Assembly (NCBI GenBank): GCA_964588285.1
Contig: CAZPNX010000010.1
Span: 21,319 to 85,318, forward strand
Direction: 5' to 3'
From: an uncultured bacterium
GTDB taxonomy: Bacteria; Edwardsbacteria; AC1; EtOH8
DNA length: 64,000 bases
This document shows, piece after piece, positions 1 to 64,000 of the stretch (positions within the stretch are counted from its first letter, which is position 1; the number at the start of each line of letters is the position of its first letter). A program made the position numbers and the translations under genes. The notes beneath the pieces were generated by a model, which was given only the letters and a program-made list of their open reading frames with translations, ran no database searches and had not been told where the DNA came from.

Positions 1-320
1 ACCGTGTTTCTCATCAGAAACTGGGGGTTGGCCACTCTAACGAACACCCGGTAGACGCCGTGCAGGTCGTGCTCGGCGGCATAACGCCCCTCCTTCCAGT
101 TGCCCTCGGCATCTCCTCCATAGAAGAGCTGACCCAGGGCCGCCATCGGCTTCTGCACCGCATCTTCAAAAGGATACCAAGCGCTCACCAAAATCTGTTG
201 ATTAAAGAAGCCTTGCGATGCCGGAGGCAGCGATTTCAGCCAGCGCTGCCAACCTTCGCTGCCGTGTTCCTCAATTATATAGCTCTTCAGCATTTTAAGG
301 ACCGTGCCTTTGGCCCGCAT
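1..320 (-). CDS. hypothetical protein, 3'-truncated at the window edge. Possibly DUF2378/TIGR02265-like.
   Basis: My own reverse-complement translation from an ATG at 318-320 gives MRAKGTVLKMLKSYIIEEHGSEGWQRWLKSLPPASQGFFNQQILVSAWYPFEDAVQKPMAALGQLFYGGDAEGNWKEGRYAAEHDLHGVYRVFVRVANPQFLMRNT..., which runs off position 1. An AAAGGGAAAAG purine tract lies upstream. It is not in the ORF track because it is open-ended. Confidence 0.35.
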   Translation of the reverse strand, partial: MRAKGTVLKMLKSYIIEEHGSEGWQRWLKSLPPASQGFFNQQILVSAWYPFEDAVQKPMAALGQLFYGGDAEGNWKEGRYAAEHDLHGVYRVFVRVANPQFLMRNT

Positions 321-340
321 TGCACTTTTCCCTTTTCTGT

Positions 341-916
341 CTAGTTGTTGAGCTTGAGGATCTGATCCCCGGCCTTGACCGCACCTGGCTCCACCACCCT
401 GGCGAACACCCCCTCCCGCGGCATGACGCAGTCGCCCACCTGCTGGCGGATGGCGCAGCCCTGATGGCACTCCTTGCCGATCTGGGTCACCTCCAGCACG
501 GCGGATCCCCCGACTCTCAAACGGTCGCCAACCTTCAAACGCCCCAGGTCCAAACCTCTGGTCAGCAGGTTCTCGGCGAAGATGCCCGGCGTCAGCTCCA
601 CCCCTCTGCCCCGCATTTTGTCCACGCTCTCCTCGGCCAGCAGGCTTACCTGGCGGTGACGGTCCCCGGCGTGGGCGTCGCCCTCGATCCCGTGTCCGGC
701 CTTCAGGAAGGCGGATTCGACCGGCTTCTTGACCTCGCCCTTCTTTTCGCTCAGGCAGACGGCTACCACCGTGCCCACTAAGTCCCCTCTATCAAGAGGG
801 GATTTAGGGGTGTGTCCGGCTGTCAGTTCCGTTATGGCCTTTTCTATCCTGTGCAACACAGCCTGAATATCACTGCGCACATCTTCGTCAGTGAATCGGA
901 GAAGCCTGATCCTCAC
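341..916 (-). CDS. MOSC domain-containing protein (YiiM-like)
   Basis: The 191 aa product has the MOSC-fold hallmarks: a GD.HAG-like region (GHGIEGDAHAGDRHRQVSLL) and a conserved Cys near the C-terminus. It sits beside moaC and moaA. Confidence 0.75.
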   Translation of the reverse strand: MRIRLLRFTDEDVRSDIQAVLHRIEKAITELTAGHTPKSPLDRGDLVGTVVAVCLSEKKGEVKKPVESAFLKAGHGIEGDAHAGDRHRQVSLLAEESVDKMRGRGVELTPGIFAENLLTRGLDLGRLKVGDRLRVGGSAVLEVTQIGKECHQGCAIRQQVGDCVMPREGVFARVVEPGAVKAGDQILKLNN

Positions 917-937
917 GCTTTCAATGAATTTTCTTTT

Positions 938-1180
938 TTACCCATCTTTCCTCGCAATATCATCGAACCGGTGGGTGTATCCGTCGACTTCGATCGCCAG
1001 CTTCAATCTCGAGCAGTAGAAATCCACGATATACTTGCCTACCGGCTTCTGCCGGTTGAAATCAAAGCCCAGAACCTTCTTTCCCTTAAGATGCTTCCAG
1101 AGAATGATTTCAGATCTGGTGCTATTCCTGCGAAGATTTTGTGCTATGGTTCTCAGATGAGGGCTATAATAGACCTTCAT
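938..1180 (-). CDS. DUF559 endonuclease-domain protein (Vsr-like fold)
   Basis: The C-terminal 80 aa of ORF 938..1504 starts at the internal Met of MKVYYSPHLRTIAQNLRRNSTRSEIILWKHLKGKKVLGFDFNRQKPVGKYIVDFYCSRLKLAIEVDGYTHRF, which is typical of DUF559. The upstream part of that ORF overlaps moaC and is non-coding. Confidence 0.55.
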   Translation of the reverse strand: MKVYYSPHLRTIAQNLRRNSTRSEIILWKHLKGKKVLGFDFNRQKPVGKYIVDFYCSRLKLAIEVDGYTHRFDDIARKDG

Positions 1181-1218
1181 GGAAACACCCCTCGTTCCCC
1201 TCTTCGCCACGAGGGGAC

Positions 1219-1686
1219 CTAGCTCTTCCCTCTCCCCCTGGGAGAGGGACCAAGGGTGAGGGTCCATCTCCCGCTCCGTCCCCCGCTCTTCTCCGTCAGC
1301 CTGATGTCCGAGATCACCATCCCCCGGTCGGCCGCCTTGGCCATGTCGTAGATGGTCAGGCAGGCGGCGGCCACCGCCGTTAGGGCCTCCATCTCGGCCC
1401 CGGTGCGGTCCCGGCAGGACACCCGGCTGAAGACCTCGATCAGGGAACGCGCCCTGTCGATCCGGAAATCGATCTCCACGTTGGTCAATCCTATGGGGTG
1501 GCACAACGGTATTAGAGAGGCAGCCCCCTTGGCCGCCTGGATGCCGGCAATCTTGGCCACCGTCAGCACGTCGCCCTTGGCCATCCGGTTTCCCTCTATC
1601 AGCCTCAGGGTGCCGGGTTTCATCGAGATCCCGCCCCGGGCCGCCGCCATCCTCAGGGTCTTTGGTTTTCCCCCGACGTCCACCAT
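1219..1686 (-). CDS. moaC: cyclic pyranopterin monophosphate synthase MoaC
   Basis: The 155 aa product contains MVDVGGKP..., AKGDVLTVAKIAGIQAAK, LIPLCHP, TGAEMEALTAVAAACLTIYDMAKA and LTEKSGGRSG. These are the canonical MoaC motifs and align with E. coli MoaC. Confidence 0.9.
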   Translation of the reverse strand: MVDVGGKPKTLRMAAARGGISMKPGTLRLIEGNRMAKGDVLTVAKIAGIQAAKGAASLIPLCHPIGLTNVEIDFRIDRARSLIEVFSRVSCRDRTGAEMEALTAVAAACLTIYDMAKAADRGMVISDIRLTEKSGGRSGRWTLTLGPSPRGRGKS

Positions 1687-1730
1687 CCTGGCCCGCCCCC
1701 CGGCGTCCAGGTGCGACAGCTTTTTCCTTC

Positions 1731-1762
1731 GGATTTCGGATTTCGGATTTCGGATTTTCGTT
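1731..1762. repeat. tandem heptamer repeat (GGATTTC)x4-5 in the moaA-moaC intergenic spacer
   Basis: The plus strand reads ggatttc ggatttc ggatttc ggatttt cg..., which is GAAAUCC repeats on the transcribed strand. The repeat lies between the moaA stop (1763) and the moaC start (1686). Confidence 0.8.
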
Positions 1763-2731
1763 TCAGCCTCCTATCTCCGCCATCAGCCGGTTGGACTCGG
1801 GCCGGTCCCCGTTGAAGCGGTGCCCCTCGGGCTTGAGCCGCAGGGCCTCGTAGAAAAGCCTGCGCAGGGTCGGCCCGGCCATGCCGTGCCTCACCGGCTC
1901 CCGCAGGTTGATCTCGGCCTGCCCGGCCAGGCAGGGCCGAAGAAAGCCGTCGGCCGTCAGACGCAGACGATTGCAGCGACGGCAGAAGGGGTGGGATAGC
2001 GGATTGATGAAGCCCACTGTGATCGGGCTGCCTTTAATTTGATATTCCTCGGCCACTCCGTTAGGCGGCAGCGGCGTCAGCTGGAACGCCTTCTCCACCC
2101 GGCTTTTGACTTCGCTCCCGGCTATTGTCCGGGCCGGGGTCCAGTAGTCGTTGCCCAACGGCATCAGCTCGATGAAGCGCAGGTGCAAGCCGTGATCCAG
2201 GGCAAAGCGGACGAAGTCCCCGGCCTCGTCGTCGTTGTAGCCGGCCACCGCCACCACGTTCAGCTTCACCATTTCGTAGCCGTGCTTGACCGCGGCCTCG
2301 ACCGACTCCATGACCTTTCTCCAATCGTCGCTGCCCGACATTTCGCGAAAACGCTCCGGCTTCAGGGTATCCAGGCTGATGTTCACCCGTTTGATGCCGG
2401 CCTGTTTAAGCCTTCCCGCCAGCGGGGCAAACAGGAGGCCGTTGGTGGTCAGGTCCAGCTCCTCCAGCCTGGGGATGTTTCCCAGCTTAACCGCCAGCTT
2501 GGGAAAATCCTTCCTCAACAGAGGCTCTCCCCCGGTCAGCCGTACCTTGCGTATACCCAACTCCACCGCTGCCCGGACGATGGTCTCGATCTCCTCAAAG
2601 CTGAGCATATCATGGTGATCCCGCAGCGCCACCCCCTCCCGGGGCATGCAGTAGTGACAGCGCAGGTTGCAGCGGTCGGTGACCGAGACCCGCAGGTAGG
2701 TTATCTTCCGTCCGTGGGTGTCTATCAGCAT
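1763..2731 (-). CDS. moaA: GTP 3',8-cyclase MoaA (radical SAM)
   Basis: The 322 aa product carries the N-terminal radical-SAM Cys triad (CNLRCHYCMP) and the C-terminal Cys motif (CRRCNRLRLTADGFLRPCL), plus GGEPLLR. Confidence 0.92.
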   Translation of the reverse strand: MLIDTHGRKITYLRVSVTDRCNLRCHYCMPREGVALRDHHDMLSFEEIETIVRAAVELGIRKVRLTGGEPLLRKDFPKLAVKLGNIPRLEELDLTTNGLLFAPLAGRLKQAGIKRVNISLDTLKPERFREMSGSDDWRKVMESVEAAVKHGYEMVKLNVVAVAGYNDDEAGDFVRFALDHGLHLRFIELMPLGNDYWTPARTIAGSEVKSRVEKAFQLTPLPPNGVAEEYQIKGSPITVGFINPLSHPFCRRCNRLRLTADGFLRPCLAGQAEINLREPVRHGMAGPTLRRLFYEALRLKPEGHRFNGDRPESNRLMAEIGG

Positions 2732-2768
2732 ACTATATTAGAATAGTATAGCTCAGGCCCGCGCATTC

Positions 2769-2966
2769 TCATCCGCCGCTTATCAGGTGGATGGCCCAAA
2801 AATCGGCCCCGTCCTCGACCGGAGTGATGTCGTAATGGTCGTGGTGCACGAAGCGGTCGTCGATCTTGACGATGATCATGGGAAAAACGTAGTTTTTCTC
2901 ATTGAGCACATCGCGCACCGTCATCCCCGGACGCCAGGGGTGCTCCTGCCCGTTAACCTTGATCAT
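2769..2966 (-). CDS. MoaD/ThiS-family sulfur-carrier protein
   Basis: The 65 aa product ends in a Gly-Gly C-terminus (HLISGG). It overlaps the upstream E1-like gene by 4 nt and precedes moaA. Confidence 0.7.
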   Translation of the reverse strand: MIKVNGQEHPWRPGMTVRDVLNEKNYVFPMIIVKIDDRFVHHDHYDITPVEDGADFWAIHLISGG

Positions 2967-3850
2967 GATCGTCTCAGCTTCTTGGGCGTTCGGCTAAGAT
3001 ACGGCAAATGGGGCGGCAGTCCTTCGCCAGTCTCCGAGGCTTTCCCTATGGCCGGGTCCGGACCCAGCAGTATCTCCAGGGCCTGGTTGGCCTGCAGGCA
3101 GGCGGCCACGCCCACCCTGGGGGCCATCAGGCCGCGCCCCGGCCCGGCCTCGGTGGACTCGTCCCCGCAGATGTAGAGGTTCCCCAACCGTCGGGTCTTC
3201 AATAGGTTGTTGCCCCCCCAGCCGGCCATGCCGTTGCCCAGGATCAGAGGGGTTTCCGGCAATTGCGACATCACGGCTTCGGCCAGCATTTCCTTCTGGT
3301 CGGCCCGGTCGAAGGCCTCGATGATCACCCGGCACCTGCCGAAAAGGCTTTTAACGTTCTCGGCCACCACCCTCTGGTATCGCGGCTCCACCTTGACGAA
3401 GGGATTGGCCCTCCTGATGTTCTCGGCCAAGGCTCTGACCTTGGGCTGACCGATCTGGCTTACAAAATACTGCTGTCGATTCAAGTTCGACGGCTCCACT
3501 ACGTCGAAGTCGACGATCACCAGCCTGCCGATCCCGGCCCGCGCCAAAGCCATGGCCGCGGTCGAGCCCAAGCCCCCGCAGCCGGCAATGCCGACGCAGG
3601 CCTTCTTGAGCTTGGCGTGGACGCCCGGAGTATGCCGGGCGGCCATTAGGTGCTCCAGTTCCCTCTTTGACGGCTTCGAGCCCTTCTTTATCAGCACCAG
3701 GCGGTCGCCCTCCTCCAGGGTGTGCTCCAGCAGGCAGGGGAACCCGTTGAGCACGCAGAGGTCGGCCTCGGGCCTGCGCTTCTTGACCAGCTCGGCCACC
3801 TTGGTGCCCTCGCGGACGGCGACCTTCCTTTCGTTTATGTATACTTTCAT
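2963..3850 (-). CDS. ThiF/MoeB-family E1-like adenylyltransferase with an N-terminal ThiS/MoaD-like beta-grasp domain
   Basis: The N-terminal ~65 aa (MKVYINERKVAVREG...GDRLVLIKKG) is ubiquitin-like and lacks a terminal GG. It is followed by an E1 Rossmann motif (VGIAGCGGLGSTAAMALARAGIGRLVIVDFDVVEPSNLNRQ). Confidence 0.8.
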   Translation of the reverse strand: MKVYINERKVAVREGTKVAELVKKRRPEADLCVLNGFPCLLEHTLEEGDRLVLIKKGSKPSKRELEHLMAARHTPGVHAKLKKACVGIAGCGGLGSTAAMALARAGIGRLVIVDFDVVEPSNLNRQQYFVSQIGQPKVRALAENIRRANPFVKVEPRYQRVVAENVKSLFGRCRVIIEAFDRADQKEMLAEAVMSQLPETPLILGNGMAGWGGNNLLKTRRLGNLYICGDESTEAGPGRGLMAPRVGVAACLQANQALEILLGPDPAIGKASETGEGLPPHLPYLSRTPKKLRRS

Positions 3851-3896
3851 TCTTTATCCCCTCTCGAGAGGGGACGGTCGGGAGGCTGGCATATGG

Positions 3897-4919
<1,023 letters not shown>

Positions 4920-5047
4920 GACATTACTCTGATATTCTTGGATTGCGGGAAATCCCGTCCTATTTTCCGGCCAAAACTAACAAATCTACCTGATTACCCT
5001 GGCCAAAACTGATCTCACACCAAAATAAGGAGGGAACAAAAAAGATG

Positions 5048-6685
5048 TCACATCCTCTCCGGCGCGCCCACCCCCAAAAGCCCCAGCCCGTTGGCCAGGA
5101 CAGCCTTTACCGCCTGGCACAGGTCCAAGCGGGCGTTGGAGAGCTTCGGGTCGTCGGTGACCACCCGGTGCTTGTGGTAGAAATTGTGGAAGATGCCGGC
5201 CAGCTCCTGCAGATAGGTCGGCAGGCGATGCGGCTCCCGGGTCTCGGCGGCGCCCTGGACCAACTCCGGAAACTCCAGCAGAAACTTGATGAGCCCGATC
5301 TCCTCCGGCTCCTCGAGCAGCGACAAGTCCCCCGGCTTTCTTTCCAGCCCCTTTTCCCCGGCATGTTGCAGAATTGAGCAGATCCGGGCGTGGGCGTACT
5401 GGACGTAGAAGACCGGATTTTCATCGGACTGTTTCTTGGCCAGGTCCAAATCGAAGTCCAGGTGGGCTTCCATGCGCCTCATCAGGAAAAAGTAGCGGGC
5501 CGCATCGGCCCCCACCTCGTCGAACAGTTCGTCCAAGGTGACGTAGTTGGCCTTGCGGGTGGACATCTTCACCTGCTGGCCGCCGCGGGTCAGGGTGACG
5601 AACTGGTGGATGCGGACGTCCATTTTGGAGGTATCGTAGCCCAGGGCTCCCAGGGCCGCCTTGACGTCCGGGTAGGTGGCCTGGTGGTCCGAGCCGAAAA
5701 CGTCCAGAATCAGGTCGAAGCCCCGCTCGAACTTGTTCCGGTGATAGGCGATGTCCGGCAGGCGGTAGGTGGGCTCGCCGGTGGAGCGCACCAGCACCCG
5801 GTCCTTCTCCGCCCCGAAACTGGTGGCCTTGAACCACAGTGCCCCGTCCTTATGGTATGTAACACCCCTGGCCTCAAGCTCCTGCTTGGTCTTTTCGATC
5901 GACCCGTCGGCATATAGCGAGCTTTCGTTGAAGTAGCGGTCGAAGACGATGCCCATTCGCTTGAGCGTGTCGCGAATATCGACGAAGATGGCCTCCACCG
6001 CCTTGGCCTTGAAGTACTCCAGGTCGGCCTCGCCCAAACCGCCGCCTCGCTCCTCCCGGCATTTCTGGGCGATGTCGCCGATGTACTGTCCCTGGTAGTG
6101 TCCCTCGGGGAAATCGATCTTCTGCCCTAAAAGCTCCCGGTACCTGAGCAGGACCGACTCCGCCAGCACCCGCATCTGCAGGCCGGCGTCGTTGAAATAA
6201 TACTCCCGCTCCACCCGGTAGCCCTGCGACTCCAAGAGCCTGGCCAGGGCGTCGCCGATGGCCGCCTGACGGCCGTGTCCCACGGTCAGCGGCCCGGTGG
6301 GGTTGCAGGAGACGAACTCCACCTGGGCGGTTTTTCCCGAATGGCTGTGGCTTCGGCCGTATTCCGAGCCGGCTTTCAGAAGCTCGGCCAGCTGACCGCA
6401 ATGATAGCTTGGCGCCAGCCTGAAGTTGATGAACCCCGGGCCGGCAATTTCAACTTTAGACACCAAGGCCGGGTCGGGATGCATGGAATCGACAAGCCTC
6501 TGGGCGATATCCCTCGGCTGGGACTTTAGCTCCTTGGCCAGCGACAGGGCCAGGCTGGTGGACCAGTCCCCGTGCTCCTTCTGTTTCGGTCTTTCCAGAA
6601 GGACGGTGCTCGACGCCGCCTCCCGGTTCAGGGCCTTGGCCGCGGCCTCGGAGACCAGCTTGGCGATGTAATCCTTAATCATCAT
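5048..6685 (-). CDS. argS: arginine--tRNA ligase
   Basis: The 545 aa product carries the class I HIGH-type motif (SCNPTGPLTVGHGR), an anticodon-binding C-terminus and a KMSTR (KMSK-like) motif. Confidence 0.93.
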   Translation of the reverse strand: MMIKDYIAKLVSEAAAKALNREAASSTVLLERPKQKEHGDWSTSLALSLAKELKSQPRDIAQRLVDSMHPDPALVSKVEIAGPGFINFRLAPSYHCGQLAELLKAGSEYGRSHSHSGKTAQVEFVSCNPTGPLTVGHGRQAAIGDALARLLESQGYRVEREYYFNDAGLQMRVLAESVLLRYRELLGQKIDFPEGHYQGQYIGDIAQKCREERGGGLGEADLEYFKAKAVEAIFVDIRDTLKRMGIVFDRYFNESSLYADGSIEKTKQELEARGVTYHKDGALWFKATSFGAEKDRVLVRSTGEPTYRLPDIAYHRNKFERGFDLILDVFGSDHQATYPDVKAALGALGYDTSKMDVRIHQFVTLTRGGQQVKMSTRKANYVTLDELFDEVGADAARYFFLMRRMEAHLDFDLDLAKKQSDENPVFYVQYAHARICSILQHAGEKGLERKPGDLSLLEEPEEIGLIKFLLEFPELVQGAAETREPHRLPTYLQELAGIFHNFYHKHRVVTDDPKLSNARLDLCQAVKAVLANGLGLLGVGAPERM

Positions 6686-6710
6686 CTCCGTTTTCTCTTG
6701 GACCGCAACT

Positions 6711-7346
6711 TTACACCCGCCCGGCCCTGATCACCCGCCACAGGGCGGCCACCGCCAGAGCCGACAACGCCAGACCGGCGATGATGGCCCCCCAGATGCC
6801 CAGCAGCACCAGGGTGGTGATGATGGCCGCGGCTATGAGCACCCCCAGGAAGATGGCGCCCAACGCCGGCCAAAAGCGGATTCCGAAGAGGAAGGCCGCC
6901 ACCGCCCCGGTCCAGGCGCCGGTCATGGGCAGGGGCACGGCCACGAAAAGCATCAGGCCCACCAGCTCGTAGCGCCGCACCAGCTCGCTTTTGCTGCGGG
7001 TGCGGGCGAACAGCCACCGAAAGAACCTATCGAACAACGGCCATCGGGAAAGCCAGGCCGAGGCCGGCCCCAATATCAGCAGGATGGGGACGATGGGCAG
7101 CATGTTGCCCAGGACAGACAGGGCCACCGCCTCGGCCAGAGGCAGGCCCAGCACCTGGCTGCCCACCGGAATGGCGCCGCGAAGCTCGAAGACGGGCAGC
7201 ATGGCGATGACCAGGGTGGCCAGCCAGGCCGGAATTCCGGCACCCTGAAGGGAATCGACCAACCTCGGGGTGGCGGCCCAGGATGCCCCCCCCGACGCAA
7301 GCAAGAATGCGGCTGCTGCCACCAGCCTTTTCCCCGGGCTTGACAT
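6711..7346 (-). CDS. membrane protein, COG2426/Sm_multidrug_ex-like (putative small export protein)
   Basis: The 211 aa product is polytopic and hydrophobic. Residues RRYELVGLMLFVAVPLPMTGAWTGAVAAFLFGI resemble the small multidrug export family. Confidence 0.5.
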   Translation of the reverse strand: MSSPGKRLVAAAAFLLASGGASWAATPRLVDSLQGAGIPAWLATLVIAMLPVFELRGAIPVGSQVLGLPLAEAVALSVLGNMLPIVPILLILGPASAWLSRWPLFDRFFRWLFARTRSKSELVRRYELVGLMLFVAVPLPMTGAWTGAVAAFLFGIRFWPALGAIFLGVLIAAAIITTLVLLGIWGAIIAGLALSALAVAALWRVIRAGRV

Positions 7347-7354
7347 GGCCTCCC

Positions 7355-9070
7355 CTACCCCAGCACTACGAACTGCATGGGCGCCAGTTCCAATTTCACC
7401 GAGAGGGTCCCATTGCCCGGGTCGGGGTGGGCCAAGACTACGACCTCGCCCTGCCCGCCGTAGAGGTATCTCAGGCGATCACCGGGCCGGTGCAGGGAGC
7501 CGTCCACCACCATATGGTCGCATCTCCGCTGATCGGTCGAGGTGTTGTAGGCCACCAGCACCTCCTGGTCGGCCAGGAGGCGGGAGAAGGCCAGAGTGCA
7601 GGGCTGTCCCTGGGGCAGACCGAAATCGCGTCCGTTGCCCGAGATCTCCCGGAAGTACATCCGGCCCAGCCGCAGGGCGGGGTGGGCCCTGTTGACGGCG
7701 GCGATCTTGGCGATCTCCCGGTAGATCCGGCAGTCCTGATTGAGGAAGTTGAGCGAGGGGTCGGACAGGCTGAACATCGGCTCCCGGATCATCTCGTCGC
7801 CCTCGCCCTCGCCCGATAAGCCCTGCTCAGTGCCGTAGTAAATGCAGGGCGTTCCCAGGGCGCAGATCAGATAGCCCACCGCGGCCACCACCTGTTCGTC
7901 GAAGGCTCCGGCCGCAAACCGCCGCTTGTAGTTCTGGCCGATCTGGTCATGGTTGTCGATGAAGGTCACCAGATAACGGCCCAGCTCGCCCCGGTTCAGG
8001 GCCCGCTCCCGCAGAGATTCGTAGCGGTTGATCAGGCCGGACGGTCCGGCGAAGCCCTTGATGACCGCGGGCAGGGTCCAGTAGAGCGGGAAGTCCAGCA
8101 CCGAGGTCAGCCCATAGAAGATGGTACGGCCCCCGTAGCGGCTGGAGGTGTTGGGCCCGGTGTAGCGGTTGATGGCGTCGTCGCCGGCCACCAGCTCGCC
8201 GAACAGGAAGAAGTTCTTCTTGCCCAGCCTCAGGGCGTACTCCCGCACCCCCTGGCAGAACCGGGCAATGGCCGTCTCCCCCATATGTTTGACCGCGTCC
8301 ATACGGTAGCCGTCGATGTCGGCCTCGCGGATCCAGTAGCGGTGGCAAGCGATGATTATCTCCTGCAGCTCCAGCCCGGCCGGGTTGTCGTCGTTATTGA
8401 AGCCCTTGAGGCTGTAGAAGTCCCCCCACTGGGTCTCGGGCAGGTTGTCCCAACCCCAGTCCCGGATCTGGCCCCGGCGGTGGAAGTATTCCGGGTTGCG
8501 CAGCTCTGTCGGCACCGGATAGTCCGGGTGGCGCCAGCCGCCCAGTGGGTGCTGGCGGTGGTCGTCCGAGTAGAAGTAGGGCACGTCGCCCGGGTAATAG
8601 AAGACGTCGCCGCAGTGGTTGGCCACCGCGTCCAAAAAGACGCGGAGGCCGCTCTTATGGGCCTGGTTTACCAGCTCCACCAGGTCCTGCTTGGTGCCGA
8701 AACGCGGGTCTATGTTCAGGTAGTTGCGGATGGCGTAGCCGTGGTAGCTGAAAGAGTCCCGGTTGGGCGCGTCGTCGTTCTCGAAGATCGGCGACAGCCA
8801 GATGGCGGTGCAGCCGAGGTCGGCAATGTAGCCCAAATGATTGGTGATGCCCTTGAGGGTGCCGCCGCAGAACCGGCGCAGCCTCTCCCGGGGCTGCGCC
8901 ACCGTACACCGCTCGATGGCGGACGCCGGCCGCCGTTCCAGATCGTCGTGGAAGCGGTCGACCATCAGGAAATAGATGAATTCCTCCCGCCACTCCCGGT
9001 CAATGCTCCAGTACCTCTTGCCGGGCAGCGGCGACAGGTCAATGTCCCTCACGGATCTGGGCTGGGGCAT
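7355..9070 (-). CDS. GH13 alpha-amylase-family glycoside hydrolase
   Basis: The 571 aa product contains the GH13 conserved regions: FLMVDRFHD, DAVANH, GYRMDAVKHM, FGELV and FIDNHD. Confidence 0.85.
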   Translation of the reverse strand: MPQPRSVRDIDLSPLPGKRYWSIDREWREEFIYFLMVDRFHDDLERRPASAIERCTVAQPRERLRRFCGGTLKGITNHLGYIADLGCTAIWLSPIFENDDAPNRDSFSYHGYAIRNYLNIDPRFGTKQDLVELVNQAHKSGLRVFLDAVANHCGDVFYYPGDVPYFYSDDHRQHPLGGWRHPDYPVPTELRNPEYFHRRGQIRDWGWDNLPETQWGDFYSLKGFNNDDNPAGLELQEIIIACHRYWIREADIDGYRMDAVKHMGETAIARFCQGVREYALRLGKKNFFLFGELVAGDDAINRYTGPNTSSRYGGRTIFYGLTSVLDFPLYWTLPAVIKGFAGPSGLINRYESLRERALNRGELGRYLVTFIDNHDQIGQNYKRRFAAGAFDEQVVAAVGYLICALGTPCIYYGTEQGLSGEGEGDEMIREPMFSLSDPSLNFLNQDCRIYREIAKIAAVNRAHPALRLGRMYFREISGNGRDFGLPQGQPCTLAFSRLLADQEVLVAYNTSTDQRRCDHMVVDGSLHRPGDRLRYLYGGQGEVVVLAHPDPGNGTLSVKLELAPMQFVVLG

Positions 9071-9110
9071 CTTGTCCTTTCCCGCGAAAACCTAGGTCGG
9101 CCGGAACCCC

Positions 9111-9458
9111 TCAGTCCTTGACCTCCTCCTTGGGAGCGTCGGCCCACAGCTCCTCCAGCCCGTAGTAGTCACGAACCCGGGGCTGCATGACGTGGACCAC
9201 CACGTCCACATAGTCCATCAGGATCCAGCGGGCGTTTTCCAGCCCCTCGACGTGGTATGGCTTGAAACCCTTAACCCTCAAGCCGTCCTCGATGGCCCTG
9301 ACCACCGCCTTGGCCTGGATGTCGGTGGCGGCCGAAGCCAGCACGAAGAAATCGGTGGCGGCCGATAGCCCCCTCATGTCCATTACCGTCACATCGTACG
9401 CCTTCTTGGTCAGGGCCAGTTCGGCCGCCTGCCTGGCCAGCGCCTGGGAACCTGACAT
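9111..9458 (-). CDS. rsfS: ribosome silencing factor RsfS
   Basis: The C-terminal 115 aa of ORF 9111..9575 match the RsfS/Iojap fold (KKAYDVTVMDMRGLSAATDFFVLASA..., MDYVDVVVHVM). I placed the start at an internal ATG (CAT at 9456-9458) to avoid overlap with the upstream LytR_C gene. Confidence 0.75.
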   Translation of the reverse strand: MSGSQALARQAAELALTKKAYDVTVMDMRGLSAATDFFVLASAATDIQAKAVVRAIEDGLRVKGFKPYHVEGLENARWILMDYVDVVVHVMQPRVRDYYGLEELWADAPKEEVKD

Positions 9459-9522
9459 TGAAGGCTTTCCGGCAGACGGCTTTCTGCCGGCCGACCGTCC
9501 GGGTTTCGCTCCCTTCAAGGCT

Positions 9523-9933
9523 CTAGAGGATGCCGAGGAAGCGGCGCTTTTTCTTTTTGTTGTAATCCTGGCCAACGATTACTGTCACCTCCAATAATAG
9601 TGTGGGTTCCAATTGTGGTATGATGTTTTTGCATTTCAGCTCCCCGGCCACCAGCCTGGCGTTGGCCGCCCGGTTGTCGGCCCGGTCAACCACCACCGTC
9701 TCCTCGAAGCTCCGGTACTCGGCATTGGCCACCTCCACCACGTCGAAGCCGGCCTTTCTCAAGCGATCGGCCGCCTGCTGTCCCAAACGCTCGACGGAGG
9801 TCCCGTTGAGCACTTCGATCCTTATCTGCCGCTTGAGAAGATTTATCCTGGCCCGCTCCGCCTCCCGCCAGCGCAGCCAGACCGATCCCGATATCAGCAG
9901 GCAGACCGCGGCCAGCAGAAAGGCGGCCGGCAA
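9523..9933 (-). CDS. LytR_C domain-containing membrane-anchored protein
   Basis: The 136 aa product has an N-terminal TM helix followed by a LytR C-terminal-type domain (IRIEVLNGTSVERLGQQAADRLRKAGFDVVEVANA). Confidence 0.6.
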   Translation of the reverse strand: MPAAFLLAAVCLLISGSVWLRWREAERARINLLKRQIRIEVLNGTSVERLGQQAADRLRKAGFDVVEVANAEYRSFEETVVVDRADNRAANARLVAGELKCKNIIPQLEPTLLLEVTVIVGQDYNKKKKRRFLGIL

Positions 9934-9982
9934 AAGCCATCTCGACCTTCTTCCCGAAGCCTTCTTGCCCGGCTCCGGCCCT

Positions 9983-10726
9983 CTATTGAAGCCGCTTCTG
10001 GAGATAGTCCTGGCACTCCCTCAGTTCGTCCTGGGTGTTTATTCCCAACACCTCCCGGCTGTCGGTGACGACCACCGCCGCCACCGGCAGCCCCTTTGCC
10101 TTCATGATGCCGATGACATCGGTCAGATAGTATTCGCCCTGGTCGTTGTCCGGACGCACCCGCCGCAGGGCCTCAAGCAGAATCCGATTGTCGAAACAGT
10201 AGATGGCCGGATTGATCTCCTTCACCTCAAGTTCCTCGGGGGTGGCGTCCCTGGCCTCCACAATTCTGGACACCAGGCCCTGGCGGTCGCGGATCACCCG
10301 CCCGTAACTGCCCGGATCCTCTATGACCGTGGTCAGCATGGTGCAGGCGTTGCCCTGTGACTGGTGCTGGGCGATAAGCGAAACGATGGTCTTGGGATTT
10401 ATTAGCGGCACGTCGCCGTAGAGCACCAGCAGGTCTCCATCGAAATCCCGCAGCAACGGCTCGGCCTGCATCACCGCGTGACCCGTCCCCTTCTGCTCCG
10501 CCTGGAGGACGAAGTCCGCACTTCTCCCGGCCAGGGCCTGGCGCACCTTGTCCGCCTGGTGGCCGATGACCACCATCGGCCTTGCCATCCCCGCCCTTTG
10601 GGCCGCCTCCACCACGTAGTCCACCAGCGGCCGGCCTGCCAGCAGATGTAGCACCTTGGCCAGGTCCGACTTCATCCTAGTGCCGGCTCCGGCGGCCAGT
10701 ATCAGGCAGCGGACCTCACGCCTCAT
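9983..10726 (-). CDS. GlmU-like sugar-phosphate nucleotidyltransferase (uridyltransferase domain only)
   Basis: The 247 aa product begins ILAAGAGTRMKS and contains LHLLAGRPLV, EQKGTGHAV and LVLYGDVPLI. It lacks the left-handed beta-helix acetyltransferase domain. Confidence 0.7.
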   Translation of the reverse strand: MRREVRCLILAAGAGTRMKSDLAKVLHLLAGRPLVDYVVEAAQRAGMARPMVVIGHQADKVRQALAGRSADFVLQAEQKGTGHAVMQAEPLLRDFDGDLLVLYGDVPLINPKTIVSLIAQHQSQGNACTMLTTVIEDPGSYGRVIRDRQGLVSRIVEARDATPEELEVKEINPAIYCFDNRILLEALRRVRPDNDQGEYYLTDVIGIMKAKGLPVAAVVVTDSREVLGINTQDELRECQDYLQKRLQ

Positions 10727-11085
10727 AGCTTGGTTCTCTTGGCGATCCGGTTCCTCTCGTCCACGCAGACTACCTTGGGACGGTACTTACGGATGGTCTC
10801 GGTGTCCACATAGCAGGTGGAGAGAATGATGACCTTGTCCCCGGGCATGCCCAGACGGGCGGCCGCGCCGTTTAGGGACACGGTCCCGGAACCGGCTTTG
10901 GCCCTGATGGCATAGGTCTCGAACCGGGCTCCGTTGTTGACGTTGACCACCTGAACCATCTCGTTGGGCAGGATGTCGGCCGCCTTCAGCAGCTTCTCGT
11001 CGATGGCGATGGAGCCCTGATAGTGCAGGTGGACCCCGGTGATGGTGGCTCGGTGTATTTTCGATTTGCAGAGGTTGCGCAGCAT
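10723..11085 (-). CDS. panD: aspartate 1-decarboxylase
   Basis: The 120 aa product begins MLRNLCKSKIHRATIT and contains the YQGSIAID pyruvoyl-processing site. Confidence 0.9.
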   Translation of the reverse strand: MLRNLCKSKIHRATITGVHLHYQGSIAIDEKLLKAADILPNEMVQVVNVNNGARFETYAIRAKAGSGTVSLNGAAARLGMPGDKVIILSTCYVDTETIRKYRPKVVCVDERNRIAKRTKL

Positions 11086-11102
11086 GGCCCTCCTTATCTT
11101 TA

Positions 11103-11834
11103 TTAGGAATTATCGGCCCACATCTTCCTTTTCTCGTACCCTATGTAAACATAGCTGGTACGCCCGTCGACCGAGCCTCCCAGCACCACCCGCCCGTAGT
11201 CGCGCTCCTGCTGCCCCAGCCTCAGATGCAGGCCGGCGGTGTGGGGCACCGGCCTGCGACATTCGAAAGCGTATTCCACCGACCAGCGCCTAGAGATATC
11301 GACTGCCAGCCCGGCTGAAAAATTGCCCAGCACCCAGTTGTTCTGTCCCTCCCAGTGGGGCCCGTCTTCCCGGACTTCGCCTCTGGGGACGTTGACTTCC
11401 AGCATTCCGAAGCCCGTCCGAAGATTAAGCCCGAAGCTCTCGCCGAGTTTTAAGCAGTACGAAATTGATGCTTCCGCACAGAACGCGTAGGTGGCCACGT
11501 CGAACATGGTGGTATGGGTGAAGCCCTGCCTCCGGGTGACCGTGTCCTTGAGAAAATGCACGGTGCAGTCTCCGTCCAGTCCCAGCACCAGGGCCAGCGG
11601 TCCCTCCGATTCTGGAAGATACCAGAGTTCGAAGCCGGTCCCCATGCCAAAGAAATCGCCTCTTTTTAAGATGCTCTGGTCCTTGAAGCGGACCGTGGCT
11701 GGGAAGGGCGCCAAGCGGAAGCTCCAGTTGAACCAGTAGCCCGATCGGTTCCTACATTCGTCGCCGACGGCCGCCGCGCACAGAAATGCGGCCAGCAACA
11801 TAACCCTCATCCATTCGTTAATCACGCGGGCCAC
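11103..11834 (-). CDS. hypothetical secreted protein, possibly an outer-membrane beta-barrel
   Basis: The 243 aa product has an N-terminal signal-like segment (MRVMLLAAFLCAAAVG) and alternating aromatic/hydrophobic beta-strand-like pattern. It is inserted between panC and panD. Confidence 0.45.
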   Translation of the reverse strand: MARVINEWMRVMLLAAFLCAAAVGDECRNRSGYWFNWSFRLAPFPATVRFKDQSILKRGDFFGMGTGFELWYLPESEGPLALVLGLDGDCTVHFLKDTVTRRQGFTHTTMFDVATYAFCAEASISYCLKLGESFGLNLRTGFGMLEVNVPRGEVREDGPHWEGQNNWVLGNFSAGLAVDISRRWSVEYAFECRRPVPHTAGLHLRLGQQERDYGRVVLGGSVDGRTSYVYIGYEKRKMWADNS

Positions 11835-11846
11835 GAAATGCCCCCC

Positions 11847-12689
11847 CTAAAGTAGGATGTTGTCTATCAGCCTAGCGCTTGGAAACCTCACCGCCAGCGC
11901 CACCAAGGCTCTCCCGGATATCTTTCCCACCGGATTCAGTGTTTCGTTATCTACTATTTCTATATAGTCAATCTTCCCCAGCGGCGCCTCCCGCACCAGC
12001 AGCTTGCCCATCTCTCTTTTCACTTTTCCCGCCCCCCTCTCCCCGTTCCTTGCCATCCTTTTGGCCAGCTGCAGGGCCCGGTATAGCGCCGCCGCCTGTT
12101 TCCTTTCCTCCGGGCTGAGATAGGCATTGCGGGAGCTCATGGCCAGCCCGTCGGGCTCACGGACTATGGGGCCTATTACAATATTTACCGGTAAGTCGAG
12201 ATCCTTGACCATTCGTTTTATGACCGCCGCCTGCTGGGCGTCCTTCTGTCCGAAGACGGCCACCTCCGGCCCGACCATGTTGAACAGCTTGCAGACGACG
12301 GTGGCCACCCCCCGGAAATGTCCGGGCCTACAAGCCCCGCACAAACCATTGGTCAGCCGCTCGACGGTGACATTGGTCGAAAAACCGTCCGGATAAACCT
12401 CTTTGACTTGGGGAGCGAATACCAGGTCGGCACCGGCTCTTTGGCATTTCTTGGCGTCGCCTCTCAGATCACGCGGATATTTGGCCAAATCCTCATTGGG
12501 TCCGAACTGGGCCGGATTGACAAAGATCGAGACGACAACGAAATCGCTCTTTCGCTTGGCCAGCTTGATAAGCGACAAATGCCCCTGATGCAGCGCCCCC
12601 ATGGTGGGCACCAAGCCGATGCGCCGTCCCCGGCGTCGCTGGGCGGCCACGGCGGTCCGAAGGCTCTTGACGGTACGTATTATCCTCAT
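11847..12689 (-). CDS. panC: pantoate--beta-alanine ligase
   Basis: Residues PTMGALHQGHLSLIK contain the HIGH-like motif, together with VVSIFVNPAQFGPNED. I took the start at the internal ATG (CAT at 12687-12689) of ORF 11847..12746. Confidence 0.9.
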   Translation of the reverse strand: MRIIRTVKSLRTAVAAQRRRGRRIGLVPTMGALHQGHLSLIKLAKRKSDFVVVSIFVNPAQFGPNEDLAKYPRDLRGDAKKCQRAGADLVFAPQVKEVYPDGFSTNVTVERLTNGLCGACRPGHFRGVATVVCKLFNMVGPEVAVFGQKDAQQAAVIKRMVKDLDLPVNIVIGPIVREPDGLAMSSRNAYLSPEERKQAAALYRALQLAKRMARNGERGAGKVKREMGKLLVREAPLGKIDYIEIVDNETLNPVGKISGRALVALAVRFPSARLIDNILL

Positions 12690-12839
12690 GCCTCTATCCA
12701 AGCCCCCGTCGTTGCGGGGTCCTATTCCTGCCTGACGATGAAGCAATCCGGGAGCTTGGGTCGGAGCATGATCGCTTCGATCGGCCTAACCCCACTTTTC
12801 CACTTCCCTCGAGGGGAGGGATCGGGGTTGGGACGCAGG

Positions 12840-13649
12840 TCACTCGTCGGAGAAACTCTCCTCCAGCGTCGGAAAGTTCCCCTTCCTGACATCCTCGATG
12901 TACCCTTTGTAGGCCTTTTTCATCTCCCCGGCCACGTCGGCGTAGCGGCGGACGAACTTGGGAACGAAATCCTCGAAACGTCCCTCGACGTCGTCCACCA
13001 CCAGTATCTGGCCGTTGCAGTGGGGACCGGCTCCGATGCCGATGGTCGGTATCTTCAGGGCCTCGGTTACCCGCTTGGCCACCTGGTAGGGTATCTTCTC
13101 CAGCACGATGGCAAAACATCCGGCCGCCTCCAGCGCCCTGGCGGCCGCCATCAGCCTCTCGGCCGATTCCTTGTCCCGGGCTTGGAGCTGATAGCCCCCG
13201 AACTTGTGTATGGACTGAGGCGTCAGGCCCAGATGGCCCATCACCGGGATGCCCCGCTCCACCAGATTCTTGACGATGGGCGCCGCCACCCGGCCGCCCT
13301 CCAGCTTGACGGCCTCGGCCCCGGACTCCTTGAGAAGCCTTCCGGCGTTATAGGTGGCGTCGGCGATGGAGGTCTGGTACGAGAGGAACGGCATATCGGC
13401 CACCACCATGGCCCGCTTCACCCCCCGTTTGACCGCGGCCGTGTGATAGAGCATGTCCTCCATGCGGATGGGCAGGGTGTTCTCGTATCCGGCGAAGACC
13501 ATGGCCACCGAATCGCCCACCAGAATCAGGTCGATGCCGGCCTGGTCCAGTAGCCGGGCGGTCAGGAAATCGTAGGCCGTCAGACAGGCGATGCGCTCGC
13601 CCTTCTGCTTCATCCGCATCAGGGTCTTGGTGGTCACCTTCTGGTCCAT
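12840..13649 (-). CDS. panB: 3-methyl-2-oxobutanoate hydroxymethyltransferase
   Basis: The 269 aa product contains CLTAYDFLTARLLDQAGIDLILVGDS, GHLGLTPQS and KLEGG, which are KPHMT signatures. Confidence 0.92.
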   Translation of the reverse strand: MDQKVTTKTLMRMKQKGERIACLTAYDFLTARLLDQAGIDLILVGDSVAMVFAGYENTLPIRMEDMLYHTAAVKRGVKRAMVVADMPFLSYQTSIADATYNAGRLLKESGAEAVKLEGGRVAAPIVKNLVERGIPVMGHLGLTPQSIHKFGGYQLQARDKESAERLMAAARALEAAGCFAIVLEKIPYQVAKRVTEALKIPTIGIGAGPHCNGQILVVDDVEGRFEDFVPKFVRRYADVAGEMKKAYKGYIEDVRKGNFPTLEESFSDE

Positions 13650-13740
13650 GTCCCCTCTGTTAACGGATTCTTCGGTAATCGCTTAGGTCGAAGCAAGGAT
13701 ACCACGACAGAGCCGCCGAAATCAAGGGCGGGCCTTCGCT

Positions 13741-14868
13741 TCAGCGCGGCTCCGATCCCCAGGCCACCCCCAGCGGGAGGAAGGCGGTGTTTACGCCGAC
13801 CACCAGCTCATGCCCCCAGGAGGCGATGATGCCCGGGCTGAATCTCCCCAGCCTCAGCACGCCGGGATAGAGGTTGAGCCTGGCTCGGTTGTGCGGCAGG
13901 CCGCTGACCATCAGCGAGGCCAGCAGGGAGTTGTCGCGGTCGTAGAACAGCCCGGCGCTCCAGCTCAGCCTGGCGGCATAGGCCTCCCCCGGGCCCTCCT
14001 GCACCGCCGCCTCCAGGTTCTCCACCATCAGCCCGGCGGCGGCCGACCAGGCCCGGCCGTCGGGAAGCCGCCGGCTCAAGCCGGCCATGCCGTGCAGCCC
14101 GTAGTGGGCCATCAGGCTCCAGGACCGGTCGGCCCTGAGGGGATAGCGCATGACGTAGAACTGGCCCATGTTCTCCAGGTCCCCGGTGCGGGCGTTGTAG
14201 CAGGGCTGCTGGGACCACTCGGCCAGGCCCAATCTTTGGGAGAAAAAACGGCAGACCCGGTCCGAGGAGAACAGCAGGATGCCGGCCGGGTTGAAGACGT
14301 ATATGTCGGCGATCGGGTCCAAGGTCGGGCCCTCGGTCTCGCCGTTCTCCACCACCTCGGTGGTCAGGTGATAGGCGGCCATGGTGGCCAGCGACCATAG
14401 CCGGGGGTGCGGAAAACCGTGGAACTGGAACCATTCGGCCGTGGCCCGGTAGTGCATCCCCGCTCCGATCCCGTGCAGGAAATAGTTAGGGACGAACTGC
14501 TCTCGGTTCCGGTCCATCGGGTCGGCCGGGAAGAGCTCGTTGGCCAGGAACTTGTCCCAGCCCACCGTCTCGACTGTCCGCAGGGGATTCCCGATGCTGG
14601 CCCAGGAGTTCCGCCACCACCGGCGGTAGGGCGCCTCGAAGATCCTCCGGTCGCCGGCCCGGCTGGGAACCTGCCAGATACCATAGCCTCCGTTGATGAC
14701 AACCGTGCCCGGATTGTAGACAGCCTGGGTTCCGTAGTCCAGACCCTTGTAAAAGAACAGCAACGAGGTGTCGGGCCGGCCGCTGGCTAGCGCTGCCATC
14801 GGGAAAACCAGCAGGGCCGGCAACAAATACTTTGACCCATGGCCTAGCCTAACCGCAGCGGTCTTCAT
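13741..14868 (-). CDS. hypothetical secreted protein (375 aa), last gene of the Fd-AOR-SagB operon
   Basis: The N-terminal signal peptide is LLPALLVFPMAALASG. Its start overlaps the SagB-type gene stop by 4 nt (ATGA at 14865-14868). I recognised no family. Confidence 0.55.
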   Translation of the reverse strand: MKTAAVRLGHGSKYLLPALLVFPMAALASGRPDTSLLFFYKGLDYGTQAVYNPGTVVINGGYGIWQVPSRAGDRRIFEAPYRRWWRNSWASIGNPLRTVETVGWDKFLANELFPADPMDRNREQFVPNYFLHGIGAGMHYRATAEWFQFHGFPHPRLWSLATMAAYHLTTEVVENGETEGPTLDPIADIYVFNPAGILLFSSDRVCRFFSQRLGLAEWSQQPCYNARTGDLENMGQFYVMRYPLRADRSWSLMAHYGLHGMAGLSRRLPDGRAWSAAAGLMVENLEAAVQEGPGEAYAARLSWSAGLFYDRDNSLLASLMVSGLPHNRARLNLYPGVLRLGRFSPGIIASWGHELVVGVNTAFLPLGVAWGSEPR

Positions 14869-15557
14869 TTAACAGGATGGCCAAGCGGGATGAGGTAGAG
14901 CGGAACCTCCTCAGGCGGCAGTGATAAAACCGTCTTAACCGCGGCCTCATCGAAGGCGCCCACCATCACCGAGCCCAATCCCAAGGCGGCGGCTTGCAGG
15001 GACACGTTTTGTCCGATGTGCCCGGCCTCCATGTCGGTGTAGCGCACGGAACGGTCGCCGTAGCGGGGCCTGATCCTTCCATAATCGGCGGCCAGGCCGA
15101 TGACGGCCGGGGCCATGGCGACGCAGTCCTGCCCCAGGGCCGCCTTCGACAATCCCTGCCTCAAGTCTGCCGATATCTTTTTACGCAGCAGATGGCCCGC
15201 ACTAGAATACTGGTAGAGGCCAGGGTCCAACCCCTCCACCCGACCGGCCACCAGGTATAGTGATATCGGGTAGCAGGCCCCGGCCGAGGGAGCGGCCCGC
15301 AGGCCCCTCTTGGGCTCGGTGATCCCCTGGGCCGCCCACAGAAGCTGGGAGACATGGGCCAGGGTCAAAGGCTTATCCGAAAAATTTCTTATCGACCTTC
15401 TGCCGGCGATGGCCTTCTCTATAGAGATCGAGCCATCGGTCGTCGGCTTCGGCAGTTTTGCTGTTTTGATAGCCACCATATCCTCCGTTTTCCCAATAAC
15501 CGCCCCAGCAGCCGCCAACATCAGCCAGGTTGATAACAACGTCGACCAACGAATCAT
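14865..15557 (-). CDS. SagB/ThcOx-type dehydrogenase (nitroreductase superfamily) with an N-terminal membrane anchor or signal
   Basis: SagB-type motifs are present: RRSIRNF, HVSQLLWAAQG, RAAPSAGACYP and LYQYSSAGHLL. I placed the start at the internal ATG (CAT 15555-15557) of ORF 14865..15980, which overlaps the AOR stop (ATGA). The N-terminal stretch MIRWSTLLSTWLMLAAAGAVIG is hydrophobic. Confidence 0.8.
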   Translation of the reverse strand: MIRWSTLLSTWLMLAAAGAVIGKTEDMVAIKTAKLPKPTTDGSISIEKAIAGRRSIRNFSDKPLTLAHVSQLLWAAQGITEPKRGLRAAPSAGACYPISLYLVAGRVEGLDPGLYQYSSAGHLLRKKISADLRQGLSKAALGQDCVAMAPAVIGLAADYGRIRPRYGDRSVRYTDMEAGHIGQNVSLQAAALGLGSVMVGAFDEAAVKTVLSLPPEEVPLYLIPLGHPVK

Positions 15558-17317
15558 GGTTTCAGTCCCAGTTCCCTGCGGTAGGCCTTTGCTGCTTCGG
15601 CCATGTAGCCGCGGTCGATGGCCCCGCCCGGAGCCGGCGTCTGGTAGATGCGATCGGGAAGGGCCTCGGGCCTGGGATCGAAGCCCTCCCGCACCTTGAA
15701 GGCGTACTTGTTTCTCAGGACCTTCCTGCCCAACTCCTTGAGCTGGTCGGCCCCGAGCTCGTAGCCGCATGTTTTCAGGGCCCGGGCGACGGTCTCGGCC
15801 GGATAAAGCCCCCGGGAGAAGAAGCAGAGAACCAGGCTGGAGAGGACCTGCCGCCACTCCTCCTCGGCCGCCAGGGACGAGGCCAGTTTCTCCGGCGGCA
15901 CCGGCTCCTTGCCCAGGTTCTTCTGATCCACGCTGTAGCCGGCATTGTCCAGATGGCTGTGCCTGGCGCCGAAAAGACATCCGAGATGTGCCCCGGGTCC
16001 GGTGTGGTAGCCCGGCATCTCGTTCCCCCCGAAGGCCAGGGCGAACTCTTTCCCCCCGTACCTCTCCGAGGCGGCCGCCACCCCGCGGCCCAGAATTTTG
16101 TAGAACTCGTTGCTCCGGGATACTATGCGGCCGATGGCCTGCCGATAGGCGGCGACGTCGCCCCAGGCCATTTTGACGCCGTCGGTCTCCGATTCGCCTA
16201 TCAGCTTTTTCTCGAAGGCCTCGGTGGCCCAGGCCAGGGCCACTCCGGCGCTCATCGAGTCCAGCCCCACCTTCTCCACCGTGTCCAGCAGCTTGAGCAG
16301 ACCGGCGGGATCGAAAACACCCAGCATGGTTCCCAGGGAATAGGTGGGCTCGTAGTCATAGGAGATCATCGAGGTCTTGTAGAAAAAGGCCTCCCTCTCG
16401 TACGGCTCCCGCAGGGCGGCGATGTGGATGCAGCCCACCGGACAATGGGTGCAGGCCAGGCGCCGGCCCAAATATCCCTCGGCCATTTTCTCCCCGGATA
16501 TGGCATCGGCCCTGTCGTCGCTGGCCGAAGCCAGGTTCCTTAAAGGTAGAGCGCCGATCTTATTAAGAGGTCGCAGGTTCTCCGGGGTTCCCAGGTCGTG
16601 GTACTTTTTCATGGCCGGTGACTCCACCGCCGCCCGGTGGATCTCCTCGTAGAGTTCCCGGTACTCCTTGAGGTCGGCCACCGGCAGGGCCCGCTGGCCC
16701 GAGACCACCACCGCCTTCAGCCTCTTGGCGCCGAAGACCGCCCCCAGTCCCAGGCGTCCGAAGTGACGGTAGGACTCGGTGGTCACCGCCGAGTAGGTGA
16801 CCAGGTTCTCCCCGGCCCGCCCGATGCGCATGATGCTGCGCAGGCCTGGCCCTGGCTCGTTTTCCCTGATGACCCGTCCGACAGTGAAAGAGCTGCCCAT
16901 GCCCCACAGGGCTCTGGCGTCGCGGTAGTACACCTTGTCGCCATGGACCGCCAGGTATCCGGGCTTATCGTTGCCCCCCAAAATGACCAGGGCCCCATAG
17001 CCCGCCATCCTCAAGGCCACCGAGCTCCGCCCTCCGGCATGGCTCTCCCCCAGGTTGCCGGTATGCGGCGACTTGAACATGGCCACCGTCTTCGAGGCCA
17101 GCGGGAAGAGGCCGCACAGCGGCCCGGTGGCCAGGATGATCGGGTTTTGCGGCGACAGGGGGTCGGTGCCCTGGGGACAGTTCTCCTCTAAGAGCTTGAT
17201 GGCCGTGCCGGCCCCGCCTAGATATTTGTCGAAAAGATCCTCCCTCCTCTCCACCCAGTGCTTGCGCTTGGAGAGGTCGACATAGAGTACTTTGGCCAGG
17301 GTGTCCTTATCCAGCAT
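15554..17317 (-). CDS. aldehyde:ferredoxin oxidoreductase family tungsto-/molybdopterin enzyme
   Basis: The 587 aa product has an AOR N-terminal domain (LYVDLSKRKHWVE...LGGAGTAIKLL), pterin-binding segments and Cys residues for the [4Fe-4S] cluster (ACTHCPVGCIHI). Confidence 0.88.
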   Translation of the reverse strand: MLDKDTLAKVLYVDLSKRKHWVERREDLFDKYLGGAGTAIKLLEENCPQGTDPLSPQNPIILATGPLCGLFPLASKTVAMFKSPHTGNLGESHAGGRSSVALRMAGYGALVILGGNDKPGYLAVHGDKVYYRDARALWGMGSSFTVGRVIRENEPGPGLRSIMRIGRAGENLVTYSAVTTESYRHFGRLGLGAVFGAKRLKAVVVSGQRALPVADLKEYRELYEEIHRAAVESPAMKKYHDLGTPENLRPLNKIGALPLRNLASASDDRADAISGEKMAEGYLGRRLACTHCPVGCIHIAALREPYEREAFFYKTSMISYDYEPTYSLGTMLGVFDPAGLLKLLDTVEKVGLDSMSAGVALAWATEAFEKKLIGESETDGVKMAWGDVAAYRQAIGRIVSRSNEFYKILGRGVAAASERYGGKEFALAFGGNEMPGYHTGPGAHLGCLFGARHSHLDNAGYSVDQKNLGKEPVPPEKLASSLAAEEEWRQVLSSLVLCFFSRGLYPAETVARALKTCGYELGADQLKELGRKVLRNKYAFKVREGFDPRPEALPDRIYQTPAPGGAIDRGYMAEAAKAYRRELGLKP

Positions 17318-17318
17318 C

Positions 17319-17714
17319 TCAGTCGCCCTCCATGGACAGCACCTCGTGGGGGCAGTGCTTGGCGCAGGAGCCGCAATGGACGCAGATCAATGGCTTCTGG
17401 GCCTCCTCGTCCCAGAATACCGCCCCCATGGGGCAGGCGTCCCGGCAGTGCCCGCAGCCGGTACATTTCTCCGGATTGAGCAGCACTCCGCCTCCCCGGC
17501 GCAGGGCCAGGGCGTCGTTGGGGCAGACCGCGGCACAGGGCGGATCGGCGCAGGCCCGGCAGACCACGGCCACGAAGCCGCGCTCCATGCCCCCGGCCGA
17601 GCGGACCGCTATACGGTTGGCGCCCAGCCCGGGCCGGCCGTGATGGCGTGAGCAGGCGAACATGCACACCTGACAGCCCACGCATCGGTCGGTGTCGACG
17701 ACGTTTAAACGCAT
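17319..17714 (-). CDS. 4Fe-4S dicluster (multi-cluster) ferredoxin
   Basis: The 131 aa product has several CxxCxxC(x)nCP motifs: CVGCQVCMFAC, CRACADPPCAAVCP, CTGCGHCRDACP and CVHCGSCAKHCP. Its stop is 1 nt before the AOR start. Confidence 0.82.
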   Translation of the reverse strand: MRLNVVDTDRCVGCQVCMFACSRHHGRPGLGANRIAVRSAGGMERGFVAVVCRACADPPCAAVCPNDALALRRGGGVLLNPEKCTGCGHCRDACPMGAVFWDEEAQKPLICVHCGSCAKHCPHEVLSMEGD

Positions 17715-17819
17715 AATTTTCCCTGATTATTCTTGCCCGCAAAAAACGCGAATTGAAGCCAAAAGGATTCTAGTTCGCCCGTTTAAGCGTGTTTCGCAGG
17801 TTGTATAATAATCTTTCCT

Positions 17820-18920
17820 TCACTTGGCCGGGGCCGGCTCGCAGATCTCCCCCTCCCTTTTGAGCTCGGCCGCCCGCTTCATTTCGGCCCGGGTCATGAA
17901 ACCCACCGCAATGAAGATGAACACCAGGGCCGCCCAGTCCTCGGCTTTGGGATATTTGCCCCCAAAAAGGAGGGCAAAGAGCAGGGTGGCCAAGGTGCCG
18001 GCCACCAGGGAGGTCAGCCGGTTGGACAGGCCGGCAAAGGTGGCCGTCCGCCCCTTGAACATGAAGATGAACACCGAAAAGAAGGCCACCACCCCGAATA
18101 TACCTCCGGCCAACACCTCCATCGGCCAATATCCCGTGGCCGACAGATAGCCGCGGTGAACGGCCGCCAGTATTTTGCCGGCGTTGGACGGCAACAGCAT
18201 CAGTATGGCCAGAACGGCCAGCAGGCTCACCGAAGCCGCCACTTGTTCCACGGCAAAGAACGCCTTGTTGTCCTGCTTGCAGCCCTTGCCACGGGTGTTC
18301 TTGTAGTAATTCATAATGTAGATGCGGATGAAGTAGGCCAGCAGGTAGCTTCCCAGCACCAGCATGGCCAGGGTATTTTTTACGAGGTCGCTTCCTCCGG
18401 CCTCCTTGACGAAGAACAACTGCAGGCCCACGGCGGCGATGGCGAACAGAACCGCCACCTCCTCCTCCCAGTAGACCTTCTTGTGAAGAATGCCCTGCTT
18501 GATTTGAATGGCGTCGATGATGCGGGAAAAGATGATCACCGAGCCCCGCATGATGAGCATGGCCACCATTACCGAGCGCAGCAGCACATAGAGCAGGGTG
18601 GTGGTGGGAATGACCACCGCGGTGCAGATGCCGGAGGGAATGATGTAGAGGTACTCGGCCGGAAAGCGCAGCACGCCCCAGGTTACCATTTTGGTCGACT
18701 CCATCCTGGCCCAACGGAATACCGAGACCACCGCCAGACACACCAGGCTGCCCCCCAGGGTGCTGTAGACCAGGTATTCCCAGTTGTCCACCCCCGGCAA
18801 GCCGCGGGATGCCGGACCGGTGTAGTACTTGGTGGCCACGCTGTAGATGACGTAGGTAAAAAGGTAGGCCAGACACAGTTCCACTAAGCGCCCGGTGCTG
18901 CCCTCTTTGCTCTTGAACAT
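17820..18920 (-). CDS. hypothetical polytopic membrane protein (about 10 TM)
   Basis: The 366 aa product has a hydropathy pattern of about 10 helices. I recognised no family motif. Confidence 0.55.
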   Translation of the reverse strand: MFKSKEGSTGRLVELCLAYLFTYVIYSVATKYYTGPASRGLPGVDNWEYLVYSTLGGSLVCLAVVSVFRWARMESTKMVTWGVLRFPAEYLYIIPSGICTAVVIPTTTLLYVLLRSVMVAMLIMRGSVIIFSRIIDAIQIKQGILHKKVYWEEEVAVLFAIAAVGLQLFFVKEAGGSDLVKNTLAMLVLGSYLLAYFIRIYIMNYYKNTRGKGCKQDNKAFFAVEQVAASVSLLAVLAILMLLPSNAGKILAAVHRGYLSATGYWPMEVLAGGIFGVVAFFSVFIFMFKGRTATFAGLSNRLTSLVAGTLATLLFALLFGGKYPKAEDWAALVFIFIAVGFMTRAEMKRAAELKREGEICEPAPAK

Positions 18921-19007
18921 ATCGGGACCCTATTCTTATAGTCGATTTTTTGAAAGAGTGCTCGGTCTGTATTTTTCGGCTTTTTTTCTCTCTCTGCGGT
19001 TTTTTCT

Positions 19008-19718
19008 TTAGACCTTGACCTGCCCCAGCCGGGCGAAAATTTCGTCCAGGGCCGGACCCAGCTTGGCCGGGTCGTCGGTCTTCTCCGGCATGTTGTCGAA
19101 TACGGCGAACGGCACCTTGTGCCCTTTGATCTCGATAATGCCCTGGTCCTTGCCGCCGGAAAGCTTCTCCCAGTCGTTGATCTTGTAATAGTATTCCATC
19201 TTGTCGTCCGGCAGGGAATGGTAGAGAACGCTGTGCTCCTCTCCCTTGCGGGCCCGCTTGCGGTTCTTGCGCACCGACTCCTCGTAGGTCACCTTGATGT
19301 AGACGATCCGGGCCAGCTTGAGGATGTCGTCCGACAGGAAGTTGAAGGCGTCGCGGAACCCGTTCTCCCCGCCCCGGGCGAATTCTATCAGCGAGGTGTG
19401 CTTCTTGAGGAAATCGGGCTCGGCCAGCCTCTTGGCGAAGGCGTTGTTGATCTTCTGGATGCAGACGTGCCAGGCGAACTCGTCCTTGAAGTAGTAGTCG
19501 GGTTTGGAGTGCAGCCGCTCCCTGCCGTTGGCGCTGAGGAAGTCGTCCTCCTCGAACCACTCCCAGATATAGAGAAAGTCGTCGAACTCGGCCAGCTCGG
19601 CCACATTGAAGCGCTCCATCCGCTCCACCAGCGGAGTCTTCTTCAGGTAGTCGATGACCTCGCTCTTGCCGGCGGCCGGCCGGGCCACCAGGATGATGAC
19701 CGGGTGGTGCTTGTCCAT
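19008..19718 (-). CDS. P-loop NTPase / kinase-like protein
   Basis: A Walker A motif (VARPAAGKSE) is present, with 6-phosphofructo-2-kinase/zeta-toxin-like spacing (FARGGENGFRDAFNFL). Confidence 0.5.
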   Translation of the reverse strand: MDKHHPVIILVARPAAGKSEVIDYLKKTPLVERMERFNVAELAEFDDFLYIWEWFEEDDFLSANGRERLHSKPDYYFKDEFAWHVCIQKINNAFAKRLAEPDFLKKHTSLIEFARGGENGFRDAFNFLSDDILKLARIVYIKVTYEESVRKNRKRARKGEEHSVLYHSLPDDKMEYYYKINDWEKLSGGKDQGIIEIKGHKVPFAVFDNMPEKTDDPAKLGPALDEIFARLGQVKV

Positions 19719-19743
19719 GGCTCTATCTCCTTGCTTTGCTTTT

Positions 19744-19790
19744 AGTCATTGCGAGCCCTGCCCCTTGACTGGCGAGCGAAGCAATCTCAA
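19744..19790. repeat. copy A of a local ~45 nt repeat (GTCATTGCGAG-N15-GGYGARCGAAGCAATC)
   Basis: The sequence agtcattgcgagccctgccccttgactggcgagcgaagcaatc lies between the P-loop gene and the GIY-YIG gene. Confidence 0.6.
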
Positions 19791-20071
19791 CCTGATTCGC
19801 TCAAGTCTTTGTACTCGGGATTCATGCTCTTAATCAGCCTCTCCTTGGCCGCCCGCGAGCCCGCCTTGATCTGCTTCTCCCTGGCTATGGCTTTGACGAT
19901 ACTTACGAATGTCTCGTAATAGACCAGTTTGTTCACATTGTATCTTGAAGTGAAACCGGATACCGCCTTGGACTTGTGTTCCGCCACCCGCCTTTTCAGG
20001 TTGTTGGTCACGCCGGTGTATAGCACCGTGTTCCGTTTGTTCGATAGGATGTACACGTAATACCGCTTCAT
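19787..20071 (-). CDS. GIY-YIG nuclease-family small protein
   Basis: MKRYYVYILSNKRNTVLYTGVTNNLKRRVAEH is the GIY-YIG motif (YVYIL...LYTG). I set the start at the internal ATG (CAT 20069-20071). Confidence 0.8.
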   Translation of the reverse strand: MKRYYVYILSNKRNTVLYTGVTNNLKRRVAEHKSKAVSGFTSRYNVNKLVYYETFVSIVKAIAREKQIKAGSRAAKERLIKSMNPEYKDLSESG

Positions 20072-20077
20072 GCTACC

Positions 20078-20250
20078 CGTCATTGCGGGAATTGCGCCTG
20101 GTCTTACAGACGATGCGATCGCTTGACTTTTGCCAGGCGCCAACGGTCATTGCGAGACCGACTTCCCGCCTGGTGAACGAAGCAATCGTTGATCCGTTGT
20201 CAGGCACCGTCCGGGATTGCTCCGCCCGTCCTATGAATGCCCTGCTCGCA
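20078..20250. repeat. cluster of three further copies of the GTCATTGCGAG repeat (direct copies C and B, inverted copy D) upstream of the GIY-YIG gene
   Basis: Copy C (20078-20127) is ccgtcattgcgggaattgcgcc...gatcgcttgac. Copy B (20145-20195) is ggtcattgcgagaccgacttcccgcctggtgaacgaagcaatcg. Copy D (20233-20248) is ctgctcgcaatgacgg, the reverse complement of the core. Confidence 0.6.
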
Positions 20251-20266
20251 ATGACGGCCGGTGCGC

Positions 20267-21133
20267 CTACCCCACCGCCTTCAGCTGCAGGGAGAAGTCC
20301 ATGGCCGGGGCCGAGTGGGTGATGGCTCCCACCGAGATGAAGTCCACCCCGCATTCGGCGATCTGCCGCACGTTATCAATGCTGACGTTGCCCGAGGCCT
20401 CCAATCGGAGTTTCCCCTGGTCCCGGGCCGGATGGGAGAAGACTAAGCGGCAGGCCTCGGCCATCCGCTCCGGCTTCATGTTGTCCAGCATGATGATGTC
20501 CGGCTCCTCGGCCAGGGCTTCCTCCAGCTGGGACAGGTTCTGCACCTCCACCTCGATTTTCACCCGGCCGTGGTCCGCCTCTTTCACCTTGCGGATGGCG
20601 TTGGCCACCCCGCCGGCCGCCTCGATGTGGTTGTCCTTGATGAGCACCATGTCCCAAAGACCCATGCGGTGGTTCTGCCCGCCGCCGCAGGCCACCGCGT
20701 ATTTCTCCAGCGCCCTCAGCCCGGGAGTCGTCTTACGGGTATCGAGTATTTTAGCCCTGGTTCCCCTGACCGCCTCCACGAAACTGTTGGTGAGGGTGGC
20801 GATGCCCGAGAGGTGCTGCAGGAAGTTGAGAGCCGTCCGCTCGGCCGCCAGGATGGAGCGTGTTTTCCCCTGCACTGTCAGAGCCACCTGGCCCAGCTCA
20901 ACCTTCTCCCCGTCCTTGATCTGAACCTCGGCCTTGAGTTCCGGGTCGACCGCCAGGAAGGCCTCCTTGCAGACATCGATCCCGGCCAGCACCCCGTCCT
21001 GCTTGGCCATCACCAGGGCCAGGCCGCAGGCCGTTTCGCCCACCGTGAACTGGCTTGTGATGTCCCCCTTGCCGATGTCCTCTTTAAGAGCTTGCCTGAT
21101 AAGAGGTCTGATTTTTTTGCAATTATATTTCAT
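20267..21133 (-). CDS. nadC: nicotinate-nucleotide pyrophosphorylase (carboxylating)
   Basis: The 288 aa product shows QAPRTase signatures: LDTRKTTPGLR, KDNHI and IMLDNM. The first ~12 codons fall inside the AT-rich segment. Confidence 0.9.
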   Translation of the reverse strand: MKYNCKKIRPLIRQALKEDIGKGDITSQFTVGETACGLALVMAKQDGVLAGIDVCKEAFLAVDPELKAEVQIKDGEKVELGQVALTVQGKTRSILAAERTALNFLQHLSGIATLTNSFVEAVRGTRAKILDTRKTTPGLRALEKYAVACGGGQNHRMGLWDMVLIKDNHIEAAGGVANAIRKVKEADHGRVKIEVEVQNLSQLEEALAEEPDIIMLDNMKPERMAEACRLVFSHPARDQGKLRLEASGNVSIDNVRQIAECGVDFISVGAITHSAPAMDFSLQLKAVG

Positions 21134-21149
21134 TTATGCTTATATCTTT

Positions 21150-21955
21150 TTAAAAGAAACCAACGTTAATTGATAACATTAAATACTTAATATATCCATT
21201 GATATATCTTCCCTTCATGCTTAAGCCAGCATGATAATAGCAAAAAGCATTTCTTTTCATTTTTGGCTTGACACTATCCGACAGCCCGAAACCAGTCAGA
21301 ACACCAAATTCCATTCCTCTGGTCTTTTCGATTTCTTTACTAATGATAATATTTGAATATAGTTTATTGAACGGTGTGCCAGTATACATGATACCAACAG
21401 AATAATCTTGATAAGAACGGTCGTTCTTATACAACAAAGCCAAATCTTCCGATCTTAAAATCACGATATCTTCATTAAACCATTTATAACCAATAAAGGG
21501 AGTAAAATCTGACAATGTGCGATTCTTATAATATGAGAACAACAACGATACGCTCGTACTCCCATAACTCGGATTTTTCTGATATCTAAGCCCCTGTCCA
21601 AACGTTCCTATAAAATCATGCGTTATCAGCAAACCTATCGGTTTATACTTAACTCCATAAATGATATTTAACATACTTGGAAAACCAGTGCCCGCTGTAT
21701 CTATTTGCATCCCCGCTGGTAAAGATAATGGATAATTATAACCTTTGTAATATCCTATACCTATTGAGGCGTCCATGTAAATACTTAGATTGCCGTAATG
21801 TGTACCCAGTCTTCCATATTCCACATTAGTAGAGTCTTCACAAAATAACTGGGATGATAATATGATTAGAGAAAATTGAAAGAAAATAGTAAATATTAAT
21901 GCCTTATAATATTGACTACTTTCTTGTGGTTTTAATGAATGCAAACGTGAACAAA

Positions 21956-21959
<4 letters not shown>
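21150..21959 (-). CDS. hypothetical Tyr/Asn-rich secreted protein, likely an outer-membrane beta-barrel, encoded by an AT-rich island
   Basis: There is an N-terminal signal-like region ([22 protein letters not shown]) and a C-terminal aromatic end (...SINVGFF). A GTG start at 21957-21959 has a GGAGG 8 nt upstream and overlaps the uvrB stop (GTGA). Sampled lines are about 28-45% G+C against about 67% in the flanks. Confidence 0.55.
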
Positions 21960-24049
<2,090 letters not shown>

Positions 24050-24098
24050 TCCGGCCCTCGTCTTCCACCAAGCTTTGTGAACGGTGAAGGGTGAATGG

Positions 24099-24470
24099 TC
24101 AGCGTTTGGAGCGGGAGGCCAAATGCGTGATCAGTCCTCCCAGCTTGCTGCCGATCGACTCGATCTGCCTGTCTAATGTTGCCCGTTCTTCATCCGTAAG
24201 ATAGTTGAGCTGACATGCGATCTCGATCAGCGTATCCAACTCGCTTAAAGAACCACCTGAAATGTAGAGAAAAGCGATGAACTCCTTTGACGACCTACGA
24301 GCCGCACCTTCGGCTATGTTAGCCGGGACAGAGACCGCCGCCCGCCTCATTTGGGAGGTCAATCCATAGGCTTCCATTTTGGGAAAGCGCTCGGTAATTT
24401 TGTAGATATCGATCGACATCTTCACGCTTTCCTTCCAAACATCCAGTCTCTTATGCGCCCTCACATACAT
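24099..24470 (-). CDS. four-helix-bundle protein (23S rRNA intervening-sequence-protein family)
   Basis: The 123 aa product reads ...[37 protein letters not shown]...[22 protein letters not shown], which is the canonical family sequence. Confidence 0.8.
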
Positions 24471-24521
24471 TCTGTTGACTCCTCAATTTACCAATCACTT
24501 TTCACAATTCACGTCGGCTCG

Positions 24522-25511
24522 TCAGAGCCGCTTCTCCAATATCACCATCCAGATGTCCATCGGCCTGCGCCAGCCGGTCCCCTTGACCAGCCTCCTGTTT
24601 CGAGCCGACTTGGGCAGATGCATTTCCATCTTGCCGGCCCCCAGCAGATGGGCCAAGGCCCTCCCCTCGTGCAGTATGCTTTTGAATGTACTGCTGTCTC
24701 TGGCCGCCGCCCGGCAGTAGTTGAAGTATTTCTTGTCCTTCGACTGCAGTATGGCCAGCGCCCCGGCCAGTCCTCTGTCGTCGTAGAGCGAGTAGACCCT
24801 TTTCTGCCTTACCAGTCCGGTCAGGGACTCCCGGTCGAACTCCCAGGCCGACCATCCCTGCAGGAACAGCCCTTTCCAATGGGCGGCGTCTTTGTCTTTT
24901 TGGAAAAGTTGCCTCAGTGCCTCCAGTTCCGACATGTTAGAACGCACCAGCGCCGTCTCCGGCTTTGGCCAAGGCTTGGCAATATACTCGTCGAACCCGG
25001 CGATGATCCGCATGCCCATGGACATCCCCAGGTGCTGGGAGATCTTGTTGTAGGATCCGGTGGCGTAGCGGATGAACCTGGGCCTCTGGCTCAAGGCCCA
25101 TTTCCACGACCAGTCCTGAATGGCCCGTCCGATCTTGTGCCCGCGGAACTTGGGATCCACCCGCAGGCCCTCCAGCCATATCTCCCCCGGCCGCTGCACG
25201 GTTATCTTTCCGACACCCACCGGCCTTCCAGTATTTGCTTTGGTCACCGAGCCCTTCGCACCCCGAGAGCGGTCATCGAGCGGAGTCGAGATGTAGCCGA
25301 GGGGCGCTCTGGATAAACTCCGTCGAGATGACCTCGATTGACCAAGAGTAGCCACGAAGAATATCCCCCTGCGGTCCTTCACCCACTCGTCCCAGACCTC
25401 GGGCAGATAGTCGCCCCAGCGCCCGAAGGTGCGCTTGCAGAAGTCGAGGACGATACGCTTGTCGGACTGACGGGCTCTTCGGATATTAATTGTTATATTG
25501 GAGCTTTGCAT
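24522..25511 (-). CDS. GNAT-family N-acetyltransferase (unusually large, with a low-complexity insert)
   Basis: The acetyl-CoA-binding motif is LRVDPKFRGHKIGRAI. There is an N-terminal GNAT fold and a roughly 120-aa C-terminal extension. Confidence 0.65.
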   Translation of the reverse strand: MQSSNITINIRRARQSDKRIVLDFCKRTFGRWGDYLPEVWDEWVKDRRGIFFVATLGQSRSSRRSLSRAPLGYISTPLDDRSRGAKGSVTKANTGRPVGVGKITVQRPGEIWLEGLRVDPKFRGHKIGRAIQDWSWKWALSQRPRFIRYATGSYNKISQHLGMSMGMRIIAGFDEYIAKPWPKPETALVRSNMSELEALRQLFQKDKDAAHWKGLFLQGWSAWEFDRESLTGLVRQKRVYSLYDDRGLAGALAILQSKDKKYFNYCRAAARDSSTFKSILHEGRALAHLLGAGKMEMHLPKSARNRRLVKGTGWRRPMDIWMVILEKRL

Positions 25512-25518
25512 TTTGAAT

Positions 25519-26841
25519 TTATTCGGTCCTTCCCGTGAAATGGAAGTCCCTCACCTTCATCGGCGGCACCACCATCCCCTCCTTGGCCTCGGCCGGCCCC
25601 AGGGCCTCCACGTTGTTGAAGAACTCGGTCAGGTTCTGGTTGAACCTCATGTTCTTCACCCCGCAGACTATTCTCCCGTTCTCGATGAGGAAGGTCCCGT
25701 CCCGGGTCATGCCGGTGATCACCGGGACCTTGCGGTCCACCACCCGGTTGTACCAGAACCTGGTCACCAGTATCCCCCGCTCGGTGGACTTGATCATCTG
25801 CTCCAAAGAAGCCCTGCCGCCCCTGAGCACCAGGTTCTGGGGAAACGGCCCGAAGGTGTTGGGCTGGGGCAGGCCGTGTCCGGTGCTCTTTTTCCCCTCC
25901 TTGGCCGCCATCTTTTGGTCGTAGACCATGTTCTTGGCCACCCCTTTGTCAACTAGAACCACCCTCCTTTTGGGAATGCCCTCGTAGTCGAACGGTTCGG
26001 CCCAGGTCATTCGGGGATCAAAGGCGTCGTCGTAGATGGTTATGTTGCTTCCGAACATCTTTTTGCCGATGTTCCCGGACAGACAGCTGGTCCCCTCCTG
26101 AATCGACTGCGTGCCGAAGGCCAGCCAGGCCATGAACTGCAGCGGCGTGGCCGCCGCCTCAGGCTCTAAAATGACGGTGTAAACTCCGGGTTCCAACGCC
26201 CGGGGGCTGACCGAACCCAGGCACTTGGCGATGGCGATCCGGGCCACCTCAGCCGGGTCGATTTTCGCAAAGGAGCGTGATGTTCTCTCGGCCCTTCCGG
26301 CCGCCAGGCCCTGGCGGGCGGTGATCTCCATGGTGGCCGAACTCTGCCTATGGTAGGCGAACAGGCCTTTGGTGTTGGCCATGGCCCTCATGTAGCCGGT
26401 GTTGGACACCAGGCCGGCCAGCTCCACCCTGCTTTTCTTGGCCAGGTCCACCGCCTTCTTGACCATGGCCGCCCGCTTGGCCGGCTCCACATCGGCCGTG
26501 GCCTCGGAATAGCCCTTGATGGCGCGGTACCGCTGCGGCCCGGCCATGGGCGGCAGGCCCTGATCTACGCCGATGGCCCTGGCCGCCTCGGCCGCCTGCA
26601 TGGCCAGCTTGGCCAGCGACTGGTCGTCGAACTGGTTGGTGGTGGCCCGTCCCGATCGGTCGCCGATGTCCACCCGCAGCGAAATTGAGGCATCGTGCAC
26701 CGACACGTTCTGGTGGATGGCGTTGTTGGCGATCCGGGTAAGCGGCCTGATGGTCTGGTTGAGCATCACCTCGGCCTGCCCCTCGCCGACGTAGGACAGC
26801 GTCTGTTGGCAGATCTTCTTCGCTTCGTTTTTATTTATCAT
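25519..26841 (-). CDS. pmbA: TldD/PmbA-family metalloprotease (PmbA/TldE-like)
   Basis: The 440 aa product has TldE-type architecture. It sits next to tldD. Confidence 0.82.
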   Translation of the reverse strand: MINKNEAKKICQQTLSYVGEGQAEVMLNQTIRPLTRIANNAIHQNVSVHDASISLRVDIGDRSGRATTNQFDDQSLAKLAMQAAEAARAIGVDQGLPPMAGPQRYRAIKGYSEATADVEPAKRAAMVKKAVDLAKKSRVELAGLVSNTGYMRAMANTKGLFAYHRQSSATMEITARQGLAAGRAERTSRSFAKIDPAEVARIAIAKCLGSVSPRALEPGVYTVILEPEAAATPLQFMAWLAFGTQSIQEGTSCLSGNIGKKMFGSNITIYDDAFDPRMTWAEPFDYEGIPKRRVVLVDKGVAKNMVYDQKMAAKEGKKSTGHGLPQPNTFGPFPQNLVLRGGRASLEQMIKSTERGILVTRFWYNRVVDRKVPVITGMTRDGTFLIENGRIVCGVKNMRFNQNLTEFFNNVEALGPAEAKEGMVVPPMKVRDFHFTGRTE

Positions 26842-26926
26842 TTTGGCTTCCTTCTCTTGGCGCGGATTTTCATTGATTTTTCCAAATGATGGGATATCCG
26901 CGTAAATCCTTAGCTGAAGTAATGGT

Positions 26927-28372
26927 TTACTTGGGCACCACGCCGACCTGGACCTGGCGGAACCTGGCCGGGGCGCAGCCCTGGGCGGTGCGGGCGGTTT
27001 GCGGCGGCTCGCCCTTGCCGCAGTTGGCCGTGCCCCATATCCTCCAGTCGCCTTGGCCGCAGACCCGATCGCAGGAGTTCCAGAACTGGGTGGTGATGCC
27101 GGCGTAGGTTGCGTTCTTCAACATCCGGCCCATTTTCCCGTTTTTTATCTCCCAGGCGATCTCGGTGCCGAACTGGAAGTTGGAGCGGCGGTCGTCGATG
27201 GAAAAGCTCTTGTTGGTGGCCATGTAGATGCCGTCGTCGGTGTCGGCTATCAGCTCCTGCAGCGACAGGTCGCCGGGCAGGAGGTTGATGCAGGTCATCC
27301 TCACTAGGGGCATGTTGTCCCAGCCGTCGGCCCGCATGGCCCCGGTGGAGCGCTTCCCGATCACCCTGGCCGACTCCCTCGACGATAGGTAGTCGACCAG
27401 CAGGCCCTCCCGGATGAGGTCGAAGGGCTCGGCCCTGACGCCCTCATCGTCGTACCCGTAGCTCCCCAGCCCCCGGGGGCAGGTGGGGTCGGAAACGATT
27501 GTCACCGCCTTGGAGCCGTAGCGCAGTTTTCCCAGGTGGTCGGTGGTGGCAAAGCTGGTGCCGGCAAAGTTGGCCTCCGAGCCCAGCACCCGGTCCAGCT
27601 CCAAGGGATGGCCGACCGATTCGTGTATCTGAAGCGACAGCTGGGAGCCCTCGATGATGATGTCCTTTTTGCCTGAAGGACATTCGTCGGCCGAAAGCAA
27701 CGCCACCGCTTCTTCGGCCGTCCGTTCCGCGTTGCCGACAAAGTCCATCCCCTCAATCAACTCATAGCCATTCGACTCCCACTGCCCCCCGTGGGAACAG
27801 GGATAGGAACGGTGTTGGACGTCGCCGCCTTTTACGGCCGTGGCCGTGTAACCGCCGCCGCACTGGACGATGCGCTGTTTGATCAGCGAGCCGACGGTGG
27901 AGGCGAACAGCTGGTCCTCTACCCAGGCCGAAAAGCGCGACTCGGTGATGGCCACACCCTTGACTCGCCGCATGGCGGCGTCGGTCTTCAGCAGCAGGTC
28001 CAGCTTGGCCTCCAGCGGCACCTCCAGGGGATTCTTTTGGTGCGGCGTTACATAATGGTCAATGTACTTTTCCACCGGCGCCAGGGAGACGGCCTTGGCC
28101 TTGAGCCGGGCGCTGGCCTTGGCCACCTTGACCGCCAGCCTGGCAATGCGCTCGATCTCCTTTTTCTCCACCCTGGGGCTGGCGGCAAAGCCCCAGGCCC
28201 CTCCGGCAATGACCCTGACCCCAAAGCCGGCCGAGGTTGCCCGGTTGACCCCGCCCACCTTGCCGTCCTTGACGCTCAGGTTTTCCGACTCCTCGGTGAT
28301 TATTCTGACGTCAGCGTATCCGGCGCCGGCGGCCTGGGCCGCGTCCAGCGCCCTCAGTGCTAGGTCCTTCAC
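26927..28372 (-). CDS. tldD: metalloprotease TldD
   Basis: The 481 aa product contains the TldD metal-binding motif HESVGHPLELDRV and GMRADGW. Confidence 0.88.
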   Translation of the reverse strand: MKDLALRALDAAQAAGAGYADVRIITEESENLSVKDGKVGGVNRATSAGFGVRVIAGGAWGFAASPRVEKKEIERIARLAVKVAKASARLKAKAVSLAPVEKYIDHYVTPHQKNPLEVPLEAKLDLLLKTDAAMRRVKGVAITESRFSAWVEDQLFASTVGSLIKQRIVQCGGGYTATAVKGGDVQHRSYPCSHGGQWESNGYELIEGMDFVGNAERTAEEAVALLSADECPSGKKDIIIEGSQLSLQIHESVGHPLELDRVLGSEANFAGTSFATTDHLGKLRYGSKAVTIVSDPTCPRGLGSYGYDDEGVRAEPFDLIREGLLVDYLSSRESARVIGKRSTGAMRADGWDNMPLVRMTCINLLPGDLSLQELIADTDDGIYMATNKSFSIDDRRSNFQFGTEIAWEIKNGKMGRMLKNATYAGITTQFWNSCDRVCGQGDWRIWGTANCGKGEPPQTARTAQGCAPARFRQVQVGVVPK

Positions 28373-28506
28373 TTTATCCTCCCATTATCTGATTACCGCA
28401 TTCTGAGCCCGACTCCCTGCGCCACCGCCAAAGAATCCGATTATTGATCCAGACCCTTCGAAAGCCTGACGGACGGCCATCCTCAGGGTGACGTCCGGTT
28501 CTTTCG

Positions 28507-29421
28507 TCAGAACAGCGCCCAGCTGGCGCCCAATCCGGTGGTCAGCCTTGTTCGCAGGCCGTCACGCAACGAGACGGGGTAATCCCGGTCGTAGTCGTAA
28601 AGAGCCAGCAGGCCTGTCTTGAAGCTTAGGTACTTTGACAATTTGAAATAAACGGCTGTGTCCCATCTCCAATCGGCGGCATCCAGGCCCGAGGGAACGA
28701 ACAGCTTGAGCTCGGAGACCAGCCGGGCGCTGGACAGCAATGACCTGTCCACAGCGGCCACCGCTGTGAACCCCAGCTTGAACTTGGCTGCCGAACTGTC
28801 GGAAGGCTGGATCACCGTCAACTGGCCCGCCGGCCTGGTCAACGCGTAGGACGGGTCGTAGATCTCCTTGAGGGCCACCCCGGCCCTGATCGAGGCCGTA
28901 AAGTCCGGACGGTCGGCCAGGATGGCCCCCAGCCCCAGGCTTTGGGTTAGGACCACCGGCCTGAAGAATGCATCGAACTGAGTGTCCAGGGTCAGATCGC
29001 CGTAGGGGTTGAGCCTCCTCAGCACCCGCCATCCCAGATAGGAGTCGGAGTGGATCATATCGGCCGTTTCCACCGGCTGGCCGTCGCCGAATTTGGACTG
29101 GCCGTACTCGGCGTTGAAGCGGCTGTTCCAGTCGAACCATTGAAAGCGCCGCCGGGCGGTGCCGTCGCAGAAGACCGAGAGCGCATAGGCATTGTCCTCG
29201 GTTCCCTGCCAGTTCTGGGAAACATGGGTGGAGGAGAAATTCAACCCGGCTATGGCCGTCAGTCTCCAGCCCAGCAGGCGTTTGCCTGAGGTGTCGGCCG
29301 CTGCCTGCGCGCTGTCGGAAGTGACGTCAGGCTCCGGCTGGATTTCTTGGGCTGGCGCCGTCTCCCCCGTCAGCAGGCAGACGAGCAGAGCCGAAAGGCA
29401 GAAAGCGTAGGTTTTTTTCAT
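28507..29421 (-). CDS. DUF3078-like outer-membrane beta-barrel protein
   Basis: Start is at the internal ATG (CAT 29419-29421): MKKTYAFCLSALLVCLLTG, a signal peptide. The product has a beta-barrel pattern and ends ...GASWALF. Upstream of this start ORF 28507..29646 is non-coding (hundreds of nt of spurious N-terminal extension). Confidence 0.6.
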   Translation of the reverse strand: MKKTYAFCLSALLVCLLTGETAPAQEIQPEPDVTSDSAQAAADTSGKRLLGWRLTAIAGLNFSSTHVSQNWQGTEDNAYALSVFCDGTARRRFQWFDWNSRFNAEYGQSKFGDGQPVETADMIHSDSYLGWRVLRRLNPYGDLTLDTQFDAFFRPVVLTQSLGLGAILADRPDFTASIRAGVALKEIYDPSYALTRPAGQLTVIQPSDSSAAKFKLGFTAVAAVDRSLLSSARLVSELKLFVPSGLDAADWRWDTAVYFKLSKYLSFKTGLLALYDYDRDYPVSLRDGLRTRLTTGLGASWALF

Positions 29422-29431
29422 GGTGTTTACC

Positions 29432-30331
29432 TCATCCCTTGGCCACCGAGCTCCAGGGCGTAAATCCCAGACCCAGCACCTCCTTGGCGTCGGTGACCAC
29501 CATGAATGCCTTGGGGTCCAGCATCCGCACCGTCTCCCGCAAAGTGGACAGCTCCCGCCTCGAGACCACGCAGAACAGCACCGTCCGCTCGGCCCCCTGG
29601 TGAAACCCTCGCCCCGCCCACAGCGTGCCGCCCCGCCCCATACCATCCACCACCTCGGCCCTTATCTCCCGCCAGCGGTCGGAGATGATGTAGGCTGCCT
29701 TGTTGTAGGACCAGCCCTCCAGGATGAAGTCCAGGATGCGCCCGGAGATGTACAGGGCCATGAACCCGTAGAGTGCCAGGTCGACCTTCTTGAAGGTCAG
29801 CCCGGCCAGGGCGATGACGAGGAAGTCCACTGCCATGATGCCCATGCCCGGGGTGGCGTTGGTATACTTGGCGATGATCTGGGCCACGATGTCCGATCCC
29901 CCGGTGGTGGCCTGGTGGCGGAAGGCCAGCCCCAGCCCCACCCCCAAAAGCACCGCACCGTAGACCGTGGCCAGCAGCGGGTTCTTGGTGGCGGCGTTGA
30001 GGTGTAGAGCCGACTGTAGGTAGTCGGTCAGGAATGAGGCGGCGAAGACGGCGTAGATGGTTCGCAGGCCGAAGCGTTTGCCGAACTCGGCGATGCCCCA
30101 GGCGAACAGCGGGATGTTGATGGCGAAGATGACCGCCCCCACCGGCAGCTTGAAGAGGTAGTGGAAGATGGTGGCCAGGCCGGCCGCCCCGCCCGGGGCG
30201 ATCTTGTGGGGAACCAAAAAGAGGTCGTAGGCCAAGGCCATGCAGGCCGCGCCCAGGGTGATCATGGCGAAGTCGAAGGCCACCTTGGCCGGCGGCGGCC
30301 TGAGCTTTATTCTGGGGATGCTGAAGTCCAT
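29432..30331 (-). CDS. YitT-family membrane protein (DUF161/DUF2179)
   Basis: The 299 aa product has a 5-TM N-domain plus a C-terminal DUF2179 (TDAKEVLGLGF). Confidence 0.8.
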   Translation of the reverse strand: MDFSIPRIKLRPPPAKVAFDFAMITLGAACMALAYDLFLVPHKIAPGGAAGLATIFHYLFKLPVGAVIFAINIPLFAWGIAEFGKRFGLRTIYAVFAASFLTDYLQSALHLNAATKNPLLATVYGAVLLGVGLGLAFRHQATTGGSDIVAQIIAKYTNATPGMGIMAVDFLVIALAGLTFKKVDLALYGFMALYISGRILDFILEGWSYNKAAYIISDRWREIRAEVVDGMGRGGTLWAGRGFHQGAERTVLFCVVSRRELSTLRETVRMLDPKAFMVVTDAKEVLGLGFTPWSSVAKG

Positions 30332-30361
30332 TTATCCGATCAGAAGCCAATCTGAAATGAA

Positions 30362-31537
30362 TTACCTCTTTCCGTCCGCGCCCCTGAACGACCGGACCGC
30401 CTCCTCCTGAATTATGCGGAGCGGCACGCCCAGCTTCAGGGCAGCCTTGCGGCACTCGTCATACTCGGGCACGAACCTCCGCCCGCCCGTGCCCAGCCGG
30501 GCCATCTTACCGGAGATGAGTCCATACTTCGTTCTGACCTTCACGATCTCCCTCGGCAGTATGCGGCGCTCAACCACCCGGCGCCTAACCCCCAGGGTGG
30601 TGGTCTCCGACAGTATCATGTCGATAGCGGCCTTCTCGATCTCCTGCGGGACCAAGGCTGAGAATATAGTACCTGGCCTGCTCTTCTTCATGATGACTGG
30701 CGTCAGCCACACGTCAAACGCGCCTTTGTCAAAAAGCCGGTCCATCAGGTGCTCGTAGACCTGGGGGTTGAGGTCGTCCAGGTTCGTCTCCAACAGCACC
30801 GGGTCCTCAGGCGAGGTCGAGGCCCCCTCTGATTCGCCGATGAAAACGCGCACCATGTTGGGTATCTTTGTTCCCCTGGTCCCGGCGCCGTGGCCCACGG
30901 CCGCGACCGACATCATGGGCATCGGGCCGAAGCCGGACGAGAGGGTGGAGAGGATGGCGGCCCCGGTCGGCGTCACCAGCTCCCCCTCCAAATCGTCCTG
31001 GTAGATCCTGGCCCCATTGAGCAGCAGGGCCGTGGCCGGTGCCGGCACCGGCAGCCAGCCGTGGGCGCATTTAACCCTACCCCGCCCCACGTTCAATGGG
31101 GAGCAATAGACGCGCTCAATGCCGAGGTCCTCCAGCGCCAGGCAGGTGCCCACGATGTCGACCATGGCGTCCACCGCTCCCACCTCGTGGAAGTGCACCT
31201 TGTCCACTGTGGTCCGGTGTACCCCGGCCTCGGCCCTGGCCAGGGCGCCGAAGATGAGGTAGGCGCTGCCCGTCACTTTATTCGAAAGTTTGGCCCGGTC
31301 GATGAGTTTGAAGACGTCCGCCAGGCGGCGCTCCGGCTGCGGGCCCTGTACGACCTCGAGGTGCCGTGCCGCTATTCCTTGTTTGCGGACATTCGTCAGC
31401 TTCAGCGCCCAGCCCTTGACCGGCAGTTTGCGCAGCCGTTTTTCGATGGCCCGCACGTCCGCCCCGGCGTCCAGGAGCGAGGCCAGGATCATGTTCCCGG
31501 CGGCACCGGTCGGACAGTCGAAGTAGGCGGTCCTCAC
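30362..31537 (-). CDS. larC: nickel-pincer cofactor biosynthesis protein LarC (nickel insertion)
   Basis: The 391 aa product begins MRTAYFDCPTGAAGNMILASLLDAG, the LarC N-terminus, and carries His-rich HFHEVGAVDAMVDIVG. Confidence 0.85.
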   Translation of the reverse strand: MRTAYFDCPTGAAGNMILASLLDAGADVRAIEKRLRKLPVKGWALKLTNVRKQGIAARHLEVVQGPQPERRLADVFKLIDRAKLSNKVTGSAYLIFGALARAEAGVHRTTVDKVHFHEVGAVDAMVDIVGTCLALEDLGIERVYCSPLNVGRGRVKCAHGWLPVPAPATALLLNGARIYQDDLEGELVTPTGAAILSTLSSGFGPMPMMSVAAVGHGAGTRGTKIPNMVRVFIGESEGASTSPEDPVLLETNLDDLNPQVYEHLMDRLFDKGAFDVWLTPVIMKKSRPGTIFSALVPQEIEKAAIDMILSETTTLGVRRRVVERRILPREIVKVRTKYGLISGKMARLGTGGRRFVPEYDECRKAALKLGVPLRIIQEEAVRSFRGADGKR

Positions 31538-32286
31538 GGTCCGTCCTTCCCGACGATCATCGACGCCAGGTAGCCGGCGCCGAAGCCGTTGTCGATGTTG
31601 ACCACCGCCACCCCGGGGGAGCAGGAGTTGAGCATGGCCAGCAGGGCCGCCGCCCCGCCGAAGCTGGCGCCGTATCCAACGCTGGTGGGGACGGCGATCA
31701 CCGGGCAGGCCACCAGTCCGCTGACCACGCTGGGCAGCGCCCCCTCCATTCCGGCGGCCACGACGATGGCCGACGCTCCCTGAAGCATTTCGATTTTGTC
31801 GAGCAGCCGGTGGATGCCGGCCACGCCCACGTCCCAGAGGCGCTCCACCCTACACCCCAATATCTCGGCCGTCAGGGCGGCCTCCTCGGCCACCGGTATG
31901 TCCGAGGTGCCGGCGGTGACCGCCGCCAGGTACCTCCCGGTCCTTTTCCGGGCCACCGCTTTGCCTGTTATGATCCTGGCTTGTTCGTTGAACCTGGCGC
32001 CGGGGCACTTCGCCTTGACTGCCCTCCAGTGGGCTGCCTCCGCCCGGGTGGCCATCACCGGCCCATGCTTCGTCATGGCCTTGAATATGCCTGCGACCTG
32101 GGCCGGCGTCTTGCCCTGGCAGAAGATGACCTCCGGCGCCCCCCGACGCAGATGGCGGTGGCTGTCGATGTTGGCGAATCCAAGTTCGGTGTAGGGCAGA
32201 TGCCTCAGCATCTCAACGGCCCTGGCAACCGGCAAACTGCCGTCCCTGACGCCCTTCAATATTCTCTCGACGGTCTTGTTGTCCAT
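31534..32286 (-). CDS. larB: nickel-pincer cofactor biosynthesis protein LarB (PurE-like carboxylase/hydrolase)
   Basis: The 250 aa product has a PurE-like fold (AAVTAGTSDIPVAEEAALTAE, VAAGMEGALPSVV). It overlaps larC by 4 nt. Confidence 0.85.
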   Translation of the reverse strand: MDNKTVERILKGVRDGSLPVARAVEMLRHLPYTELGFANIDSHRHLRRGAPEVIFCQGKTPAQVAGIFKAMTKHGPVMATRAEAAHWRAVKAKCPGARFNEQARIITGKAVARKRTGRYLAAVTAGTSDIPVAEEAALTAEILGCRVERLWDVGVAGIHRLLDKIEMLQGASAIVVAAGMEGALPSVVSGLVACPVIAVPTSVGYGASFGGAAALLAMLNSCSPGVAVVNIDNGFGAGYLASMIVGKDGP

Positions 32287-32323
32287 TTATCCTTCCGTCC
32301 CCGCCGCCCACCCGCTTGACGCC

Positions 32324-33133
32324 TCAGGCATCGAAGCAGCCCATCTGGTATCCGGCCAGGTCGAGCGTCGCGAACCTGTAGCCGGCGGCCCTGATCCGTT
32401 CCGCTATGAGCCTCCGCCTCTCGACCGCCCTTTCCAGGTCCTCAGGCTGAAGCTCGATCCTGGCGACGTCCCCGTGATGTCGCACCCGGAAAGATTTGAA
32501 ACCCATCCGCGCCAGCGACTTTTCCGCCTTCCTGACTCTCTCCAAAATCGCTTCCGTGATCATCGTTCCGTAGGGCACCCGCGTGGCCAGGCAGGCCTCG
32601 GCCGGCCTGGCCCAGTTGGGCAGGCCCCGCCGCCTCAGCAGCACCCTGATCTCAGCCTTCGTCAGGCCCGCCTCGGCCAGCGGACTCCTTACCCCCATCT
32701 TCTTTGCGGCTCTGTGTCCTGGACGCATGGTTTTCAGGTCATCGGCGTTGGTCCCGTCAAGAATTGTTCCGATGCCCCGTTTTCGAACGGCCTTCCTGAT
32801 ATTTGAGAAAATATGGCGCTTGCAGTGGTAGCAGCGGTCGGCTGGATTGGCGACAAATGATTTGTTCCGCAGTTCGCCCGTCTCGATCACCAGATGTTCG
32901 AATCCCGTCCTTCGGGCCGAAGCTTTGGCATTTTTCAGATCGTCAGGGCAATGAATGGGCGATGCCGCTGTGACCGCCAGAAATCCCTCCCCTAGAACTT
33001 CATGGCAAACGACGGCCAACAGCGTGCTGTCGGCGCCTCCGGAGAAGGCGACGGCCGCCCGGCCGTATCCGCGGATAATGGATTTCAGCTTTTTCACCTT
33101 TTCCGCCAGAGTGCCGGCGGCATCAACGGCCAT
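32324..33133 (-). CDS. larE: ATP-dependent sacrificial sulfur transferase LarE (PP-loop)
   Basis: The PP-loop is SGGADS. The catalytic Cys is in a CLATRVPYG-like motif, and CYHCK is also present. Confidence 0.85.
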   Translation of the reverse strand: MAVDAAGTLAEKVKKLKSIIRGYGRAAVAFSGGADSTLLAVVCHEVLGEGFLAVTAASPIHCPDDLKNAKASARRTGFEHLVIETGELRNKSFVANPADRCYHCKRHIFSNIRKAVRKRGIGTILDGTNADDLKTMRPGHRAAKKMGVRSPLAEAGLTKAEIRVLLRRRGLPNWARPAEACLATRVPYGTMITEAILERVRKAEKSLARMGFKSFRVRHHGDVARIELQPEDLERAVERRRLIAERIRAAGYRFATLDLAGYQMGCFDA

Positions 33134-33641
33134 CTCTCCCGTCCTCGGCCTTGGCCTCCAGCTCTATGATTCGCCCGCTCATGTCGGCCAGGTCCACCAG
33201 GGCGCAGGTGGCCTTTCCCGTCAGGTAGCCGCAGGCCTCGCCCGGGTTGACGACCAGGGTCCCTTCCTCCTGGATGTCGATCTGGTGGGTGTGGCCGTAG
33301 ACGATCAGGTCATAGCTGCCCGACCGGGCCAGGCTTTCCAGACACCGCGGCTCGTGCATCAGGCAGATCTTGCGTCCCTCTATCTCGAACTCGTACGGAC
33401 CGTGGAACACTTCGAAGCGAAACTCCTTGAACTTCTGCGACAGGAACAGCTTCTCCCCGTCGTTGTTCCCGAAGACCCCGATCAGGCTCATGCCGCCCTT
33501 GTCGAACTCGGGGACAATGAACGGGGCCACGTAGTCGCCGGCGTGAAGAACGGTCTGGGCCCCGGCCTGGCGCAGCAGCTGGCAGGCACGCCTCACCATG
33601 TCCAGGCGGTCGTGGGTGTCGGAGATGATTCCGATCTTCAT
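33123..33641 (-). CDS. YfcE/MJ0936-family metallophosphoesterase
   Basis: The metal-binding motifs are DTHD, GDYV, GNND and GHTH. It overlaps the larE start by 11 nt. Confidence 0.8.
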   Translation of the reverse strand: MKIGIISDTHDRLDMVRRACQLLRQAGAQTVLHAGDYVAPFIVPEFDKGGMSLIGVFGNNDGEKLFLSQKFKEFRFEVFHGPYEFEIEGRKICLMHEPRCLESLARSGSYDLIVYGHTHQIDIQEEGTLVVNPGEACGYLTGKATCALVDLADMSGRIIELEAKAEDGRDGR

Positions 33642-33701
33642 AATGCGTAGTAACGTTGGACGTTCAACGTTGAACGTAGCCCCGTACCGGGCTCCGCCGT
33701 T

Positions 33702-34520
33702 TCAACTCTGGCACTTCGGGCACCAGTAGGTGCCCCGGCCCCTCAGGGTCTCGCGGACCACAAGGCATCCGCATCTCTTGCACCTCCTGCCCTGCCGGTC
33801 GTAGACCCGGTGCTGCACCTGGAACCATCCGCTTTTCCCACGCCCGTCGCGGTAGGTGTCCACCGAGCTGCCCCTGGCCCTGATGGCGTTCTTTAGTACA
33901 GTCTGGATCGAACGGTGCAATCTAGCGACCTCGTCGCCCTTCAAGCTCGAGGCCTGACGCCGCGGGTCGATGCCGGCCCGATGCAGGGCCTCGCAAGCAT
34001 AGATGTTTCCCAGTCCGGCAATGACCGTCTGGTCCAGCAGCAGCGGCTTGATGGGCGCCTTCCTTCCGGCCAGCCTTTCGGCCAGCACCCTGGCGGTGAA
34101 GGATCGGTCCAAGGGCTCGGGGCCGAGATTCGATAAACCGGACAGGCTATCTAAATCATTGGCGAGCTGGATGGAACCGAATTTGCGCTGATCGCTGAAA
34201 ACCAGCCGGTCGCCGCCCGCAAAATCAAAAATGATCCGCGCCGCCTTGGGCAGCGAATCATCGGAATTTTGCATCTGGAGGACCCCGGTCATTTTAAGAT
34301 GGACAATCAGACTCTGGCCCGAGTCCAAGTATATTATCAGATTTTTCCCGCGTCGGCGAAAATCAATCAGTCTCCTGCCGGCCAACTTGGCGGCGAATTT
34401 CTTATTATCCGTCCCTTTGACCGATCCCGGGTGGCGCACCTTGACCGAGACGATCCTCCTTCCGCGGGCCGAGGCCGCCAGGTCCCGGCGGATGGTCTCC
34501 ACCTCGGGCAGCTCGGGCAT
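33702..34520 (-). CDS. mutM: formamidopyrimidine-DNA glycosylase
   Basis: The N-terminus is MPELPEVETIRR (Pro2 and Glu3 catalytic residues). A C-terminal zinc finger reads CKRCGCLVVRETLRGRGTYWCPKCQ. Confidence 0.9.
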   Translation of the reverse strand: MPELPEVETIRRDLAASARGRRIVSVKVRHPGSVKGTDNKKFAAKLAGRRLIDFRRRGKNLIIYLDSGQSLIVHLKMTGVLQMQNSDDSLPKAARIIFDFAGGDRLVFSDQRKFGSIQLANDLDSLSGLSNLGPEPLDRSFTARVLAERLAGRKAPIKPLLLDQTVIAGLGNIYACEALHRAGIDPRRQASSLKGDEVARLHRSIQTVLKNAIRARGSSVDTYRDGRGKSGWFQVQHRVYDRQGRRCKRCGCLVVRETLRGRGTYWCPKCQS

Positions 34521-35608
34521 CAGCCCTGACCCTCGCCTCCCAGGTTCTTCATCTCCCTCTCCAGGGCGTCCAGCTCGGCCAGCAGATCATCGGCCTCCCC
34601 AGCCGGCTGTGGCTCAGGTTGGGCCAGGGGAATCTCGAAGGCGGCCTCCGGTGGTCCGCCGGAGAATCCGCCCGATGTCTGCGAAGGGGTCTCGATGGAG
34701 ATCTCAGGCGAGGGCGGCGCCTGAACAAACGGTTCGTTTATCGGCGGTTGAAAACGGGGTTCGGCGGCCGTGGGCGCAGCCACCTCTGGCGAAGGTTCGG
34801 CTGCCGATGGCGGAGCCGCCCTTTGGTTGGAAATCTCCATGATCAGCAACCGCTGCCTCTCTCTGAGTGCCGCCATCTCCTCCTCCAGGGCCTGGTTTTG
34901 CCGATGCAGTTCGTCATTGCGCGTGCGAAGATCCGAAAGCAGCCTTTCCCACTTCTGTCTCTGCTCCTGGTACTTGGCCTGAAGCTCCTTGATCTGTGCC
35001 TGCATGGTTGCTCTGGCCTCGGCCACCGCCGCCTCTATCTGGGCGGCCGTCGCTTGGACCGGTGCCGTCTGAAGAGGCGGGACAGCCTGAGGTGCTTGAG
35101 GCTGGGGAGCCACGGCCTGAGGCCTGGCGGCCGGCAATGGCGGCATGGCCGGCCTGGTCAATGTCGGCGGCGGAGCCGGCCTCGGCTGTTCCATTGACTG
35201 CTGTGTCCGGGCCAGGATGGCGTCAAGCGCCGGCGGCTGGAGCCGCGGAGCCGGAGCCGGCGGTGGACGGACCGGCGGACGCGGCACCTCTTGGGAGGGC
35301 CGCGGTTGCATCGGAGCCGGGGCCGGCCTGGGGATGGCCGGCGGCGCCTGGATCGGAGTTTGCGGCGCTGCGGCCTGAGCCGGTTCCTCGATTGTTATCC
35401 GGCCGAAGATGTCGTCCAGTTCCTCGTCAACCGAGCCCAGCAATCCCCCCTGTTTGGCCGCCGGCGCCGGTTGCCCGGCCGCGGGTTTGGGCGCGGCCCC
35501 AGAGGGCCTCTGCGGCAATGGTCTTACTCCGCCCTTGGCCGGGCCGAGGTTGGTCAGCCAGGCGTTGAACTGGCCGGCATCGTGCTGTTTATCGGATGGA
35601 GGAGCCAT
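34520..35608 (-). CDS. Pro/Ala-rich low-complexity protein with a central coiled-coil
   Basis: The 362 aa product has extended PAPxP tracts and a heptad-like coiled coil (QAQIKELQAKYQEQRQKWERLLSDLRTRNDELHRQNQALEEEMAALRERQRL). Its stop shares a nucleotide with the mutM start. Confidence 0.5.
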   Translation of the reverse strand: MAPPSDKQHDAGQFNAWLTNLGPAKGGVRPLPQRPSGAAPKPAAGQPAPAAKQGGLLGSVDEELDDIFGRITIEEPAQAAAPQTPIQAPPAIPRPAPAPMQPRPSQEVPRPPVRPPPAPAPRLQPPALDAILARTQQSMEQPRPAPPPTLTRPAMPPLPAARPQAVAPQPQAPQAVPPLQTAPVQATAAQIEAAVAEARATMQAQIKELQAKYQEQRQKWERLLSDLRTRNDELHRQNQALEEEMAALRERQRLLIMEISNQRAAPPSAAEPSPEVAAPTAAEPRFQPPINEPFVQAPPSPEISIETPSQTSGGFSGGPPEAAFEIPLAQPEPQPAGEADDLLAELDALEREMKNLGGEGQG

Positions 35609-35644
35609 ATTAAATTCCTCGCATTTTTTGCCAAGGAAGGCCGC

Positions 35645-38698
<3,054 letters not shown>

Positions 38699-38795
38699 AT
38701 TGATTTAATTTATCATAAAAAAACTTGTAAATCAAGAGAAAATCAACCGGTTATAAAAAAACCGCCATGAAGGCGGCGGAAAATCTTTCCTTGTC

Positions 38796-39635
38796 TCAGG
38801 ACGTCAGGCTGTGGGTGATAAGTCCGGCCCACAGGTATGCCTTCTGCAGCGGTCCGGGACGATAATGCTTGCAAAAGAAGCGGTAAAGCGACCGGCGGTG
38901 GTGCTGCTCCATGATTTTTTTCTCCTGGTCCGAACTGGCCCCCCAACGGTGGATGATTCCTGCCTCAGGGATAAAATCCGTCCTCCAGCCGGCCCGGCGG
39001 GCCCGGTAACAGAGATCTATATCCTCGAGGTACATGAAAAAACCCTCGTCGAAAAGCCCGATCCGGTCTAGCATCCGGCGGTTGAGCAGCAGGCAGACTC
39101 CGGCCAAAGCCTCGACAGTTTGCGCCTTTCGGCTGTCTACTTCCGCCATCAGGTTCCATCTGGTCCAGGGGTTTTGCGGAGCCAGCTTGGAGAGGGGAGA
39201 TTTCCTGGCGAAGAGGATGTTGGAATATGTAGGAAACCTCCTCCGCGACGGCTGCAGGCTGCCGTCGGGATTGAGCACTCTGGGCCCGATGATCCCGGCT
39301 TCCGGGTTTCTCCGGGCATAATCCAACAGGGCCGACAGAGATCCTTTTAGGATAACCGTGTCCGGATTTAAGACCACCGGGTAGGCGCCCAAACTGGCCC
39401 TGAGGCCCTGATTGGCGGCGGCGGCAAACCCGTAATTTCGAGTATTGACGACCAGCCTGGCTTCGGGATGTTTGCGCCTCAGCCACTCCACGGTTCCGTC
39501 CCTGGAATAGTTGTCAATCACCATCAGCTCCATCCGTCCGCGGCGCCACAGGGTATCCTGCTTGGCCGATTCCAGACAGCGGTCCAGCAGTCCGGCCACG
39601 TTGCGGCTGACGATTATCAGGCTGAGGTCAATCAT
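38796..39635 (-). CDS. glycosyltransferase family 2
   Basis: Start is at the internal ATG (CAT 39633-39635). Residues LSLIIVSRNVAGLLDRCLESA and a DxD-type region are present, giving a GT-A fold. Confidence 0.8.
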   Translation of the reverse strand: MIDLSLIIVSRNVAGLLDRCLESAKQDTLWRRGRMELMVIDNYSRDGTVEWLRRKHPEARLVVNTRNYGFAAAANQGLRASLGAYPVVLNPDTVILKGSLSALLDYARRNPEAGIIGPRVLNPDGSLQPSRRRFPTYSNILFARKSPLSKLAPQNPWTRWNLMAEVDSRKAQTVEALAGVCLLLNRRMLDRIGLFDEGFFMYLEDIDLCYRARRAGWRTDFIPEAGIIHRWGASSDQEKKIMEQHHRRSLYRFFCKHYRPGPLQKAYLWAGLITHSLTS

Positions 39636-39774
39636 AAAAAAGAGAGACGGCGCCCTAGTAGCCGTCGCTGCTCTCGATACGGGCAAACATCGGATGATCC
39701 GCTATGCGGATAACGTCGGAACGGCCGCCCGCTCGACCGCCAGCCGAATCCCGAAATCAGGCAATGCCTATAAA

Positions 39775-40488
39775 TCAAAGCTTTCCGGTCAGCCTCATCA
39801 GCTGCAGCTTCCAGACCATCCAGGCCGCTTCGTAGATGATCTTCCGGCTCATCTTGCTCTGGCCCATCCGCCGTTCCTCGAAGATGATGGGCACCTCGGT
39901 CACCTTGAAGCCCTTGTAATAGGACTTGAAGTGCATCTCGATCTGAAAGGCGTAGCCGTTGGAGTGGATCCGGTCCAGGTCGATGGCTTCGAGAACCGCC
40001 CGCCGGTAGCATTTGAAGCCGGCCGTCAGGTCGCGCACCGGCACCCCGGTCACCACCCGGGCGTAGATGTTGGCGAAATAGGACAGCAGCAGCCTCTTGA
40101 GCGGCCAGTTGACCACGTTGACCCCGGACAGATAGCGCGATCCGATCACCAGATCCCAGTCCTTCATCTTCTCCAAAAAGAGGTTGAGGGTGGCCGGCGG
40201 ATGGGAGAAATCGGCGTCCATTTCGCATATAAAGTCGTAGCCTCGCTCCAGAGCCCATTTGAAGCCGGTGACATAGGCCGTCCCCAGCCCCATCTTGCCC
40301 GGCCGGTGAAGGGCGTGGATCCTGGGGTTCCCGGCTGACATCCGGTCGGCGATGGCCCCGGTGCCGTCCGGCGAGTTGTCGTCGATGACCAGAACCTCGA
40401 GGGACGGGTCCCGGGCCAACACCTGCTCCACGATGACCGGGATGTTGTCCTTCTCGTTGTAGGTGGGGATGATCACCAGGCACTTCAT
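39775..40488 (-). CDS. polyprenol-phosphate mannose/glucose synthase-like GT2 (Dpm1-like)
   Basis: Start is at the internal ATG (CAT 40486-40488), overlapping the yfhO stop (ATGA). Residues VIIPTYNEKDNIP, VLVIDDNSPDGT and CEMDADFSH are Dpm1-like. Confidence 0.85.
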   Translation of the reverse strand: MKCLVIIPTYNEKDNIPVIVEQVLARDPSLEVLVIDDNSPDGTGAIADRMSAGNPRIHALHRPGKMGLGTAYVTGFKWALERGYDFICEMDADFSHPPATLNLFLEKMKDWDLVIGSRYLSGVNVVNWPLKRLLLSYFANIYARVVTGVPVRDLTAGFKCYRRAVLEAIDLDRIHSNGYAFQIEMHFKSYYKGFKVTEVPIIFEERRMGQSKMSRKIIYEAAWMVWKLQLMRLTGKL

Positions 40489-42881
40489 GGCTTCCTCTTC
40501 TGATGGATTATGCAGCCCGCCATGCCCAGCACGGTCAGGATGGCGGTGGCCAGGCTGACGGCCAGTCCTGTCTGAAACACTTCGGAACGATATCGAAGCA
40601 CGACCCGGTGGCTTCCGGCCGGGACCGGGACCGCCCTCAGGGTGTAATCGGCGCGGTACAGCGGCGCCGGCTTCCCGTCCACCTCGGCCCGCCAGGCCGG
40701 ATACCAGTTGTCGCTCATCACCAGCAGGGCCGGACAATCCGATTCCGCGGTCAATTCTACTACATTCGGATGATAGGAATCAACCGTGGCCCGGCCCTGT
40801 GGCCGACCCTGGGAGACGGAGCCCTGGGGCGGCTCCTCCAAAATGACCGTGGACCGGGGGTCGAACGAGGCGGACTTGAGGCGCTCGATAATGGCCCTGT
40901 CTTCCTTGATGACCTCGAAATCGCCCGCCAGCCAGACCCGGGGCAATGCCGTTGTATTCCGGTAGATCTTCACCCGTCCGCCGTAGCAGGAGTCTTGCAA
41001 CACGAACTGGGGATAGTCTATCGGCTGCTGCATCAGCAGGTATTTTACATTCAGCAGATTCAGCAGCTGCGGGCTCTGTAGCAGATTGTGGAAATCGGGC
41101 AGCAGCCGCTTGGGATCGGTGCCCACCAGCTCGTTGTAGCGTTTCAGCGGGTTGGGATGCTCGCCCCCGACCGTCTGCAGGCCGAACAGTGTCAGGTAGT
41201 TGCCCTGTTGATGAACCTGGAGCGGCCAAACCCGAAAGATATCCCGGTCCTTCTCCAGCGCCGCGGCCACCTCGTCCTTGGCAAAGAAGGTTTCCGGTGG
41301 ATCGACCACTTTCATGAACCTGGCATCCACCCGCCACAGCTCCAGAAAAACCAGCAGGCCGGTGAGGACCGCCCAAACTTGGGGCTTGATCCTGCGGCTG
41401 ATAAGCATCCAAACCAGGGCCGAGCCGGATAGCAAAAGCATGAAGGCGATCCAGTATCCCTTGACCATCTCCGGATAACTGCTCCAAAGAGCCTGAGCCC
41501 CCCAGCCCTTGGCGGCAAAGGCCGAAAACAGGTTGACCATTCCCTCCCTGGCCGCGGAGAAGATCAGTCCAAAAAGCAATCCGATGCCCAAAGCGATCAG
41601 CAAACCTCTTTTCAGACCGGATTTCTCGGCTCCGTCCAGAAGCGATTCCGCGCCCAGGGCCGCCAAAGCGGTGATGGCGAAGGCGGCGATGTTGAAAATC
41701 ATGGCCGGGCCGCGGAATTTTGACATGCCGGGCACCAGGTAATAGACCAGATAGTAGAGCGGGGTGAAGCCCCCCCAGGCCACTATCAAAGCAAACAGCC
41801 CTAATCCGCACAGAAAGAGCTTTAGCCGCCTTCTCCGGCTGTAGGTTATGCCCAGGACGGCCAGCAGGAAGGGGATGACACCCACATATTCAGTGTGCAG
41901 TTTGAGATCGCGCCGCCCCCAGTAGAGATGGGTGGGGCCCTGTTCCGCATTTTTATCCAGCAGGCCGGAGAACTCGGGCCAGACCGTGTTGACAACCTCC
42001 TCTGGCGGCATGGAGTACGAGGTGGCGAAGGCGTAGCCCTTGTCCTGTCCCCGGGGCGAGAACTTTAGATAATACTGGAGCGGTAAAGCCTGGATGGCGT
42101 AGAGACCGAAGCCGACGGCCAGCATCACCAAGCCCAACCCGGCCAGCTTCAGCATCGAACCTTTATCCCGGCTGTCCCTCCATAAGACCCACAACCTGGC
42201 CAGCCCGTAGATGAACCCGGCCAGCAGCAGGTAATATGACATCTGGACGTGGGGCGACAGCAGGGCCAGCCCGATGACTATTCCGCCGGCCAGCCCCCAG
42301 ACGAGTTTCCGGGTGCGGCTGGCGCGGTCGATGGACAAAAGCAGCCAGGGCAGCAGGGCGGAGACGATGATCTTGGCGTCGTGCCCGGCGTACATCAGGC
42401 TGGTCACCGAGCCGGTGAACATATAGGCCAGGCCCGCCAGGAACGAAGCGGCCCCGGAGAGCCTAAGGCTGCGCAGGAACAGGTAGACGCCTGCGCCGGC
42501 CAAGAGCAAATGGAGCAAATAATTCCATGCCGTCATCAGGTGGGCCGGCATGAATAAACGCAGAAGCATCGAGGTCGGATAGAAAAGGTCGCCGGCCACC
42601 GCGTCGACGTAGGGGATCCCCCCATAGACCGCGGGATACCATAACGGCACTTGATGCAATTTGGAGATCACCTCCCTGGCGAACTCGCGGCTCATATGGG
42701 CGCCGGTCACGTAATCTGTGCCGAACAGCATGGTGCCTGGCAGCAGGGCCCGGTTGAACACGATGAGCCCCAGAGCCGCCATGACAGCCAGGGCGATCCA
42801 GGGATTTTCGAGTATATGCTGCTTTGGCTCCCCTGTATTAATAGCCCTTTCCGGCCGTTTACCCTCTTTTTTCCTCTTCAT
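40485..42881 (-). CDS. YfhO-family polytopic membrane protein (putative lipid-linked glycosyltransferase)
   Basis: The 798 aa product has multiple TM helices in its N-terminal two-thirds plus a C-terminal soluble domain, which is YfhO-like architecture. Confidence 0.75.
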   Translation of the reverse strand: MKRKKEGKRPERAINTGEPKQHILENPWIALAVMAALGLIVFNRALLPGTMLFGTDYVTGAHMSREFAREVISKLHQVPLWYPAVYGGIPYVDAVAGDLFYPTSMLLRLFMPAHLMTAWNYLLHLLLAGAGVYLFLRSLRLSGAASFLAGLAYMFTGSVTSLMYAGHDAKIIVSALLPWLLLSIDRASRTRKLVWGLAGGIVIGLALLSPHVQMSYYLLLAGFIYGLARLWVLWRDSRDKGSMLKLAGLGLVMLAVGFGLYAIQALPLQYYLKFSPRGQDKGYAFATSYSMPPEEVVNTVWPEFSGLLDKNAEQGPTHLYWGRRDLKLHTEYVGVIPFLLAVLGITYSRRRRLKLFLCGLGLFALIVAWGGFTPLYYLVYYLVPGMSKFRGPAMIFNIAAFAITALAALGAESLLDGAEKSGLKRGLLIALGIGLLFGLIFSAAREGMVNLFSAFAAKGWGAQALWSSYPEMVKGYWIAFMLLLSGSALVWMLISRRIKPQVWAVLTGLLVFLELWRVDARFMKVVDPPETFFAKDEVAAALEKDRDIFRVWPLQVHQQGNYLTLFGLQTVGGEHPNPLKRYNELVGTDPKRLLPDFHNLLQSPQLLNLLNVKYLLMQQPIDYPQFVLQDSCYGGRVKIYRNTTALPRVWLAGDFEVIKEDRAIIERLKSASFDPRSTVILEEPPQGSVSQGRPQGRATVDSYHPNVVELTAESDCPALLVMSDNWYPAWRAEVDGKPAPLYRADYTLRAVPVPAGSHRVVLRYRSEVFQTGLAVSLATAILTVLGMAGCIIHQKRKP

Positions 42882-43798
42882 CTGGCCTTCCTCATGTAAA
42901 GCCCGATCAGGGCCATGGCGATCTCGAAAACTGTTATCCAGAGCCTGGCCACCGCGGCGATGATGATGGCTACTGCCGCCGGCAGGTATGGTTTAAGGAA
43001 AAGCACCAGCGCCCCTTCACGGACACCCAGTCCCCCGGGGGCTACGATGCTCAGGAAACCGGCAGCCCAGGCCCCGTTGTATAACGCCGTCAGGTGCGCC
43101 AGATAACCGGCCTCCAACGGGAAGATAGACCGGACCAGGGCGAAAAAAGACATGCCTTGGACGGCTGAAGACGCAATCATCAGCAGCAAGGCCTTGACCA
43201 GCGCGCCCCGAGAGATATCCAGCGTTATCTCGCGCTTGAGAAACATCCTGGCCGCGGTGCGCAAGGTCCACCGCAGCAGGGAAGTGAAAAGCGCCGTTAA
43301 AATAAAAGGAACGGGGATCAATAACAGAGATCCCAAACCCAGCGCGCCCTTGCCGGAAACGAGCGGCAGCCCCACCCCGAAGATGATCAGCGAGCTCAGA
43401 AGCAGCAACAGCATCTCCAGCAGCATCCCGGTACCGCTGTGTTTCTCGGGAACGCCCTGCCGCTTGCACAGCCACATCCTGCCGCCGATGGCCCAGACAT
43501 GTCCCGGGATGTACTTGCCCAAATAGGATCCGGTTATCACCCACCATGACGAGCGGTAGCTCATCTTTTGGCCCAGAGAACCCATGATCACCTGCCAGGC
43601 CCGGATGGTGAGGGCGAAGGAGATCACCAAACCGGCGTAGGAAATAGCCAGCCAGCCGGGGGCGAACCTGAACTGGTCAAAAGGTATCTCGTTCCAGGAT
43701 CTTGCCAGGTGCCGGCCAATGAAGAATATAGTGGCGCCGACCACCAGGAAACCCAAAAGCTTCCCGGCCAGGCCCAGCCTGTTTTTAACCTTTTCCAT
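42878..43798 (-). CDS. flippase-like membrane protein (UPF0104/LPG-synthase TM-domain family)
   Basis: The 306 aa product has about 8 TM helices and overlaps yfhO by 4 nt. Confidence 0.65.
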   Translation of the reverse strand: MEKVKNRLGLAGKLLGFLVVGATIFFIGRHLARSWNEIPFDQFRFAPGWLAISYAGLVISFALTIRAWQVIMGSLGQKMSYRSSWWVITGSYLGKYIPGHVWAIGGRMWLCKRQGVPEKHSGTGMLLEMLLLLLSSLIIFGVGLPLVSGKGALGLGSLLLIPVPFILTALFTSLLRWTLRTAARMFLKREITLDISRGALVKALLLMIASSAVQGMSFFALVRSIFPLEAGYLAHLTALYNGAWAAGFLSIVAPGGLGVREGALVLFLKPYLPAAVAIIIAAVARLWITVFEIAMALIGLYMRKAR

Positions 43799-43799
43799 G

Positions 43800-44459
43800 T
43801 CAGCCCGGGGTCCCGGCCCTGGGTTTGGCCACCACCAATATGTCGTAGCACAGCGACGGCCATCGGGCGAAAAATCTCTGGATAACCTTGACCGGCATCA
43901 GGCCTACCTTCCCCCTGACATGCTCTATTTCGCACTCCTCCCGCATCAGGCCCATCAGCTCGCTTAAAGATAGTTCGCTGAAGTGCGTGGGATCTGGCTT
44001 TTGGCCGCCGAACCACTCCCACAATTTCAGCATCACCCGGTAAACCGGGCGGTTGGGCGTCGTCAACACCATCCGCCCCCCTCTCCTGAGCGCAGCGGCG
44101 AATCCCCTGATGCAATCCGCCTGGGTTCTCCGGTCGGGTAGATGCTCGAGGACCTCGACGAAAAGTATGGTGTCGAACGTCCCGGGCTTGAACGGGAGAT
44201 TGGCAGCGTCGCATTCGACCAGCAGGCCGTTGGCCGACCTCAGCCTCACAAGCCGGGCATGAGTCACGTCGGCCGATATCACCCGGAACCCACGCTCCAG
44301 GAGGGGCTTGGTGAAGGCCCCGTCGCCGGCTCCCAGATCCAGCACCAAGCCGACAGCCTGCCCCAGTATGTCTTCCATCCAGTCGCCGTAACGGGACGGT
44401 TTGTAATCCCTTGCTTTGGCGTCCTTCTCGGCGATGGCCTTGATATCAGCGACCTTCAT
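43800..44459 (-). CDS. class I SAM-dependent methyltransferase
   Basis: Motif I is VLDLGAGDGAF. Residues DTILFVEVLEHL form a post-I acidic region. The stop is 1 nt before the next gene. Confidence 0.8.
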   Translation of the reverse strand: MKVADIKAIAEKDAKARDYKPSRYGDWMEDILGQAVGLVLDLGAGDGAFTKPLLERGFRVISADVTHARLVRLRSANGLLVECDAANLPFKPGTFDTILFVEVLEHLPDRRTQADCIRGFAAALRRGGRMVLTTPNRPVYRVMLKLWEWFGGQKPDPTHFSELSLSELMGLMREECEIEHVRGKVGLMPVKVIQRFFARWPSLCYDILVVAKPRAGTPG

Positions 44460-44559
44460 GACATGAGTGCATTGTAAGTGAGTATGATATCATAACGGCA
44501 AATACAGGTCAACAAAAAAAGGCATGCATGGCTGCATGCCTTTTCTTCCCGGTGAAACT

Positions 44560-46476
44560 TTACTTTATCAACGGCACTCTTTTTACCAGGGATTTGCTGC
44601 CACAGGCTACCCTGCAAATGTAAATGCCGGAAGAGACATGCCCGCCCTTCCTGTCGCGTCCGTCCCATTTGACGGTGTAAGACCCCGGGTCCATTGACCC
44701 GTTGCAGAGCGTGCTTACCAGAGCCCCGTAAAGGCTGTACACGGAAACGGTCACCCGCTGCCTTTCCTTTATGGAATAATTGATGTCGACGCCTTTGTAC
44801 TTCGGGATGAGGCTCATGGTTATGTAGCCTTCTCCATCTGACGTGCCTGCGCCCGCGCCTGTAAGCACGTTGTAGTCGAAAGATATCTCCTCCAGCGCCG
44901 GCATCTCGAAGAAATCGTTCGACTGCTTGATCAGCTGGTACTGGGCGTAGGGGGCGTTGGGCACGGAAACCTGCCCCCCGCTGTAGGGCGCTTGAGCCCA
45001 TGAGGACCATGTCCCGTCATCGGGGTCGGGCGTGTTGCCTGTCCTCAGGTAGACGGCCAGATCGGAACCGTCGGGCACTTGCGAGGTCCACGAGGAATTC
45101 AGCCATTCATATTCCTGGCTCCCGTTGCCGAAGACCGATGACAGGTACGATTCCTTGTTGTCGCGGTTGTGGACGTTGCCGTTGTCCTTGGTCGATATGT
45201 GCCCGTAGGAGGAGGGAATGGAATCGTATCCCAGGTAGCCGGTCCGCGAAACGCCGTGGAAGATGTAGCTCCAGCCCCCGTAGCTGTTGGTTATCAGGAC
45301 ATCATTGATGTTGTTGCTTGACAATTTGCCCACCAGAGCCCCGTGGGCGCCGTTGGTCGGCAACTCGGTCCTGGCTACGAAATCCGGGCCCCAGTAGACG
45401 TATGACGATATCCGGTGGCTGACGTCGTTGTACCAGTTGGCGAATATCAGGTCAAGGTTGCCGTCCCGGTCCAGGTCCACGATGGCGTTGCCTATGGCCG
45501 AATGGGTCTCCAACTCGGTCCTGTTCCCGGCGCTGAATCCGCCCGGGCCGCCCCAGTATATGTATGAGTTGACGTTGTAGGTGACGTCGTTGCGGTGGTT
45601 GCTGAATACGATATCCAGCCAGCCGTCCTTGTTGACGTCGCCTATGGACACGCAGTAGGTGCCGTGAGTAGGAAGCGAATCCTTGGCGCCGTCGTTGTAG
45701 AATACCGAATCCTGCAGCCTCTGGCCGTAATAGATATAGGATGGTATGTTGAAGGTGAAGGCTCCGCCGGCCGGGGGGTAGTTGCCCTGCTTGTTGGGCA
45801 CCACAATGTCCAGCACCCCGTCCTTGTTGAGGTCGGCCACGGCGACGTCGGACGAGCTGAAGCCGCCGAGGGTGGTTCTGGTGAAATATCTCCGGTTATG
45901 CCTGTTGCCCCAGAAGATGTACGCCTGGGTCCCGTTCATGCTGGACACCAGCAGGTCCAGCGCCCCGTCGTGGTTGAGGTCGACGATGGAGTTGCCGTGG
46001 CCCCCCGAGGCCTGCAGCAGGGTGGTGTCGGCCTCGGTGTAACCGTTTTTACTCCCCCAGTAAATCGTCGAAAAGCCGCCGTAATAGTTGCTTACCAGTA
46101 TGTCCAGGTTGCCATCACGGTCGATGTCGTCAATGGAATTTCCCGTGGAACCGCTGGAAGGAAGCATCTGGCGGTGGGCGCTGGAATAAGACCAGTCGTG
46201 CTGGCCCCAGTAGATATAGGTGTGGCTCCCCTCCAGGTTGCAGATCACCAGATCGGGCCTTCCGTCCTTGTTCAGGTCGTAGAAGGCCCCCGGGGCCGAT
46301 TTCAGGCTCCCGCTGTCCAGGCCCTCATTTGAAACGAACACGTTGGCGTTGAAGAACCCGTCGGCGAAATCGGCCACCGTGCTCTCCCGCCAGGCGTCGG
46401 CAGGCAGCGAATACACCAAAGCAAACGACATTGACAGGGCGAGTAAGCATACATTTCTTCTCATAGCCCACCTCAT
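44560..46476 (-). CDS. FG-GAP/VCBS-type repeat protein with a type IX secretion C-terminal sorting domain
   Basis: A signal peptide is followed by repeated DxNxDGxxD-type motifs (DLNKDGRPDL, DIDRDGNLDI, DLNHDGALDL, DLNKDGVLDI, DVNKDGWLDI, DLDRDGNLDL). The C-terminus VTVSVYSLYGALVSTL...GSYTVKWDGRDRKGGHVSSGIYICRV matches the type IX secretion type-A C-terminal domain. Confidence 0.75.
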   Translation of the reverse strand: MRWAMRRNVCLLALSMSFALVYSLPADAWRESTVADFADGFFNANVFVSNEGLDSGSLKSAPGAFYDLNKDGRPDLVICNLEGSHTYIYWGQHDWSYSSAHRQMLPSSGSTGNSIDDIDRDGNLDILVSNYYGGFSTIYWGSKNGYTEADTTLLQASGGHGNSIVDLNHDGALDLLVSSMNGTQAYIFWGNRHNRRYFTRTTLGGFSSSDVAVADLNKDGVLDIVVPNKQGNYPPAGGAFTFNIPSYIYYGQRLQDSVFYNDGAKDSLPTHGTYCVSIGDVNKDGWLDIVFSNHRNDVTYNVNSYIYWGGPGGFSAGNRTELETHSAIGNAIVDLDRDGNLDLIFANWYNDVSHRISSYVYWGPDFVARTELPTNGAHGALVGKLSSNNINDVLITNSYGGWSYIFHGVSRTGYLGYDSIPSSYGHISTKDNGNVHNRDNKESYLSSVFGNGSQEYEWLNSSWTSQVPDGSDLAVYLRTGNTPDPDDGTWSSWAQAPYSGGQVSVPNAPYAQYQLIKQSNDFFEMPALEEISFDYNVLTGAGAGTSDGEGYITMSLIPKYKGVDINYSIKERQRVTVSVYSLYGALVSTLCNGSMDPGSYTVKWDGRDRKGGHVSSGIYICRVACGSKSLVKRVPLIK

Positions 46477-46594
46477 GTTATCAAAAGGTTATTATGGATA
46501 GTATTCTTAACCTTTCAGGTTGCAAAGTCAATGATATTATTCCTTTCCCCTTATTAATATAGCACCAAGCACTTCCCTTGTCAAGCATTTTAGA

Positions 46595-46632
46595 CTTTTT
46601 TTCTGCAAAAGCAAAGCCCCTCTCGCGAGGGG
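46595..46632 (-). terminator. probable intrinsic terminator downstream of the GT4 gene
   Basis: The minus strand has a GAGACCCCTCGCGAGAGGGGC stem (CCCCTC/GAGGGG) followed by CUUUGCUUUUGC. Confidence 0.45.
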
Positions 46633-46671
46633 TCTCTCCCTTACACCACACCGCCAACGGCCCTCCAGCCG

Positions 46672-47757
46672 TCATCTCCCTTCCCCGGCCGCCAGCCGAT
46701 AAGCCGCTATCGTCCCCCGGGCCGTCCGCTCCCAGGTGAAAAGGGCCGCCCGTTTCAGCCCGGCCCCGGCCAGCCGCCGGTGCTCCTCCTTGTCCCCGAG
46801 TATCTTCCGCAGGGAGCCCGCCATCCCCCCGGTGTCTCCCGGTTCGTGTAGCATCCCCGCCTGCCCAACCACCTCGGGAAGCGAGGTAGCGTTCGAGGCC
46901 ACCACCGGGCAGCCCGAGGCCATGGCCTCTAGGGCCGGCAGTCCGAAGCCCTCGTAGGTCGAGGGGAAGAGAAAGACGTCGGCCGCCGAATAGTAAAGCG
47001 GCAGCTGCCCGGCCGGCACCCGGTCCCTTACCATCATGCCGTCCCCCAGGTCCAGAGTGGCCGCCAGTCTAAGGTCGCCCTCCGAGACCTGCCCGACCTT
47101 GACCAGCTTCAGGCCTTTGACCGACCTCTTGGCCAAAGCGGAGGCCCGGCATACCGTCGGGAAATTCTTCCTCCGGGCGGCCGTCCCCACATGGAGGACG
47201 ATCTTCGAATCAACCGGCAGCCCCAGTTCCCGGCGGCAGGTGACCTTGTCGCGCGGCCGGAATTCGCCGGAGACGCCCAAGGGAATGGCGGTTATCCTGT
47301 CTGCCGGCAGACGGTATATCCGCATCAGGTCCCTCTTGGTATGCTCGGAGATGGAGATGACGTGGTCGGCATTGCGCACCCCCGAGTAGAGAAGCCGCCG
47401 CCAGAGCCGCTCCCCCGGCTTTTCCGGCATCACCAGCGGTATCAGATCCAGGCAGGTGACTATCCTCCTTCCCTCGGTCCTCAGAAAGGAGAGGTTCTGG
47501 CTGACGAAATGTGAGAGATCGCGGTGAGGTATTCGTCGGTGGCAATCCCACCAGAAAAGTGGCTTTATTCTAGGAAACCGGGACTTGATCGGACTACCCT
47601 CGCCTCGTGAACCAATAATGCGGCAGACGCCATTGCGGAAGTCATAAAACGACATCCTCGAATCCGCCAGGCCGCTTAGGGCCCGAAACAGATTCCAAGC
47701 ATAGACCCCGGTGCCCGAATGCTCGGGCTGGTCGTTTATCAGCTCTACTTTTATCAT
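46672..47757 (-). CDS. glycosyltransferase family 4 (GT-B)
   Basis: The C-terminal domain has the EX7E-type region (FLFPSTYEGFGLPALEAMASGCPVVAS). Confidence 0.85.
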   Translation of the reverse strand: MIKVELINDQPEHSGTGVYAWNLFRALSGLADSRMSFYDFRNGVCRIIGSRGEGSPIKSRFPRIKPLFWWDCHRRIPHRDLSHFVSQNLSFLRTEGRRIVTCLDLIPLVMPEKPGERLWRRLLYSGVRNADHVISISEHTKRDLMRIYRLPADRITAIPLGVSGEFRPRDKVTCRRELGLPVDSKIVLHVGTAARRKNFPTVCRASALAKRSVKGLKLVKVGQVSEGDLRLAATLDLGDGMMVRDRVPAGQLPLYYSAADVFLFPSTYEGFGLPALEAMASGCPVVASNATSLPEVVGQAGMLHEPGDTGGMAGSLRKILGDKEEHRRLAGAGLKRAALFTWERTARGTIAAYRLAAGEGR

Positions 47758-47818
47758 AAGCCGCCCAAAGAAAAATGGGTGGTTGTTAAACCACCCTATA
47801 TCTTTTGTCCATCTGGTT

Positions 47819-48790
47819 TCAGAACTCCGCCGCCAGCTCGAACCGCAGCGGGTGCCCCAGCCCGGCTAACGGCGTGTAGGCGGCGCCCACCGTGTATCCC
47901 CGGTAGCGCACCCCCAGCCCGCAGGCGAAACCCGACAGATCGTCGATGCTGGAACCGTTCTTGACGTCGGCCAACACCCCGTTGTACCCGGCCCTCAGGG
48001 CCACCAGGCCGCCCAGCCAGTACTCCAGCCCGGCCTGAATTTTTGCCGGAGAGTCCACCACCTTGACCCCGGCTAAGGCCAGAGATAACCGGTTCATGAA
48101 GGGACGATAAGCCATCCCCAGCCTGAAGGTCAGCGGCAGCTTCTCCTTGGTCTCGATGAAGGCGTCGGCGGCCGCGCCCAGATTCTGCACCGAGGCCCCC
48201 AGGGCCAGGCTGGTGCCCAAGCTTTTCGGTGGTCCGCCTTTAAAGATCTTGCCTGACAGCCATTCCAAGTCCACTTCGTAGATCGCTCCAAAATCCAGGG
48301 CCGCGGCCGAGGCCGTGTATTCTCGGGCCCTTTCGTAAACCCCCTTGACGGCCGCCCCGGCAAAGAATTGGGGGTTAAAAACCCGTCCGTAGAGCAGAGA
48401 CAGGGATACCGAGGAATAGGTGAAAGTGGAGCCGGTGCCGGTGGGATGATCCAGCGTGGTCTCCATCATGCTCCCGCTGTTGAGGTAGCATAGACAGAGC
48501 CCGGCCCCGCCGCCGGATACCCCGGGCTGGAGGTAACTCAGCTGCCCGGCCTGGATGCCGGCCGCGTAATTCAGATAGCCGGCCGAGGCCGAACGAAATC
48601 GGGCCAAGGCCAGACCGGCCGGGTTATAGGTCGCCGTCCCCGGGTCGTCTGACAGGGCGGCCACTGCCTCGCCCAGGGCGGTGGCCCGGGCGGCTATCGG
48701 CAGGCGCAGAAATGCGAAACCGCAATCCTGGGCCCCCAGGAAGGCCGCCGCCAAAAACAGACATATCCCCAGCCCCAGCAGCTGTTTCAC
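47819..48790 (-). CDS. outer-membrane beta-barrel protein, PorV/PorQ-like (type IX secretion-associated) candidate
   Basis: A GTG start at 48788-48790 overlaps the upstream small-ORF stop (GTGA), with a GGAG upstream. The signal peptide is LLGLGICLFLAAAFLGAQ, and the sequence has an amphipathic beta-strand pattern with a C-terminal ...AAEF. The N-terminal extension in ORF 47819..48934 is not used. Confidence 0.45.
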   Translation of the reverse strand: MKQLLGLGICLFLAAAFLGAQDCGFAFLRLPIAARATALGEAVAALSDDPGTATYNPAGLALARFRSASAGYLNYAAGIQAGQLSYLQPGVSGGGAGLCLCYLNSGSMMETTLDHPTGTGSTFTYSSVSLSLLYGRVFNPQFFAGAAVKGVYERAREYTASAAALDFGAIYEVDLEWLSGKIFKGGPPKSLGTSLALGASVQNLGAAADAFIETKEKLPLTFRLGMAYRPFMNRLSLALAGVKVVDSPAKIQAGLEYWLGGLVALRAGYNGVLADVKNGSSIDDLSGFACGLGVRYRGYTVGAAYTPLAGLGHPLRFELAAEF

Positions 48791-49131
48791 GTCAGCTCTC
48801 CGCCCCCGTTCAGCTTCTGGGGGGAAAGGAAGAACACCCTCTGCCAACGATTGTCGGAATCGATGATGGTTCCGTTGGCGAAATTGAAAGCCGGCCGGGA
48901 CATCAGGGCCATGAAGTCCTCGCGGTGCACCCACAGCCAGTCCTGGACCTCGTCATGATCGATGTTCTTCATGAAGTGCATGAACTCCTCGGCGGTGAAC
49001 CCGCTCTGGGCGCGGGATTCCAGCCAATCCTCCACCTCGGGGCTGTCCAGGCTGGACAAAAGTTCAAAGAGGTCGTCCCAGCAGGCGTCCACCTGGATCT
49101 TTTTCCGCTGATAGTTTTTATAATAGCTCAT
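48787..49131 (-). CDS. hypothetical acidic small protein (114 aa)
   Basis: There is no recognised motif. It is coupled to the downstream barrel gene by a GTGA overlap. Confidence 0.4.
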   Translation of the reverse strand: MSYYKNYQRKKIQVDACWDDLFELLSSLDSPEVEDWLESRAQSGFTAEEFMHFMKNIDHDEVQDWLWVHREDFMALMSRPAFNFANGTIIDSDNRWQRVFFLSPQKLNGGGELT

Positions 49132-49198
49132 CCCTGTCTCGCCTAGCGTCTGCGGATAATGATAAATGATAAACCGACCTTTGTCAACCGTCGGGCGG

Positions 49199-49501
49199 TC
49201 AGCGGCGGGAGACGGTGTTCAGCCCCTTGCGCATGCCGTGCCTGGGCTTTCGGGCCACCGCCTTGATGGCGTTGACCAGGGCGGCCATGGTCTGGGCCTT
49301 GAGCTGGTCGGTGGAGATGTTGACCATGGTGTGGATGTGGCCGCCGTCGCTGGCCACATAGCGCGGCGGCAGCTGGTTTAGGGCGTAGGCCATGATGTCC
49401 AGCTTGCAGGAGCGGCATTTGCAGACATCGCTGCGCTCCTGCAGTATCTTCTCCAGCTCCTCCTTGACCAGCTTCTCGTTGTAATTGGTGAGTTTTGCCA
49501 T
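49199..49501 (-). CDS. ComFB-family protein (late competence development protein-like)
   Basis: The 100 aa product contains a Cys cluster (DVCKCRSCKLD) and ALNQLPPRY, both characteristic of ComFB. Confidence 0.7.
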   Translation of the reverse strand: MAKLTNYNEKLVKEELEKILQERSDVCKCRSCKLDIMAYALNQLPPRYVASDGGHIHTMVNISTDQLKAQTMAALVNAIKAVARKPRHGMRKGLNTVSRR

Positions 49502-49541
49502 CGGTTGGCCCCCTATCTCTTTTGGTGGATCGTTAACAACC

Positions 49542-50003
49542 CTAACGGCCGGGGAAAAACTCTATGGCAAAGGCGCCGGAAAAGCCCAGCTCCTTGGCCC
49601 GCTGCTTGAGCTGGTCGGCCTGGGTGCGGCTCAGACCGTTGCCCGCCTGAACCTTGTGCAGGCCGTCCTGCTCGATGATGAACAACTGATGTTCTGGCAG
49701 CTTCCAGCGGGCCTCCTCGGCCACCTTGCGGGCGTTCTCCCTGGTGCCCGAGGCGAACAGCTGCACCCTCCAGCCGCTCATCGGGCGGGCCGGCGGGACG
49801 GCCGGGGCCGGCGGCATCTCGGGCTGAGGGGCCTGATTGGCCGCCGGCTGTTCTGGGAACGGCACCTGGGCCGAGCCATCCCGGTGGGTGGCCGGAGCGG
49901 TCTCGGTTAGCGGCTCCTTAGCCGGTTCCTGCATGGCCTGCTTTTTGGGGCAGCCGCATAACATCGCGGCCGCGGCCATCAGCGGAAATATCCAGTATTT
50001 CAT
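49542..50003 (-). CDS. SPOR-domain lipoprotein
   Basis: MKYWIFPLMAAAAMLCGC is a lipobox. The C-terminal SPOR-like domain is GWRVQLFASGTRENARKVAEEAR...GLHKVQAG. Start is at the internal ATG (CAT 50001-50003). Confidence 0.7.
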   Translation of the reverse strand: MKYWIFPLMAAAAMLCGCPKKQAMQEPAKEPLTETAPATHRDGSAQVPFPEQPAANQAPQPEMPPAPAVPPARPMSGWRVQLFASGTRENARKVAEEARWKLPEHQLFIIEQDGLHKVQAGNGLSRTQADQLKQRAKELGFSGAFAIEFFPGR

Positions 50004-50099
50004 GTTGACTCCTATCATGATCTTCTTTTCGACTGAGAATTTTTAATTGTCAAAACCGCATCCTTTTCGAATCCTTCGGTGGTTTTAGGTGACCGCGCT

Positions 50100-51209
50100 T
50101 CAAAGAAATTCGGCCTCCCCGGCCCGGCCCAATTCCTCGACCACCCTCCGCACTTCCTGGGCCCGCTCCCGGCGGCAAACCAGCACCGCGTCGCCGGAGC
50201 GCACCACCACCAGACCCTCCACCCCCAGCAGGGCCACCAGGCCCTGGTCGCAGACCACGATGTTGTTTTTTGAGTCTAAGGCCAGGGCTTTGCCCGAAAC
50301 CCGGTTGCCCGATCCGTCCCCGGGATAATACCGGGCCGCCGCCTCCCAGGAGCCAAGGTCGTCCCAGCCGAAATCGCCTGGGACCACCGCCACCCCTCGA
50401 CACTGGTCGGTGCCGGCTCTGGCGGCCTTCTCCATCACTCCATAGTCGATGGAGATCTTTTCCAGGGGTTGGAAGTATTGGCGGAAAACCTCGGGCCCGG
50501 CTCCCAACCCGCCCCGCGATTGCCAGTTCATGGTCGCTTGGTACAAAGCGGCCATATGCTCTCTGATCTGCTCCAGGATGATGGAGACCTTCCAGGCGAA
50601 AATGCCGCCGTTCCATAGGAATGTCCCGCTGGCGACAAATTCCTCGGCCGTTTTGGGATCCGGCTTTTCCCTGAAACTTTTAACCCCAAAACATCCCTCG
50701 TCCCCCAGGGGTTTCCCCAGCTCGATATAACCATAACCTGTCTCCGGCCGCTCCGGCCTGAGCCCGATGGTAGCCAGATATCCCTGCTCCCCCAGCCCCA
50801 CCGCCTTGGCCAGCACCGAACGAAAAGCCCCTACCTCTCGAATGTGGTGGTCCGAAGGCAGGACCAGCATCACCGCCTCCGGGTCGCTGCGGGCGATCTC
50901 GGAGGCCGCCATGGCGATGGCCGGAGCCGTGTTCCTTCCCATAGGCTCGCCGATCACCTTGGGCTCGGTTCCGACCACAGAGGACACAGCCTGAGCCAGA
51001 TCGGTGCTGGTGATGATCCACTGCCTGGCAGGCGGCGCCAGGGGCGCCACCCGGACCAGCGTCTCCTCGATCATGGTTTTTCCGCCGGTCAGGGCTTGAA
51101 GCTGTTTGGGCCGGGCCGCCCGGCTTTTAGGCCAGAACCTCTCGCCCCGTCCTCCGGCCAGCACCACGGCATAGATTCTTGTGTTCTTGTCCACTATACT
51201 ACTTATCAA
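50100..51209 (-). CDS. manC: mannose-1-phosphate guanylyltransferase
   Basis: The N-terminus is AVVLAGGRGERFWP, with LVLPSDH and GYGYIE also present. The 369 aa product lacks a C-terminal cupin domain. Confidence 0.82.
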   Translation of the reverse strand: MISSIVDKNTRIYAVVLAGGRGERFWPKSRAARPKQLQALTGGKTMIEETLVRVAPLAPPARQWIITSTDLAQAVSSVVGTEPKVIGEPMGRNTAPAIAMAASEIARSDPEAVMLVLPSDHHIREVGAFRSVLAKAVGLGEQGYLATIGLRPERPETGYGYIELGKPLGDEGCFGVKSFREKPDPKTAEEFVASGTFLWNGGIFAWKVSIILEQIREHMAALYQATMNWQSRGGLGAGPEVFRQYFQPLEKISIDYGVMEKAARAGTDQCRGVAVVPGDFGWDDLGSWEAAARYYPGDGSGNRVSGKALALDSKNNIVVCDQGLVALLGVEGLVVVRSGDAVLVCRRERAQEVRRVVEELGRAGEAEFL

Positions 51210-51214
51210 TAGTA

Positions 51215-52174
51215 TTATACGGAGCGGCCGCTTTCGGCCTCTGCCTTAATTGCGGCCGCCAACAGCGGCACCATGATCTCGTGATGTCCGGTGAAGCTGT
51301 AGCCACGGCCGCCGGCCGCCGTCGGTCGTTCCACCACGTTGACGTTAGGGCGGTAGTGCTGGATCATGTCGAAATTGGCGGCGGAAAAATTTCCCACCCG
51401 GTTTCCCAGATTGCGGGCCACGGTCAGAGCTTTGAGGAAGACCTCCGGCAGGATGACGGTCGAGCCCAGGTTTATCACCACCCCCCCGGACAGCTTGCCG
51501 ACTTGGTGAGCCAAAATGCGGAAATCCCGGTGGCTGGCCAGTCCGGCGGCCCCGCCGTCGAACGATGGGTGCTGGTGGACGATGTCGGTGCCGATGGCCA
51601 GGTGGACCGTGGCCGGCAGACCCAGCCGGCGGCAGGCGGCCAGCAGACTCAACCGACGGTATCTGGCTTTTTCCTCCTCCAAAAAAAGGCCCAAAGCCTC
51701 GCCGAAGCCCAGGTCCTGAGCGTCTCCCTTGTTGACCGCCCCATTGAGTAGGTCGGCCGTCTCCCTAGCCATGCCGAAAGACCCGTCCTCCAGCCCCCGG
51801 GCCACATCCTCCGAGGTCTGGCCCCACCAGGCCATCTCGAAGTCGTGGATGGCGCCGGCCCCGTTCAACGCCAGTCCGGTGAGGTAGCCTCGTTCCATGA
51901 GATCGATCAGCACCGGGCTCAGGCCGCACTTGATGGGATGGGCCCCCATCATCAGGATCACCGGGCGGCCCCGTTTCCTGGCCCGGACGATGTCCCCGGC
52001 CAGGCTTTTCAGGTCCTTGGCCTTGAGGATGCGGGGCAGGCTTTTTAGGAAACCGGCCACTGTTTGGCCCGGCCGCGAAGTTTTAGCCAGCATGGAGGCC
52101 GCCACCTTGCTGCGCCTCTGTGCGATCGAGTGTCTTTTGACCTGGGTCAGGTCTGCTTCTTTGAATCTTCCCAT
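51215..52174 (-). CDS. deoxyhypusine synthase-family protein (bacterial DHS-like)
   Basis: Residues VILMMGAHPIKCG and LTGLALNGAGAIHDFE parallel the eukaryotic DHS IFLAYTSNLISSG and VTTAGGIEEDF segments. Confidence 0.5.
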   Translation of the reverse strand: MGRFKEADLTQVKRHSIAQRRSKVAASMLAKTSRPGQTVAGFLKSLPRILKAKDLKSLAGDIVRARKRGRPVILMMGAHPIKCGLSPVLIDLMERGYLTGLALNGAGAIHDFEMAWWGQTSEDVARGLEDGSFGMARETADLLNGAVNKGDAQDLGFGEALGLFLEEEKARYRRLSLLAACRRLGLPATVHLAIGTDIVHQHPSFDGGAAGLASHRDFRILAHQVGKLSGGVVINLGSTVILPEVFLKALTVARNLGNRVGNFSAANFDMIQHYRPNVNVVERPTAAGGRGYSFTGHHEIMVPLLAAAIKAEAESGRSV

Positions 52175-52178
52175 GGGG

Positions 52179-52928
52179 CTAGTCTATCGGTGGATAATAT
52201 TCCTTGAGGACCCCGTTTATGGAACCGATGATGATCTTGCTTTTCATCAGCACCGGGATGCGCCGCCGGTCGTCGGTCAGCCACACCCACAGCCGGCCCT
52301 TGTGCTCGAACAAACCCGGGGTGCGCAGCACCGGCTCCACCACCAGGCAATCCACCTGGCCGAAGATGGTTTTCTGCCTCTCCCGGCGCAGCACCCTGAC
52401 CTCCAGGGGATAATTCTTTTTGTCGGTGTGGTTGTCGATGTAAAGCGACTGGCCGACCTCCAGGGGAAACATCCGATAGTAGAACAGGGTCAGCAGGATG
52501 TCCCGGGAGCCGGGCACCAGGTCCACCACCTGTCCGGTGCTGTAAATGGCCTGGTTGGCCTGGTGGTCGAACTCCACCTCCTCCTGGTGGCGGTAGCTTC
52601 CCTCCTGAATCCTTTTCTGGAACTTCAGCGAGATCAGAGCCTCGGAATCAACGAACGATTCGGAGCGGTCGTGCACCCGGTAGAACTTGGAGAAGAAGGG
52701 GTTGGACCAGGTCTCGTTGACCAGATGGTAGGCCGGACGACCCCGGGCCCAGGTCAGCTGGCTGTCGATGCGGATGTAGGAAAATCCGGCGTTGATCCCG
52801 GCATACTCTATGGAGTAGAGCAGTTTTTCCCCGCGCTGCAGTTTGGAGCCCGCAGGCAGGGTCGGTGCCGATTGGCCGGCCAGAGCCGTGGATATTATAA
52901 GGGTTATGCCGGCTGTTATCAGCATCAT
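52179..52928 (-). CDS. DUF3108-like secreted protein
   Basis: The 249 aa product has an N-terminal signal/TM segment and beta-rich composition typical of DUF3108 (YSIEYAGINAGFSYIRID). Confidence 0.55.
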   Translation of the reverse strand: MMLITAGITLIISTALAGQSAPTLPAGSKLQRGEKLLYSIEYAGINAGFSYIRIDSQLTWARGRPAYHLVNETWSNPFFSKFYRVHDRSESFVDSEALISLKFQKRIQEGSYRHQEEVEFDHQANQAIYSTGQVVDLVPGSRDILLTLFYYRMFPLEVGQSLYIDNHTDKKNYPLEVRVLRRERQKTIFGQVDCLVVEPVLRTPGLFEHKGRLWVWLTDDRRRIPVLMKSKIIIGSINGVLKEYYPPID

Positions 52929-53935
52929 GGCTTATTCAGCATCTCCATGGCTTTGGCGAACACCGCTTCGATCGTCAACGATTCCATGCAGTCCCAATGC
53001 GGACAGCTTGCCCCCATACATTTCCGGCAGACCGGCACCTCCGGAATCAATGCCCAATGGCCCGGCCCGTATGGCCCCCAGCGCCTTGGCAGACAGGGTT
53101 TGACCGGACAGTAGATTCCCAAAACCTTAGTCCCGACCGCGGCGGCCATATGGAGCGGCCCGGTGCTGTTGGAGACCACCAGGTCGGCCAGCGACAGAGT
53201 GGCTGCCAGTTCTGCCAGATCCAGGTTCGAGATCCACTTCGGCTTGGAAACCATCCCGAGCTCCATCTCCTGCCGCAACTTCTCCTCGCCCGGCCCCAGG
53301 GTGACGGCCACAGCCAACCCCTTCTCCCCGAGCCGGTCGGCCAGCCGGGCGAAGTTCCTCAGAGGCCAGTCTCGGGCCGAACCGCCGCTGCCGGGATGAA
53401 GGATCACCAGTTTTTCGGCTCCCAAAACCAGCTTGGCCCCGGCCGCCTCCCTATGTTTGGGATCGATTGTCATCTGGGGATAGCTCTCCTGGCCCAAAGC
53501 CTCCCGGCCATCCAGGCCTAATCCTCGGGCCACCAGCTCCAGGTTCAGCTCCAGCTCGTGCCTTTGGCTCTCCCTGCGGTGCAGGGGCACCCGGCGATTG
53601 AACAGAAAGCTGTAAAACCGGTAGGCGGTGCCGACGCGGACGGGGATGCCTGATAGAAAGAGCGCCCAGGCCAACCTGGCGGTGGGATACAACAACACCG
53701 CGGCCTGGTACTTACGAACTTTGATCTCCCGCGATAAGGACCAAACCCCGCCTCCCTTATCCACCATCACCTGGTCGACGTCCGAAGCCAGGCCCGCCAG
53801 GGGCGCGGTGTATGGCCGGGTCAAAAAATGAACTTCGGCTTTGGGATAATGGCGTTTAATGAGCCCGGCGGCGGGAAGCGACAGCACCACGTCACCGATG
53901 CGGTCGATGCGGACCAACAGAATCCTTTTTAACAA
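52925..53935 (-). CDS. glycosyltransferase family 9 (heptosyltransferase-like) 1
   Basis: KRILLVRIDRIGDVV is the GT9 N-terminus and PGSGGSARDWP is also present. The start is uncertain, with a candidate TTG at 53933-53935. The N-terminal part of ORF 52925..54055 overlaps the preceding gene, so I trimmed it. Confidence 0.7.
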   Translation of the reverse strand: MLKRILLVRIDRIGDVVLSLPAAGLIKRHYPKAEVHFLTRPYTAPLAGLASDVDQVMVDKGGGVWSLSREIKVRKYQAAVLLYPTARLAWALFLSGIPVRVGTAYRFYSFLFNRRVPLHRRESQRHELELNLELVARGLGLDGREALGQESYPQMTIDPKHREAAGAKLVLGAEKLVILHPGSGGSARDWPLRNFARLADRLGEKGLAVAVTLGPGEEKLRQEMELGMVSKPKWISNLDLAELAATLSLADLVVSNSTGPLHMAAAVGTKVLGIYCPVKPCLPRRWGPYGPGHWALIPEVPVCRKCMGASCPHWDCMESLTIEAVFAKAMEMLNKP

Positions 53936-53946
53936 GGAGAAGGACT

Positions 53947-55092
53947 TCAACTCCCGGATTTCTCCAGCCGACCAACCCCCCGCACCACCGCCGCCAACAT
54001 GGCTTCCAGATCCAGCTCTTTGAGGCAGCCAAGGTGGTCGCAGCTCTTTTTCCAACAGGGGGCGCAGTCAAGCTTGGAGACGATCTTCTCGCCCCGGCCG
54101 AAGAGCTCGATCTCCGAAGCGCAGGACAGGCCGAACCAGACCACCACCCATTTTTTGAGGGCGATGGCCATGTGCATGGCCGAGGTGTCGCCGGTGACCA
54201 CCAGATCGCAGGCCTGGAGATAAACTATGCCACGCCTAAGGCCCTCGGTGGTCGGGCTGTTCAATACTAGCCCTTTTGACTTTTTTTGGATCTCCAGGTT
54301 GCGCTCGGTCTCGGCCTTGCCTCCCAACAGCACCAGTTTGGCCCGGGGCAGGGCCTGATGTATCTTCATGATCAGCCACAGGTGCTGGTCAATGGTCATC
54401 TTCTTATTGGGAAACAGATCGGAGCAGCCGGTGTTGAATCCGATGACCGTATCCCCATCGCCCATCCGGTTTTTGCGCCGGAACTCTCGGGCCAGGGCCT
54501 TCTCCTCATCGGTCAATTCCAAAATGTACTCGTCCTGGCGGTAATCCAGCTTGAGAGCCTGGGCCAGGAATCGCACTCCGGTCACCCGGTTTTCCTTGAA
54601 TTTGAGCCGGTCGTCCAGCCCCAGCCGGTAGGCGTATTCCGCCTCCCGGTTGAAGGGAACGATGGCCCCGCGCCGGTCCAGTCCGAATCCCAATTTCTCC
54701 CCGGCCGGCACCAGCATGGCCAGGGCGTCGGAGCGGTAAGCCTTGTCTACCGAGTAAAGACGATGGTAGCAGATGGACTGCAGTATGGTTATCGTTTCGA
54801 AATCGTAGGGCCAGACCCGGTCGATCAACGGATTGTTGGCTAAAAGGGGCATGGCCGCCGGCAGGGTCACCCAGTGGACGGTGGATTGCGGGTCCCTCCT
54901 CTTGACGGCCGGCAACAGGGCCGTGGTCATCAGCACCGCCCCCAGGGCGTCCAGATTGATGATCAGCACCATCCGGCCCCGAGGTTGCCTGTGTTTACAG
55001 CGACGGCACACCATACCCGGACTGCAGGGCTTGTAGCCGGTAAATTTTTTACAGTCTACGGATGTTTTCACAACGTTTCCCCTGTTGATCAT
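53947..55092 (-). CDS. glycosyltransferase family 9 (heptosyltransferase-like) 2
   Basis: The 381 aa product has a GT9 fold (MVLIINLDALGAVLMTTALL, GFNTGCSDLFPNKKM, TGDTSAMHMAIAL). The N-terminal Cys-rich stretch CKKFTGYKPCSPGMVCRRC is unusual. Confidence 0.72.
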   Translation of the reverse strand: MINRGNVVKTSVDCKKFTGYKPCSPGMVCRRCKHRQPRGRMVLIINLDALGAVLMTTALLPAVKRRDPQSTVHWVTLPAAMPLLANNPLIDRVWPYDFETITILQSICYHRLYSVDKAYRSDALAMLVPAGEKLGFGLDRRGAIVPFNREAEYAYRLGLDDRLKFKENRVTGVRFLAQALKLDYRQDEYILELTDEEKALAREFRRKNRMGDGDTVIGFNTGCSDLFPNKKMTIDQHLWLIMKIHQALPRAKLVLLGGKAETERNLEIQKKSKGLVLNSPTTEGLRRGIVYLQACDLVVTGDTSAMHMAIALKKWVVVWFGLSCASEIELFGRGEKIVSKLDCAPCWKKSCDHLGCLKELDLEAMLAAVVRGVGRLEKSGS

Positions 55093-55101
55093 CGATTTAG
55101 A

Positions 55102-56391
55102 TTAAAGAGACAGGGAAAAAGCCGCCCCCACCGAAAGCCGCGGCAGCCGGTAGCGGGTGACTTCCATGGTGGTGTATGAGACCTGCCGCGGGGGAAGTCC
55201 GCTTTCCCGGTAGATCTCCTCCACGGCGATGGCCAAGGGGCTGATACCTCTGCCTCCCAGCCGATAGGTGGCCAAAAAGTTAAAGCCCATGCGTCTCGGC
55301 CTCCATTCAAAACCGGCCCTCAAAAACGGAAGCGACGCCAATCCTTCCACCTTCCCCCCCTCCGGCAGCCCCCCCGACGGGGACAGAAAATAACATCGGA
55401 CCTCTGTTACATTATTGTTGTGGGGGAAAAACAGCTTGGCCATGGAGGACACTACCTGGTCGACCCTGGTTCGTTCCCATCCTGTCCCGGCATAGCCGTA
55501 AAGATCCCCATACAGCCTGGCTGTACCGCACAAGGTTACCGATAAAGCCGAGGCATTGACATACATTAGAAGACGGGAATGCTCGATCGGATTGTCTGGG
55601 TTGTACATGTCGATTATGTTCTGTCCTGCGGAGGTGGAATAACCATGCCCGGTATAGGCCACATCCAGCATCAGCCGAAGTCGGTAGGTCAGACGGATGC
55701 CGCCGGTAAACTCGGCGGTCTCGTCGATGGCCAGCCGGTTGGTTTCGATCCGGACGGTGTTGAGCCCCAGATAGCTGCTGGAGATCAGACGGCCGGGGTA
55801 TTCCTCGGCCAGATACCGCTCGGAATACATGGCCTGCAGATAGGGTTGCAACGTCCAGATCCTGTGCTTCCACCTTAAATAACGTCCCAGCATTTTTTGG
55901 AAACGGTCGGCCGGAATGGACAACTCCCGGGTGGAAATCTCGCCATCACGAGCCGGATCCGAAAGCTGCACCGTTATATCGTAGCAATCCTCCCGCCGGC
56001 TCACCTTTCCCGTCACCAAAACCTTGGCGGCATAGATGCCCGGCAGGCTCTGCCCATGGTCGTTGGCATTCTGGCTGCTTTGGGCAGCATCACCGAATGC
56101 GACCTGTAGTTTTTTAAAACAGTTAAGATGCCTGACCAAGATCTCGGCGGCCAAAACACCTATGTTCTCGCGCTTGTATGTCTCCTCGGTGTCAAAGGGT
56201 TTAACGATGACCGACATCGGACCCGAGTCCCGGCTGCCCCGGAAACGGGACACCGAATACTCGGTCAGGGCCTGCTCCACCACCCCGGACAGATCGGAAG
56301 TGGCCGCTTTCGCTTTTAGGGGCATAATCAGCGTCAACAGACAGGCGCCCAATGCCGGCGCCTTCTTGAGGATGTGGTGCTTTGCCCTCAC
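55102..56391 (-). CDS. hypothetical outer-membrane protein with a CsgG/LpoB-like N-domain plus a beta-barrel
   Basis: There is a signal peptide. The N-domain reads SVIVKPFDTEET...IGVLAAEILVRHL (a CsgG/LpoB-like xPFxN motif). The C-terminus has beta-strand periodicity and ends ...AAFSLSL. It overlaps the recR stop (ATGA). Confidence 0.45.
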   Translation of the reverse strand: MRAKHHILKKAPALGACLLTLIMPLKAKAATSDLSGVVEQALTEYSVSRFRGSRDSGPMSVIVKPFDTEETYKRENIGVLAAEILVRHLNCFKKLQVAFGDAAQSSQNANDHGQSLPGIYAAKVLVTGKVSRREDCYDITVQLSDPARDGEISTRELSIPADRFQKMLGRYLRWKHRIWTLQPYLQAMYSERYLAEEYPGRLISSSYLGLNTVRIETNRLAIDETAEFTGGIRLTYRLRLMLDVAYTGHGYSTSAGQNIIDMYNPDNPIEHSRLLMYVNASALSVTLCGTARLYGDLYGYAGTGWERTRVDQVVSSMAKLFFPHNNNVTEVRCYFLSPSGGLPEGGKVEGLASLPFLRAGFEWRPRRMGFNFLATYRLGGRGISPLAIAVEEIYRESGLPPRQVSYTTMEVTRYRLPRLSVGAAFSLSL

Positions 56392-56990
56392 AGCTCCATC
56401 CTTCCTTCGAGGGCCCGGGCCAGTGTGACCTCGTCCGAGAACTCCAGATCGCTGCCCACCGGCAGGCCCCGGGCGATCCTGGTGACCCTGATTCCCAGCG
56501 GCTTTATCAGCCTGGTAAGATAGACGGCGGTGGCCTCGCCCTCGGCATTGGGATTGGTGGCCACTATCACCTCCCTAACCGAAGTGCGCCCCAGCCGCTC
56601 CATCAACTCCCGGATCCTGATGTCGTCAGGGCCGATGCCGTCTAAGGGAGAGAGATGTCCCTGAAGCACATGGAAAAGCCCGCGATACTCGGCGGTGCGT
56701 TCCACTGCCAGCAGGTCGCTGGCCTCCTCCACCACGCAGATCTGAGCCGGATCGCGTTTGGGGTCGCGGCAGATGCCGCAAAGCTCTTCCTCGGAGGCAT
56801 TGAAGCATTCCCGGCAGAAGCGCACCTTGTCCTTGAGCTCGATGATGGCCTGGGCCAGGGCCCGGGCTTCTTGGGGCGGCGACTTGAGAAGATGAAAGGC
56901 CAGCCTCTGAGCGGTCTTGCGCCCGATGCCAGGGAGCTTCATCAGTTCGTCTATGGTCCGGCCAAGTGCCGGGGAATTATAATTCACCAT
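56388..56990 (-). CDS. recR: recombination protein RecR
   Basis: The HhH motif is LPGIGRKTAQRLAFHLL, the C4 zinc finger is CRECFNASEEELCGIC, and a Toprim domain follows. Confidence 0.92.
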   Translation of the reverse strand: MVNYNSPALGRTIDELMKLPGIGRKTAQRLAFHLLKSPPQEARALAQAIIELKDKVRFCRECFNASEEELCGICRDPKRDPAQICVVEEASDLLAVERTAEYRGLFHVLQGHLSPLDGIGPDDIRIRELMERLGRTSVREVIVATNPNAEGEATAVYLTRLIKPLGIRVTRIARGLPVGSDLEFSDEVTLARALEGRMEL

Positions 56991-57032
56991 CGGATGGCCA
57001 TTGCCTTATCTATCATGAGGCGGCCCAAATTT

Positions 57033-58646
57033 TCAGATAACCTCGCCGTCGACGGCCTGCATAAACTTTTTGATGAGCGGCGAGCTCTGGGCTTCCTGGC
57101 TACGACGTTCGATCTCATCCTCCCGGGTGGGACGACGGCCGGCAGACACCTCGTCCGAAACATCCAGCTGGCAGACCAGCTTGATCTTGGATCCCCATAG
57201 TTTGGCTGCCCGCTCCTCGACCAGTCCCAAATGCTGTTTGTTTTCCAGCTTGGCCATGGAGAAGTTCGCCTGGGGGCCGGCAAAGCTGAGGATAAGCGAG
57301 CCGTCCTTTACCCCCACCGGCCGGGCCGATTCTAAGCAGGTGCCCAGGATCATATTCATGCCCTTAACCTCGGCCAGCAGACTTTGCCACCTAGCCTCCA
57401 TGCTCTGATCGGAGCCATCCTCTGTTTTATCACCGCCAATAATACTCCTAGGCAAAGCCGAGGCACGGGGCGGCATCTCCTCGACCGGCTGCGCTCTGCC
57501 TTCCCTGCCACCATCGCCCCCCTCCAGCCGGGTCAACAGGCTCTCTATGGAAACGGTGGCATCCAGAGCGCACAGCCTGGCGCAGGCCAGCTCCAGGAGG
57601 AGCCTGGGCTGGCTGCTCCGCCTCATGGATGTTTCGGCTTCCACCAGTATCCGGATCATGCGAATCAGGTCGCGCCCGTCGAACCTGCCGGCCTGCTCGA
57701 TGTATCGCTTCCGTTCTTCAGTCGGGGCCGCTGCCAGGGCGATATCCCCGGCGCCGGAAGAGATATAGAGCAGTTTCCTCAGGTGCCCTAAAAGGCCCAG
57801 GGTGAACTCCTGCATGTCATAGCCGCCCAAGGAAAGCTCCTCCACCAGCCCCAAGGCTCCGGCCGCATCCTTGGCCCGGAAAAGCTCCAGCGCCCGAAAA
57901 TAGAGCGAGGCGTCGACCAGCCCCAGCACCTGGCGGACATCGCCGGCCGAGATCGATTTGCCTCCATAGGAGATCAGCTGGTCTAAAAGACTGATGGAAT
58001 CCCGGAGGCTGCCCTCCGCCTTCTGGGCCACCAAGTACAGGCTCTCCTCGTCGGCTTGGATTCCCTCCGGCTGCAGCATCTTTGACAGATGGGAAACCAT
58101 GTCGCCGGTGGCGATGCGGCGGAAGTCGAAACGCTGGCAGCGGGAGAGAATGGTCATCGGCACCTTGCCGGCCTCGGTGGTGGCGAAGATGAAGATGACA
58201 TGGGGCGGCGGCTCCTCCAGCGTCTTCAGCAGGGCGTTGAAGGCCTCCTTGGTCAGCATGTGGACCTCGTCGATGATGTACACCCGGCGCCGGCCCTGGG
58301 CCGGGGAGTACTGGACGCTCTCCCGGAGGTCCCGGATCTCGTCGATGCCCCGGTTGGAGGCGCCGTCGATCTCGGAAACGTCCATGCTGCGCGAGGCGGT
58401 GATCTCCAGACAGGAGCTGCACTTATTGCAGGGATGTTCGGTCGGCCCCTGGACGCAGTTGACGGCCTTGGCCAGAATCCTGGCGGCCGTGGTCTTGCCC
58501 ACCCCCCGCGGTCCGGCGAACAGATAGGCATGGGCGATCCGCCCGCCCTTTATGGCGTTGCGCAGGGTGGTGGTGACGTGCTCCTGGCCCACGATCTCCT
58601 CGAAGGTCTGGGGCCGCCATTTGCGGGCGAGGACAAGGTACGACAT
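57033..58646 (-). CDS. dnaX: DNA polymerase III subunit gamma/tau
   Basis: The N-terminus is LARKWRPQTFEEIVGQEHV, the Walker A is GPRGVGKTT, and the zinc module is CNKCSSC. Confidence 0.92.
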   Translation of the reverse strand: MSYLVLARKWRPQTFEEIVGQEHVTTTLRNAIKGGRIAHAYLFAGPRGVGKTTAARILAKAVNCVQGPTEHPCNKCSSCLEITASRSMDVSEIDGASNRGIDEIRDLRESVQYSPAQGRRRVYIIDEVHMLTKEAFNALLKTLEEPPPHVIFIFATTEAGKVPMTILSRCQRFDFRRIATGDMVSHLSKMLQPEGIQADEESLYLVAQKAEGSLRDSISLLDQLISYGGKSISAGDVRQVLGLVDASLYFRALELFRAKDAAGALGLVEELSLGGYDMQEFTLGLLGHLRKLLYISSGAGDIALAAAPTEERKRYIEQAGRFDGRDLIRMIRILVEAETSMRRSSQPRLLLELACARLCALDATVSIESLLTRLEGGDGGREGRAQPVEEMPPRASALPRSIIGGDKTEDGSDQSMEARWQSLLAEVKGMNMILGTCLESARPVGVKDGSLILSFAGPQANFSMAKLENKQHLGLVEERAAKLWGSKIKLVCQLDVSDEVSAGRRPTREDEIERRSQEAQSSPLIKKFMQAVDGEVI

Positions 58647-58780
58647 CTGTCTGTTGCCTAATAATATCAGATTTCACCGCAGAGGCCGCGAAGGGGTCAC
58701 TAATATCCAACCCATAGGGCATCTCGTCTTCCCTTCAGGGCCCTCCGCGCTCTCGGCGGTTAAAGGTTCCCTAAAAAGTG

Positions 58781-58885
<105 letters not shown>

Positions 58886-58978
58886 TTAATGTAACCTTGT
58901 CATCCTGAGCCTGGCATTTCGCCCTGCTGGCCGAAGGATGACCCATATGTCCTATGATAACAGAAAGGCCCGGGGTTG

Positions 58979-59662
58979 TCAACGAGGCCCGAAGTGCAGG
59001 GCGCCGCCCAGGGCCGAGCTGGCCAGCACCCAGGCGGCCCACAGCCCGAAGGTGGCCCAGTAGGAGGTGTTCCTCTTGACGCCCGAATAGACCGAGAACC
59101 CGATGGCCATGATGATCAGCGACCAGACGGCGAACAGGTCGGCCTGGGCCAGCAGCCGGTAGAGGAACGTCTCCTCGGCGTCAGGCGACAGCAGCAGGGC
59201 CAGCGAGGCGTGCACCTTGGCCGTGCCCATGGCGAACATCAGCGGCACCTTGATCAGCGAAGCCGGGATGGTCACCAGCGCCCCGTGGACCGTGGCCGAG
59301 AACATGTGCCTAAAGCCAGCCTGGCCGCCCAAAAAGCTGAACAGGCCCCAATAGGCCAGAGCGACGATCAGCATCACCAACGGCTGGGAGACCAAGGCCC
59401 CGATCAGGCCGCTCCAGAAGACCATGGGGCTTTCCATCCGGTTGAGGATCTGCTCTCGGGCTTCCTCCGAGATATCCGGGTTCCTGGCGATGCGCTCCAT
59501 CTGCTCCGGCATGACGATCGGCTTCATGATGACGGCCGTCACCGCCGCCGTCACCAACATCACCGCCAGCAGGGCCGCCAGCCAGCGGGGTTTGTCGGCC
59601 ATGGCGGAGAACACCCGGAACGGCGCAAAAAGCACCTCGTAAAGAGGCTTCCACCAGTTCAT
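58979..59662 (-). CDS. Yip1-family membrane protein
   Basis: The 227 aa product has 5 TM helices and an N-terminal soluble segment. It overlaps the asd stop by 4 nt. Confidence 0.65.
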   Translation of the reverse strand: MNWWKPLYEVLFAPFRVFSAMADKPRWLAALLAVMLVTAAVTAVIMKPIVMPEQMERIARNPDISEEAREQILNRMESPMVFWSGLIGALVSQPLVMLIVALAYWGLFSFLGGQAGFRHMFSATVHGALVTIPASLIKVPLMFAMGTAKVHASLALLLSPDAEETFLYRLLAQADLFAVWSLIIMAIGFSVYSGVKRNTSYWATFGLWAAWVLASSALGGALHFGPR

Positions 59663-60696
59663 GGGCCTGCCCTCTCTGGAATTAATCTATTTTTATATAG
59701 CAATGCCGCTATCTGGACGGCGTTGGCGGCCGCCCCCTTGCGTAGGTTGTCGGCGGCGCACCACAGGGTGAAGGCGCGCGGAGAGAGGGAATCGGCCCTC
59801 AGGCGGCTGACGAAGACCTGGTCGCGGCCGGCGATCTCGGCCGGGGTATGGTAGCCGTTCTTGGAGTATACCACCCCCGGCGCCCGGGACAACAGCTTCT
59901 CCAACTGTCCGATGGTGGCTTTTCCCCTCGTCTCGAAATAGACCGACTCGGCGTGGCCCACCGCCACCGGCACCCGGACGGTGGTGGCGTTGACGGCGAT
60001 CCTTGGGTCATGGAGTATCTTCCGGGTCTCCCGCAGCATCTTCCATTCCTCGGCGGTGTAGCCCGAATCTCCAAACTCGCCGATCTGCGGAACCACATCG
60101 CCCGCTATCCGGCGGCTAAAAAGTGTTCTTCGATATTTGGATTTCGGTTTTTGGTTTTCGTATTCCAGCGCCTCCAGCCCCTTCCGGCCGGCCCCGGAGA
60201 CCGACTGGTAGGTGGAGACCACCACCCTTTTCAAGCCAAACCGGCGGTGGATCGGAGCCAGGGCCACCACCATCTGAATGGTGGAGCAGTTGGGATTGGC
60301 CACCAATCCCCGATGGCGTTTGAGATCATGGGGATTGACCTCGGGCACCACCAGCGGCACCCAGGGCTCCATTCTGAAATCCGATCCGTTGTCGATGACC
60401 ACCGCCCCGGCCTCTATGGCCTCCGGCCCGTAGATGCGGCTGGCCCCCTTCTCCCCCTCGGTTCCGGCAAAGAAAACAAGACGACAGCCTTGAAAAACTC
60501 CGGGTCCTATCTGTCTGACCGGATGGCGTTTTCCCCGGAAACTCACCCACGAGCCGGCCGAACGCCGTCCGGCCCAAAGCCTCAGCTCCGAAACCGGAAA
60601 GCGCGTTTCCTCCATCACCCTGAGGATGGCGGAGCCCACCAGACCGGTGGCGCCCACCAGCCCGACCGTCAGCCCGTCGCCCTGCCCGTCTGCCAT
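59659..60696 (-). CDS. asd: aspartate-semialdehyde dehydrogenase
   Basis: Start is at the internal ATG (CAT 60694-60696) in a TGATG overlap with the upstream small ORF. Residues VGLVGATGLVG and NPNCSTI contain the active-site Cys, and SGAG is present. The long N-terminal extension in ORF 59659..61362 is non-coding. Confidence 0.9.
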   Translation of the reverse strand: MADGQGDGLTVGLVGATGLVGSAILRVMEETRFPVSELRLWAGRRSAGSWVSFRGKRHPVRQIGPGVFQGCRLVFFAGTEGEKGASRIYGPEAIEAGAVVIDNGSDFRMEPWVPLVVPEVNPHDLKRHRGLVANPNCSTIQMVVALAPIHRRFGLKRVVVSTYQSVSGAGRKGLEALEYENQKPKSKYRRTLFSRRIAGDVVPQIGEFGDSGYTAEEWKMLRETRKILHDPRIAVNATTVRVPVAVGHAESVYFETRGKATIGQLEKLLSRAPGVVYSKNGYHTPAEIAGRDQVFVSRLRADSLSPRAFTLWCAADNLRKGAAANAVQIAALLYKNRLIPERAGP

Positions 60697-60947
60697 CAGT
60701 GCTGCCGGGCCTTCACCATCTCCTCGGCGATGGCCAGCACCGCGCACTTGCCCAGCCTCCGCCGGGTGGTCTCGGGCTCCTCCTGGTTCTTGGGCATGTT
60801 CATGACGGCGGTGAAGCGCACCGGGCCCTTGCTTTCGCTGTCGTACAGCTCGCCGTCCACCCAGAAACCGCACTGCTCCTTGATGCATTCCGATTCCTCC
60901 GGCTTGCGGATGAACCGGATGGGGCAGATGATTCGTTCTTCCGGCAT
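60696..60947 (-). CDS. hypothetical small Cys-containing protein (83 aa) between lysC and asd
   Basis: It fits tightly: 3 nt after the lysC stop, and its stop overlaps the asd start. The four Cys are C8, C21, C26 and C68. I recognised no family. Confidence 0.4.
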   Translation of the reverse strand: MPEERIICPIRFIRKPEESECIKEQCGFWVDGELYDSESKGPVRFTAVMNMPKNQEEPETTRRRLGKCAVLAIAEEMVKARQH

Positions 60948-60950
60948 GTT

Positions 60951-62156
60951 CTATCCGATAAAGGTTTTGTGTAGGTTGGTTACCGCCCTTTCGGTGTCCT
61001 CCCGGTCCATGAAACAGGTGATCTTGATCTCGCTGGCCGTCAGCCCGTCGACATGGATCTTGAGCCGGGTCAGGGCCTCCAGCAGGCGGCAGATGATTCC
61101 GGCCTCGCCTCCCACCCCGCTGCCCACCAAGGAGACCGAGCCGATCCGCCGGTTGACCGACAGTCTGGCGCCCTTCATCTTGGCCAGGCACCGGCCCATC
61201 ACCTCCCGGGCCGGCTCCACTTCCGATTCGGGGATGACGAAGAACAGGTCCACTCTGTCGCCTCCGGGAGCGCCGTGGAAAAATGATTTGATGGGGATGT
61301 CGCGCTCGGCCAGGCGGGCGACCACCTGGGTGGCCACCCGGCTGCTGCGGGGGACATGGCACAATGACAGCATGGCCAGAGACCGGTCGTGGGTGATGCC
61401 GCGGACGGTGATTCGTTCCATATTGACTGCCTTGCCTATCAGGGTTCCCGGATCGTTATCGAAGCTGCTGCGGCAGCGCACCGGCATCCGGTGCCGGGCC
61501 GCCAAGGCCGCCGCCCTGGGATGCAGCACCTGGGCCCCGGAGCTGGCCAGTTCCAGCATCTCGTCGTATGAAATCGAGGCCAGCCTTCTGGCCCCTGGCA
61601 CCAGCCTGGGATCGGCGGTGTAGATCCCGGACACATCGCTGTAGATCTCACAGAGGTCGGCCTCCAGGGCCACCGCCAGTGCCACCGCGGTGGTGTCCGA
61701 GCCGCCCCGGCCCAAAGTGGTCACCTCCCGCGACAGGCTGACCCCCTGAAAGCCGGCCACGATGGCTATCTTTCCCTGGGCTAAGGACTGCTTGAGCCGG
61801 TCGGCCTTGATCTCCAGGATGCGGGCCCGGGTGTGCCGGGCGTCGGTGATGATCCCCACCTGGGAGCCGGTGTAGGAGATGGCCTGCTCGCCGCGCTCGG
61901 CGATGGCCATGGCCACTAAGGACATGGAGATCCGCTCACCCGCGGTCAGCAACATGTCCATCTCCCGCTGGCCGGGCGACGGGGCCACCTGGCGGGCCAG
62001 CGACACCAAGTCGTCGGTGGTGTCACCCATGGCCGAGACCACGGCCACCAGACGGTTGCCCTTCCGCTTGGCCTTGACGATACGGGCGGCCACCGCCTTG
62101 ATGCGCTCGGCGTCGGCCAAGGAGCTGCCGCCGTATTTCTGGACGATGAGCGGCAA
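60951..62156 (-). CDS. lysC: aspartate kinase
   Basis: The N-terminus is [10 protein letters not shown] and [10 protein letters not shown] is present. There are C-terminal tandem ACT domains. Confidence 0.9.
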
Positions 62157-62185
62157 GGTATCTATTAATTAATTATACTATTACT

Positions 62186-63337
62186 CTATAGCAAGTTGGC
62201 CATCCGGGCAACCGCTTCTTCTATCCTCGATCTGCCCACCGTCAACGCGATGCGGACATACCACTCCCCGTTCGCCCCGAATCCGATCCCGGGCACCACG
62301 GTCACTTGGGCCTTCTCCAGCAGCAGATTGGCGAACGACATTGAGTCGTGGCCCCTGGGGGTCTTGAGCCATAGGTAGAAGCTGGCCTTGGGAAGCTCGA
62401 ACTCAAGCCCCAGTTTTTTCAGCCCGGCCGCCAGTACGTCCCGCCGCTCCTGGTAGATCCTGCAGTTTTCGGCCACGCAGCCCTGCGGCCCTTCCAGCGC
62501 CGCCACCGCCGCGTACTGAACCGCCTGGAAAACGCCCGAGTCCGAGTTGGTCTTCACTTTGAGCAGGGCCGCCAAGACCTGGCGGTTGCCCACGGCCATG
62601 CCCACCCGCCAACCGGTCATATTGTAGGTCTTGGAAAGAGAGTGAAACTCCAAACAGCATTCTTTTGCCCCGCCGACCTGAAGGATGCTGGGGGGACGAA
62701 AGCCATCAAAGGCTATCTCGGAATAGATGCCATCGTTCAGTATCAGGGTGTCGTGCTCCAAAGCCCAAGCCACCAATTTTTGATAGTAATCCAACCCGGC
62801 TATGGCCGCGGTGGGATTATTGGGATAGCACAGGAAAATGGCCTTGGCGCCGGCCGGAAGTTTCGAAATATCCGGCAGGAACGAGTTCTCCGGCAGCAGC
62901 GGAAAATGGACGACCTTAGCCCCGGCGAACATGCTCTGGGCGGCGTAGACCGGATAGGCCGGGTCCGGGCACAGGACCTTGTCGCCCGGATTGAACAGGG
63001 CCCAAGGAGCGTGGGCCAGGCCGTCCTTGGCTCCCATCAGCGCCACCACCTCCTTGTCCGGATCCAGCTCCACCCCAAACCTTGTCCGGTACCATGAAGA
63101 AACGGCCTGTCGGAACCGCGGCATTCCCTCGTAGGAAGGGTAGCGGTGGTTTTCCGGATTTCCCGCCTGGGCCTTCAAGGCCTCGATGATGTGCGCCGGC
63201 GTCGGCAGGTCCGGATCGCCCACCCCCAGGTCTATGACATCATGGCCGCGGGCCATCAAGGCTGCTTTCTTGGCGTTTATCTCGGCAAAAAGATAGGGGG
63301 GCAGTCTTCCCAGCCGGTCGGCAGGTTTGACGGTCAT
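62186..63337 (-). CDS. dapL: PLP-dependent class I aminotransferase, likely LL-diaminopimelate aminotransferase (DapL-type)
   Basis: Start is at the internal ATG (CAT 63335-63337). The N-terminus is MTVKPADRLGRLPPYLFAEI and the PLP-Lys motif is SLSKTYNMTGWRVG. Its placement with lysC-asd supports DapL. The N-terminal extension in ORF 62186..63544 is non-coding. Confidence 0.75.
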   Translation of the reverse strand: MTVKPADRLGRLPPYLFAEINAKKAALMARGHDVIDLGVGDPDLPTPAHIIEALKAQAGNPENHRYPSYEGMPRFRQAVSSWYRTRFGVELDPDKEVVALMGAKDGLAHAPWALFNPGDKVLCPDPAYPVYAAQSMFAGAKVVHFPLLPENSFLPDISKLPAGAKAIFLCYPNNPTAAIAGLDYYQKLVAWALEHDTLILNDGIYSEIAFDGFRPPSILQVGGAKECCLEFHSLSKTYNMTGWRVGMAVGNRQVLAALLKVKTNSDSGVFQAVQYAAVAALEGPQGCVAENCRIYQERRDVLAAGLKKLGLEFELPKASFYLWLKTPRGHDSMSFANLLLEKAQVTVVPGIGFGANGEWYVRIALTVGRSRIEEAVARMANLL

Positions 63338-64000
63338 AATCTTACTCCCGCCCTGGCCAGCTTCTCCTCGATCCTCTGCATCTTGATCTTGTCGGCCAAT
63401 CCCGCGTCCACGTATTTTCTCAGGGAGGCCAATGCCTCCCTCGTCTCCTTGCCCGATCGGCGGGGGTCGTCCAGCAGCCGCATGCCCAGCAGGTAATGGG
63501 CCTCCAGCTTGTCGGGATTCAACTCCAACGCCCGCCTCAGACAACCGATGGATTCCCGCCTCCTATCCGGCTCGGTCATTGAGTAGGCCAGGTTGTACCA
63601 GGCATCGGCATTCAGGGAATCCGCCTCCAGCGATCGACGGTAGGCCCATTCGGCCGAATCCTTCCGGGCCATGTTGAAATAGACGTACCCCAGATTGAAG
63701 TAGAGGTCAGGATTTCCCGGGAACACCAGCAGGGCCCTTTTGAGCACGTCTACAGCCGCCTTCGGCGAATTCGACTTCTGCAGTGCCTGGGCCAGGGCCA
63801 GGTGGGCCTCCAATTTCCCCGGCTTGAGCTCGATGGCCCGCCGGAAATGGCCTATGGCTTTTTCCCTTTCCCCGGGGGTAAAGAAGCAGACGCCCAGGGC
63901 ATAGTGCGCGTCGGCGAAGCCTGGGTCCTTTTTTACGGCTCCCTGGAAATGCATCACGGCCGCGGCCGTATCGCCGGCCTGGAAGGCGGACACCCCGTCC
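63334..64000 (-). CDS. TPR-repeat protein, probably 5'-truncated by the window edge
   Basis: It has multiple 34-aa TPR units (AHYALGVCFF..., AHLALAQALQ..., LYFNLGYVYF..., AWYNLAYSMT..., AHYLLGMRLL...). The frame stays open to position 64000. Its stop overlaps the dapL start (ATGA). Confidence 0.6.
   Translation of the reverse strand, partial: DGVSAFQAGDTAAAVMHFQGAVKKDPGFADAHYALGVCFFTPGEREKAIGHFRRAIELKPGKLEAHLALAQALQKSNSPKAAVDVLKRALLVFPGNPDLYFNLGYVYFNMARKDSAEWAYRRSLEADSLNADAWYNLAYSMTEPDRRRESIGCLRRALELNPDKLEAHYLLGMRLLDDPRRSGKETREALASLRKYVDAGLADKIKMQRIEEKLARAGVRL

Follow-up and report, generated by a model that had tools for sequence, protein, structure and literature searches.

The locus and its junctions

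Four consecutive genes on the minus strand occupy positions 13741-17714 of the window, by which we mean the whole 64,000-nt stretch of DNA from an uncultured bacterium analysed here. As read from the sequence, they are a ferredoxin gene (Fd, 17319-17714), a gene of the aldehyde:ferredoxin oxidoreductase family (AOR, 15554-17317), a SagB-type nitroreductase gene (NTR, 14865-15557) and a gene for a 375-aa protein (P375, 13741-14868). The identities proposed in the initial annotation were upheld in HMM searches, in which Fer4, AFOR_N/AFOR_C and TIGR03605 scored above their cut-offs, and its reading of the three junctions proved correct to the base. The Fd stop codon (TGA, 17319-17321) is separated from the AOR start codon (ATG, 17315-17317) by a lone spacer base at 17318. 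AOR ends in ...GLKP-TGA, its stop overlapping the NTR ATG within ATGA at 15554-15557, and NTR ends in ...PVK-TGA, its stop lying in the ATGA at 14865-14868 that includes the ATG of P375.

In the NCBI record, NTR starts at a GTG (V28), giving a protein of 203 aa (P0121). The upstream start, giving 230 aa, is supported over GTG V28 because all six loci of the lineage to which the window belongs show a conserved signal-like N-terminus when translated from a start that overlaps the AOR stop or lies next to it. Tight junctions are nevertheless common in the window: 19 of its 54 same-strand junctions measure 10 nt or less and seven are exact 4-nt overlaps, one of which joins the unrelated panD to an NTP-transferase gene. 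Three consecutive tight junctions would thus be expected at about 0.35 cubed, or 4%, which is only mildly unusual. The stop/start coupling of the operon stands for this genome, but not as the sign of a functional module that it had been taken for; in a compact, single-strand genome such overlaps are weak evidence of one.

A conserved ferredoxin-AOR pair

The WorS-type ferredoxin subunit (131 aa, matched by Fer4_11 and other Fer4 families) contains 16 Cys in four CxxCxxCxxxC-type [4Fe-4S] motifs (Cys 11/14/17/21, 52/55/60/64, 84/87/90/94 and 111/114/117/121). Its relatives in the PDB include AorA (8c0z_C), 9mqx_E and the Fe-S subunit of WOR5 (6x6u_B), with E-values of about 1e-11 to 1e-9. The N-terminus, MRLNVVDTDRC, has no RR motif and no hydrophobic stretch, and carries neither a Tat nor a Sec signal; an export signal is likewise absent from AOR. 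The latter (587 aa) is predicted to be a cytoplasmic tungsto- or molybdo-pterin catalytic subunit of the WorL/AOR family, and scores 216.1 bits against each of AFOR_N and AFOR_C (gathering cut-offs 29.8 and 27). Its best match among solved structures is the P. furiosus AOR (PfAOR, 1aor; 224 bits), whose cluster ligands C288/C291/C295/C494 align with C289/C292/C296/C498, Cys residues that are invariant in 24 orthologues. Residues T244, E323, Y437 and H455 align with T243, E313, Y427 and H448 of PfAOR, listed as the second shell of aldehyde-oxidising AOR members (PMC12096430), and are invariant in the clade. PfAOR, an AOR sensu stricto, differs from the window's AOR in belonging to Class I and lacking a ferredoxin subunit, and its second pterin-binding motif reads DSAGLC where the window's AOR has SSLVLC.

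We surveyed the neighbourhood of AOR in 80 metagenome loci with orthologues of 58-65% identity. A four-cluster ferredoxin, 55-70% identical to Fd, lies directly upstream of the orthologue in about 75 of the 80, at a median gap of 1.5 nt; apart from this gene, none is conserved beside AOR in these loci. The pair also occurs in a cultured organism, Deferribacter autotrophicus, where the next gene is an MFS gene on the opposite strand. Orthologues of AOR at 61-66% identity were found in many phyla, and the clade as a whole is strongly conserved, exceeding 60% identity across Bacillota, Atribacterota, Deferribacterota, Synergistota, methanogens and others.

Fd-AOR is a conserved and already described kind of enzyme pair, namely a cytoplasmic Class II WOR (WorS + WorL) in the sense of Putumbaka et al. 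(2026; PMC13328260), whose classification does not mention a partner of the nitroreductase type. The small subunit is adjacent, 1 nt upstream, with the 16 Cys of four clusters and the recurrent pairing described above. WorS has no Tat motif or transmembrane segment, WorN (FAD/NAD) and WorABC are absent, and no FAD/NAD oxidoreductase was found among the neighbours (the nitroreductase-fold protein, P375, TM366 and PL236). Known Class II WORs such as P. furiosus WOR5/ASOR with PF1479 and C. bescii GOR share this two-gene design, in which a catalytic subunit of the AOR family is joined by a small subunit with four [4Fe-4S] clusters; like Fd-AOR, they are cytoplasmic, without a flavin subunit and with ferredoxin as the presumed acceptor. 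The Thr/Glu/Tyr/His second-shell residues of the GOR clade are all present in the window's AOR (PMC12096430), whereas WOR5 shows only distant similarity to it (152 bits over the N-terminal 420 residues). For 38 Class II clades there is no characterised member (PMC13328260); the group, made up mostly of such clades, gains one more uncharacterised member.

The comparison with known ferredoxin-paired AORs drawn in the initial annotation was therefore apt, although its specific example, E. coli YdhV/YdhY (Class V WOR, clade 41), is only a loose one. That system likewise joins an AOR-family protein to a ferredoxin-like protein, but the window's pair falls far below the cut-offs of the NCBIfam equivalogs PRK09849 (148 vs 868 bits) and PRK09898 (66 vs 213 bits), and YdhV has about 700 aa against the 587 aa of the window's AOR. 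By these models the pair does not match the YdhV/YdhY type.

The SagB-type nitroreductase

NTR is a SagB-subgroup nitroreductase-fold FMN protein, scoring 113 bits against Pfam Nitroreductase and 122.4 bits against TIGR03605 (SagB), well over the curated cut-off of 78.4. Residues 1 to about 22 form a signal-peptide-like N-terminus conserved across the lineage, in agreement with the hydrophobic N-terminus noted initially. NTR is one of a very large family of standalone proteins: it has more than 6500 homologues, mostly of 200-250 aa with a hydrophobic N-terminus, and the N-termini of the group resemble cleavable signal peptides, with short h-regions and, in some members, a lipobox-like sequence. 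Neither AOR nor YcaO adjoins the genes of four distant homologues, from Omnitrophota, Thermoproteota, Tritonobacter and one further lineage.

The closest solved relatives are standalone SagB-subgroup proteins from structural genomics, 3eo7, 3hoi (BF3017), 3hj9 and 8cqs (131 to 71 bits). They share with NTR a 'KLPKP' start of the mature N-terminus, but 3hoi, 3hj9 and 8cqs are without the R-Y motif conserved in the NTR subfamily. We know of no physiological role for these standalone proteins or for the metagenomic 'SagB1'. A SagB-subgroup enzyme of 187 aa has been reported to activate metronidazole (PMC10055417).

The sequence features of NTR suggest that it is exported. Both NTR and P375 carry export signals and AOR and Fd do not, so the two pairs are predicted to reside in different compartments. 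A twin-arginine motif is absent from the NTR N-terminus. Export of a non-covalent FMN protein without a Tat motif is odd in itself, and for this reason a membrane anchor facing the cytoplasm is also possible for NTR.

The 375-aa protein

P375 has a predicted signal peptide, as first described, and no family could be assigned to it in HMM searches. It belongs to an uncharacterised family of its own, which occurs in 80 genome loci across FCB-type phyla. The confidently predicted fold, which has no analogue among solved structures, joins a helical domain at the N-terminus, with invariant His/Glu/Asp residues, to a beta domain at the C-terminus that is predicted to be outer-membrane-like. P375 is thus probably an exported, envelope-type protein. 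In 78 of the 80 genome loci it is unlinked to AOR or NTR and has no conserved neighbours whatever; it stands beside Fd-AOR-NTR solely in the window's own lineage. Even there, it is missing from two members (L167 and L169), in which NTR directly precedes panB, and the gap between it and NTR is 64 nt or more in L002 and 166 nt or more in L081. Its insertion between NTR and panB varies from member to member of the lineage.

Gene order within and beyond the lineage

No SagB-type gene was found directly downstream of the AOR orthologue in any of the 65 loci whose downstream sequence extends to 700 nt or more. The Fd-AOR-NTR-P375 order was not recovered beyond the immediate lineage, whose relatives include bacterium UBP2_UBA4780; the fixed module of AOR, SagB-type and exported protein envisaged in the initial annotation does not survive this survey, which was the test it had set itself. 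Every examined AOR of at least 75% identity carries NTR downstream. Within the lineage, the AOR/NTR junction is tight in six of six loci (a 4-nt overlap in five, a 1-nt gap in the sixth), while NTR evolves much faster than its neighbours, at about 50% identity against 75-80% for AOR and Fd. A junction kept at such a level of NTR divergence is the pattern expected of a selected co-translation unit.

The lineage nevertheless shares the whole block nadC-PL236-TM366-Fd-AOR-NTR-(P375)-panB-panC-(orf243)-panD-NTP_transferase, and the adjacency of AOR and NTR is therefore inherited rather than specific. Indeed, the overlap of the unrelated panD/NTP-transferase pair is also conserved in the lineage and matches the AOR/NTR pattern. 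The run of three consecutive tight junctions occurs in the window's genome and in L001.

Interpretation

The locus is probably best described as one functional unit, Fd-AOR, followed by two lineage-specific passengers, NTR and P375, rather than as a new four-part redox system. By analogy with characterised relatives, WorL would oxidise an aldehyde or a related substrate at a W/Mo-bis-pterin site, and electrons would pass from its [4Fe-4S] cluster through the four WorS clusters to a soluble ferredoxin. In the lineage, this pair is trailed by the genes for two putatively envelope-targeted proteins, NTR and then, in some members only, P375. We infer that the shared orientation and translational coupling of these genes reflect a compact genome and an inherited gene order, and not a joint function of their products with AOR. 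A lineage-specific functional link between AOR and NTR is possible but unlikely.

Such a link could take the form of a lineage-specific three-component enzyme, in which NTR would keep an uncleaved N-terminal anchor, hold its FMN domain in the cytoplasm and act as the electron exit of WorS-WorL, for example to quinone. We consider this unlikely, although several observations speak for it: the AOR/NTR junction persists in all six lineage loci despite the divergence of NTR, NTR follows every close AOR relative examined, no twin-arginine motif accounts for the export of a folded flavoprotein, and WORs of three subunits including a flavin subunit exist (PMC13328260). NTR would here stand in for the FAD subunit WorN/AorC of Class III WORs, with another fold and at the membrane. 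In the Class III enzyme of Aromatoleum aromaticum (AorABC, 8c0z), AorA-like four-cluster and AorB-like catalytic subunits are shared with the window and a third redox gene completes the operon; that gene, however, encodes the FAD/NAD-binding AorC/WorN, whereas the window's encodes a nitroreductase-fold FMN protein with a signal-like N-terminus, paired with AOR in one lineage only. Against the three-component enzyme stand the single evolutionary origin of the association, inside a block of wholly conserved gene order, the absence of NTR downstream of AOR in all 65 loci elsewhere, the otherwise standalone family with its varied neighbours, the N-termini that resemble cleavable signal peptides, and the faster evolution of NTR. 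That a signal-anchored SagB-subgroup FMN protein was recruited in one lineage as the membrane-bound third subunit of a Class II WOR is, to our mind, distinctly improbable. If true, a WorL-WorS-flavoprotein complex would deliver electrons from aldehydes to the membrane, with quinone as one example of an acceptor. That would be a new subunit composition, found in none of the five known WOR classes, and the first physiological role for the huge standalone SagB-like family.

The earlier model of a single fixed redox pathway built from all four genes, facing the membrane or periplasm and acting on an aldehyde/acid or heterocycle substrate, is very hard to maintain. It would account for the three tight junctions seen both here and in L001 and for the signal-like N-termini on both NTR and P375. 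Yet AOR and Fd bear no export signal, P375 is absent from two lineage members and separated from NTR in two others, and its 78 other genome loci are unlinked to AOR or NTR.

The SagB-type gene could also be taken as the marker of a TOMM/RiPP azoline-oxidising pathway. NTR shares the nitroreductase-fold FMN domain and TIGR03605 (above cut-off) with McbC, SagB, ThcOx/CyaGox and BmdC-Ox and has a conserved Tyr (Y173) at about the catalytic position, but differs from the TOMM/NRPS azoline dehydrogenases in being short and standalone and in its export-type N-terminus. Moreover, at the site expected for the catalytic Lys-Tyr pair (K201/Y202 in McbC; PMC6395948) from McbC alignment ranges and from alignment to BmdC, an invariant R172-Y173 apparently keeps the Tyr and has Arg in place of the Lys. 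With no YcaO-type cyclodehydratase or precursor peptide among the scanned neighbours (the Pfam scan covering the window up to 33 kb of its 64 kb) or beside the four homologues, this reading is almost certainly wrong.

The by-products of the analysis may be more useful than the original module claim. These are the Fd-AOR clade and the P375 family, an orphan family across FCB-type phyla with a confident predicted fold and invariant His/Glu/Asp. Finally, the pterin-cofactor genes initially placed in the same window as AOR are present, all on the minus strand, as judged by Pfam: MOSC (341-916), MoaC (1219-1686), MoaA (1763-2731) and a ThiS-like+ThiF fusion (2963-3850). They lie at least 10 kb from AOR, outside its operon; a ThiS-like protein, 'WorX', adjoins some WORs (PMC13328260).

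Gene arrangement

The interval 13741-17714 holds four open reading frames (ORFs), all on the minus strand. The first encodes a ferredoxin (Fd, 17319-17714, 131 aa), with Fer4 family matches in HMM scans and 16 cysteines that make up four cluster motifs. It is followed by a catalytic subunit of the aldehyde:ferredoxin oxidoreductase family (AOR, 15554-17317, 587 aa; AFOR_N and AFOR_C, 216 bits each), a SagB-type nitroreductase (NTR, 14865-15557, 230 aa; Pfam Nitroreductase and TIGR03605, 122.4 bits against a cut-off of 78.4) and P375 (13741-14868), a signal-peptide protein of 375 aa for which the HMM scans returned no family. Reading the reverse strand directly, we found the Fd stop and the AOR ATG separated by a single base; the ATGA at 15554-15557 combines the AOR stop with the NTR start, and that at 14865-14868 the NTR stop with the P375 start. 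The gene names and all three junctions given in the initial annotation are thereby borne out, including its assignment of NTR to the SagB-type family. The pterin-cofactor genes that it placed in the same window are also present, at 341-3850 (MOSC, MoaC, MoaA and a ThiS-like+ThiF fusion), at least 10 kb away and separated from the four genes by purM, argS, an amylase and pan genes.

Tight packing is common in this DNA. Among the genes called over the first ~60 kb of the window, nearly all of which lie on the minus strand, 19 of 54 same-strand junctions measure 10 nt or less and seven are exact 4-nt overlaps. Two unrelated functions, panD and an NTP-transferase, also share a 4-nt overlap that is conserved in relatives too, and the coupling of the four genes exceeds chance only mildly. 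A promoter/terminator scan of 10.5-21.5 kb was uninformative (14 terminator-like sites against 9.5 expected), with no convincing terminator-like site between the four genes or ahead of panB.

The ferredoxin-oxidoreductase pair

Fd and AOR together fit Class II of the AOR-family tungsten oxidoreductases (WOR), in which a catalytic subunit, WorL, is paired with an Fe-S small subunit, WorS, that carries four clusters, and the electron carrier is ferredoxin (Putumbaka et al., 2026, PMC13328260). This class accounts for 16% of the WOR family and occurs in 40 of 92 clades; only PfASOR/WOR5 and CbGOR have been characterised, and a nitroreductase partner is not mentioned (PMC13328260). The best solved relative of AOR is PfAOR (224 bits), alongside 9mqx_D, FOR, AaAOR and, more distantly, WOR5, while Fd matches the Fe-S subunits of AaAOR, 9mqx and WOR5. 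In the alignment to PfAOR the cluster ligands C289/292/296/498 are present, as are all four second-shell residues (T244, E323, Y437, H455) held necessary for aldehyde oxidation (PMC12096430). Unlike Class V (YdhV-type) enzymes, which have an export signal, Fd and AOR have none; equivalence with YdhV/YdhY is ruled out, the NCBIfam equivalog models scoring far below cut-off.

Orthologues of AOR at 61-66% identity occur in Bacillota, Atribacterota, Thermoguttaceae, Deferribacter, Synergistota, Desulfobacterales and methanogens. Scanning metagenomes with a profile from 24 aligned orthologues gave 80 loci (58-65% identity), about 75 of which have Fd (55-70% identity) directly upstream, most of the others being truncated. 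No SagB-type gene follows AOR at any of the 65 loci whose sequence continues for 700 nt or more past it; one locus carries an NTR 3 kb upstream. Clustering of ORFs revealed no other conserved gene around the pair. In the cultured Deferribacter autotrophicus the arrangement is MoeA-...-Fd-AOR, then an MFS gene on the opposite strand.

NTR within the lineage

In the window's own lineage the picture is uniform: every AOR of at least 75% identity that we inspected, in the window and at L001, L002 (bacterium UBP2_UBA4780), L081, L167, L169 and L174, has NTR downstream. Of the first six of these loci, five share a 4-nt overlap at the AOR-NTR junction and the sixth has a 1-nt gap, although NTR identity falls to about 50%. 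Given that the entire block is syntenic in this lineage (nadC, PL236, TM366, Fd, AOR, NTR, panB, panC, panD, NTP-transferase, to argS), the AOR-NTR adjacency was inherited with everything else.

The NCBI annotation of the source contig starts NTR at a GTG, V28 (P0121, 203 aa, 100% identical), with GGAGG ahead. When translation is taken instead from the start overlapping or adjoining the AOR stop, NTR begins in all six lineage loci with a basic n-region and a hydrophobic stretch of 12-19 residues. In 25 diverse family members this signal-like N-terminus is likewise present ahead of a conserved 'LPxP' mature start; several of these members are lipobox-like, and they share no consistent twin-arginine motif. 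Since this segment is kept as protein while the internal GTG and its Shine-Dalgarno sequence are not conserved across the lineage loci, the internal start is less likely, and the upstream one, on which the coupling in the initial annotation depended, is better supported by sequence conservation; the coupling is therefore real. The V28 annotation removes the conserved N-terminus and masks the overlap with the AOR stop, and several relatives are likewise annotated short (201-222 aa).

P375, an orphan family

At least 218 homologues of P375 exist, none of them named, and their alignment is well conserved, with invariant His, Glu and Asp residues. With one genome per species scanned, we obtained 225 loci and examined the best 80, which span WOR-3, TA06, Edwardsbacteria, Fibrobacterota, Ignavibacteriota, Calditrichota, Krumholzibacteriota, Zixibacteria, Bacteroidota and Gemmatimonadota. 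Within this set Fd, AOR and NTR adjoin P375 only in L001 (88% identity) and L002 (66%); tblastn with the window proteins found them at none of the other 78, nor did clustering of all flanking ORFs yield a conserved neighbour. Even among the lineage loci the ATGA overlap with P375 is confined to the window and L001: the NTR-P375 gap is at least 64 nt in L002 and at least 166 nt in L081, and in L167 and L169 P375 is missing and panB directly follows NTR. These surveys and absences rule out P375 as a module member. In L002 (4014-4078) and L081 (8609-8775) the P375 frame has a signal-like N-terminus, yet no ATG, GTG or TTG occurs upstream of the conserved region as far back as the preceding stop; use of a non-canonical start or a faulty assembly could explain this.

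The AF2 model of P375, the one protein submitted to structure prediction and fold search, is confident, and Foldseek against the PDB gave nothing significant. At E values up to 10, sequence searches of P375, TM366 and PL236 found no match in the PDB or Pfam, and P375 has no NCBIfam relative. Spread as it is over FCB-type phyla, this orphan family deserves its own study.

Functional interpretation

Genomic context decided the question of the four-gene module. Fd-AOR is a member of Class II WOR; its two neighbours, NTR and P375, are lineage-specific. In the reading that we consider likely, WorL would be a cytoplasmic enzyme that oxidises an aldehyde-type substrate, with WorS passing the electrons to ferredoxin, while NTR and P375 would be exported envelope proteins, co-transcribed with the pair but functionally independent of it. 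Envelope-protein genes come and go inside these arrays, as P375 and orf243 show; the latter (11103-11834), a second signal-peptide ORF, of 243 aa and without family, lies between panC and panD in some lineage members (present in L001 and L081, absent from L167).

The main alternative is that NTR would serve the WorL-WorS pair in this lineage as an FMN exit, anchored by its signal sequence and facing the cytoplasm; the conserved AOR-NTR junction and the absence of a Tat motif speak for it. We consider this improbable: the association has a single origin, the NTR family is otherwise standalone, its architecture is signal-peptide-like and NTR diverges faster. Indeed, four NTR homologues of 47-56% identity, from Omnitrophota, Thermoproteota, an unnamed lineage and Tritonobacter, have unrelated neighbours, and no AOR or YcaO gene lies near them. 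As for the fixed pathway of all four proteins, facing the membrane or periplasm, that the initial annotation proposed, its underlying observation of four tightly linked genes was confirmed, but the neighbourhood surveys found no co-conservation outside the lineage and the pathway is effectively excluded, with a very small residual probability; overall, the interpretation in the initial annotation is supported in part. A TOMM/RiPP role for NTR is effectively excluded as well, at a probability close to nil, given the lack of a YcaO gene among the neighbours scanned, the export-type N-terminus and an invariant Arg-Tyr in the NTR subfamily at about the position of the catalytic Lys-Tyr pair of McbC (PMC6395948).

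More than 6500 proteins, about 200-250 aa long, are homologous to NTR. Among solved structures, those nearest to NTR are structural-genomics proteins of unknown function (3eo7, 8cqs, 3hoi, 3hj9), the azoline oxidases BmdC-Ox, CyaGox and McbC being much more distant. Generic flavin-dependent reductase activity is plausible by analogy, since a short metagenomic enzyme of the SagB subgroup has been reported to reduce metronidazole (PMC10055417).

Other features of the window

Just upstream of Fd lie TM366 (17820-18920), a multi-pass membrane protein, and PL236 (19008-19718), a P-loop-like protein of 236 aa. Both are 84-95% identical across the lineage, exceeding the conservation of AOR, and they probably form a pair, as only 3 nt separate them in L167. 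The gap from PL236 to nadC is occupied by a small GIY-YIG nuclease gene (19787-20143), in L169 by a PDDEXK_3 gene and in L081 by none, a pattern that points to variable and possibly mobile insertions at this site. A 271-aa ORF (21150-21965, GC3 0.31) without Pfam match overlaps the uvrB start by 10 nt and falls in a 49% GC patch (dip at 20001-22000) of a window that otherwise has about 60% GC; foreign origin and an error in ORF calling are both possible explanations. The ARAGORN call of a tRNA-Ser(tga) at 38423-38515 (plus strand) is probably a false positive; it lies inside a 1017-aa minus-strand ORF that is SecA-like at its N-terminus. A bacterial small SRP RNA (52 bits) is encoded at 58782-58881 on the minus strand. 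Finally, LarC (Ni_insertion), LarB (AIR carboxylase-like) and a LarE-like PP-loop gene follow one another at 30362-33133; LarC, LarB and LarE are genes for the nickel-pincer nucleotide cofactor.

Follow-up and report, generated by a model that had tools for sequence, protein, structure and literature searches.

A 0.9-kb AT-rich island lying between uvrB and nadC in a 64,000-nucleotide stretch of DNA (the window, which was analysed over its whole length) carries a single gene. The gene is genuine and subject to purifying selection, and its low G+C content is conserved across members of its family and is not the scar of a recent transfer. On balance we lean towards reading it as a resident, vertically inherited accessory gene, probably encoding a small outer-membrane barrel, that has kept a low G+C content over the long term by escaping a GC-raising force. 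In the window lineage the neighbouring M28 peptidase gene has been lost and the 5' end of nadC rebuilt.

Composition of the island and organization of its gene

A maximum-likelihood two-changepoint fit placed the island at 21083-21982 with a G+C content of 0.330, against 0.645 in the left flank and 0.678 in the right flank. When the region was scanned in 200-nt windows, G+C content fell from 0.62-0.65 to 0.31-0.38 over approximately 21000-21999 and then returned to 0.68, and in 500-nt steps the only region of the 64 kb below 0.51 was 21001-22000 (0.372 and 0.356). The lowest 800-nt island window lay 9.9 SD under the 615 windows outside the island (z = -9.9). The ORF within the island had GC1, GC2 and GC3 values of 0.34, 0.36 and 0.31; its neighbours had a GC1 of approximately 0.63, and their codon usage would give this protein a GC3 of 0.86. 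Its CAI-like index relative to those neighbours was 0.18, while they themselves scored 0.60-0.78, and FYMINK residues made up 0.40 of its protein as opposed to 0.23-0.33 of theirs. AT-richness extended past the ORF into the adjoining spacers and the uvrB tail. Since GC1 and amino-acid composition are shifted as well, the pressure has acted on the DNA as a whole, beyond codon choice. An AT-rich island had been proposed in an earlier sequence-only reading of this DNA, and the changepoint fit, the windowed G+C content and the codon-usage comparison all agree with it. The contrast between island and flanks that it described was also found, but the flanks are not uniformly 65-67% G+C as it had stated, having been measured at 62-68%.

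The island holds one long minus-strand ORF, which spans 21150-21965 when read from a TTG codon and encodes 269 amino acids when read from the GTG at 21957-21959. The GTG was taken as the better start because just 2 nt separate the TTG from the GGAGG motif. As the sequence-only reading had noted, this GTG overlaps the uvrB stop codon (TGA, 21956-21958) and is preceded at 8 nt by GGAGG, and the uvrB/ORF junction, GGAGGTCTTGGAAGTGATT, is identical at the orthologous locus L003. The island takes in approximately the last 8 codons of uvrB, which carry the ribosome-binding site and start of the ORF. Two remarks in the same reading need to be amended: the ORF was said to be integrated in frame, but a 4-nt overlap places it and uvrB in different reading frames, and the overlap was called unusual, whereas ATGA/GTGA overlaps are the most frequent type of gene overlap among prokaryotes, so that the arrangement is not remarkable by itself.

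At the other end of the ORF, nadC starts 16 nt beyond the stop codon, and the AT-rich segment does reach into it, as had been claimed, covering approximately its first 14-17 codons. The wider neighbourhood contains an IVP-family gene and a GIY-YIG gene in addition to uvrB and nadC, and no glycan genes adjoining the island gene were seen in the ORF and Pfam view of the neighbourhood. An Rfam scan of 20500-22500 at E <= 1 returned no known ncRNA. There were 6 promoter-like sites compared with 2.8 +/- 1.8 in shuffled sequences, which is not convincing as an enrichment. The spacing of the genes and the absence of terminator-like sites suggest that the island gene is probably co-transcribed with uvrB and nadC. 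The features of the region are collected in Table 1.

Table 1. Features of the uvrB-nadC region, in window coordinates.
Feature	Position	Strand	Basis
AT-rich compositional island, 33.0% G+C	21083..21982	.	Changepoint fit and composition profiles
uvrB, 697 aa	21956..24049	-	Pfam UvrB_inter, UvrB, Helicase_C, UVR; tail compared across lineages
Shine-Dalgarno GGAGG, 8 nt upstream of GTG, within last uvrB codons	21968..21972	-	Sequence reading
Gene for predicted 269-aa exported beta-rich protein	21150..21959	-	GTG start 21957-21959, TAA stop 21150-21152; ORF list, dN/dS, homologues
Putative signal-peptide region, residues 1-40, conserved Cys40 followed by acidic/hydroxyl residues	21840..21959	-	Anatomy of five members, alignment
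C-terminal strand ending in Phe, outer-membrane beta-signal-like	21153..21182	-	Alignment; last predicted strand in both AlphaFold models
60-nt AT-rich segment: 16-nt spacer and new nadC 5' end (MKYNCKKIRPLI...)	21092..21151	-	Break in window-L003 DNA alignment
nadC, quinolinate phosphoribosyltransferase, 288 aa, rebuilt N-terminus	20267..21133	-	Pfam QRPTase_N, QRPTase_C

A small family of putative outer-membrane proteins

An exhaustive search of 1.84 billion cluster representatives, standing for approximately 15 billion proteins, recovered a family of only five members: the window protein, P0002, P0003, P0006 and P0007, which are 240-269 aa in length. Two further candidates, P0004 and P0005, are long repeat proteins with matches of approximately 40 residues in many copies, and were treated as spurious. 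Scans of all five members against Pfam, NCBIfam and PHROGs identified no family (for Pfam and NCBIfam even at E <= 10), and a profile search of the PDB with the family gave no match. A tblastn search of 50,697 phage and 72,556 plasmid records found no homologue, nor did scans with family-alignment patterns in 185,579 GTDB species genomes, JGI metagenome contigs or IMG/VR. Judged by sequence and profile comparison, this tiny family is linked to no known family and is a new orphan family; it adds an uncharacterised exported, probably outer-membrane, family from a candidate phylum that has no cultured members.

All five members have the anatomy of a Sec signal peptide: the n-region is basic, the hydrophobic core spans 12 residues (mean KD 1.8-2.8) and candidate (-3,-1) cleavage sites are present, in agreement with the signal-like N-terminus that had been ascribed to the protein of approximately 269 aa. 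One public annotation, P0001, places the start of the gene at Met62 and thereby leaves out the signal peptide. No transmembrane helix was detected in the mature chain of any of the five, the highest 19-residue mean KD being 0.93. Three members share a Cys where the signal peptide ends (LFC|EDS, LYC|DDT, GYC|ADS), preceded at position -1 by an aromatic residue; a lipoprotein reading was rejected, as none of the members has a canonical lipobox, [LVI][ASTVI][GAS]C.

The window protein ends in ...NVGFF and contains 9.7% Tyr, 4.8% Asn and 16.7% aromatic residues. A C-terminal Phe is present in three of the five members (window, P0002 and P0003), while P0006 ends in Met and P0007 in Leu, so the aromatic C-terminus typical of outer-membrane barrels, to which the sequence-only reading had drawn attention, applies to the window protein but not to the family as a whole. 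An AlphaFold model built with the five sequences has eight long antiparallel strands arranged in hairpins, at a pLDDT of 48.5 and a pTM of 0.43 and with residues 195-240 unmodelled; the model built with two sequences was unusable (pLDDT 31). When the former, weak as it is, was compared with the PDB using Foldseek, almost all of the top matches (approximately 44) were outer-membrane barrels, the best being OmpA-TM (E = 2.6e-4, TMt 0.55), NspA, Ail, OprF-N (TMt 0.60) and OmpX. The barrel-like character suggested earlier is thus reflected in a beta-rich model that resembles outer-membrane barrels, but the confidence of that model is low (pLDDT 48). Taken together, the protein is probably a small outer-membrane beta-barrel, its location being deduced from the predicted export and fold.

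The protein resembles the OmpA N-terminal domain, OmpX/Ail, NspA and OprF-N in its signal peptide, its small-barrel mature size, its high Gly and aromatic content and its C-terminal Phe and, in the weak model, in its long antiparallel hairpin strands. It differs from these OmpA-type barrels in having no sequence or profile similarity to them and in carrying its most conserved block, of 20 residues, in a predicted loop outside the strands. OmpA-type small barrels are 148-176 aa, whereas the mature part of the island protein is approximately 229 aa, a greater length that could accommodate 10 strands or long loops. The last strand had looked similar to strand 8 of OmpA (GMLSLGVSYRF), but hhalign gave a probability of 0.2% against OmpA-TM, using an OmpA sequence that was checked against the PDB, and this lead was dropped. 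A beta-moment scan run with a strict cut-off picked out next to nothing and was uninformative.

The columns invariant in the family are G56, G67, G69, G73, Y74, P94, Y105, G121, K128, P154, E163, L176, G189 and N203. Because these are Gly, Pro, Tyr and similar residues and do not form a catalytic set, a non-enzymatic surface or envelope component is to be expected. Identity to P0003 was 0.35-0.40 in the predicted non-strand segments and 0.27-0.32 in the strands.

Relatives of the locus and the slot after uvrB

By UvrB, the nearest named relative of the lineage is a Candidatus Edwardsbacteria MAG, as indicated by one match of 77%. The ORF was found directly after uvrB in three lineages, namely the window, L003/L004 and L086/L087, and these last two loci, which have the same architecture, were each recovered from two separate sequencing runs (L003 and L004 are 100% identical, L086 and L087 99.9%). 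The sequence-only reading had raised the question of a strain-specific insert in the uvrB-nadC region; the orthologue is absent from this site only in the more distant L088-L090. The window-L003 DNA alignment is unbroken from uvrB through the ORF, and the N-termini of the ORFs in L086 and L003 are positionally homologous. Compared with its L003 orthologue over 257 codons, the window ORF has 73.5% amino-acid identity and a dN/dS of 0.13 (dN 0.145, dS 1.12), and dN in the neighbouring core genes is 0.047-0.205.

Neither orthologous lineage carries the gene at a normal G+C content, a finding that would have spoken against a compositionally foreign insert: the ORF locus is 35% G+C in L003, within flanks of 67-71%, and 40% in L086/L087, within flanks of approximately 60-70%. 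GC3 is 0.31 in the window, 0.31 in L003, 0.43 in L086/L087 and 0.26 in L085, while in the adjoining genes it is 0.71-0.98. The L085 member is distant (22% identity) and sits in a G+C-rich context, but not beside uvrB, which indicates that the family has moved at least once. The amino-acid composition of P0006 is that of a G+C-normal gene (GC2 0.50, bounded from the protein alone, as a second metagenome scan did not recover its DNA), and the low-G+C anomaly may therefore be absent from members in other backgrounds.

The lineages that carry the ORF after uvrB are separated by a uvrB dS of 0.35-0.75, and synonymous sites of the ORF are saturated relative to L087. ORF identity is 74% between the window and L003 but 33-36% against L087, with the UvrB C-terminus at 87-89% and M28 at 86%. 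Towards L087 the dN of the ORF rises 4.5-fold for a rise of approximately 2-fold in uvrB dS, reaching 0.63-0.66 compared with 0.082 for M28. Replacement of the allele in L087 was considered as the source of this disproportionate divergence, but L087 is about twice as distant, which leaves an excess of approximately 2.2-fold, and the replacement was downgraded to suggestive.

In more distant relatives the slot immediately 3' of uvrB is a variable islet, being occupied by a methyltransferase gene in L088, by a gene for an LVIVD-repeat protein in L089, and by nothing but a 285-nt spacer in L090. The backbones of L088 and L089 are near-identical, and their cargo genes are lower in G+C than the backbone; the empty slot of L090 is an AT-rich (29-32% G+C) repeated spacer. 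As the slot is variable in the wider clade, the gene probably arrived by insertion at some point.

The window lineage has lost the M28 peptidase gene that lies beside the ORF in its relatives. Positions 1514-2882 of L003 have no counterpart in the window in the DNA alignment, and a tblastn search of the window gave no match to M28 peptidase. The 60-nt segment at 21092-21151 stands where the relatives have the M28 gene and the first 17 codons of nadC, and nadC as a whole is 80.6% identical to that of L003. It had been claimed that the island left the operon undisrupted; in fact the M28 gene is gone, as are the 17 codons with which nadC originally began, and 60 nt of AT-rich DNA supply the start of nadC.

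Persistence of the low G+C content

In the reading that we favour, the gene would be translated from the GTG overlapping the uvrB stop by way of the GGAGG inside uvrB, and a cleavable signal peptide would direct its product through Sec. The exported product would then most likely fold as a small outer-membrane beta-barrel of approximately 8-10 strands, with insertion by way of the C-terminal ...VGFF strand. The low G+C content would be the long-term steady state of the gene family: the gene would belong to the clade's flexible pool and escape whatever drives the core genome to approximately 90% GC3, which is the least secure step. The candidate force is GC-biased gene conversion tied to homologous recombination, or codon-usage selection, and in its absence AT-biased mutation would keep all codon positions and the amino-acid composition near mutational equilibrium. 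We regard such an escape, from whichever of these forces, as the most likely cause of the low G+C content. A correlation between gene G+C content and recombination holds across bacteria (PMC4450053). It is a point against escape from gene conversion that recombination tracts would be expected to carry along a 0.8-kb gene lying between conserved flanks in many cases.

The island gene has features of ORFans, which are known to be shorter and AT-richer (PMC3514957): it is short and AT-rich, has a narrow taxonomic range and occupies a slot that close relatives fill differently. It differs from them in being clearly functional, in having been retained past synonymous saturation and in lacking remnants of an integrative element. 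The case is a compact one of unexplained and persistent low G+C content in surface-associated genes, known otherwise mainly from wzx/wzy. The finding alone opens no new mechanism, and the structural assignment is weak.

A bolder proposal, which we regard as unlikely, is that the family is at its own compositional equilibrium (GC3 of approximately 0.3 as opposed to approximately 0.9), through specific exemption from GC-biased gene conversion or through selected AT-richness (which might bind a silencer or gate the expression of a surface protein), and is the founding member of a structurally new outer-membrane family in which the conserved loop block would serve as a ligand-binding or plug element. 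If true, the gene would be a clean natural reporter for separating mutation bias from the G+C-raising force in an uncultured candidate phylum.

Less probable than this is that low G+C content was itself selected, with AT-ending codons that are rare in the host throttling the translation of a potentially toxic envelope protein. Such a role has been proposed for wzy, whose low G+C content and rare codons are believed to reduce its expression (PMC12004945). The low CAI-like index and GC3 of the island ORF and the retention of the anomaly in four lineages are in keeping with this, and coupling to uvrB would otherwise bind the output of the ORF to that of a housekeeping gene. However, selection on codons should affect mainly third positions, whereas GC1 and the amino acids are shifted as strongly, and the AT-richness spills into the spacers and the uvrB tail.

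Ranking below throttling, and improbable in our view, is a hypervariable locus for a surface antigen or phage receptor, with alleles under diversifying or frequency-dependent selection that are swapped by recombination in the flanks, as for wzx/wzy or Opa-type barrels. The steep divergence of the ORF towards L087 between better conserved neighbours would fit such a locus, as would the contigs that tend to end at or near the island (L002, L005 and L085-L087), and there is a precedent in the divergent low-G+C wzx/wzy alleles found at one locus, whose low G+C content is acknowledged as unexplained (PMC3715488). The wzx/wzy genes are alike in having G+C content far under the genome average across lineages and strong divergence at a fixed position between housekeeping genes, but Wzx and Wzy are polytopic inner-membrane proteins encoded in large polysaccharide clusters, whereas the island has just one gene, whose product carries a signal peptide and no transmembrane helix. 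Diversifying selection, which the sequence-only reading had offered as one possibility, is not seen in the dN/dS of 0.13 between the window and L003, and the predicted loops are no more variable than the strands, the best-conserved block itself falling in one of them. In addition, the excess over clock-like scaling is just approximately 2.2-fold and comes from one outgroup lineage, and the contig breaks may reflect low coverage of AT-rich DNA.

Still less likely is that the AT-rich DNA itself was selected, as a platform for a nucleoid protein resembling a xenogeneic silencer, which would hold a surface protein silent under some conditions, or as an internal promoter region for nadC. H-NS is known to repress AT-rich acquired genes (PMC2646131), and such a function would account for AT-richness at all three codon positions and in the adjoining spacers, for the sharp boundaries, and for the AT-rich repeated spacer in the empty slot of L090. 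Against it, promoter-like sites were not clearly enriched, most genomes have AT-rich intergenic spacers in any case, and purifying selection on the protein means that the DNA is more than a regulatory spacer.

It is very improbable that the gene came recently from a low-G+C donor and has yet to ameliorate in composition. The sharp boundaries, the GC3 of 0.31 and the variability of the slot after uvrB across the wider clade would all be expected of such an acquisition, and the sequence-only reading had accordingly proposed a horizontally acquired cassette. However, an orthologue of equally low G+C content occupies the same site in two further lineages with ORF synonymous sites at or past saturation, the distant L085 member has a still lower GC3 in a G+C-rich context, and all relatives among the approximately 15 billion proteins lie in G+C-rich contexts, with no homologue among the low-G+C genomes, phages, plasmids and viral contigs searched. 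No terminal or direct repeats bound the island, no integrase is nearby, no tRNA or tmRNA was found in 10000-34000, and no att-like or other junction motif is common to the lineages. The island resembles a classical genomic island in its atypical composition, sharp boundaries and variable position among relatives, but it is only 0.9 kb long with one gene, lacks an integrase, a tRNA and direct repeats, and is not strain-specific. A sharp low-G+C island alone is therefore insufficient as evidence of recent horizontal transfer, and island-calling pipelines would mislabel this one.

The possibility that the assembly is chimeric, or that the ORF is spurious and lies in contaminating or otherwise foreign DNA, can safely be dismissed: although an AT-rich insert within a G+C-rich contig is a classic sign of a chimera and the independent Logan contig L002, from another run, begins inside the island, L002 is 100% identical to the window across the nadC junction, the JGI contig L001 is 100% identical over 20800-22300 including both junctions, the same architecture was recovered in four other sequencing runs, and the reading frame is conserved with the low dN/dS given above.

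The AT-rich island and its gene

In 200-nt windows the G+C content drops from 0.62-0.65 to 0.31-0.38 across approximately 21000-21999 and then returns to 0.68. A maximum-likelihood two-changepoint fit bounded the island at 21083-21982, with a G+C of 0.330 between flanks of 0.645 and 0.678. Of all 500-nt steps in the 64 kb, only its two (0.372 and 0.356) fall under 0.51, and the lowest 800-nt window lies 9.9 SD under the rest of the window. Both the windowed G+C and the changepoint fit thus confirmed the abrupt-edged compositional island described in the sequence-only reading.

All genes at the locus are encoded on the minus strand. The GTG start of the AT-rich ORF (21957-21959) overlaps the TGA stop of uvrB (21956-21958) and is preceded, 8 nt upstream, by a GGAGG at 21968-21972; both features had been reported earlier and were read in the sequence. 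GTG is preferred since the ORF finder's choice, a TTG, lies just 2 nt away from the GGAGG. The uvrB-ORF junction GGAGGTCTTGGAAGTGATT is identical in the orthologous locus L003, and 16 nt separate the ORF stop from the nadC start. The public gene call P0001, which has the same sequence, begins at Met62 (208 aa) and has therefore lost the signal peptide. No terminator-like sites were found in the region, and it matched no Rfam family.

Features of the uvrB-nadC locus in the window
Feature	Coordinates	Strand	Remarks
236-aa protein gene	19008-19718	minus	P-loop-like ARPAAGKSE motif
GIY-YIG nuclease-domain gene	19787-20143	minus	
nadC	20267-21133	minus	288 aa
AT-rich ORF	21150-21959	minus	269 aa counted from the GTG start
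uvrB	21956-24049	minus	697 aa
UvrB C-terminal extension	21956-22090	minus	past the UVR motif
23S-rRNA-IVP/bAvd-like gene	24099-24470	minus	

Assembly chimerism is contradicted by the data, as the junctions are 100% identical in the JGI contig L001 (across 20800-22300) and, on the nadC side, in L002, a Logan assembly from a different run. Orthologous loci of the same architecture were each recovered from two separate runs (L003 and L004, 100% identical; L086 and L087, 99.9%). The ORF protein is 73.5% identical to its L003 orthologue, with dN 0.145, dS 1.12 and dN/dS 0.13, and is under purifying selection. Independent assemblies tend to break at or beside the ORF (L002, L005, L085, L086, L087 and the P0006 contig): the first base of L002 lies 9 nt ahead of the ORF stop, L005 runs out approximately 65 nt past the uvrB stop, and four member-bearing contigs are just 1.1-2.3 kb in length. 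Low coverage of AT-rich DNA or strain heterogeneity could be the cause.

Family members and predicted product

A word-indexed search of 5.8 billion clusters returned only the ORF sequence itself and P0002, while an exhaustive HMM search covering 1.84 billion representatives contributed P0003 (E = 4.5e-44), P0006 (1.2e-5) and P0007 (8.2e-4); two repeat proteins also returned by the HMM search were regarded as spurious. A profile search with the five sequences gave no further members, no relatives were found in 185,579 species genomes, the JGI contig collection, IMG/VR, phages or plasmids, and none of the five matched Pfam, NCBIfam, PHROGs or PDB sequences. The nearest UvrB among species representatives (77%) is that of a Candidatus Edwardsbacteria MAG, from a candidate phylum; this match, the sole taxonomic evidence, tentatively assigns the lineage to Edwardsbacteria. 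At L085, the most distant family member with DNA, the upstream gene (1-318) is not uvrB, and the family therefore occurs in at least one other genomic context. The C-terminus of that gene, ...GVTVSLGPVRAIFPLWINRP...GGSFRVKM, matched nothing in Pfam.

Signal-peptide anatomy is seen in each of the five members, none of which has a canonical lipobox; three carry a Cys at the signal-peptide end followed by acidic or hydroxyl residues (C-EDS, C-DDT, C-ADS). No segment of the mature chain reaches TM-helix hydrophobicity. AlphaFold gave a pLDDT of 31 from two sequences, and 48.5 (pTM 0.43) from five, with eight long antiparallel strands and residues 195-240 unmodelled. When this weak model was compared with the PDB using Foldseek, the top 44 or so matches were almost only outer-membrane barrels, led by OmpA-TM (E = 2.6e-4), NspA, Ail, OprF-N and OmpX at target-normalised TM-scores of 0.5-0.6, a hint rather than proof of a barrel fold. 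Structurally, small eight-stranded barrels come closest, but sequence comparison did not place the ORF protein among them: hhalign against OmpA-TM, using an OmpA sequence validated against the PDB, returned nothing (probability 0.2%). A C-terminal Phe is present in the window protein, P0002 and P0003, but not in the other two members. Family-invariant columns hold Gly, Pro, Tyr, Lys, Glu, Leu and Asn, residues that do not look like a catalytic set. The predicted strands do not stand out in conservation, and the most conserved block falls in a predicted loop, unlike in antigenically variable barrels. The ORF is best read as a resident, lineage-restricted accessory gene whose product is Sec-exported and probably a small outer-membrane barrel. 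Its translation start would be coupled to the stop of uvrB.

The variable slot after uvrB

The conserved backbone of the locus is uvrB ... M28 peptidase ... nadC ... 236-aa gene. Two further lineages (L003/L004 and L086/L087) have the genes arranged as uvrB - ORF - M28, followed by nadC in L003/L004; the L086/L087 contigs end within M28. The M28 gene is missing from the window. The window-L003 DNA alignment is unbroken over uvrB and the ORF, halts at the ORF stop and resumes 17 codons inside the L003 nadC, leaving 60 AT-rich nt in the window (21092-21151) against 1,369 nt in L003, so M28 was lost in the window lineage. The nadC N-terminus is rebuilt in the window (MKYNCKKIRPLI... vs MPPAELRKKAYLPII... 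in L003). Synonymous distances in uvrB give the tree ((window, L003), L087), with dS 0.35 vs 0.70-0.75. In L086 and L003 the N-termini of the ORF occupy homologous positions, apart from an indel of approximately 7 nt at the junction; this fits a single ancestral arrival of the ORF in the slot.

In more distant relatives, with UvrB C-termini 57-63% identical, the slot just 3' of uvrB contains a UbiE-type methyltransferase (L088, GC3 0.63), a 715-aa LVIVD-repeat secreted protein (L089, GC3 0.64), or no gene but a repeated spacer of 285 nt at 29-32% G+C (L090). Since contents differ, the slot is a variable islet; L088 and L089 nearly match in their UvrB tails and M28 N-termini, yet their cargo differs. 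Genes carried in the slot have a lower G+C than the backbone, and the ORF family marks the extreme. The locus showed neither a junction motif common to the lineages nor a flanking repeat, tRNA or integrase.

The L090 spacer (468-752) holds two copies of an approximately 105-nt unit, 94% identical over 89 nt, which begins with GGGACAC and ends with GTGTCC; possible readings are a repeat of MITE-like or regulatory nature, or debris left by cargo turnover. L089 (GCA_009668885.1, SBEJ01000207.1) is labelled Rhodocyclaceae bacterium, but its UvrB tail and M28 N-terminus are near-identical to those of L088 and share the window's backbone, and it was probably mis-binned. Its LVIVD gene call overlaps uvrB by 67 nt, and the true start is likely the downstream MKSILLIIF.... 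In L005, an Edwardsbacteria representative whose contig ends early, the gene after uvrB opens with MKRIFILAWLLVPAVLW (2025-2076), resembling the L089 LVIVD signal peptide MKSILLIIFATVPGVLLAQ, suggesting that the slot commonly carries secreted cargo.

Comparison of uvrB 3' ends (window, L003, L086, L088, L089, L090 and L005) showed that UvrB of this clade has a basic C-terminal extension of approximately 40 residues, ending in RGRG[KR][RK]K in most lineages and in KNRRSWK in the window and L003, where this stretch also supplies the ORF ribosome-binding site. The 236-aa protein is very conserved across lineages (93% to L003, also present in L088); it matched no Pfam family, with just a weak dNK match (E = 0.11), and is a conserved unknown, possibly kinase-like.

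Persistence of low G+C

The ORF has GC1/GC2/GC3 of 0.34/0.36/0.31, compared with 0.55-0.63, 0.30-0.41 and 0.83-0.91 in neighbouring genes, whose codon usage would give its protein an expected GC3 of 0.86. Its CAI-like index is 0.18 (neighbours 0.60-0.78) and its FYMINK fraction 0.40 (neighbours 0.23-0.33). The anomaly was seen in every family member with fetchable DNA. For P0006, whose DNA was not retrievable, bounds from the protein require a GC2 of 0.50 and a GC1 of 0.42-0.58, which are normal, and AT-rich coding is therefore not demanded by the fold itself.

Composition of the ORF and flanking genes by locus
Locus	ORF G+C	ORF GC3	Flanking GC3
Window	0.335	0.31	0.84 (nadC), 0.90 (uvrB)
L003	0.35	0.31	0.92-0.94
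L086/L087	0.405	0.43	0.71-0.91
L085 (protein 22% identical)	0.32	0.26	0.82

Synonymous sites of the ORF are near saturation between the window and L003 and beyond it to L087. Because the anomaly is conserved despite this, the low G+C is a maintained state, a long-term equilibrium, rather than the fading signature of a recent transfer. As the shift extends to all three codon positions and into the adjacent spacers, a DNA-level cause is favoured, in which AT-biased mutation at the ORF would be unopposed by the force raising G+C elsewhere in the genome. Escape from GC-biased conversion is a concrete candidate, since gene G+C is linked to recombination in bacteria (PMC4450053). One rival would be selection for rare codons and low expression, likewise proposed for wzy (PMC12004945); another is selection for AT-rich DNA that would serve as a platform for silencing or regulation (PMC2646131). 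A third is replacement of alleles at a hypervariable surface locus, for which the ORF divergence to L087, in excess by roughly 2.2-fold, is no more than suggestive. A low-G+C donor and a recent transfer are contradicted by the low GC3 kept in all DNA-bearing members and by the synonymous distances between the orthologues; the sequence-only reading, which proposed a horizontally acquired cassette or a diversifying receptor or porin gene, stands in its observation and in part of its interpretation, but not as a recent import.

In evolutionary behaviour the ORF is most closely paralleled by wzx/wzy, genes at 28-37% G+C against 51-52% for their genome, which have divergent alleles at a single locus and whose low G+C across polysaccharide clusters "needs explanation" according to the authors (PMC3715488); unlike the ORF protein, their products are polytopic inner-membrane proteins. 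The ORF also matches ORFans at large, genes known to be shorter and AT-richer (PMC3514957), but differs in being clearly functional and long retained. The novelty lies in the orphan family itself, whose proteins are exported and barrel-like and whose compositional anomaly persists; the kinds are known. It makes a clean, instructive case, but the phenomenon has precedents and the fold assignment is weak.

On either side of the uvrB-nadC block lies a small gene of lower G+C (0.51-0.52, GC3 0.62-0.67), namely the GIY-YIG nuclease-domain gene and the 23S-rRNA-IVP/bAvd-like gene. Where the window has GIY-YIG, between nadC and the gene for the 236-aa protein, L003 carries a PDDEXK_3 gene (3768-4157, G+C 0.46), and this constitutes a second variable slot with small, selfish-looking occupants.
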